38,286 nt of DNA from Jimgerdemannia flammicorona (GCA_003990765.1 RBNJ01000164.1:1-38286); one strand, 5' to 3'. Shown: positions 1 to 38,286, counted from the stretch's first letter. A program made the numbers and translations. The notes: a model not told the origin generated them from the sequence alone.

Positions 1-424
1 CCCCCCCCCCTCTCTCCTCTGCTTGTAGTGTAGCTCTACATCATTGCCAATATGAGATATTGGAATATACCGAATCTGGTGAAAATGTGTTCATTGAAAG
101 TAAGATTATTGCAAGATGAGCAGACCGGGAATAGAGCCAATATACTGAATCTAGGCCGGAAATGAACACATCATTAGCCGAAGTGGAACTCGGTAATGCA
201 ATCTAATGAAAGATTGTTATAGAGTCAAATTAATATTACACCGACTAGATCTCACATCAGATGACTATTGAACGGCAGTGTAAATTTTATTTGTGTGCCC
301 ATATTGTAAAATCGTGTGCCCAATATAACAGTATGTATGTGTAAAAATAAGCATCTCAACTGTTATTGTATGGTAAAACGCTAGGTAGAATACAATTATA
401 CAGAATTGCATACTGAAAAGCTCT

Positions 425-1330
425 TTAAGTGTTAAAACGCTGTTTACTAAATTCAGCTTCAAGCTGGTCCATCGCTGTGTTGGCATTCCTAGTATACGAG
501 GTGAGATTGCTCTTCGACAATACTATCAATTGTCGAAAATTTACTGTTTGCTCGCGGAACTGCTGAAGAGAACCAGACATTCGCAATAGCTCATCTGTGC
601 GCGAAATGCGCATAGTCTCAAATAGTTGAAGTATACGCACGTTATCTGTGAGGATGTCTAGAGACATGGGGTGTTTTCCTATGTTGTTTGTCTCGCTTAC
701 AACTATTTTGTGAGCTTCTTTGAGGAGTGACGTCATACTCTCCAAATGCTTGAGCGTAACAGAAACCAATATGTCAATCTCTTCCATGAAGGAGTTCGCA
801 TCACCTATTGATGAGTCGAATATTGATATCACATTTGCCAGCAGCGTTTTGTCTATACCCCGGTCCAGCTGTGTGAATAATCGCTGTATCATCCGATTGC
901 GGTCTATAGCGAGCCGGAACCCAATGGGTACTTGGACCTCCAATTTTTCAGCAGCATAGACGGCCTGTGTGGTAAAATCTGCCAACCAACTCAGCAATTT
1001 TTCGAGATTCACTCTGTTTTGAGAGCTCAAATCTGAACATTTCACCTGTGACAGAAGATCCCGCATTGCCGTTCGGGTTTTAAGCAACTCTATGCTGAAA
1101 TCCCCACGGAAAACTAGGCCACTGGCCTGCAGAGTCTTCTCGTGCAACTCGATATATCTGATAATGTTAGGCAACAAGATGGGTTGTGGCGGTGTACCGC
1201 ATGCCGAGGGGAGCAAACAGATGGGGTCGCCATATTTTGGGACAAGTGTTGCAAAAATATAGGCAATAAGCAACACTGCAACTGCTATTGGGAAAAGTCG
1301 CCTGAAATATTGCATTGTAACAACAGACAT
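425..1330 (-). CDS. Hypothetical protein with N-terminal transmembrane anchor and long helical/coiled-coil body
   Basis: 301-aa ORF. Hydrophobic segment LFPIAVAVLLIAYIFATLV near the N-terminus, amphipathic helical remainder. TGGGCACAC dyad ~70 nt upstream. Confidence 0.65.
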   Translation of the reverse strand: MSVVTMQYFRRLFPIAVAVLLIAYIFATLVPKYGDPICLLPSACGTPPQPILLPNIIRYIELHEKTLQASGLVFRGDFSIELLKTRTAMRDLLSQVKCSDLSSQNRVNLEKLLSWLADFTTQAVYAAEKLEVQVPIGFRLAIDRNRMIQRLFTQLDRGIDKTLLANVISIFDSSIGDANSFMEEIDILVSVTLKHLESMTSLLKEAHKIVVSETNNIGKHPMSLDILTDNVRILQLFETMRISRTDELLRMSGSLQQFREQTVNFRQLIVLSKSNLTSYTRNANTAMDQLEAEFSKQRFNT

Positions 1331-1401
1331 TGTAAAAAGGTACTAATCTTAATTACAAAGTTGTAACAATTAGTGAAATATTATACCAATATCTAGTCAT
1401 A

Positions 1402-1442
1402 TGATCATGTGCCCACATTGTAAAAATTGTGTGCCCAATATA
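1402..1442 (-). promoter_or_regulatory. Representative copy of the dispersed TGGGCACAC dyad (consensus on + strand GATCGTGTGCCCATATTGTAAAATCGTGTGCCCAATATA), candidate promoter element
   Basis: Other copies at ~291-329, 4800-4838, 5132-5170, 13265-13301, 14800-14839, 18457-18495, 20310-20350 (opposite strand), 24060-24097 (opposite strand), 32010-32147 (cluster) and 36976-37013. Several lie 70-140 nt upstream of an ATG in the same relative orientation. Confidence 0.5.
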
Positions 1443-1780
1443 ATTACCGGATTGAGCAAGACAATCATATATTACACAATTTCGATATAACTCTCCAACT
1501 GTATAGAAAGACAATTGTCAAACAATACATATTCAATTATTAAATTTTATTAAACACGAATAATCTCGTGCATTATTTGAATTTAGCCGGTATGCAAGAC
1601 AATCGCTGTGTACAGTGCAAAAATTGACGAATATTTCTTTAAAATATCATACATCTTTGAAATACAAATGTTCTAAAATGCAGTTAAATAATGTGTTACT
1701 ACATATACAAAATCTATATATTCTTTAACCAAATTGCTAATTACATGGATAAAAAATACCCGGTGCACGGACAATCATAT

Positions 1781-2157
1781 TTTGACGCATAAAAATGCTA
1801 GACTCGACATTTTTATGCGTCAAAATACGATTGGATGTTGCAAACGTCATTGGAATCATACATACGCCAAATCACATGACGATTTGAAAAACTCAAGAGA
1901 AAGAGGCGAAAACGACATTTTTCCAACTCTGTGGTTTATATATGCGATCAGATATTTGACGCATAAAAATGTCGAGTCTAGCATTTTTATGCGTCAAAAT
2001 ATGATTGGGTGTTGCAAACGTCATTGGAATCATACGCCAAATCACATGACGATTTGAAAAACTCAAGAGAAAGACATTTTTCCAATTCTGTGGTTTATAT
2101 ATGCGATCAAATATTTGACGCATAAAAATGCTAGGCTCGACATTTTTATGCGTCAAA
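1781..2157. repeat. Three 44-bp palindromes (TTTGACGCATAAAAATG-CTAGACTCGA-CATTTTTATGCGTCAAA) within a ~160-175-bp tandem duplication
   Basis: Palindromes at 1781-1824, 1955-1998 and 2114-2157. The intervening segments 1825-1954 and 1999-2113 are near-identical, and a related segment recurs at 5736-5839. Confidence 0.95.
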
Positions 2158-2447
2158 TTTTACATTCCGTAGTCAGAACTACGCTGAGCAAGATCATAAC
2201 GCACAACTTATTCGAATATCGATTATATAATGTAATTGCGATCACAGCTAAAAACCCTTTTCTCGTGAAATAGTTAATCTCGAAAATGCCAAACTCAACA
2301 ATTTTATGCGTTTATTATGTACGTTTATTGAATCCGCGCATTGACCATCGTTCAACCTGAAAATTTTAACACCATAACCTTAGTTGAAAAGTAATACTTA
2401 TATGTAAAATAAGATGTTATACAGGTAAAACAAACAACCAATCATAA

Positions 2448-2491
2448 ATTGACGCATAAAAATGTCGAGTCTAGCATTTTTATGCGTTAAA
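2448..2491. repeat. 44-bp palindrome copy
   Basis: TTGACGCATAAAAATG-TCGAGTCTAG-CATTTTTATGCGTTAAA, preceded by CCAATC. Confidence 0.9.
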
Positions 2492-2720
2492 AATATGCCT
2501 GGTACATTGGATTTGATTTTTGCATGATACCCACAGCCTTCAACCACCTATATGAACTGGTTATCTGCAGTATAATTCTCAACATACAATGTTTGCAGAT
2601 TATTGCTTTTTTTTTAAGGATTGTATCGATACTACTGTTATGGAATGACACTTGGTCCAATTTGTACAGACCAGTATTATAAATAAAAGGGGATATGGAT
2701 CATTCATACCAAAAAACAAA

Positions 2721-3968
2721 ATGATACACACTATACCATTGGAAGTGCAAATCAATATTTTATTATTTACGTCAGTACCAACGCTTCGGTCCATGTCACA
2801 TGTAAGTCAATATTGGTGGAGTGTTCTCCAAGATCCAACCATTTGGTCGATCAAGTTTTCCACCGATTTTGGCGAATTCAATGCGCTTGAATGTGCAACG
2901 ATCGAATTTCCGGAATATCTGAGGCCCGAGATGGTAGACATGTTGGCCAAAACACACGTTTCACCACGGTTGGCATACTATGCAGGCACATTGGACAATC
3001 GAATTTCCTACAGCGTCTTGAGCAAACTGCATGCCACGGTGGGTGCGGTGTATCCCAACACGTGCAACCACGATTGTTGGCGAAGTATCAGACAGTTGTG
3101 TGGTACTTTCATAGAATTCATTTTACCACATGCCAATGATGTGCTACCCAAACACATCTTGATAGATCATTTGAAAGAGTGCAATTTTCTGCCCCGATCC
3201 ATCGTGCATTATGAATATGGATTTGACGAGTATATTCCCGACGCGTACTCAAGCATTTCTCACGCTGCTACCCCGCTGCTCGTTGTGTATCTCTACAACA
3301 AGGATTATCTAGACAGCGTCGCCAAAAAGGGATACCGTCTGCAGCGTGGTTGGGATATCTACGATGTGTCCGAATTCTTTACCGAGTGCCAATATTTGCG
3401 TCTGGCAACGGGCGCGGATGCACTAAAATACTTTATTGGAAGTAATATTGTCACACTCGCACACGAATCGATTGTAAAACGAGCCGATATGTTGGAACCG
3501 GGGCAATTGGACACTCTGACCACCAGCTCGGGAATGGACTACACAGAAATGGTGCACGACATGATTATTGACTATCTCACGGATATTAACTATGAGCAGC
3601 GAGAGCTGATATACCTGCCAACGCTGTATGAAAAATATTATTGTCCAGACCTAGCGCGAAATGAAATCCAAACCCGATGGAACACACAGGACCGAATGCC
3701 GCTGGAACTTATTCATGTGATATTTCAAATCAACTTTCAATCTAATAAAACCAATCGATGCAGCGATCCAAAGATTCTTGCAATGGACCATTTAGTCCAA
3801 TATACTTTTACACAGGCGCGAAGTCATTATGGCGAAACACAGATTGCGCAAATTGTCAAAGACTACATTGATTCGGGGCTAGACATCAAGCCAGACCACA
3901 TCAAGTGGCTATCTGACGGCAGTCAGAATTTTTCTGAATGTATTACTGAAATTATTTTTGATCGATAA
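2721..3968 (+). CDS. F-box domain protein
   Basis: N-terminal F-box-like motif IPLEVQINILLFTSVPTLRSMSHVSQYWWSVLQDPTIW. Start placed at the ATG at 2721 within the 438-aa ORF. Intronless. Confidence 0.75.
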   Translation: MIHTIPLEVQINILLFTSVPTLRSMSHVSQYWWSVLQDPTIWSIKFSTDFGEFNALECATIEFPEYLRPEMVDMLAKTHVSPRLAYYAGTLDNRISYSVLSKLHATVGAVYPNTCNHDCWRSIRQLCGTFIEFILPHANDVLPKHILIDHLKECNFLPRSIVHYEYGFDEYIPDAYSSISHAATPLLVVYLYNKDYLDSVAKKGYRLQRGWDIYDVSEFFTECQYLRLATGADALKYFIGSNIVTLAHESIVKRADMLEPGQLDTLTTSSGMDYTEMVHDMIIDYLTDINYEQRELIYLPTLYEKYYCPDLARNEIQTRWNTQDRMPLELIHVIFQINFQSNKTNRCSDPKILAMDHLVQYTFTQARSHYGETQIAQIVKDYIDSGLDIKPDHIKWLSDGSQNFSECITEIIFDR

Positions 3969-4159
3969 TATAAAATTTGATACTGTATATAATTTGTAAG
4001 AGTAGAGAATATTTCTTACAATGCATCTTTTAAAATATTAACGTATTGAACGATATATTACTACATGTTCAGAAATCGTAATTAGTGTTATAAGCATTTC
4101 AAATTAGATACTCTGCCAGGCGCGAGATTTGCATTCCGTCACCCACTCCCACCGTCCAT

Positions 4160-4460
4160 ATTGTACAACAAAGATTATCTATCTCGTCTACAGGGTGATT
4201 GGAATATCTATGATATATCCGAAAGTGTGTTCAAATATTTTGATAAGATTGTCATGCTTTCACACAAATCGATTGTAAAATGGGCCGATTCGCTAGAATA
4301 AATTACACCAAATGGTACACAACGCGATTGTCGATTATTTCGCAGATATTAACTGTGAGCAGCGAGAGTGACAATATTATACGAAAATATTATTATCCGA
4401 ATCTAATACCGTTTAAACTCGATAATGCAATATTTTTAACCGACTTTCAATCTAACATCC
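4160..4460 (+). pseudogene. Degenerate partial duplicate of the 3' half of the F-box gene
   Basis: Colinear similarity with 3290-3750 (e.g. TACAACAAAGATTATCTA vs TACAACAAGGATTATCTA; AAATCGATTGTAAAA vs GAATCGATTGTAAAA; GATATTAACTGTGAGCAGCGAGAG vs GATATTAACTATGAGCAGCGAGAG), with deletions and frameshifts. Confidence 0.7.
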
Positions 4461-4532
4461 AAAGCAAATGGGTCATCTTACCAGTCCGATTACTTGTACT
4501 ACATAAATTAGTATTGACTGCAATGATAAAGC

Positions 4533-5480
4533 GTGTTATTACATGGTAAAACACTTTGAAATTCCAGTGTGTACGACAAATTTCCCGTGCACACTAACAA
4601 TGAATACACACGTAAGTTACAGTTTGGAAGTACTTTGTAAGAACAGACAATCGTGCAAGAATTGCTTAAAATTGGGTGAAACGCCCACATATTTCAAAGT
4701 ATGTCTCTATAACGGAGATATGTGTATCAAACAAACAGTGCTATCATGTTACGAAATCGTGGTTATTGAAAGTTGCTATTCACATGAATCACGTCATGTG
4801 ATCGTGTGCCCATACTGTAAATTCGTGTGCCCAATATAATTTTGCATTGACCGCAATGAAAAAGTTGGTTATTTGAAATTCCAGTGTGTACGACAAATTT
4901 CCTGTGCATACTGACAATACATGCGTACGTTACAGTTTGGAAGTACTTTGCAAGAACAGACAAGAATCAATTGAGTGAGATGCAAACATCTTTTGAAATA
5001 CGACTTAGTAATTATAACTGAAATCTGTGTATCAAACAGACAATGCTATCATGTTGCAGAAATCGTAGTTATTGAAAGTTGTAAACGATTGCTGGCTTTG
5101 TAAAGCGCCATCCACAGAAATCACGTCATGTGATCGTGTGCCCATACTGTAAATTCGTGTGCCCAATATAATTTTGCATTGACCGCAATGAAAAAGTTGG
5201 TTATTTGAAATTCCAGTGTGTACGACAAATTTCCTGTGCATACTGACAATACATGCGTACGTTACAGTTTGGAAGTACTTTGCAAGAACAGACAAGAATC
5301 AATTGAGTGAGATGCAAACATCTTTTGAAATACGACTTAGTAATTATAACTGAAATCTGTGTATCAAACAGACAATGCTATCATGTTCAGAAATCGTGTT
5401 TATTGTAAACGATTGCTGTCTTGTAAAGCGCTATTCACAAGAATCGTGTCATGTAATTATGTGCCCAATATAATTTACCG
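4533..5480. repeat. ~330-bp non-coding repeat family, about 3 tandem copies
   Basis: 4787-5055 is essentially identical to 5119-5387 (offset 332). A diverged copy lies at ~4533-4790 and a distant copy at ~18350-18760. Each unit carries the TGGGCACAC dyad. Confidence 0.9.
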
Positions 5481-5691
5481 AATTGAGTGTATCGTGCTCA
5501 AATCAATGAACAAATATTATTTATTTTATGAAATTATTGTGTGTATGGTATATTTATTTAGAATATTATACATATGTCAAGGAAACGACATGTCCCAAGA
5601 ATGATGTTGTAAGCTTTCTAAATAGAACAAAATTGATGACCCGATTACGATAAAGGAATACCTGGTGATTTGGGGGGGGGGGGGATCGTAT

Positions 5692-5967
5692 TTCGACGCA
5701 TAAAAATGTCGAGTCTAGCATTTTTATGCGTCGAAATGCGATTGGATGTTGCAAACTCACATGACTATTTGAAAAACTCAAGAGAAAGAGGCAAAAACGA
5801 CATTTTTCGAATCCTGCGGTTTATATATGCAGCCCGATAATTGACGCATAAAAATGTCGAGTCTAGCATTTTTATGCGTCAAATATCAGCATTAGTAATC
5901 AAGATTATCACGTCCAATAGAATTTTGACGCATAAAAATGCTAGACTCGACATTTTTATGCGTCAAA
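5692..5967. repeat. Cluster of three 44-bp palindromes
   Basis: Copies at 5692-5735 (TTCGACG...CGTCGAA co-variant), 5840-5883 and 5924-5967. Confidence 0.95.
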
Positions 5968-5974
5968 TTCAACT

Positions 5975-6265
5975 TTATTTATAGTAACGTTGATATCGCC
6001 GGCAGTAATCGACATGGTTTAGATAATTGTTACTGGGAATGGTGTGGTTGCAATAAGGACACATAATGCGATAATACGTGCACGCGGCGGTTATATGATA
6101 TTCACAGTGCTTGTATTGGACTATATTAGAACAATAGCTGCAGACAAAGATTTGTTTGGGGCAATTATTGTAGTGTTTATATGCATTATCGCCATGAAAA
6201 ACGGCTTTGCATAGTCTACAAAAGTAGCCTTGGGGGAGGTATGGTTCGCAGAGAAGGCGGATCAT
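5975..6265 (-). CDS. Small TRAF-type zinc-finger protein
   Basis: Repeated CxxC...H...C units (CRLCKAVF...HYNNCPKQIFVCSYC...HITAACTYYRIMCPYC...HVDYC). Start placed at the ATG of MIRLL. Confidence 0.7.
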   Translation of the reverse strand: MIRLLCEPYLPQGYFCRLCKAVFHGDNAYKHYNNCPKQIFVCSYCSNIVQYKHCEYHITAACTYYRIMCPYCNHTIPSNNYLNHVDYCRRYQRYYK

Positions 6266-6350
6266 TGTGTGGAGGTTCGACAAATAAAAAAAAATGAATA
6301 TATATGTTAAATGTGCCCACGTGTTACAAACATGGTTGTACAATTTTCCC

Positions 6351-7089
6351 ATGAAGCCATCTGCTAAAAATTCGGCAGACGTTGTTATAACTATCAACAA
6401 AGCTCTGTGCTTGTCGGCCCTGAGAAACCAGCTAGATTACAAAACAGTTGACCATAGTTTAGATGGTACAGACCAACGCCTGATTTCATGGCGTCTTGCG
6501 CAGGGTGGCGAGTGGCTGGCGGCCGTGTTGGACAAGACGGAATTTGAGACATGGAAGCGCGATATCGCATCATTTAAACAGCGATACAGTCGATATAATA
6601 TCAACTGCATACTGGAAAATTGTGCCGTTTCCAACGAAGATGCCATCGCGATTCAAACAGCGCACATTTTCATACACCAATCCGGGAACAGTGATAGCAC
6701 TGTTCAAATTATCGACAGAATCACCACATGCATTGCATCCATTCCATCAAGGTAGCGACGCGTGTTATCGTTTATTATTATTATTATTGTTATTAATACA
6801 CACACATATTTTTAGGGATAATTCGGACCGGCTAATCATGTCACGACGAGTTCCGAAAACAGCTACATATGAAAATGCATTTGCCAAGATGTTGAAACAG
6901 ATTCCAGGCATAGCGGATGGGCGGGCGGAGGCGGTGGTGAAAACGTATCCAACCGTTATGTCATTCTTCCAAGCTATGAATGGCCGTGATAAACAGGCGG
7001 TGATTAACGCACTGAAAGAATTGCCAATGAATGACAGTAGATTAGGTGTTGCTTGTGCGGGGAAAATATATGCAGGGCTTTATAAATAA
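6351..7089 (+). CDS. EME1: Eme1/Mms4-like protein (degenerate ERCC4 domain plus helix-hairpin-helix); one intron, 6752-6815
   Basis: A phase-2 GT..AG intron joins the ORF at 6294-6755 to the ORF at 6496-7089 in frame (IPSR|DNSDRL). The C-terminus AFAKMLKQIPGIADGRAEAVVKTYPT...RLGVACAGKIY is the XPF-family HhH2. No ERKxxxD catalytic motif. Confidence 0.65.
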
Positions 7090-7121
7090 GCATGTTTTAA
7101 AATTAGTTCTAGAAATAGAAA

Positions 7122-8312
7122 ATGACGCTGTACACACCCATTTCCCTGGCCAATGACCTCAATTACAATACAATCTTTAACAGTGTAATGTCTTGCCTTA
7201 GAATGAATCTTTCGCAAAAAACTATTACAGAGCTGGAGGAATACACTTCACTTTATATGTTAACGGGAGATGTCATTCGCAATATAACATATGGCTATGA
7301 CGATAGTAGCAGTAAACTGTTAGATTCCATCATCGACGATTTCATACACATGTTTCCCGTAATTGTACAACATACCAGACCGTGGTACGGCTTGATGCAG
7401 ATAACTATTGGCGGTTCTGAAATATATGACATTATCGATCCCAAAAAAGCGAGCTTCCAGCTTGTCATGCGGCGAAAGATGGGTTTGCAGGTATTCACGC
7501 CATCGCCATTTGTGAAATGGGCGATGGCATGGGGGTCGCTGTTTGAAGATGCGGTCAAGCTGTATCTGCAGCGGGTGTTTAGTCTGACCGTACACGGCGA
7601 CAAGTCGTGCATCTGTGTAATCGAGAAACAGCGATATTCGCCAGATGGAATCGTGGTCATGGGATACGATGACGCTGAATTGCTCTGTCGGTCGGGAAAA
7701 GAGCCTGCGTATCGCTGCATAGTCCTGCTCGAAATCAAAGTTCCATACACCCGCTGGCCGGAGGACCGAATCGATCCCAAGTACCGTGCACAGGTCCAGA
7801 TGGGTCTGACCGTGTGTGTTATCTGCAGCCATGCACTGCTTGTCACTGCGGGCATCCGTGTGTGCTCGCGAGACCAGTTGCTCAGACCGCGCAAGTACAA
7901 TGGAGATTATTGCAATGAGTACGGAACCATGTCGGAAACCGAACTATCATTGGGATACATACCATTGTACCAAAAGTCAGAAACATCATTGCCAGCCGAT
8001 ATTACCGACTACTGTAACGGATGTGAGGGGCGTGCAGATTTGGGTGCCGCACCACTGAGTGTCTTCAACCTAGTCCTACAGCAATTATATGATAAGAAAT
8101 TGGAAGCAGGCCCAGCCCTTGTTTGGCTATATGGTGAATCAAAACCCGAAAATGTAGACGCTGTTAGCACAGACATGGAACTGGTTGGTGATATTCACTG
8201 GAAACTGTTTGAAATTGTCTACAATCCAATTTTTCGAGATCCAACATTTTGCACAACCATGGTTAGTTCCATACAGCGGGTTTGGAACACCAATGATAGT
8301 TCTGTTTTATAA
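7122..8312 (+). CDS. YqaJ-like viral recombinase / lambda-type 5'-3' exonuclease
   Basis: Motifs W...IGGSEI, MAWGSLFED, YSPDGI, LLEIKVP and YRAQVQMGL, typical of the YqaJ/lambda exonuclease family found in NCLDV. Intronless. Confidence 0.85.
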   Translation: MTLYTPISLANDLNYNTIFNSVMSCLRMNLSQKTITELEEYTSLYMLTGDVIRNITYGYDDSSSKLLDSIIDDFIHMFPVIVQHTRPWYGLMQITIGGSEIYDIIDPKKASFQLVMRRKMGLQVFTPSPFVKWAMAWGSLFEDAVKLYLQRVFSLTVHGDKSCICVIEKQRYSPDGIVVMGYDDAELLCRSGKEPAYRCIVLLEIKVPYTRWPEDRIDPKYRAQVQMGLTVCVICSHALLVTAGIRVCSRDQLLRPRKYNGDYCNEYGTMSETELSLGYIPLYQKSETSLPADITDYCNGCEGRADLGAAPLSVFNLVLQQLYDKKLEAGPALVWLYGESKPENVDAVSTDMELVGDIHWKLFEIVYNPIFRDPTFCTTMVSSIQRVWNTNDSSVL

Positions 8313-8361
8313 TTTTTTTTAATATATTAAAAACTAGCTATGAAATAAATACTTTTTGCTA

Positions 8362-8790
8362 TTATATATTGATCCCGAATATATCTTCATTACAACCCAA
8401 TTCCAAGTTATTAATTACCCTATCTAGATAATTCAAATCGGCCAGATTATTATCTTCTTTGAATTCAACTAATGTATCTATCAAACTACTCTTATCTGAT
8501 GTGTACTTTTCATTAAATTCTTTGATAAGATCTTTTGATCTTTCTTCTAGTAACCACTCAACCGTTCTTTTAAACTCAGCTTTGCTTAAATTTAACAGAA
8601 ATGAATAAGTAATTAGCCCACAACTAAAAATAGACCAACTATCAAAGATCTTTTTCAGAATTGCCATTCTTCGTCCAACTCTGTAGTTATTGCTATATGT
8701 CCGGTTTGATTTTCTCAACTTTCGTTTCTGATATGCCGTTGAGACAAAGACTATATCACCAAAGTTTTTGACTTGAAAGTGTTCAGGCAC
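8362..8790 (-). CDS. Hypothetical protein
   Basis: 142-aa ORF directly downstream of and co-directional with 8809-9942, possibly part of the same gene. No recognisable motif. Confidence 0.4.
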   Translation of the reverse strand: MPEHFQVKNFGDIVFVSTAYQKRKLRKSNRTYSNNYRVGRRMAILKKIFDSWSIFSCGLITYSFLLNLSKAEFKRTVEWLLEERSKDLIKEFNEKYTSDKSSLIDTLVEFKEDNNLADLNYLDRVINNLELGCNEDIFGINI

Positions 8791-8808
8791 CGATCCATCT
8801 CCACTGAT

Positions 8809-9942
8809 TCAATAAGCACTCGTGATCGCGCTCATAATCAACCAAGCGGTATTCGCCCGGCCCTCGGTTCTGCCAAAATGGTTACAAGTTTCATTTGTAC
8901 GTTTCATTTGTACAGTATTATAGTCTTCAATCGATTCATCATCGCTTTCATCATCGCAATCATCTTCAACATCGGATACATCTTCTTTCACCGGAAGTTG
9001 GTCATCGAGAGATATTTTGTTATTTATTATTTTTGCTATGTTATCGGTAAGGGCTATGATGAGACTTGGAGCTCCATTTTCCTGAGATTTCCTCAAAGGT
9101 TTTGATGTCTTTGTTTTTGCTACCCCCGTCGTCTTTGCAGGTGAGGGTTTCGCTACCTCCGTCGTCTTTGCAGGTGATGTGTTCACTACATCCAAAGTAT
9201 GTGGTAATGTCTCTTTGGGCGAGATTTCAACATCTGTTCGTTTAATTGCTAGTGGTTGTGTCCGTGGAGATCGTCTGAGAGGCGGTGTTGCTGGTGGTGT
9301 TATCGTGTTTTCTATCGATTTTGTAACATTTACAGGGTTGGTTGTATATGGTGGTGGTGGCAGCTTATCTACAGATGCTGCAGTATTTTCAAGTTCGGGT
9401 ATACTGTCATCGGTATAATCACTATCGTCACCTTGGATTTCGATGACATTGTCTCCATCGGGCTGGGTTTCTGGATCACCTTTATCAATGTCATCCCTCT
9501 CTACTGTCTTATAGACAATAAGACCATCGGGTAATGTATTGAATGTGATGGTATCTGCTGTAGCTCCGATTACCACTCCTCTGGCCTTGAGAGCGGCAAG
9601 GAATTCTCGGATGATGTACGCCATATCATAACCCATGGCAATGTAGTTGTTTATGACGAGATCGTAGTATGATCCTAATTCTGATGAATTGAGTCGCTTG
9701 TTTTGAATACAATCATCTTCATCTTCATATGGCCGTTTCAGTGGATTCGCTTGAGGTTCTGTTATATCCGACATGGTAAGATCGAATAGAGGTTGAGTGT
9801 CGAATAACGGATCAAAATTGTCGAACATGTCAACGGTGATCATATCTTCAGAATTGACATTTTCAAACAGGGCGGATATATTATCTTCAGACATGAAATC
9901 TTCAGATCCATTGATCATGGTGAATATATCAGTAGTGTCCAT
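8809..9942 (-). CDS. Acidic, low-complexity protein with possible NLS; internal 30-bp tandem repeat
   Basis: 377-aa ORF with D/E-rich tracts, PLKRP...NKRL and a SPAKTTEVAK/SPAKTTGVAK repeat at ~9113-9177. Confidence 0.65.
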   Translation of the reverse strand: MDTTDIFTMINGSEDFMSEDNISALFENVNSEDMITVDMFDNFDPLFDTQPLFDLTMSDITEPQANPLKRPYEDEDDCIQNKRLNSSELGSYYDLVINNYIAMGYDMAYIIREFLAALKARGVVIGATADTITFNTLPDGLIVYKTVERDDIDKGDPETQPDGDNVIEIQGDDSDYTDDSIPELENTAASVDKLPPPPYTTNPVNVTKSIENTITPPATPPLRRSPRTQPLAIKRTDVEISPKETLPHTLDVVNTSPAKTTEVAKPSPAKTTGVAKTKTSKPLRKSQENGAPSLIIALTDNIAKIINNKISLDDQLPVKEDVSDVEDDCDDESDDESIEDYNTVQMKRTNETCNHFGRTEGRANTAWLIMSAITSAY

Positions 9943-10164
9943 TGTGAATTGGGAGTAGTATTTTGTATTTATCTCGTTATGTTTATCGATCTTTTTATAA
10001 GAATCAAACTATGGTATGCGCCGAGATATCGGAGATGTAACCGCGGAATGGGGGTGGGAATAAAATTCTATTTGGTAATGATAATATTTGGCTGTGCACC
10101 AATGAGAAATATTGTTCTAACGTATAAAAATATCAAGTTTGACATTTTCATGTCTTAGAATACA

Positions 10165-11202
10165 ATGGGCAAATCTACCAAACAAACAAACAAGAAACGG
10201 ATAAATGGCGACTGTATAGCACTGCTGAAAGAATGGAAAAAACGCTCTCGCGGAAAACACAATCCATACGCAAAGGCATTGAGTGAGTTGCAAAAACATA
10301 AAACCGAAATTGGTCTGGATAGAATAACATCGGTCCGTGGCATTGGGCCAAAGATAGCAGCTCGGCTGATGAAAGAATTGTCATATGTCCCTTTGCGGGA
10401 ATCGCCACCAAAACAACAATTATCGCCACCATCACCAGCTCCGCCTCCCCCCGAGATGCTCCACCAATGGGATGCATCGATTACAAATGAATCTGAACCG
10501 CCCTATGAAATCATATTGATTGTAGATTCCCGTGAAAAGGACTTTCCGATAGGCCAATTACACGGGCGTAACATCCGTGTGGAAATTCGCCAGATCGCGC
10601 TTGGAGATATGGTGTTCATTGCCAAGAGTGCAGATGGCCGCGAATTCGTTCTCGATATCGTTATAGAGCGGAAGACTATCAATGATCTGGACATCAGTAT
10701 TATTGATGGCAGATACAAGGAGCAGAAATACCGTCTGCACAAATTGGAAATATCGACTATTGTGTATATTGTTGAGGGACCGGCGCTGAAAAACGAGCGA
10801 CTGAAAACGGCAGTGACGACGTTGCAAATTTTTGACCATTTCCACGTGCAACGATCTGCCAATATCGATGACACGATTGATTATCTCGCCACACTGCATG
10901 CAAATTTTGTGTCACAATACCGGCTAAGTCCGGTTCGAGGAGCCATGACTATGGACATTTACAATGCTACGCTCGACAAATCAGAAACTCTGACGTCAAA
11001 CGATATTTTTTGTTTGATGCTTATGACAATTCCCGGAGTGTCGGCATTGAAAGCTTCACATATAGCTAACGTGTATGGCTCTGTAAGCGCATTGCTATCT
11101 GCATTTGAAGGTCAAAACAGCAAAGAGTTGACGGTTTATAATAGTGTGCCTGAAATTACTAAACTTATTAGCAAACGCATATGCGAGAGTTTTGCTGTAT
11201 AA
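10165..11202 (+). CDS. MUS81: Mus81-like crossover-junction endonuclease (HhH + ERCC4 + HhH2)
   Basis: N-terminal YAKALSEL...VRGIGPKIAARL HhH. Intact ERCC4 motifs VDSRE, LGD, IERKTINDL...DGRYKEQKYRL and YIVEG. C-terminal LMTIPGVS HhH. Intronless and compact. Confidence 0.88.
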   Translation: MGKSTKQTNKKRINGDCIALLKEWKKRSRGKHNPYAKALSELQKHKTEIGLDRITSVRGIGPKIAARLMKELSYVPLRESPPKQQLSPPSPAPPPPEMLHQWDASITNESEPPYEIILIVDSREKDFPIGQLHGRNIRVEIRQIALGDMVFIAKSADGREFVLDIVIERKTINDLDISIIDGRYKEQKYRLHKLEISTIVYIVEGPALKNERLKTAVTTLQIFDHFHVQRSANIDDTIDYLATLHANFVSQYRLSPVRGAMTMDIYNATLDKSETLTSNDIFCLMLMTIPGVSALKASHIANVYGSVSALLSAFEGQNSKELTVYNSVPEITKLISKRICESFAV

Positions 11203-11261
11203 CGTCACGTGTATCACATATAAATAAAAGGTCTTTTTGTGATAATATTGCATTGTGAAAA

Positions 11262-12029
11262 ATGACCGAATTAGAATTTGCTAATAGATCAACGTCTCAC
11301 GATGCGTGGGGGTGGATAAACAGTGATGTGTGTTACATGGCAAGACGTAAAACGCCGTGGGATCCCAAATCGAAGGAAACATATGAAAAACAATTTTATG
11401 ACAAATTCAGAGAACAGGCGGTAGAAATTTACACGGGTAGAGACGAGGTCGGAGTCCACCTTTTGAACTTTTTCAAAAGCATAAACGAAGACGATACAAT
11501 ATCTCTACGACTCTTATGCCATATTGTCGAGAACAAAGTCTATATCATGGCAATGGACGATATATCCTGTAATCTGGTATATAGATCTGGAGGAGTAGTT
11601 ACTCGATTGCCTGTAGAGGAGGAGGATTATCAAGTTGTGGATTTAGATGCCAAATTCGATGGATATCTGATTTTCAATGTGGGTCAGGGCAATACGATAA
11701 ATGGAACGAATACAATTCGATCTATATTCCCAACTTTGAACAAAACAAGTTTGGAAAATATGTGTTTGAAAATTATTGAAAACACTACAATAGTGGGATC
11801 TTGTGGTATTATCAGCATGAAATTAGATTATAATACACCGATTGATTACGGGTTAGATCATTACGGTTCACCAGATGAGGAACCGGATATTAGTGAAAGG
11901 CAAATGCCATATCACTGTGAAATGTGTAAAAGATTGGTAGATGAAGTATCGTTGGTGAGATTACTTTATGAAATACTAAACGAGATTACTGAATTGCGTA
12001 ACATGGTTCAACCCGTTTGTAATAAATAA
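11262..12029 (+). CDS. Hypothetical protein, possibly a degenerate PP2C-fold protein
   Basis: 255-aa ORF. NKVYIMAMDDIS and QVVDLD..DGYLIFNVGQG loosely echo the PP2C LYVANxGDS and FLILASDG motifs, but lack the metal-binding Asp. Confidence 0.45.
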   Translation: MTELEFANRSTSHDAWGWINSDVCYMARRKTPWDPKSKETYEKQFYDKFREQAVEIYTGRDEVGVHLLNFFKSINEDDTISLRLLCHIVENKVYIMAMDDISCNLVYRSGGVVTRLPVEEEDYQVVDLDAKFDGYLIFNVGQGNTINGTNTIRSIFPTLNKTSLENMCLKIIENTTIVGSCGIISMKLDYNTPIDYGLDHYGSPDEEPDISERQMPYHCEMCKRLVDEVSLVRLLYEILNEITELRNMVQPVCNK

Positions 12030-12150
12030 ATTTGAACCAAATAATTTTAGCGCATAAAAATGTCGAGTTCAACATTAAAATTTGAATAACATGTGATATT
12101 GTGTATGTACATAAGCATCGGTTTCCATCCATAATTTTTCATGCATCAGC

Positions 12151-13119
12151 ATGGACGAACCAATTCTCAAACCAAATCCAAAGCGGTTTGTACTGTATCC
12201 TATAAAATATAATGATATATGGGAATTTTACAAGAATGCCGAGGCATCGTTCTGGACGGCAGGCGAGGTTGACCTCATCAAAGATAAACAAGACTGGAAT
12301 AAGTTGACTGATAATGAACGCTCTTTTATCAGCCAAACTCTGGCCTTTTTTGCATCAGCAGATGGAATTGTAAATGAGAATCTTGTTCAGCGCTTCTGCA
12401 ATGAAGTTCAAATTCCGGAAGCGAAATGTTTTTACGGATTTCAAATAATGATTGAAAATATCCACTCTGAGATGTATGCGTTGCTTATTGATACCTATAT
12501 CGAGGATCCCAAGGAAAAGGAGTATTTGTTCAATGCTATCGAAAACATTCCGTGTGTAAAAAAGAAGGCCGATTGGGCTCTCAATTGGATTAGCAATGAA
12601 AGATCGTTTGCCGAACGATTGGTTGCATTTGCTGCAGTTGAGGGCATCTTCTTCTCCAGCTCCTTTGCATCCATATTTTGGCTCAAGAAACGGGGTTTAA
12701 TGCCAGGCCTCGCATTCTCAAACGAATTTATTTCACGTGATGAAGGTTTGCATCGTGATTTTGCCTGTTTATTATTCTCAAAACTCAAGACTAAGCCATC
12801 CGGAAATACAATCCAACAAATTATCAAAGATGCAGTTGATATCGAAAGAGAATTTGCAACCCAATCTCTCCCCGTTGGCCTCATTGGCATGAATGCCGAT
12901 CTTATGTGTCAATACATTGAATTTGTGGCCGATCATTTACTTGTTTCGCTTGGATATAGCAAATGTTACGAAGTCGAGAATCCATTTGATTTCATGAATC
13001 TCATATCGCTTCAGGGTAAAAGCAATTTTTTCGAGCGACGCGTTTCTGAATATCAGCGGGTGGGTGTACGAGACAGAGACCCCAGCGAAAAAATATTTAC
13101 CCTTAAGGCCGATTTCTGA
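12151..13119 (+). CDS. RNR2: Ribonucleotide-diphosphate reductase small (beta) subunit
   Basis: [74 protein letters not shown] and a C-terminal ADF. Lacks the cellular N-terminal extension. Intronless. Confidence 0.97.
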
Positions 13120-13332
13120 TTATTTACACTATCAATGCGCGAAGGTGTGGGGGGGGGGTGGTGGTGGTTGATAGACAACGCGTTTACTTGATGCTAGCTT
13201 GATTACGATTATTTTTATCACAAGTTTCAGTAAAATGCATAGAATATAATTAAAGGATGTTTACATGTGCCCATATTGTAAAAAATCGTGTACCCAGTAT
13301 AAATAACTCTAGTATATGGAGACCAATCAAAA

Positions 13333-13376
13333 TTTAACGCATAAAAATGTCGAGTCTAGCATTTTTATGCGTTAAA
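13333..13376. repeat. 44-bp palindrome, co-variant TTTAACG...CGTTAAA
   Basis: Both arms are changed symmetrically. Preceded by CCAATC. Confidence 0.92.
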
Positions 13377-13623
13377 TTTTATTTCTAGAATGTTCCAACC
13401 AATTTACCGCCACATTATGGATTGCTCTTAGTTATATTTAAAATTACTCATAAATAATCTCGTCTATCGCATATCTGCTACCACTGCCAGATACAGAAGG
13501 CTTCATATACACATCAATATTATACCAAGCAACTCCATAATTTCTTCCATTGATTGAAATCGCGCAAGTACAATCATATGTATTTAAGTGTAATGTGATG
13601 ACGTATCCATCATATACATTTTC

Positions 13624-14643
13624 TCAAAAACTTATCTGTCTTTTGCCATTAAAAAGTTCTTTCTTCGTATTGTTTGCAACAAATTTATATGAGTCCAGTG
13701 CAGGTGGCATTCGAATATCACAAACTGAAGTTAACAAACCAACCACACATTCCAAACCCACAGATTCCACAACAATGTCCCATTCGATCAAACTGTTAAC
13801 CCGTCGAGTATTGAAATCTCGAACTGTTGCCAGCTGATTATCTGTAATATTCACAACATCGTCGTGTACTGGCATATATTCCATTTCCCAATCCAAATTG
13901 TCATATATGGACGAAATTCCACAGCGTAAATATCTGCAGGTGGTATGGTTCATTTTGTGGTACGAATCACGCCATTTGGGGATTGGTAAACGACAAAGGA
14001 CTGACGAATCGAGATGGTTTATCATTTCGAGTAATAGATCATCGTTGCCATCTCTACTCGATACCCAGTCGATGACTATTGTCGAAAGTTCGTGTTCAAG
14101 TGTTACAAATTTCGTCGCATTATCTAAAATTAATTCCATAGCTGTTTTGCTGAGCGATGACAATTCGCCAACTTTGATTTATCAGATGCGAAAAGGTCGG
14201 AGAATCAGATTGAAGAATTTCTGGTGGGGGTCGATTGCCGGAAATTTATCAACTATTTTATTAAGGAGTGTTGGGTCGATATCCATATTTTCAAAATCGG
14301 AGAATTAGTCAATTAACTTGTTTCCAATGTCTGGAAGATTCAAATAATCAGAAACACGATAAAATCTCAAACATCGTAGCAATATCAAATTTTATATCTG
14401 TCTTGTCGGTAAAAATAAAGTCGAGAATTATCTTGAGCGCATCGGAGTTTACGTCGGTTAATGCAATTTTATCGTCGAGGTGATAATGTCCATAAAACAT
14501 AGCATAGAAATAATCGCTTCTTGAAGCCAATATTGTTTTGTTTGATGTTATTTCGATTTTGTCTGCACATATAAAAGTTACATCGTGTAACCAGTAAGAA
14601 TATATGCAATATCGTTATTGAAGTTGCAACCGCGTGTGTACAT
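13624..14643 (-). pseudogene. Disrupted BTB/POZ(-BACK) domain gene
   Basis: DVTFICADKIEITSNKTILASRSDYFYAMFYG...LTDVNSDALKIILDFIFT is a BTB motif, followed by stops and frameshifts. The downstream ORF 13624-14163 is BACK-like (EHELSTIVIDWV). Confidence 0.7.
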
Positions 14644-14747
14644 GGTGAAAATGTGTATGTATGATGACATTTAACATACTGTTTATATAATCTGCACCAC
14701 ATTGCTTGATTCAACCCCTCCCACCAACCCCTCCCCATTATCGCAAG

Positions 14748-14927
14748 ATTTGACGCATAAAAATGATTTTTATGCGTTAAAATTTATTGATGGTCATATG
14801 ATCGTGTGCCCATATTGTAAAATTGTGTGCCCAATATAATTTTACATATTCCGAGTTTCTGGGTACGCTCAATAAATTTAAGATTTGACGCATAAAAATG
14901 TCGAGTCTAGCATTTTTATGCGTTAAA
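14748..14927. repeat. Spacer-deleted palindrome (14748-14781), TGGGCACAC dyad and full palindrome (14884-14927)
   Basis: TTTGACGCATAAAAATG-ATTTTTATGCGTTAAA lacks the central spacer. The full copy follows. Confidence 0.88.
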
Positions 14928-15043
14928 TTAGACACTTGATATGTACTGGTCTGTAGAATTTTCATTCCAAAAATTCAAGGATATACATTGAATTTCCGAG
15001 TTTATTTAGCAATAACCATACCATAATATACCCCAAGATACAA

Positions 15044-17695
15044 CTATTTAATTTGATCATCGATGCTTTCCAACAATTGCAAAGATGTTTTCGTATCTGG
15101 GTGTTCCAATCCCAACTTCGTCTTCTGAATCTCCAAAGCTTGCGCGAGTTGAATTTTGGCATCAGTGTGCTTGTTTTGACAGCTGTAGAGCAAAGCCAGT
15201 TTGTACAAGCATGCAGCAGTCTCCGGATGATCCAGCCCCGCCCCGTTCTTCCATATCGGCAAAGTTTGTCCAAGCAGTGTTTCGGCCTCATTGTACCTGC
15301 TCTGATGGATGTAGACCAGGGCTAGGTTGTCCATAGACATTGCAGTGTCGAGATGATTTGGTCCCAACTTGTCCTCCCTGATTGCTAGAGCATGTTTTTG
15401 CAGTGTCTCGGCCTCGCTATATCTACCTTGATAATCGCAAACTAGCGCCAAGTTGCCTAGACACGTCGCGACTCCTGGATGATCAGGACCCAATGCCTCC
15501 TCACGAATTGCCAGAGCTCGGTTGTGCAGTCTCTCTGCTTCGTCGTATATGCCTTGATGCCCGAGAAGCCTGCCCAGATTGGATAGTGATGTCGAGGTGT
15601 TCGGGTGCTCTGATCCAAACAAATTCTCACAGATTGCCAGTGCCCGTCTATACAGCCGTTCGGATTTGTCGTATTTGCCTTGAATTCTGTAAAGCATGGC
15701 CAGACTGTTCAGCGACACCGCAGTGTCCCAGTGCTCTGGCCCCAAAACCGTCTCGCGTATTTCCAGCGCCTGTTGTTGTAGCAGTTCAGCTTCGTTGTAT
15801 TTGCTCTGATTTCTGTAAACCCCTGCCAAAGCGTTCAGTGGCGTTGTCGCGTGTAGGTGATCTATCCCCCACGTCTTCTCCACAATGGCCAGTGCCCATT
15901 TCAGCAGTGCCTCGGCCTCGCTGTACCTTCCCAGAGTGTCGTAAAGATTGGCAAGATTGGTAAGTGCCGTCTTGATGTGGGGGTGCTCTGGCCCCAACAC
16001 ATTCTCACAGATTTCCAAGACCTGTTTGTAAAGTATTACGGCCTCATTATACTTGCCCCGGCTCTTGTTAAGCATGGCCAGACTATTCAGCGACACTGCA
16101 GTCTCCCGGTGATTCGATCCCAACACCTTTTCTCGGATCGCCAAAGCCCGATGGTGCAGCCGCTCTGAATCATTGTATTGGTGTTTATTGTAGTACACGC
16201 CAGCCAAACTGAAGAGCGACGTTGCAGTATCCACGTGCTCTAGACCTCTCGTCATCTCGAAGATTTCCAGTGCTTGTTGGTGCATCAACTCGGCCTGGTC
16301 GTACTTTCCCTGATGTTCATAAACTCTGGCCAGATGGTTCATCGATGTTGCTGTGTCTGGGTCATTTGTTCCAAGCGTCTTCTTGCGAATCGCAAGTGCT
16401 TGTTGTTGCACCGACTCGGCTTCATTGTACCGGCCGCTGCTTTCATAAAGCACCGCCAGATGATACAGTGCTGTCGCGGTACTTGGATGCTCTCGCCCAT
16501 TAGTCTTTTCGGAAATCTCAACCGAGAGCAGCGCAAGATCTTCCACCCCACACTGCTGGAGAACACGAACTGTTCGGATCAGTACAGTGTAGAGGTCCGT
16601 GGATGCGAGCGGTTGGGGGGTGAGTGTGACGAAATGACGAATATGCGGAAGATACCAATCCATGATTTTTCGACTGTGAGGATCGTACGAATTAAGCGCA
16701 TCTAGTGGTTCAGTCTCGTTGCTAAGTGCGGTAGCAATACTGTGGATGCATTGTTGTTTCTGCACACTTTCCATCGCATCGCAGACCGCCTTCTGGACCA
16801 GCCGATGAATCCTCAGCAAGCCAATATGGGTTCTTTTCACAAAGGAAAACTCGACAAGCATGTCAATTGCCTGCGAAGCAATCTCGGGTTTCAACGAATA
16901 TTGTTTTTCAAAAAGGCATGTGGGAATATTTTCCGGTTGGAGGAATGCACAGATTTCAAGGATTTGCATTGCTGTAGGGTTTTTAGTTTTGATGTGTTCC
17001 AACGACGTTTTCCAGACTGTAGCGAGTATGGCGTCTTGCTTCGTCGGCAATTCTTGCAGATATTGCTGAAACGAACTCTGAGTGTTACGGATGTATGCCC
17101 GTGCGAGGTCGACTGCGAGTGGTATGCAATCGAGATTTACGACAATCTCTCGAGCTGCAGGATCGTTTGGCGAGTCACCAAGCAACAGCGAGATTGCTTC
17201 ATCGTCTTCCATCTTATCTACGCAAACTACCGCCGCCGCCCTGTTCGCGAGAATGGGCTCACGGGTTGTAAAAATGATGTCGCCACCAACGCGCGGCAAA
17301 AGATCAAACACCTTTTCGGCCATCACGTCGTCTGCATTGTCCAGGAGAAGCAGCCATTTTGGTTTCCTTTGGAGTTGTGTGCAAACCCAGTCGATAACTG
17401 CCTCCTCCTTGCTGATGTCTTTGTCGAGGCCCAGGTTGACGGCTAGTTTGCGAAATGCATCGACTGCTATAGACCAGCTGCTGACCTCCAGCCAGAAAAC
17501 ATGCTCGTATTCAATTGAGTGCATGTAGCAGTACTGAAGCATCAACTGGGTCTTGCCCATGCCTCCAAGTCCTTTGAGTACCAGGATTGTCGAACCATTC
17601 GCAAGTGATGCCGCCATATTCACAAGGATCTCTGGACGATAGATGAAACAGAAATTTTGGGCAGGAACGTTGTAGAATTTCTCAATGTCCGTCAT
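15044..17695 (-). CDS. Fungal NLR-like NB-ARC + TPR protein with no N-terminal effector domain
   Basis: Walker A GLGGMGKTQL, Walker B LLLLDNAD, IIFTTR and IPLAVDLA (GLPL-like), then ~11 42-aa TPRs (LGPEHPxTAxSLNxLA...YxEAE.L...AL.IRE). Start placed at MTDIEK. Intronless. Confidence 0.92.
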   Translation of the reverse strand: MTDIEKFYNVPAQNFCFIYRPEILVNMAASLANGSTILVLKGLGGMGKTQLMLQYCYMHSIEYEHVFWLEVSSWSIAVDAFRKLAVNLGLDKDISKEEAVIDWVCTQLQRKPKWLLLLDNADDVMAEKVFDLLPRVGGDIIFTTREPILANRAAAVVCVDKMEDDEAISLLLGDSPNDPAAREIVVNLDCIPLAVDLARAYIRNTQSSFQQYLQELPTKQDAILATVWKTSLEHIKTKNPTAMQILEICAFLQPENIPTCLFEKQYSLKPEIASQAIDMLVEFSFVKRTHIGLLRIHRLVQKAVCDAMESVQKQQCIHSIATALSNETEPLDALNSYDPHSRKIMDWYLPHIRHFVTLTPQPLASTDLYTVLIRTVRVLQQCGVEDLALLSVEISEKTNGREHPSTATALYHLAVLYESSGRYNEAESVQQQALAIRKKTLGTNDPDTATSMNHLARVYEHQGKYDQAELMHQQALEIFEMTRGLEHVDTATSLFSLAGVYYNKHQYNDSERLHHRALAIREKVLGSNHRETAVSLNSLAMLNKSRGKYNEAVILYKQVLEICENVLGPEHPHIKTALTNLANLYDTLGRYSEAEALLKWALAIVEKTWGIDHLHATTPLNALAGVYRNQSKYNEAELLQQQALEIRETVLGPEHWDTAVSLNSLAMLYRIQGKYDKSERLYRRALAICENLFGSEHPNTSTSLSNLGRLLGHQGIYDEAERLHNRALAIREEALGPDHPGVATCLGNLALVCDYQGRYSEAETLQKHALAIREDKLGPNHLDTAMSMDNLALVYIHQSRYNEAETLLGQTLPIWKNGAGLDHPETAACLYKLALLYSCQNKHTDAKIQLAQALEIQKTKLGLEHPDTKTSLQLLESIDDQIK

Positions 17696-18023
17696 GGTAA
17701 GGTAAGTTGCTCTTAGATTTCGTTGCTCTGTTAATAAAATATATATAACTGTCGCAGCAAATTTACTTGCGGGCCCGAACACAATTTGGGTGCAGGTTCA
17801 TGTATCGCAACAGACAATTATCTTGAATGGCAAATCGTTTCGTGATTAACATTTATTTCGTAGACATATCGTCCATCGATAATAACTGTTTAATAAACTA
17901 TTTCATAGTGTAAATTTGACACAAATGTTGAGTATGGCATTTTAAGCGTTAAAATTATTTCTGATTCAATAAACTATTTCATGAGAACTTGGTCCAGATA
18001 ACCACTGTATTACGTAATCAAGA

Positions 18024-18917
18024 TTTGACGCTTAAAAATGCTAGACTCGACATTTTTAAGCGTCAAATTTCTTGATTCAACAACAGCTGGCAAGTTTCAA
18101 TACAATAACCTATTTCGCGAGAAAAGAATTTTGTCCCAGATTGCGGTTGCATTACGTAATCAAGATTTGACGCTTAAAAATGCTAGACTCGACATTTTTA
18201 TGCGTCAAATCTTGATTGGTGCTAGCGATTACCAAAATTTGACGTGTCGAATTTTCATTCCCATTACACACTCCATGTTTTCAGAGGGTTTATCTTTTTT
18301 TTACAATAATATATAACACGTCAATATGTAATCAGGATTTCCCCTGGACATGGATATCAAACAAACAATACCACCATGTTCAGAAATCGTAGTTATTGTA
18401 AACGATTGCTGTCGTGTAAAGTGCCATTCACAAAAAAACTAAGAATCGAGTCATGTGATCGTGTGCCAATACTGTAAAGATGGGTGCCCAGTATAATTTG
18501 GATTTGTACTGCATTGACCGCAACGAAAAAAGTTGGTTATTACATTTGTAAAACACTTTGAAATTCCAATGTGTACGACAAGTTTCCTGTGCACACTGAC
18601 AATGAATACACACGTAAGTTATGTAGAAGTACTTTGTACAGTCAATCGTGCCAAACAGTGCAAGAATTACTTACAATTGGGCAAGATGCCCGCATCTTTC
18701 AAAGTACGATTCTATAACTATAATGTGGACATCAAACAAACAACTTGTAAAGCGCCATTCAAAATTTGATGCTTAAAAATGCTAGGCTCGACATTTTTAA
18801 GCGTCAAATTTCTTGATTCAACAACAGCTGGCAAATAATCTATCCCAGATCGCTGCGTATTACGTAATCAAGAGTTGACGCTTAAAAATGCTAGACTCGA
18901 CATTTTTAAGCGTCAAA
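18024..18917. repeat. Four palindromes (18024-18067, 18166-18209, 18765-18808, 18874-18917) around a copy of the 330-bp repeat
   Basis: The variant GCTTAAAAATG...CATTTTTAAGC predominates. The 18166 copy extends to ~60 bp (AATCAAGA...TCTTGATT). Copies are often preceded by ATTACGTAAT. Confidence 0.92.
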
Positions 18918-19226
18918 AAAACTTTGTCCAGATAGCCACTGTATTACGTAATCATGATTTTGATGCGTTAAAATTAAAGCTCTTTACCAGAAATTTGGGT
19001 AATATATTGTGTGCACGATATTTACACAATTGTAACATTGATAAACGTTTGTTGGGTTTCGCCAAATTTGTAAATAACCACCTTTGTGTATTTATCAACT
19101 ACATATGCGATTTAATTTTGATAAGTCTCGACAAACTTTTATCACCCAGTCGGCATGGAGGGGGGAGTGGCTGGGTGGATGCACTGTATAAAAGGTTTGT
19201 CCAGTAGTCTGAAACTTTAAAAAAAA

Positions 19227-20189
19227 ATGAGATCGAAACGCTTGAGTGGTGAACCGCCAGAGTATCCCAGCGGATTGATTTATTATCGCAAAAAGCGCAG
19301 ACTTGTTAAAAACAAATTTATTATTCTCCCCATGGTTTTCCAATATCTCTATGATTGCGATCCAAGACAATTTCGCCAGAATTTCTTTACTTACAGCCTC
19401 GTTAGCCGCCATTTCAATGATGAAGCCGTCTTGTATCTCTACAAACGAATTGATCTTACAGATATTATTGATCCACCCGAGATTATGAAAAGACTGGGTG
19501 TCTACAACAAGACCATTGGTGAAAATCCAAAGCTTGCTGCCATGTGTACCAGTTTCTATATACCAGAAACCTATAATGGGTGTGTACCTATTATTTCAGA
19601 CATTATCCGACGTCTTTCAAATGTCAAGTGTGCCCAGGTTACTTCCGTTGACCAGTTCATGCTTGCCGAAATTTTCCGCCATTGGTGTAAGTTGGAAGAT
19701 ATGACCGTCACGCTCCGATACAACGATGATATCAATATCTGTTACATTCACCAACTGGATTTAGATGACCACCCTACTCTGAAATCACTCACATTCTGCA
19801 AATCTTGGATAAATGATGCTATAGAACACATTGTAAATCTCTGTCCGTCTCTTAAACGCATCTATTTCAAAGATTGCACGTTTTGGGATTTTGAAAAACT
19901 ATCTTTTAATCACGAACTAGATATTCTATCATTCCATAATTGCAATGACCATTTGATTATAAATATTATTGAATGTGTTCGTGGTTTGCGCGAACTCGAG
20001 ATTACTTGTATGCACGAACTCCACAAAGTTGTTATCGACTCTATTCTCAGTCTCGTTCCCACAATTTGTCAAATTACATTGCGCGACATTGATTGTATAG
20101 CAGCTTATAATTATCTCGCTCGCAATTTGAAAAATCATGCCAATCTTTGTACTGATAATTGTGGAATCTTCAATTATTATAATATATAA
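19227..20189 (+). CDS. F-box/leucine-rich-repeat-like protein
   Basis: LPMVFQYL...SLVSRHFNDEAVLYLYKRIDL (F-box-like) followed by LRR-like units (LKSLTF, CPSLKRIYF, LRELEI). Confidence 0.65.
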   Translation: MRSKRLSGEPPEYPSGLIYYRKKRRLVKNKFIILPMVFQYLYDCDPRQFRQNFFTYSLVSRHFNDEAVLYLYKRIDLTDIIDPPEIMKRLGVYNKTIGENPKLAAMCTSFYIPETYNGCVPIISDIIRRLSNVKCAQVTSVDQFMLAEIFRHWCKLEDMTVTLRYNDDINICYIHQLDLDDHPTLKSLTFCKSWINDAIEHIVNLCPSLKRIYFKDCTFWDFEKLSFNHELDILSFHNCNDHLIINIIECVRGLRELEITCMHELHKVVIDSILSLVPTICQITLRDIDCIAAYNYLARNLKNHANLCTDNCGIFNYYNI

Positions 20190-20228
20190 AAATTTAATTA
20201 TTTGTAAGATCATGTGTCCATTGGAGAT

Positions 20229-20272
20229 TTTGACGCATAAAAATGTCGAGTCTAGCATTTTTATGCATCAAA
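20229..20272. repeat. 44-bp palindrome copy
   Basis: One arm mismatch (TGCATCAAA). Confidence 0.9.
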
Positions 20273-20485
20273 TTTACAACTGATTGCGTAATCGGTTCAG
20301 TGACGCAAATATATTGGGCACACGATTTTACAATATGGGCACACGATCATGTGACCAAGCATGATTTTAACGCTTTGGCAAATCTTTTCTTACCATCTGA
20401 TATGTTTTCATCGCGTGGTCATATAGCTGGTCGCTGTCGTTATGTCTCTCATTCCTTAATGATAATAATATAGTCAATAACATCG

Positions 20486-20761
20486 ATGTCTACCAAAGCT
20501 GAAGTTCGTGGGCTGGAGGATCAATATGAGACTTTAAAAACTGAACATGAGACTTTGAACGCCAAATATGACACCTTGAAAGTGAAATATGGCATCTTGA
20601 AAGCTAAATATGAGGCTCTGAAGTCCAAATTGGAGCTTGGTTCACACAACATGTATATGGTAAATGGGTTGCGACGTGGAGGGGGGGGGGTGCAGAGTTG
20701 CGTCGCACGTTCATTTATTTTACAACTATTTGCGTTCAATACATTCGAAATCAAAAACTAA
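20486..20761 (+). CDS. Short coiled-coil (heptad-repeat) protein; 3' end uncertain, possibly spliced
   Basis: YETLKTE/HETLNAK/YDTLKVK/YGILKAK/YEALKSK heptads. A dyad motif lies upstream at 20310-20350. Confidence 0.5.
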   Translation: MSTKAEVRGLEDQYETLKTEHETLNAKYDTLKVKYGILKAKYEALKSKLELGSHNMYMVNGLRRGGGGVQSCVARSFILQLFAFNTFEIKN

Positions 20762-21067
20762 GGCTCCATTATCATGCTCGCCCTTGATCAGAACCGGGTC
20801 CACGGCAAGTTTGAAATTTTTATGTTCGATGTCGTCGTTTACATAGTAATCCAAATCGCTCTTGTTGTCGAATTTGACTATGAACACGTACGTAAAGCCT
20901 CGGTCAAGACCTTCCTCCGAGATATTCACGCCACTTTCGATGCTCTGGATGTATTCCCTGCCTTGTCTCACACAAACGTTTTTCAAATTGTGGAATTGTT
21001 TGATAACGGCTTGAACATCTGTAGATTCGATGTTGAAACGGAAGACGACAGTGTGGGTGATAGTCAT
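20726..21067 (-). CDS. Stress-responsive A/B barrel (Dabb) protein
   Basis: ITHTVVFRF...GVNISEEGLDRGFTYVFIVKFDNKSDLDYYVNDDIEH...LVFDF matches the Dabb pattern. Confidence 0.85.
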   Translation of the reverse strand: MTITHTVVFRFNIESTDVQAVIKQFHNLKNVCVRQGREYIQSIESGVNISEEGLDRGFTYVFIVKFDNKSDLDYYVNDDIEHKNFKLAVDPVLIKGEHDNGALVFDFECIERK

Positions 21068-21373
21068 TGTTTGAGGGGAAAGTGAAGAGATTGTCAAAAA
21101 AAAAATTTCATCCGGTTGTATTATCGGGATTTGATTTTTGAGTAGGAGATTGAAATTGTGTTTGAATTCCTCATATATCAATATCCAACCATTTTTGTTC
21201 GGGATGTGCCAAAGGCTTGATAACAGTTAATAATATCATCAAATTCTGAAGAATCAATACAGTCTTATATGATATACAATACCGTTTTGTATGTATTTGA
21301 TATGTATTTCAGAATAAGTTTATTAAAAAAAATTGGATAATGAAAAATTATAACACAGTACTAATAAAATATC

Positions 21374-22978
21374 CTAATTGTCGACGTTTTGACCGTCTTT
21401 GTTTTGACATTTAGTTTTCTGTTGTCGTTTAGTTTGTTGATACAGCTCGATGAGTTTAGATTGTTGGAGTTGTGATAAACCATCAATCACTTCAAAAGGT
21501 GTTTGATTATACTCGTCGCGTTGATGGATATTGGCCAGTCCAACTTGTATCAAGTATATAGAAATCGCTAGTGTGTCATTTTTAGAACACGCATAATGCA
21601 AAGCTGTATACTTTTCAAAATAGGAACTTCTATTGACGTCTATGGAAGGACATCAGATAAGATATTTCACCATTCTCATATCGTTCATTATGGCAGCCTT
21701 TTGTAGTAACGTTAGTCCATTATCATCATAATGATTCACATCGGCCTTTCCGCATTCCACAAGAAGTTTGACGATTTCGAAATGTCCATCATTAAATGCG
21801 AAATGTAGTGCCGTATCACCCAAAAACTCCCGACCATCTTCCACTGCTCTTTCATCAACGATTATGTCCTCACATTGTAAAAAATACCGTACGACGTTGA
21901 TACGACCGTATCTTGCAGCAATATGCAATGGAGTTCTACCTTTATCATCATGTTGATTGATATCGGCTTGTCCCACTTGGATCAAATATTTGGCAATTTC
22001 CTCAGTATCATCATATTTACATGCAAGATGTAAAGCTGTAAATCCGCATGGCCCACATTTTTGATTGACGTTCAATGTGGGATATTGGATTAGGTGTCTT
22101 ATTATCGACATATCTCTGCGGTAAACACACAATCCCAGTGGCGTCCATCTTCTACAACTGTTATTTATATCGACCTTTCCACTTTTCAATAAAATTTTGA
22201 CGATTTCTGTATATCCCTCTTCAACTGCGATATGGAGTGGAGTATAACCAGCGCGTCGGGAATTCGAATTTAATACTCTTGCATTCGCGTCTATATCATC
22301 ATGTTCCAAAAGACGTTGTACCACCCTTTCGTAGCGCAACTGTACTGCATGGTGCATGGGAGTCAAACTATCCTCATCTTGCCAATTAATATGTCCAGAG
22401 GCGAGAATCGCGAACATATCGTCGTCGATTTTCAAGTCCATAAATTGGTGTAATGGAAATTCACACCGCCCACTTTCCAAAAGACGTCGCGCTACATTGT
22501 GTCGGTTATTTTCCACAGCAATCGGTAATATAATATAGTAGTATTCATCTGTTTCATCTAACAATCGCTCATATTTAAAAACATCGAACACTTCATCGGT
22601 GATATCAGTGAACTGGACGATGTGGTTTAAAGGGTGGACGCATTCGCCATAAAGTAAAAGTTGGCGGACAGTGTTGACACGATCAAATTTTACAGCGTGT
22701 ACCAAAAGATCGTACCAAGCATTCATTTGTAAATCAACCCGATTTGTAAAAAGGGCAAAAAATGTATATGTGTCAATATCACGGAATCGAATGATGGCAT
22801 CCAGTGGGTATTCGAGCTGTTTGAAATATTTTCTGGTGAACGTGATATCCATAATGATGGATTTGAAATATTGGCAAGTATTGGAAATGTTTCTCAAGGT
22901 ATCGGGAAAAGAGGTGTGAATTAGGTGAATATTGTAAAAGATCTCCGACCACACCTCGGTAGGAACGTGTCCAGCCAT
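21374..22978 (-). CDS. F-box + ankyrin-repeat protein, interrupted by a single in-frame TGA at 21653-21655
   Basis: VPTEVWSEIF...ISNTCQYF F-box. Ankyrin repeats TPMHHAV, TPLHIAV, TALHLAC, TPLHIAA and TALHFAF. The frame continues past the TGA (CPSIDVNRSSYFEKYTALHYAC...) to 21374. Confidence 0.8.
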
Positions 22979-23039
22979 GATGGGGTTTTGTTCAATCGAT
23001 CTTGATATTTTTATATGATAAAACAAACACTTACAAAAA

Positions 23040-23083
23040 TTTGACGCTTAAAAATGCTAGACTCGACATTTTTATGCGTCAAA
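23040..23083. repeat. 44-bp palindrome copy
   Basis: TTTGACGCTTAAAAATG-CTAGACTCGA-CATTTTTATGCGTCAAA. Confidence 0.92.
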
Positions 23084-23109
23084 TTATCATTGGTTGAACG
23101 TATTTATTG

Positions 23110-24040
23110 TTACACTGAACATATTTTCCCACATAGAATTCTATATCTATTATTCAGGTGGAGCGACACGGCGGGGGATATGTTTGTGGAATTCAAAGAT
23201 AGTGTTATAACGTCTCCGCTCCTTATCCGTCTGCCGTATATTGTTTCGTTATACAAGTCGCACACGAAACTTGATAGCGCGTTTGAGATAAATGTTCGCG
23301 GCTTTGAACTGTATCGCATTCCCGAACTGCGATTGAATCCATATTCTACTAACCCGATTTCGCAACAATTTTCCATTGACATATTCTGTTGGTGGGACAC
23401 CGAATGCTATCGAAAATTTGCGTTCACAGTGCACAACCTTACCACCATCGCTTGTTGTTCTAAAAGACGTATTAATTTGGTCATATTCTGATTGTGGAGC
23501 ATATCACGCAGCTTTGGATCAGATAGAATTCCGCCATATGGCACTGTCTCGTTTGAGAGAACAGCTACAAGAGCTGTGTCTGAAAGGTTGCACAGATCTC
23601 CAATCTTGGGATGTCCGTCGTAAAATTTGCATAATCGAATAGTCCATCGTTTGCACTTATTGTCGAAATTCGATAGTCGTTTCAAATCATTGCAACGGTC
23701 GCAGATAGACTGAAAATCATGTTTTGGAGGCTGGGTAAAAGAATAAAGTCGGCAGCGCAATATGCGTCCACTGCCATTGAAATATTTGTATAGACAAATT
23801 CGTTTGTGTACACAAACTTGAGAATAGTGTCAAAAACATGGTTGCTAAATTAACCCGGCTAAATAAACCTTCTTGCATATGACCGTAAAGCAAGCGGTTA
23901 AACTATGTGCTGCGAACCGCCAGTATAGCACGACGCGCACCCCGCTCCACCCTGTCTGAGCAAACAAATTTTACATCGTGGAATTGTGTGTTTGTCTGAA
24001 TGGATGCGATATCATGCGAGAAATGTTCGCCTGGTTCCAT
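23110..24040 (-). pseudogene. Disrupted BTB/POZ domain gene
   Basis: MEPGEHFSHDI...FHDVKFVCSDRVERGARRAILAVRST*FNRLLYGHMQE is a BTB motif with an in-frame TAG at 23903. Fragmented ORFs follow downstream. Confidence 0.65.
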
Positions 24041-24185
24041 TTTAAAGAATGGTGTGTATGTTGGGCACACGATTTTAAATTGGGGCACACGGTCATATGA
24101 TATTGATTGTATTACGCGATGATAATGTAATACTAAAAGTATATAGTGATCCCAACATACGTTAAAATATAATTTACAAAAAAAA

Positions 24186-24739
24186 ATGGCGCGTTGTTTA
24201 AAACTTATGAATGAACATGGACAACACCTTGCAAAACTCATCCAATGTGTCCATGACAAGGTGCTCGAACCTAAAAAAGACTGGTATGGATTTGCATATC
24301 TCGACATGTTTTTCGACGCAACAGGCGGTATTAACCGGATTTCCAGCGCCGAAGCCCTATCAAAAATCGGAGCCACGTGAAATTGCTGGAGTTGCTCGAC
24401 AGGCAGGATCGTAAAATCATCAAGGCCTTGAACTGGAGCCAGTTTGGGAAGGTGGTCAGGGAACAGTACGATGAGGTATACGATTTGTATAATATGTTCG
24501 AGAAGGCACTTTTGGAAAATGTGAACATAGATTCTTTGAAGATTATTCGTATGTCCTACAATGATAGCGACCCTGATGATATAGACAATTATAAATTTTC
24601 CGTGATCCGAATTACAGTAAAGATTGGCGATGGTGAACTTCCCCATAATGAAAGTATTCATGAGTGTGATCAATTGTCCCATAATTCACAAAGTTCCGTT
24701 TTTGAGAGTATTAGACGTATTGGAAAATCAATTTTTTAA
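24186..24739 (+). CDS. Hypothetical protein, probably one frameshifted gene (ORFs 24186-24380 and 24377-24739)
   Basis: Two abutting co-directional ORFs with an A-rich context at the first ATG and an upstream dyad motif at 24060-24097. Confidence 0.45.
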
Positions 24740-24781
24740 AGATATATGTAATATTATTAATCGATAAACAGATTTGTATTT

Positions 24782-27700
24782 TTAAAATAAAATATCGTCA
24801 AAATCCATATTCAGTCGCCTTTCAACCACTGCAGCCACTTGTTTGCGTATATGTTCAAAGCGAGCGTTGTCCAACAGAGTCTGTTCCAAGACTCGTAATA
24901 TGGTAGAAAACTCAGTTTGCTTTTTCAGGAGAATGATGTAAAATGCGTGTGCTCCAAGCCTATTTTTAAATATATATATTAGATTGATTTTTAACGTGTC
25001 AACTCAAACTATATATATTACGTACCATATAACATGATTTTCGGTAATATCGCGGCGATTTTTGGGTATTTGTAATTCGGTATAACGCGATTGCAGGCGT
25101 GAATAACCAAAATTTAGAATTGTAAAGATGATGCCTATGGAGAATAATAAAATTAGACCGTGATTTAATTTTTTTTTGTAACAAATTAATATGAACTTAC
25201 CCATCAAGAAATCCTCATTTTTACGGTGTAGTGCTGCAACGTGGCAATAAAACTTAATTGCACACAACAAGAAGTTTTGATAGACGTTCCGCAGAATTGT
25301 GTGCGTCGAGTTCAGCCCGGGATCGATAAAAATGGCGTGATATTTGTGTTTCAGCAGGCTATTTCAGTACAAAAACATACAATTAGTATCATTGAAATAA
25401 TGCGCATAACCATTTAATAATTAACTTACTCAAACATTCTGTAAATCAATGCCTTTCCGGGACACGCGTTCCCCGCCGTAATGGCATCCCCCACATAGTT
25501 CCCACGCCATACCGAATAATCGGCCATAACATCGAGCGTTTTGGTATGTATTTTTAGTCCACACCAAGGGAAATCTGTACAACAGGGAAGTAAATACAAG
25601 TAAAATATACACATAAAAAACATCTGAATACTATTTTACTCACATAAAGATCGGACCTTGGGTACCTTAACGCCATTAATACGTATATCAAAATTTGCCA
25701 AACTCTTTTCTTTGTTGATGGAACACCCGTATTCGTGGATGCCTAATTTGTAAAAATGAGTGCACCAATCACAATTTGACGCATAAAAATGCTAGACTCG
25801 ACATTTTTATGCGCTAAAATATGTACTTGCCCATATGCATTATCTCTAAAAACCTTTTGACATACATCTTGGATGTACTTATATAAAAGAAATCATCGAC
25901 GTAATATAACAACATCTGTATAATATAATAACATTAATTATAAAATATTACCCGTAGTACATCGATTATAATTATAAATACCCCATTTTCATCGTCGTCC
26001 ACAAACGATAATTTTTTTTGCTTCATGTCCGCGTAGTAGTAACTAAACAAATATATACGTGAGTATTAAATATATACAAACACGTTGAAATACTTAAATA
26101 TGTACCTGCATAAAATGGACGATAGGCAGGAGCCTTGTGGAATACCAACAGTTTGTTTGTAAACCTCGCCACCAATCTATGAACAAAAAATTGACGCATA
26201 AAAATGCTAGACTCGACATTTTTATGCGTCGAATTTTGATTGGTCTCAACATAAACCAATAAGATACCTTAATTTTATTCTCGCATAAATGTTCGTCGAT
26301 CAAATCCAGAACTTCCTTAACAGTAATCTTTGAATGAAAGACCTGTTTATAGAAATTATTATTAATAACTACCGAAAAAAAAACTCCTCAACAATAATAA
26401 TTATAAATCATACCCGATCACAGAAAATAGTGTTTTTCGATGTTTGCGATAGATATTCGGCAAACTCGGGAAATTGTGGAAAATATTCGTGCGCCCTTGA
26501 TTTGTGTGATATAGTTGGTTGCCCCAAAGATGATGATATGGCGCTATACCCCGTAATATTATAATCATCCTATTTTAAAAATATACATTAGTATATGAGT
26601 GGGTTGTATACGATTAAATTTATATAGATGGTACAATACCCATTCTTTCCATTGCGGTATTTCCTTGATGATTTCCTTGAGCTTGTGAGTGTTTATAGTA
26701 TCAAAACAATTGGCTACATCAACCTTGGCGATATAAACTGGATTGTTTTTCCTATTAATAAAAAAATAATTAATTTAAATCAATTTGAAATAACTTACGT
26801 AATAAAAGTACATACCAATTTTGTTTATAGCTTTTGAAATATCGATAGATGTCATCAATTCCGCCAAGAGCTCCGTGTAAAATTTCTGGATGTTTTGACT
26901 TTAAATCCAATATATTAAAAACTCGATTGTTTATAAGATAAAATTGTAATCGTGATATACCTTGACAAGTTCAAGAATACTCAATGGAGCTTTTAGCATT
27001 CCATTTATCGATTCGTAATAAGGCGCCATTGGCCTATTGGTATCTGGATAGCGTCTATTTTCATTCTAAACATCGACGGATGGTTTAAACATTATTTTAT
27101 TTAATATAATGATTATCAAACTTATAAACTAGGGAACTCGACACAACGATTTCTTCCAAAAGCTAATTCATTACAACGTAAAATATAAGCAAATCAAAAG
27201 ATTTACAATACCACGTTAAAACGTTTTGCAAGGTTGCAAATAACTCGTAATGAATTAGCTTTTGGAAGAAATCGTTGTGTCGAGCTCCCTAGTTTGTGAG
27301 AACGGTAATCACTCTTGTATGACAAAAAAAATGGGAATATTTGGTTAGTTCCATAGATATATTATCTAAAAACTAAATTAATCATATTTCCATACCAAAG
27401 ACATCTTTTCATATTTATACGATATTTCCTTTCGAAACGATGTAACAATCGTATTCCACAAATCGTGTCGGAAATAAAAGATGCGATTTCGATGTGGTGA
27501 TGTATCGGTCACGTAGAAATTGTTCTAAATTTTCATAGTTAAAAAAAAGTATTCGCGTTAAAAAAAAAAGATTTCATAACGGATTACTGTCGGGTTTCTT
27601 GTTTATAACAATACCTTTAAGAGCGGAATCACGAACGAATAAAATATCCAGTAGAGAAACTCCATCAAGATTTCGCGTCGTTTCTGTGTCTCGCCGCTAC

Positions 27701-29167
27701 GAATATGCACCGGACCGGGTCCATCTCGAGGTCCAAGCCAGCCGCAATCTTTCATCCTAAATCCTTGGGATAGTTCGTGTAGAGTTATTGCTTCGTATTT
27801 CCGTAATCGTACAAAGCGATCAATATGTTTGAATATCAATTTCTTGTTAGCATCCGAACCCCAAAACACGTCGGGAATAACGCGTTGTATTATCGTTTTG
27901 ACGAATCGTGAAACTTGTTGGAAACTTGAATGTTGTGCAAGTTTGTTGCCTCCATCAATGACATGCTATTGTAATCAAAAAAAAATTAGATATCTTTTTT
28001 TTACTACTCAAAGTAATGACGCAAACTCACTTTTAGCGGGCATTGCGATTCCAAAAGGTTTCCGTATGGACAACGGCGGTGATTTATCCGTATGTCGGCC
28101 ACGAGTGGGTCGGCGGACGTGAAGCGCCAGGGTTTAGCCTGATAATTCAACCGATGTATTTTTTTTTAGTGCGATTGATAATTTAGCAATAACATCTTCA
28201 AAACGCGATACCTTTTTTGCGATTGAACCAAATATATTTGGCAATCCGAATTGGCGAGGAAATATTTTCTCTTGAATGTGCGTAGACGTCGCTCCGGGTT
28301 TATTGAGAATATCTATAAATTACATATGTCAGATTCCGAGTATTATTCTGTAATTAGACAACAAAGTACTTACGATTTCTGGGTAATCCAAACACTCTCG
28401 GCTTGCTATTGCCGTAGAGTGTGTATCGAAATGAGATCGAAATCGGAGTTTTCTGCTTTTTGACTGGTGGCTGAAGCCTGTCCGCGATACTCTCCCCAAC
28501 TCGTTTCTTGGCGAGTTTGAAGATTGGAACGCCTGTTTTACAATAGTTGTTAGAATAGTTGTTATTTGACAAATAGTTATTTGAACGAAATATGTACCGG
28601 TAAGTTGGCAATACGATCCATTGTCGAGCGCGATGAAAATGAACGTATCTTTGAGGAGATGTTGCATTGCTCTGCTCCCAATTCTACAAACATATCATTC
28701 GTAAACACGCTGTTCACAAATCACGCCGTTCCACCATGCCCAGTTCTGACATACCTTTCCAACAGCTCGTCCCACGGATAGAATCGCACAACGTTCACGA
28801 GAGTGTTGATATGGGTCGTCGTGACATTCGTGAACATGCCACTGGAGGCGCCGCCGCCAATTCGATAGCCTCGTGTCAGCAGATGCTCCGACTTTTGTCC
28901 GGCCCTGGATGCCTTGGCCAGCAGCGACTCAATAGCTCCTCCGACAACCTTGTCTTGTGAAAGTCCCCAGTCTTCGTCCCGATTGCTGCTGCATGGGAAT
29001 TCGGCGGACGGGCGTGCGACTATGGTGGTTGCAAGGAATTTGTTGAACGTTAGATGAAAGTCTCTGAAATGCGCATCGCCACTATTTTTAACGAGATATT
29101 CATAGAGCGACGTCCATCCTTCTGGAAAGTATAACGACAGAACGGGGTGTGCAATGGGCTCGTTCAT
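24782..29167 (-). CDS. TERT: Telomerase reverse transcriptase, complete, ~21 exons, ~960 aa
   Basis: Manual splicing gives one open frame with all motifs in order: TEN (HLLTRGY...WDELLERIG..MQHLL..FIF...YCQLTG), IFPRQFGL, CP (HRRCPYGNLLESQCP), QFP (QQVSRFV...IPDVFWGS), T (FYVTD...RIFYFRHDLW), 1/2 (RFLPK..LRVICNL), 3 (SINGML), A (AKVDVANCFDTI), B' (KQTVGIPQGSCLSSILC), C (LLYYVDDFFYIS), D (GIHEYGCSINKEKS), E (FPWCG) and CTE. Approximate exons: 29167-28755, 28683-28598, 28532-28374, 28312-28213, 28138-28031, 27965-27616, 27525-27396, 27313-27212, 27065-26961, 26898-26816, 26751-26640, 26569-26414, 26342-26268, 26176-26106, 26042-25982, 25915-25831, 25742-25644, 25575-25430, 25358-25201, 25135-25026, 24959-24782. 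Boundaries are good to about +/-2 nt. Confidence 0.95.
25775..25818. repeat. 44-bp palindrome inside the TERT intron between motifs C and D
   Basis: Near-full copy within the intron at ~25830-25743. Confidence 0.9.
26190..26233. repeat. 44-bp palindrome inside the TERT intron preceding motif B'
   Basis: Full copy within the intron at ~26267-26177. Confidence 0.9.
27126..27295. repeat. 49-bp inverted repeat (48/49 match): TERT motif 1/2 exon and its antisense copy in the next intron
   Basis: 27126-27174 is the reverse complement of 27247-27295, with a 72-nt loop between them. Confidence 0.92.
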
Positions 29168-29298
29168 TGTGGTGAGGTAGGTGGGGTGGGTGGGGTGAGC
29201 GCGTGTTACGTGTCATAAAGGGTAAAGATAGCGTTGGTAGTACAGATAACGACCCCTGTCAAATAAATACCAGATTCTTTTTTTTTTTGAGGATCTCT

Positions 29299-29695
29299 AG
29301 AGTGAACACCTTCCCTTTCAACACGTCCATGGACGATTCCCATTTTTTTAACCCTAACCTTTTCTTTCTCCGCAAAGCCGAGTCATCGAGTGAGATCCCA
29401 GGTATGCAGAATCGTAAAGATTCTGTCCATATTATGGCCTTGCGACAACGTGGCTTGGCACACCATTTGCACCCCAAAAATATTCGCGTTTTTGCAGCTT
29501 GTTTTCGCCAAAGAAATGAGCTTGGGATGAGAAAGTGGATGTGGTAGACGGATAATGCCATCTGGTTTCTAGGACGTTGTGGGCTTGTTCCCATCACCGT
29601 GAGGTTCGCCTCCTGTCCTCTATCGAATCCATGGATTTTATCTCAATACTACGCGTTAGGGAAACACAATTTGTCGTGGGGTGTTCACTCTCACT
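29299..29695 (+). ncRNA. TER: Candidate telomerase RNA with TTAGGG template
   Basis: Template TAACCCTAACC at 29349-29359. 12-bp terminal helix 29299-29310/29680-29691. Template-boundary helix 29340-29350/29528-29538. Pseudoknot 29486-29522. CR4/5-like three-way junction 29571-29619. Ends at an oligo-T run and lies head-to-head with TERT. Confidence 0.8.
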
Positions 29696-30257
29696 TTTTT
29701 TTTAAAAAAAAAACCTTTACACGTATGGAAAGTAACGCGCATCACCATGTGGCTTGTAATCAATCACATGAGTAGATCCATGCAAAGCGTGATTAGCGTG
29801 TAACGCATGATTGGCGTACAGCGCATGATTAACCGATTGGTTTAGATTGGGTCTACTACAAAGATTGTGCGACCGCCGAAACATTTCGAGTCTAGCATTT
29901 TTATGTGTTAAAATAAACCGCTATCAGATTTACCCAATCTATTTTTGTACAGAGAAAGCAAAGTCCACCAAGGTCTTTGAGGGTGCTGAAGGCGAGAGTG
30001 GACCACGCACTGAGATATAGTTCGACTGTGAATGATAAACGATCACTTGTGATCATACTTGCGCTGATTAGATGACGTTTGTAGAGCCGTCGCTGGTCTA
30101 ACATCGAGTATAGAGACTTTTATTTCACAAGTTACTAACATAAATGAGTTTATTTTGTATTTCACATGGTCACATGTTACCATTGTAACCCACGATTGAT
30201 ATATGAAAATGGTATACAATATATATGTGAAATCGAGGTCTTTTCCCTTGTACAGAC

Positions 30258-30941
30258 ATGCCGCCAAAAAGAAGACGTCGTCAACCCACTCCGATAGACC
30301 CACCGGTAAACTCCGACGGTGATAACCGGCGTCCGAGACGCATGGACGCAGACGAGCACAACGACCCCGAGAAGATGGTCAGGCTTGGGCATATAATCGC
30401 GAAGCAACGAGGCGAGGTCGACACTGGTAATTATAGATTGGTACTGTACGACCATTGATACACGCAAACGTTGACGCACATGCTATTTTTAGACCGTTAC
30501 CTCACAGACTTGCCGAACGGCTACAGTTGGTACATATTCGAGCGTGGGGGTGTACATGCCGGAAGGACGTACACGACCATTTACGGCCACCCAGGACGCC
30601 GACCAATTTCGTTCACCAATTTCACAAAGCACATCCAGTGGCTCGAGTCCGACGAATATCCCGACCGTGCGTACTGCTCCTGTGGGAATTGCGAACAGAT
30701 GCAACCACAGCCCGAATCGGATTCCGAAAGCGAGGATGGTGACGATCGCATCGTGGTCGACGAACGTGCCTGCATTGACGACGACGGAATTGACATTGGT
30801 GTCAGCGTTGACAATTTTGAAATTGTTTCCGACGATGGCCGCGTTGGCGATGGAGTCTGCGTTGGCGGCGATATGGGTGTCAAAAGAATCAAGATTGAGA
30901 TCACAAAGATCCAAAACGGGATTCAAATTCTATTTGTCTAA
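30258..30941 (+). CDS. Clr2 N-terminal (transcription-silencing) domain-like protein with acidic tail; one intron, 30427-30492
   Basis: A phase-1 GT..AG intron joins the two ORFs (VDT|DRYLTD). SDGD...LG...LPNGY...R..IYGHPG...F.KHIQWL...CSCGNC resembles the Clr2 N-domain pattern. No Clr2 C-terminal domain. Confidence 0.65.
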
Positions 30942-31036
30942 AAAAAAAGAAATGTAAAATTCTTCAGTTAGCGATATTTTGGTACACAGCGCAAAAAATA
31001 AAGAAAAGAATGTTTTGAGTGTCTACGAACCGTTAA

Positions 31037-31902
31037 CTAATACGTCGCTCTCAGTCTGACTCGTCGATCGGGTATTGTGTTCCAAATCAATACTCTTTTC
31101 AATAGGTTTGGTTCTTTAATTTCTGCCAGTTTTTTAATAGAAATCTCAATGCACCGTTTTTCGTCGATAGGAGTTTCTGTTAATGGATAATATGTTAGTA
31201 TACACTCTTTGTATCTGTATGCAATATAAAACACCAACCTGTTTTCTTTCGAGCACCACTGGCTTTTGCTATGGGTCGTTTAACTATAATAATATATGTA
31301 TTAATTAGTAATAATTTTTGGCTGATACGCTACTACGTTGAACATATAGAATTACCCGGAAGTATAACCTTTATCGGATTGAATTCGTTAATGTTATAAA
31401 CGTGGACTAGTGTATGGAAATTGCCACATTCTCGTAACAAATCCTCGTTCAATAAAATATCTTCATCGGTGATTCGTAGAACGAGTTTGCTGGCATTGCA
31501 TGCATCAGGCGATGCGGATTTGATTTCGCTGCAGAGATCTTTGATGAAAATTCCATCAAACCGGTTCAACCGGGATAACGAACCACCCACTTGGCACCAA
31601 ACGTCAACTAGTAGCTCGATAACAATGTGTAGATTGTTTTTGTTGTATCCGTCGCGCACGACTTTATTGTGGTGTTTCAGACATTTTCCCTGTGTTTTAA
31701 AGTCGGAATCGAGAGTATCAAATGGAATGTTTACCCACCAAAGCGGAATCTCGTTTACTGGTACGTGATCAAATCGTGGAGTCAGTGTTTGCTTGATCAG
31801 CGCTCTCAGTTTGGAGACTTTGAGGTTTTTTGTAACTTTGATATTAAAGGTTTGGTACGTTGGATGGTCGCCATAAACAATGCAGTTAATACGTCTGGGC
31901 AT
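31037..31902 (-). CDS. Crinkler (CRN)-type N-terminal domain protein with short SERTA-like C-terminus; exons ~31902-31356, 31283-31239, 31176-31037
   Basis: INCIVYGD..TFNIKV...VSKLRALIK...IPLWWVNIP...LHIVIE is a CRN Ubl header. Two phase-1 introns splice in frame to ...EISIKKLAEIKEPNLLKRVLIWNTI. Confidence 0.7.
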
Positions 31903-32164
31903 TTTTCAGAAGGGACGCGTGTGGGGAGTGGGGGGGGGGTATTGCGGAATGACGCGTAACCTATTTATTAAAGCATACGCTTCTGTTCCGTACGCCCATC
32001 ATCATTCACATGATCGTGTGCCCAAGCAATCTGATCGTGTGCCCATCATATTTTTATAATATTCGCGTGATCGTGTGCCTATTATAGTTCGTAACTTATA
32101 GTATTCACGTGATCGTGTGCCCAAGCAATTTAATCGTGTGCCCATATAATACAGTGGAATCGCG

Positions 32165-32198
<34 letters not shown>

Positions 32199-32207
32199 AA
32201 TCCAGCT

Positions 32208-33436
32208 ATGGACGACGACACCCCGAAACAGGGCAGGACCTTTACAACATTCAGAGAGGCCGAAGACTCCATCACTGCGTATTTGAAGCGAGTTGGTGTT
32301 GAATTCGTTCTCATAAATACACTCAAGAACGAACACGGTAGCTACCTCAAAGCGGGTTTTGCGTGCAAGAAGCAAGGCAAATACACCGGGAAGAGGGCGG
32401 ACCATACAACCGGACGGACTGGCTGTCCGTTTATAATCCGGATCAATTATCGAGCACTCGAAAACCACTTTATAATAACACAGTTCAAGCCGAGCCATAA
32501 CCACGGCGACCACATCGTCGAACCAGTCGTCCCCGTCGAACCAGCAATTATTGCCGAACCAGCAATTGTTGCCGAACCAGCAATTGTTGCCAAACCAGCA
32601 ATTATCATCGACGATGCCAAACGGGTAAATAAAACAGTGAAATTCCATGTTTTATGCTAATATCGTGTACTAATATTAATTTCAACCGCTAGTCAATTTC
32701 AGCATCGATCAACAAGGTTTTTGGTCGGCTACCACATGAATACCATTCCGAGATCGTCAAGCTGATCGAGGATGTGTCTAAATATACTTTACAATACGGC
32801 GAAGCACCACCCATTCGCAAACGTCACCACGTTCACTTCGATGTACTCGATACTCCGCCTCCTGTGAAACGATCAAAACGCCTGGCAAACAGATTGGACG
32901 AATACCTCGATGTACGTATTCCACGAGATGCCAACTATATGATATACGATGTTAATCCAGACGGTAACTGTGGCTTTCGGTCTCTTGCGGTAGCGATGTA
33001 CGACAACGAAGAAGAATGGCAACGGATCAAACGGGAAATGAAAGTGGAGTTGGATAAGCACGATGAGTTTTACCGCAACTGGCTTGGCTATGATATTGAC
33101 AAAATCAACAAAATTATAACGTGGAACAAGGCGTCGCACCGTTTACCAGATCACTGGTTTTGTTCGCCCGAATGCGCACAGCTTGCTGCGGATACCTACA
33201 AAGCCCGCGTTGCCGTATTCAGCACAAATGCCAGAGATAGTCTTGTTTTTCTACCATTCGATAATAACATCGAAAAAACGATTGTTTTACAGCACGTTGG
33301 AGGTAACCATTTCATGTTCATCAAGTTTCCATCCAACATTCATTTCGATCTTCCACCTCTGAATCCCCAGCATCAACCTATTTGCAGGAGGCTACTGGAA
33401 AAAATGAAAACGCGATTTACTGTTAATAAAGTTTGA
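32208..33436 (+). CDS. FAR1-type DNA-binding domain + OTU-like cysteine protease; one intron, 32625-32692; Mutator-derived domains without the DDE core
   Basis: GRTFTTFREA...FACKKQG...RTGCPFII...HNH (FAR1/WRKY-GCM1). DGNCGFRSLA...GGNHF (OTU Cys/His). A phase-0 intron joins the frames. EPAIVA repeats lie in the linker. Confidence 0.75.
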
Positions 33437-33462
33437 GACTAGTCTGTCTTTAGAATTTGAAA

Positions 33463-33506
33463 ATTGGCGCTTAAAAATGTCGAGTCTAGCATTTTTAAGC
33501 GTTCAA
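33463..33506. repeat. 44-bp palindrome copy (diverged arms)
   Basis: TTGGCGCTTAAAAATG-TCGAGTCTAG-CATTTTTAAGCGTTC. Confidence 0.85.
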
Positions 33507-33751
33507 ATATAATTGGTTGGCATTTTTGATTAGACTTGACCATTTTGGAATGAAAATTCAACGCATGAAAATCATTTTTATGTATGACTGATTGTCGTAC
33601 CCAAGAATATACGTAATACCATTTACTTATTGTTTTGCCATGCACCCATTTTACTCATAAAAAAAAGTGCCTGGTTTGGTAGATTTATATACGATAATAT
33701 TGTATGATTGAAGAGCAAATGTACAAATACAAACACAGTACAAAAGAAAAA

Positions 33752-36298
33752 TCAAACAAGCACGTCTCGTGCCTTTTCCAAAGCCGTTTTGACAGCAGAA
33801 TAACTCGCGTTCTCAACTGGTATACCCAACGGAAACAATATGCCACGTAATTCACGAGCTAACCCTTTGAGGTTATCAAAATATGGATGGAACGCTGCCA
33901 AGATGTGAGTATCAAAACAGACTTCGTTCATCATCCCTACTTTAGTTGCCGCGATATCCTTGTACGACCCCTTCATCCACGTATCAAAGTTATGCGGAGG
34001 TGTTACATCGCGATCCTTGCCATAGTAACAGCAGATCCACAGAAACACATAATACAATGACTCAATGTCATGCGAATACGTATGTATCGCTCCCTGAAGA
34101 ACTTGAATAGCGATGAATGGCAATGTTCCTGTGCGTGGTGCATTGGCCGCGTTTAGTTGTTGGATGTTGGTGTGGGTGGCGTAATCGAGATCGATGAGCA
34201 TGCCCCGATTGTTGCCATCAATGATAATGTTGTAGATAGAAACGTCGCGATGGATGATCTGGCAGTCTTCGTAGAGTTGGCGAAGTCCGTCAAGCGCATC
34301 GATAAGCACAGTGATCAGCTCGCGCTTGCCTGAAAATTTGGTAATTGGTTTTCCAACCGTCTTCATGACCAAGATAGTTTGGATGCGGTAATCGTCGGAG
34401 TGTAGGTTGTGGCGGATGTCATTTGTCGTTTTCCTATCTTCGTGGTTGTGGTGTCTGACAACTCTCGAGTTTTTGCCAAGTGTCTCAGTTACACGCTTCA
34501 ACATGGAACCTTCACAATCACGCAAATGATGTCGCCACGAAATCTTGACAGCGAATAGCTGCGATGGATTTCTCACCGTATGTGCTTTGTAGACAGTCGT
34601 TCCACGCCCACATACGACCGAATGGTGAAAGAGAATGTTACCAAGTTGAAACGTGTTGCGTCCAATCTTGATAGCACGATTTGGTGATATGGCAGTGTTG
34701 AATCCAACGCGGTTTGTGCACATAGTTGAAAGACCTGCAATGATCCGTATGAATGTCTTTGGGTGCTGGTTGGGATTGATCGAAGTTGAACCAATACCGC
34801 CTGCTCTATCGAACTGCCACACACGCATTGAGTTGCCACACAATATGATCCCGATAACCGATTCGCGTATGTCTTGTGCACCAAAAATCTCACGCACATA
34901 GCTGGCGAGTTGTATGAGCGTCTCGTGAGTATCGGCTTCTACATTTGATTTCAGCTCGAACACGGCATACACCGATTTCCAATGCGCGGGGAATGTGGTT
35001 GGATCGCTGTGTAGAGCCACGACGTCAGGTTTGCGATTCGCCTTCACGCCATCGAGACGTATGCCGCCGTGCGCACAGAATGATAGATTGTTGTTGTTGC
35101 CGTATACAAAACTTGTGATGGAATTCGCAAGATTGGCGAATTCGGCTTCATTGGTGAGATTGGGCCATTCACCGTGGTCATACAGCTTTGCTTTTTTGCA
35201 CTGTTTGAAAATAGCTGTTGAATTGGGCAATTCGGGAAACAGCGTGTTGACGAGGGTGGCGATGCCGGAGTGTAGGTGACCGTCGAGTTCACTTTTTAGG
35301 GCAGGATCCATGCTGTCCCGCGTTTCGCGTTCGCTGATGATGGATACACTGGTAGTCTTGAGTGGCGTCGTTACACGTTGTTGTAAAACGGGTTGTGGTG
35401 AACTTTGCTTCAGCCGTTCTATCTGTCTCCTAAGGTCTTCGATTTGGCGTTGGATATCTAAAAATGGGTTAAAAAAAATTAGAAATCTATATACATATTA
35501 TTCCCAAATCCTCATGTTATAACTATTTTATGTATATTCAACCTTACCATTTTCTGTTGTAGTAGCATCAACGTAGAAATGGCGTAATAGATTAATAGTC
35601 GAGTTCTAATAATATTGCATGCTAATATCTCCAATATTTTTTTTACATACCAGGCAGCGTAACAACGATAGGGTTAAACTCGCCAATTTGATAACGTTGA
35701 ATAATAGCATCAAAGCTACCATATTTGTTGAATTCTACGCCTTCCAACACGGTTTTGACATTTGATTCGGGAGCAGCGACGTGAAGAACCAATTGATCAT
35801 AGGCGCATGCGAAGCTTCTAGATTGTGCATTTTGGATCGCATTGCGGAGATCATCGACGTCGTGCCCATCAAAATCGCGGAGCTTTGTTGGATTATGACC
35901 AGGAAGATCAACGTGATACCAGATGACTGCGCGTGTGAAAAAATTTCGATTGTGTTCATAATCACTGTTCACGATTGTTCACGCGTTATATCACGATAAA
36001 ACATACTTGGCTTGTAAAATTCTACAACGACGGAGATTCGGCCACGCGTGCGAGAGGGTGGTGGAAGTAGACCATTGTCGTGCAACTTGGTCGCGTTGGT
36101 TGGATTGAATGCACTGAGTGTGGGAGTAGAGATATCAACATGATACAGATTGAGTTGGGCATCCTTGTTGAGATTTGGATAGAGGGCGAGATTTGACCGA
36201 ATGTGTTGCTTGAGTCTTTCTACGCCTCCACCAGGTTCCATTTTGACAGTAAACATGACACCGCTACCGGAAGGGAGAACTGCGCATCTATACGTCAT
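33752..36298 (-). CDS. Crinkler-type header fused by splicing to a fungal-specific FunK1 (Pkinase_fungal) kinase
   Basis: CRN header MTYRCAVLP..FTVKM...LKQHI...LNLYHVDI...ISVVVE, phase-1 intron ~36006-35927, second domain ending EFNPIVVTLPG, phase-1 intron to ~35457, then the kinase RKPDVV, ELK, QLASYVREIF, WQFDRAG, GRGT, HRDVSIYNI, LIDLDYA, RTGTLPFIA, HDIES. The kinase ORF (33752-35311) is certain; the fusion is inferred. Confidence 0.78.
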
Positions 36299-37056
36299 TT
36301 CTAGAAAGATGTAAGAACATAATAATAATTATTACTACTCCACACATTAGCGTATACATACTGTTTGACGGTTGACACTATTGCTCACCGAGGTCTCAGC
36401 CACCTTATAAACTCTGTTGTTGTTGACCGAAAATAGGATGAATAAAAATCGCCATTTTTATCCAAATCTAATTTTGGACTTGGTAAATTGCGAAATAATA
36501 CACCCATTGTTGAAATACGAGATTATTGCGCAAAAGCCGGTTCCATTACTAAATCCCATATTAGTGGGTAAATGCTGTGAAATGGCGATCCACGCGAATT
36601 TCGTGGCTGGAATATCAATGATCCGTTTTATGCCGATTAAACACTTTGAGTGACTAAGATCATTGAGAGAAATATAAACTATCAAACACATTCTTTATTT
36701 TTATTGCGCGTTCTTGAATCTTGTTCGGGTTAAGAGATATGAATTATGCTCACCATTCAAGATCAAACGTGTATACCTATCTATAATTTAGTTTTATGAC
36801 CAAACTTGATTTTATTATCTTATTACATGTAATCAAATTCCACAGCGTTTGCTAATACCCAACTTAAAAACATTTTATCAGCTTATCAATTATCCTATCA
36901 CATCTCTCACAGCCATCGCGCTTGCCACTGCCCCTCCCCCCCCCCTTCCCTATACCAGTTCAAATTAATCGGCCCGATCGTGTGCCCATATTATAAATCG
37001 TGTGCCCAATATAATCCGAATCATCAAATTTGGTAATATGCATGCACCAATCGCAA

Positions 37057-37100
37057 TTCGACGCATAAAAATGTCGAATTCGACATTTTTATGCGTCAAT
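37057..37100. repeat. Palindrome variant with a symmetric spacer (perfect 38-bp palindrome, 37060-37097)
   Basis: GACGCATAAAAATGTCGAATTCGACATTTTTATGCGTC. Confidence 0.92.
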
Positions 37101-37682
37101 TTTGAGTACATGGTACAAAAAATCTTCACGCATGTCATTTAACATATTAAAAGGTTGAATAATCAGACTTTAATTTGTAAGATCAACGACATATTCATTA
37201 AAGGTTATATAAAAACTTTGGAAAGTAACAAGGTACTGAGAAGTGGGCACGAGTCTTCAGAATCAAATGATTTAAAGGTCTTGGAATAGGTGGTGCTAAG
37301 CGTCATAGTTAACGTTCCGGAGAAAACTCTTAAGGACATCTAAGAGCTTTCTCCCGAACGTTATCTGTGATGCTATACCAAGCATGCTAAATTTATACAC
37401 CCATTCAACTCGATAATTATACATGATACTTTATAAAATTGCGTAATATAATATTGCTTGAAAATAATGATTTACAAAGCACTATTCAGAAATTGCTAAC
37501 AATATTATAAAATAGATACAAGACACAAGTTCTAAATGTAGAAAGTTATTTCACCCTCTATGTAGTTACAGATATGGTATTTGACGAGCTTTTTGTTATT
37601 ATCATCCATTTTTAAACTGAACAATTTCGTTACCAAATCTATTATGCTACTCAAAATATTGGAAATGTAAAAACTAAATAAT

Positions 37683-37726
37683 TTTAACGCATAAAAATGC
37701 TAGACTCGACATTTTTATGCGTTAAA
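37683..37726. repeat. 44-bp palindrome, co-variant TTTAACG...CGTTAAA
   Basis: Full copy immediately before the tandem array. Confidence 0.92.
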
Positions 37727-37750
37727 TCTTAATTGCATATTACGTAATAC

Positions 37751-38286
37751 AGCGCCAAATTTTGCACAGTTCAGCGACAATTGACAAACTTTCAATTCAA
37801 TAAACAAAATAATTCTGGTTGAGACCGCAACTGTATTACGCAATCAGGATTTGGCGCTTAAAAATGTCGAGTCTAGCATTTTTAAGCGCCGAATTTTGCA
37901 CAGTTCAGCGACAATTGACAAACTTTCAATTCAATAAACAAAATAATTCTGGTTGAGATCGCAACTGTATTACGCAATCAGGATTTGGCGCTTAAAAATG
38001 TCGAGTCTAGCATTTTTAAGCGCCAAATTTTGCACAGTTCAGCGACAATTGACAAACTTTCAATTCAATAAACAAAATAATTCTGGTTGAGACCGCAACT
38101 GTATTACGCAATCAGGATTTGGCGCTTAAAAATGTCGAGTCTAGCATTTTTAAGCGCCGAATTTTGCACAGTTCAGCGACAATTGACAAACTTTCAATTC
38201 AATAAACAAAATAATTCTGGTTGAGACCGCAACTGTATTACGCAATCAGGATTTGGCGCTTAAAAATGTCGAGTCTAGCATTTTTA
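37751..38286. repeat. 134-bp tandem array (4 units, runs off the window end), one palindrome per unit
   Basis: Palindromes start at 37850, 37984, 38118 and 38252. Units differ at only 1-2 positions. The variant is TTTGGCGCTTAAAAATG...CATTTTTAAGCGCC. Confidence 0.97.

Follow-up and report, generated by a model that had tools for sequence, protein, structure and literature searches.

The window, the whole stretch of 38,286 nucleotides of DNA that was analysed, contains a real, transcribed and correctly spliced gene for telomerase reverse transcriptase (TERT), which is under selection against amino-acid change. The locus is best explained, with a probability of about 0.7, as the resident nuclear TERT of a fungus of or close to Mucoromycotina, a dweller of soil and roots. 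The gene is most likely the fungus's own and not one captured by a virus. As it stands, it is an ordinary, essential eukaryotic gene in a mildly interesting neighbourhood. The analysis provides a well-supported TERT gene model of 21 exons, with RNA-confirmed junctions and one GC-AG intron, for a lineage of fungi in which close relatives have not been sequenced.

Gene structure and splicing

The coding sequence runs on the minus strand from 29167 to 24782 in 21 exons, read from the minus-strand sequence and checked by script, and 20 introns. The spliced ORF of 2886 nt, including the stop codon, encodes 961 aa with no internal stops, and the initial annotation of an intact gene of ~960 aa was accurate in this, in the 20 introns and in the ends. 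The gene looks ‘hidden’ because ORF tracks cannot join its exons. The introns measure 61-146 nt overall (61-91 nt in 19 of the 20) and have a GC content of 0.255, compared with 0.426 for the exons. The splice sites are GT-AG in 19 introns and GC-AG in intron 16. In-frame read-through is possible for intron 19 alone; 15 of the 20 introns contain an in-frame stop and four others shift the frame. The exons, followed by the introns with particular features, are as follows.

Exon 1, 28755..29167, minus strand: start codon at 29167-29165; aa 1-138; N-terminal/TEN region; gene model. X1 record 3 spans 28755-29177 and stops at the exon boundary; P0003 and P0010, both fungal TERTs, align with the spliced model from its first residue onwards
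Exon 2, 28598..28683, minus strand: TEN, GQ-type motif region; TEN_TERT E 1.1e-3, under the cut-off; junction gapless against homologues
Exon 3, 28374..28532, minus strand: gene model; a piece of X1 record 2 spans 28374-28533
Exon 4, 28212..28312, minus strand: gene model; its place between exons 3 and 6 follows from the lengths in X1 record 2
Exon 5, 28031..28138, minus strand: gene model; RNA junctions 28137→28211 (cut +1) and 27963→28031
Exon 6, 27615..27965, minus strand: RNA-binding domain (RBD); Telomerase_RBD E 1.8e-29; RNA junctions on both sides
Exon 7, 27396..27524, minus strand: T motif, end of RBD; Telomerase_RBD E 1.6e-9; RNA junction 27524→27615
Exon 8, 27212..27313, minus strand: RT motifs 1-2, by model and alignment; junction 27065→27212 in X1 and X3
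Exon 9, 26961..27065, minus strand: gene model; RNA junctions 26898→26961 and 27065→27212
Exon 10, 26816..26898, minus strand: gene model; RNA junctions 26750→26815 (cut +1) and 26898→26961
Exon 11, 26640..26751, minus strand: motif A with catalytic D557, by model and alignment; weak RVT_1 match; junctions on both sides
Exon 12, 26414..26569, minus strand: between motifs A and B'; junctions 26340→26412 (cut +2) and 26568→26639 (cut +1)
Exon 13, 26268..26342, minus strand: gene model; junctions on both sides in X1 and X3
Exon 14, 26106..26176, minus strand: motif B', QGIPQGS-type, by model and alignment; junctions in X1, X3 and X4
Exon 15, 25982..26042, minus strand: gene model; RNA junctions 25915→25982 and 26042→26106
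Exon 16, 25831..25915, minus strand: motif C with D711/D712, by model and alignment; junctions on both sides
Exon 17, 25644..25742, minus strand: motif D, by model and alignment; junctions 25739→25828 and 25574→25647
Exon 18, 25430..25574, minus strand: motif E, PWCG, by model and alignment; junctions on both sides
Exon 19, 25201..25358, minus strand: C-terminal extension; TERT_C E 1.3e-8; junctions on both sides
Exon 20, 25026..25134, minus strand: gene model; junction 25133→25200 (cut +1); a loose end ahead of 25025 has the sequence with which exon 21 begins
Exon 21, 24782..24959, minus strand: stop codon at 24784-24782; gene model; X2 DNA contig at 24791-24941
Intron 7, 27314..27395, minus strand: present in an unspliced contig of the RNA-like run X1
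Intron 8, 27066..27211, minus strand: the longest, 146 nt; spliced in X1 and X3
Intron 13, 26177..26267, minus strand: palindromic repeat copy at 26187-26254; spliced in X1 and X3
Intron 16, 25743..25830, minus strand: the sole GC-AG intron; palindromic repeat copy at 25772-25805

Contigs of the RNA runs X1, X3 and X4 and of the soil DNA run X2 were compared with the region 24300-29600. The RNA runs are nominally three studies, but X3 and X4, with a common year and habitat, may belong to a single campaign. At least 15 of the 20 predicted introns (4, 5, 6 and 8-19) are skipped exactly by the RNA contigs, the listed junctions numbering at least 15 in X1, at least seven in X3 and at least two in X4. 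The splicing of two more is implied, that of intron 20 by a 12-letter loose end identical to the start of exon 21 and that of intron 3 by the lengths of the pieces in X1 record 2. Introns 1, 2 and 7 have no spliced junction among the RNA matches listed. The introns are retained in the DNA contigs of X2, which extend across exon-intron boundaries at 27330-27511 and 28431-28581. As GT-AG and GC-AG splicing is seen in RNA, expression proceeds through the nuclear spliceosome, and the earlier proposal of nuclear, spliceosome-dependent expression, for which junction mapping in RNA had been suggested, is borne out.

Some introns have further details. The RNA junction is compatible with the GC..AG boundaries of intron 16, and with any other splice the conserved residues from motif C to motif D would fall out of alignment. 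At exon 17, the junction 25739→25828 can slide by 4, its +3 position fitting 25742/25831, while 25574→25647 carries three replaced letters, giving a net skip of 69. Both long spliced X1 contigs end at intron 7, and within this intron a contig of depth 74 differs from the window at 27334 and 27351. Part of exon 8 (27247-27311) recurs in inverted orientation within intron 8 (27110-27174; I4, 65 nt, 89% complementary), and the predicted fold of exon 8 with intron 8 has an energy of -111 kcal/mol (z -17.6).

The protein, its relatives and selection

TERT is transcribed from the minus strand, and the removal of 20 short AT-rich introns by the spliceosome yields an mRNA for a telomerase reverse transcriptase of 961 aa. 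In the predicted layout, exons 1-3 encode the N-terminal/TEN region, exons 5-7 the RNA-binding domain, exons 8-18 the RT motifs (1, 2, A, B', C, D and E) and exons 19-21 the C-terminal extension. Together with a telomerase RNA encoded outside the window, the protein would add telomeric repeats to chromosome ends. Its enzymatic activity, including the synthesis of these repeats, is presumed from the sequence. An Rfam scan of the window found no telomerase RNA and no other Rfam family, and searches of the window for tRNA and telomere repeats returned nothing.

When single-exon translations were scanned with Pfam, Telomerase_RBD scored 103 bits in exon 6 and 38.4 bits in exon 7 (cut-off 25), and TERT_C scored 35.6 bits (cut-off 27). 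TEN_TERT reached 19.7 bits, under its cut-off of 25, and RVT_1 reached 16.5 bits, under its cut-off of 29.6, in a scan of the single motif-A exon and not of the whole RT domain. Among the domains put forward for an HMM check, the RBD is secure, and TEN and RVT_1 are present as sub-threshold matches; the C-terminal domain also exceeds its cut-off.

The catalytic triad noted earlier (motif A KVD, motif C VDD) is confirmed. Motif A reads AKVDVANCFD (D557) and motif C reads YYVDDFF (D711/D712), and all three aspartates are conserved in the TERT alignment. Also kept are Q668 and G671-S676 of motif B', K745 of motif D and P768/C770/G771 of motif E, the T motif columns F409/Y410/T412, residues W903, L904, A908 and F909 of the C-terminal extension, and N121, W132, F154, Q164 and G167 of the TEN region. 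Position 708, just before motif C, is Y instead of the usual R. There are no gaps at the 20 exon junctions relative to the four closest homologues shown. Near-invariant columns were defined as those common to at least 85% of 22 other TERTs (n=123); the protein keeps 107 of the 123 (0.87), fewer than most of the 22, and ranks 17 of 23 in a range of 0.75-0.97.

All 13 PDB matches of exon 6 are TERT (E 1.7e-16 to 5.9e-4, best 1.7e-16). Exon 6 matches the RNA-binding domains of these solved chains (7QXA, 7TRD, 7BG9 and 10 other distinct chains). They are distant in sequence and have the aspartates of motifs A and C, as well as B', D and E, in common with the TERT of the window.

A word-indexed search with exon 6 among longer proteins found nothing, and an exhaustive search was needed to recover relatives. 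Of 30 matches looked up, 26 carried an organism name and all 26 were fungi. Among metagenome contigs, exon 6 gave 360 pattern matches and none was confirmed. The closest sequence found is the TERT of Jimgerdemannia flammicorona (Endogonales, Mucoromycotina; RUP46721.1 / RUS33821.1, UniRef ‘Telomerase reverse transcriptase’), with 47.4% identity over 683 aa of the spliced model. The domain order is the same and identity rises to 60% in the RBD exon, although it is limited to ~47-49% for the protein, which puts the source in another genus or higher taxon. Calcarisporiella TERT follows with 38.8% identity over 913 aa. In the alignment, the TERT of the window lacks the long linker insertions that its relatives carry between the TEN region and the RBD. 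In the tree, it groups with Jimgerdemannia and Umbelopsis (SH-aLRT 93), within an enclosing set (84) made up of five of the seven rows named as Mucoromycota and nothing else. The end branch leading to it is longer than the median (1.15 against 0.72). That the gene is single-copy and vertically inherited is presumed.

Mucoromycota TERTs are at most 47% identical and their synonymous sites are saturated; selection was therefore gauged against the nearest transcripts, from run X1, over 38 listed coding differences. These comprise 19 synonymous and 19 non-synonymous changes (pN/pS ~0.28), with 8.3 synonymous changes expected under neutrality (binomial p 1.2e-4). Purifying selection, which had previously been suggested from the lack of stops and frameshifts, is upheld by these values.

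Neighbouring genes and repeats

The surroundings of TERT are mostly intronless, as first described, with at least 18 other ORFs on the contig being single-exon and densely packed. Such packing would not ordinarily be expected in a fungus with 20 introns in its TERT. The decay reported for the BTB and ankyrin neighbours is also seen, by eye: the ankyrin ORF is interrupted by an in-frame TGA (21653-21655) at a repeat position that is occupied by a residue in the gene's other repeats, and an in-frame TAG together with a shift of frame disrupts the BTB gene (~24040-23400). The pieces of this BTB pseudogene match Pfam BTB at E 0.012, over the first 31 domain positions only.

Beyond 13.6 kb, up to the end of the contig, the families that could be identified are BTB, NB-ARC/TPR, Dabb, ankyrin, Clr2, Crinkler, FAR1 and Pkinase_fungal. 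In Pfam, those on the TERT side include Pkinase_fungal (2.8e-91), NB-ARC with TPR, Crinkler, Clr2_transil and FAR1. A Clr2-like gene lies 1.1 kb upstream of TERT. It probably has a 66-nt intron of its own, similar in style to those of TERT, GTAATT..TTTTAG (30427-30492), posited because an in-frame TGA must be bypassed.

Virus-like ORFs are confined to 7.1-11.2 kb, more than 13 kb from TERT. For the YqaJ ORF (7119-8309), 28 of the 30 nearest Atlas clusters, which come with no alignment or E-value, are Nucleocytoviricota YqaJ sets. A word-indexed search with it gave five weak metagenomic matches with 26-32% identity and no taxonomy. For the ERCC4 ORF (10159-11199), 26 of 30 Atlas matches, likewise with no alignment or E-value, fall in two virus-dominated ERCC4 sets, and the first match is eukaryotic MUS81. 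The contig also encodes an intronless RNR2 of fungal type, which falls among Mucoromycotina on a long end branch (0.79; median 0.21). Long branches of this kind are frequent in captured or redundant copies. If RNR2 is counted, the virus-like stretch ends at 13.1 kb, 11.7 kb from TERT. Viral genes do not occur on both sides of TERT within the window. The giant-virus hallmarks sought were the major capsid protein, family-B DNA polymerase, A32 ATPase, D5 primase-helicase, VLTF3 and RNA polymerase subunits; Pfam found none of these families in 24 long and 64 further ORFs (at least 55 aa) of the window. Single-sequence models of the ORFs at 11259-12026 and 428-1342 have mean pLDDT values of 42 and 43.

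A palindromic repeat family with at least 23 copies is scattered between genes over the full length of the contig and also lies within introns 13 and 16 of TERT. It fills nearly every non-coding gap, and had no confirmed match in the viral contigs and no match in the metagenome contigs. The presence of one family along the whole contig indicates that all parts share one genome. The contig end carries a 134-bp tandem array. In relative synonymous codon usage (RSCU), TERT correlates with the left and right gene blocks at 0.56 and 0.61, respectively; since neither codon usage nor GC3 shows a discontinuity between TERT and the blocks, they do not tell the hypotheses apart.

The YqaJ and ERCC4 ORFs, the fast-evolving intronless RNR2 and the palindromic repeat suggest that giant-virus-derived DNA sits in a Mucoromycotina-like genome. 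The intronless neighbours of TERT would be lineage-specific or decaying fungal genes with a few giant-virus-like genes, the latter probably an old endogenised fragment.

Origin of the TERT locus

The introns had been taken to imply capture from a host at the DNA level; this reading is not sustained, as a resident fungal gene explains them more simply. Under the capture reading, the contig would be part of the genome of a giant virus that infects a Mucoromycotina fungus, or part of a giant viral element endogenous to such a fungus, with TERT as host-derived cargo acquired as genomic DNA with introns and expressed in the nucleus. That this is so is unlikely, and it is a little less likely again that a giant virus or still-active endogenous element carries a complete host-derived TERT of 20 introns that is both expressed and under selection. 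The YqaJ and ERCC4 ORFs on the same contig, the dense intronless ORFs (including ankyrin, BTB, F-box-like and kinase families), the long-branched intronless RNR2 and the single repeat family favour a viral contig, and intron-bearing genes and eukaryotic gene islands are known from a published fungal element, as its main text describes (PMC10640383). However, none of the 88 other ORFs scanned is a hallmark gene, the virus-like ORFs stop at ~11.2 kb, and the far side of TERT consists of fungal families, one gene probably with an intron. TERT alone among the host-like genes has kept its introns, which fits flanking host DNA better than capture. Nor was TERT found in 2.9 million viral contigs: exon 6 gave 18 pattern matches and an alignment of 12 TERTs gave 27, with none confirmed in either case, and the YqaJ ORF had no confirmed match there. 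Two further readings are less probable than capture. It is very unlikely that this TERT is an additional paralogue specific to the lineage and situated in a region of fast turnover, with the ancestral copy elsewhere; the decaying neighbours, the somewhat low retention of near-invariant residues (0.87) and the long end branch would suit such a copy, but the gene is expressed and spliced in three RNA runs, has a pN/pS of ~0.28 and keeps all catalytic residues. The two Jimgerdemannia proteins in the cluster, with the prefixes BC936DRAFT and BC938DRAFT, probably represent two assemblies and not two paralogues. A chimeric assembly, in which fungal DNA with its native TERT was joined to virus-like DNA at a shared repeat, is highly improbable. 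The palindromic copies and the end array are typical mis-join sequence and the window seems to correspond to one complete short record, yet the repeat family lies on both sides of any possible join and codon usage has no break, so that the two parts would in any case derive from a single genome.

Some observations sit uneasily with a resident gene, namely the virus-like YqaJ and ERCC4 ORFs, the long branch of RNR2, the decay of the direct neighbours, the dense single-exon ORFs and the fact that TERT keeps fewer near-invariant residues than most TERTs. Nothing in these results shows TERT to be viral. Were the gene to belong to a viral element, it would be the first virus-borne catalytic subunit of telomerase. 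Marek's disease virus, a herpesvirus of birds, is a known virus with a host-derived telomerase component, viral telomerase RNA, which is the RNA subunit and not TERT. Among the papers listed, no giant-virus TERT in print was found at the level of titles and abstract openings.

A 1.5-Mb endogenous giant-virus region has been reported in strain 4401 of Rhizophagus irregularis (PMC10640383). According to the main text of that report, the region, like the window as interpreted here, has Nucleocytoviricota-derived genes in fungal DNA, together with low coding density, some intron-bearing genes and eukaryotic gene islands. It has five virus marker genes, whereas the window has none, and telomerase is not mentioned in the main text. 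For the annotation of such DNA, caution is advised, as ORF-based or virus-oriented pipelines shred intron-rich genes. A few virus-like ORFs on a contig can then prompt a story of a captured host gene beyond what the data need.

Structure and family membership of the TERT gene

Unspliced, the minus strand of 29167-24782 gives only short pieces of open reading frame. A spliced reading, checked by script, joins 21 exons across 20 introns into a gene for the telomerase catalytic subunit (TERT), with a CDS of 2886 nt encoding 961 residues and no internal stop. This agrees with the initial annotation, made from the sequence alone, which placed an intact 20-intron TERT at 24782..29167. The gene is bounded as follows:

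29167-29165, minus, start codon (ATG)
24784-24782, minus, stop codon (TAA)

The introns range from 61 to 146 nt, with 19 of the 20 falling within 61-91 nt. Nineteen are of the GT-AG type and intron 16 (25830-25743) is GC-AG. The G+C content is 42.6% in the exons vs 25.5% in the introns. An in-frame stop lies within 15 introns and retention of four more would shift the frame; intron 19 is the sole one that can be read through in frame.

Among single-exon translations searched against Pfam, Telomerase_RBD was matched by exon 6 (E 1.8e-29) and exon 7 (1.6e-9) and TERT_C at E 1.3e-8, while TEN_TERT (1.1e-3) and RVT_1 (7e-3) were sub-threshold. The exon 6 query retrieved 986 proteins at E <= 0.001 from 1.84 billion searched, and all 13 distinct PDB sequences that it matched are TERT. 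Conservation was assessed by aligning the spliced model, the 961-aa protein from the predicted exons, with 22 TERTs: the longer named matches, a cluster member (P0151) and an unnamed homologue (P0066). The model retains 107 of the 123 columns with at least 85% agreement among the 22, including the B' stretch, K745, the PWCG of motif E, the T motif and the catalytic Asp residues. The triad expected from the earlier reading is thus present as D557 (motif A) and D711/D712 (motif C). No gap occurs at any of the 20 junctions relative to the four closest homologues shown in the alignment. The leave-one-out conservation of the window TERT is 0.87, ranking 17th of 23, where the other 22 span 0.75-0.97. 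Its departures include Y at 708 (usually R) and I at 553 (usually F). It is a further member of the established TERT family.

Splicing, selection and lineage

One search found parts of the TERT locus in four sequencing runs (X1-X4), whose contigs were aligned to 24300-29600 at 90% likeness. X1 comes from a named organism and is RNA only by guess; X2 is DNA from a soil metagenome. X3 and X4 are root metatranscriptomes, both declared as RNA; they share year and habitat and may belong to one campaign. Of the joints, 15 are listed and nine more are not; the 15 all coincide with predicted introns (4, 5, 6 and 8 to 19, the GC-AG intron 16 being counted among the RNA joints), provided that a joint may slide by at most 4 letters and that, at two junctions, 2-3 adjacent letters may differ in the relative. 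X1 supplies all 15 and X3 seven; X4 supplies one joint, plus intron 5 in the listed pieces. The spliceosomal expression claimed for the gene is therefore borne out by junction mapping for 15 introns in X1, some of them also in X3 or X4. A 12-letter loose end identical to the opening of exon 21 implies that intron 20 is spliced, and the piece lengths of X1 record 2 imply the same for intron 3. Among the contig rows listed for X1-X4, none showed introns 1, 2 or 7 spliced. The X2 DNA contigs cross exon-intron borders at 27330-27511 and 28431-28581, and the intron-bearing form of TERT therefore exists as soil DNA.

Intron 7 (27314-27395, minus) appears unspliced in a separate X1 contig at a depth of 74 vs 188-375 for the spliced contigs, and both long spliced X1 contigs end at this intron. 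This suggests that it is partly retained in X1. Such retention may be regulated, and would truncate the protein ahead of the RT domain. Intron 8, the longest at 146 nt (within 27066-27313, minus), carries a 65-nt inverted copy of exon 8 sequence. The copy (27110-27174) is 89% complementary to part of the exon (27247-27311), and exon and intron are predicted to fold as one long hairpin (-111 kcal/mol, z -17.6) with the 5' splice site in its loop. Despite this predicted hairpin, intron 8 is still spliced in X1 and X3. The modelled structure could modulate splicing or yield double-stranded RNA.

X1 and the window diverge by a few percent. The 40 listed of their 65 differences comprise two in intron 7 and 38 in coding sequence, of which 19 are synonymous and 19 non-synonymous. 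Over 627 synonymous and 2256 non-synonymous sites, these 38 give a pN/pS of ~0.28 with a significant synonymous excess (binomial p 1.2e-4), in keeping with the purifying selection that had been proposed. Two junction-adjacent differences also look non-synonymous by eye, and their inclusion would raise the ratio to ~0.31. Among the listed differences, the non-synonymous changes are concentrated in the N-terminal third.

Looking up 30 of the best matches gave an organism name for 26, all of them fungi. Those that score highest against the spliced model are from Calcarisporiella thermophila (657 bits, 38.8% over 913 aa), Jimgerdemannia flammicorona (643 bits, 47.4% over 683 aa) and Basidiobolus ranarum (575 bits). 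The 32 rows of a quick maximum-likelihood tree were the window, 25 named matches, P0151 and five rows without organism name; the remaining unlabelled matches were omitted, as was one of two Jimgerdemannia products that share a locus tag. The window clusters with Jimgerdemannia and Umbelopsis (SH-aLRT 93, not starred). An enclosing seven-row set (support 84) holds the window and five of the seven named Mucoromycota rows; of the others, Podila lies just outside it and Geosiphon among Dikarya. The end branch of the window is 1.15 vs a median of 0.72.

Gene surroundings and the question of viral capture

The window appears to span an entire 38,286-nt contig, and most of its other ORFs are long and uninterrupted. 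The Pfam assignments are:

2649-3965, F-box-like
5978-6436, zf-TRAF
7119-8309, plus, YqaJ ORF, intronless
10159-11199, plus, short nuclease ORF with ERCC4 and helix-hairpin-helix, intronless
12115-13116, plus, ribonucleotide reductase small subunit (RNR2), intronless
14351-14614, BTB
15047-17797, NB-ARC/TPR protein, 917 aa
between the NB-ARC/TPR and ankyrin entries, Dabb
21656-23047, minus, ankyrin
30459-30938, plus, Clr2_transil, beyond TERT
two places beyond TERT, Crinkler
within 32088-33436, plus, FAR1 DNA-binding ORF
33755-35497, Pkinase_fungal (2.8e-91)

For the YqaJ ORF, 28 of the 30 nearest ESM Atlas clusters are Nucleocytoviricota-dominated YqaJ sets. For the ERCC4 ORF, 26 of 30 fall in two virus-dominated sets, and the first match is eukaryotic MUS81. 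The two may be what is left of a giant virus that became endogenous in a Mucoromycotina-like fungus. A Pfam search of the 88 other window ORFs found no giant-virus capsid, polymerase, packaging ATPase, primase or transcription hallmarks. RNR2 is of the fungal (Mucoromycotina) type, its best match being Jimgerdemannia at 76%, and a tree built on 46 of the 120 listed rows places it among Mucoromycotina. Its end branch is nearly fourfold the median (0.79 vs 0.21) and the called protein has 322 aa vs 328-430 aa in named fungal matches; it may have arisen as a retrocopy or a redundant paralogue, or be a host gene held by a virus.

The Clr2-like gene (30258-30941, plus), divergent to TERT, contains an in-frame TGA that would be excised, in the right phase, by a candidate 66-nt intron (GTAATT..TTTTAG, 30427-30492). 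From its sequence, the gene probably has two exons and would be the second intron-bearing gene on the contig. A palindromic, MITE-like element of ~55 nt is present in at least 23 copies in the window, confined to non-coding DNA. It fills most intergenic gaps contig-wide and occurs in TERT introns 13 and 16:

1955-2019, 5692-5756, 12043-12076, 13333-13397 and 33463-33527, example copies
25772-25805, copy inside TERT intron 16
26187-26254, copy inside TERT intron 13
37617-38286, 134-bp tandem array built around the element, at the contig end

The exact 30-nt core of the element is absent from the viral and metagenome contig collections. X1 (RNA-like) and X2 (DNA) contigs carry the element with unrelated flanks, and it is therefore multi-copy beyond this contig. 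The codon usage of TERT is not separable from that of the gene set on either side. The predicted Clr2-like intron, the contig-wide repeat and the unbroken codon usage point to ordinary nuclear DNA around TERT.

The initial annotation held that TERT had been captured at the DNA level from a fungal host. Its intactness, selection and spliceosomal expression stand, but the capture does not: introns, splicing, selection, lineage and nearest neighbours, all of the direct tests, are as expected of a resident fungal gene. What speaks for capture is that TERT is rich in introns amid intronless neighbours and that the contig has two virus-like ORFs, which lie more than 13 kb from TERT. Host-derived genes in viruses are usually intronless, and so is every other host-like gene on the contig; TERT is therefore the least likely member of a viral set. 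No literature linking telomerase reverse transcriptase, Nucleocytoviricota and fungi was found, and, among the listed titles and abstract openings on telomerase and giant viruses, none reports a giant-virus TERT. A catalogue of giant viruses from 2026 mentions neither telomerase, TERT nor intron in its main text (PMC13524828), and TERT was not detected in two scans of 2.9 million viral contigs. Capture nevertheless stays at roughly one in ten because of a precedent, a fungal giant endogenous viral element to which PMC10640383 ascribes islands of eukaryotic genes as well as 22 genes with introns. With TERT read as a resident gene, the interest of the locus lies chiefly in a block of possible viral origin and in how densely the contig is filled with repeats.

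Decaying and transposon-like neighbours

The decay described for the BTB and ankyrin neighbours was recovered. The ankyrin gene has a single in-frame TGA (21653-21655, minus) where its other repeats carry a residue, and the BTB gene immediately downstream of TERT (~23400-24060, minus), for which Pfam support is weak, is interrupted by an in-frame TAG and changes frame. A second BTB gene (13627-14614) is likewise divided between frames.

The FAR1 ORF is followed by a 247-aa ORF that has no Pfam match and whose motifs, judged by eye, look OTU-peptidase-like. Together they look like a transposon-derived gene pair. The FAR1 ORF bears an 18-nt coding tandem repeat (32519-32605), and a run of 31 T residues lies at 32166-32196 in the same region (32088-33436, plus).
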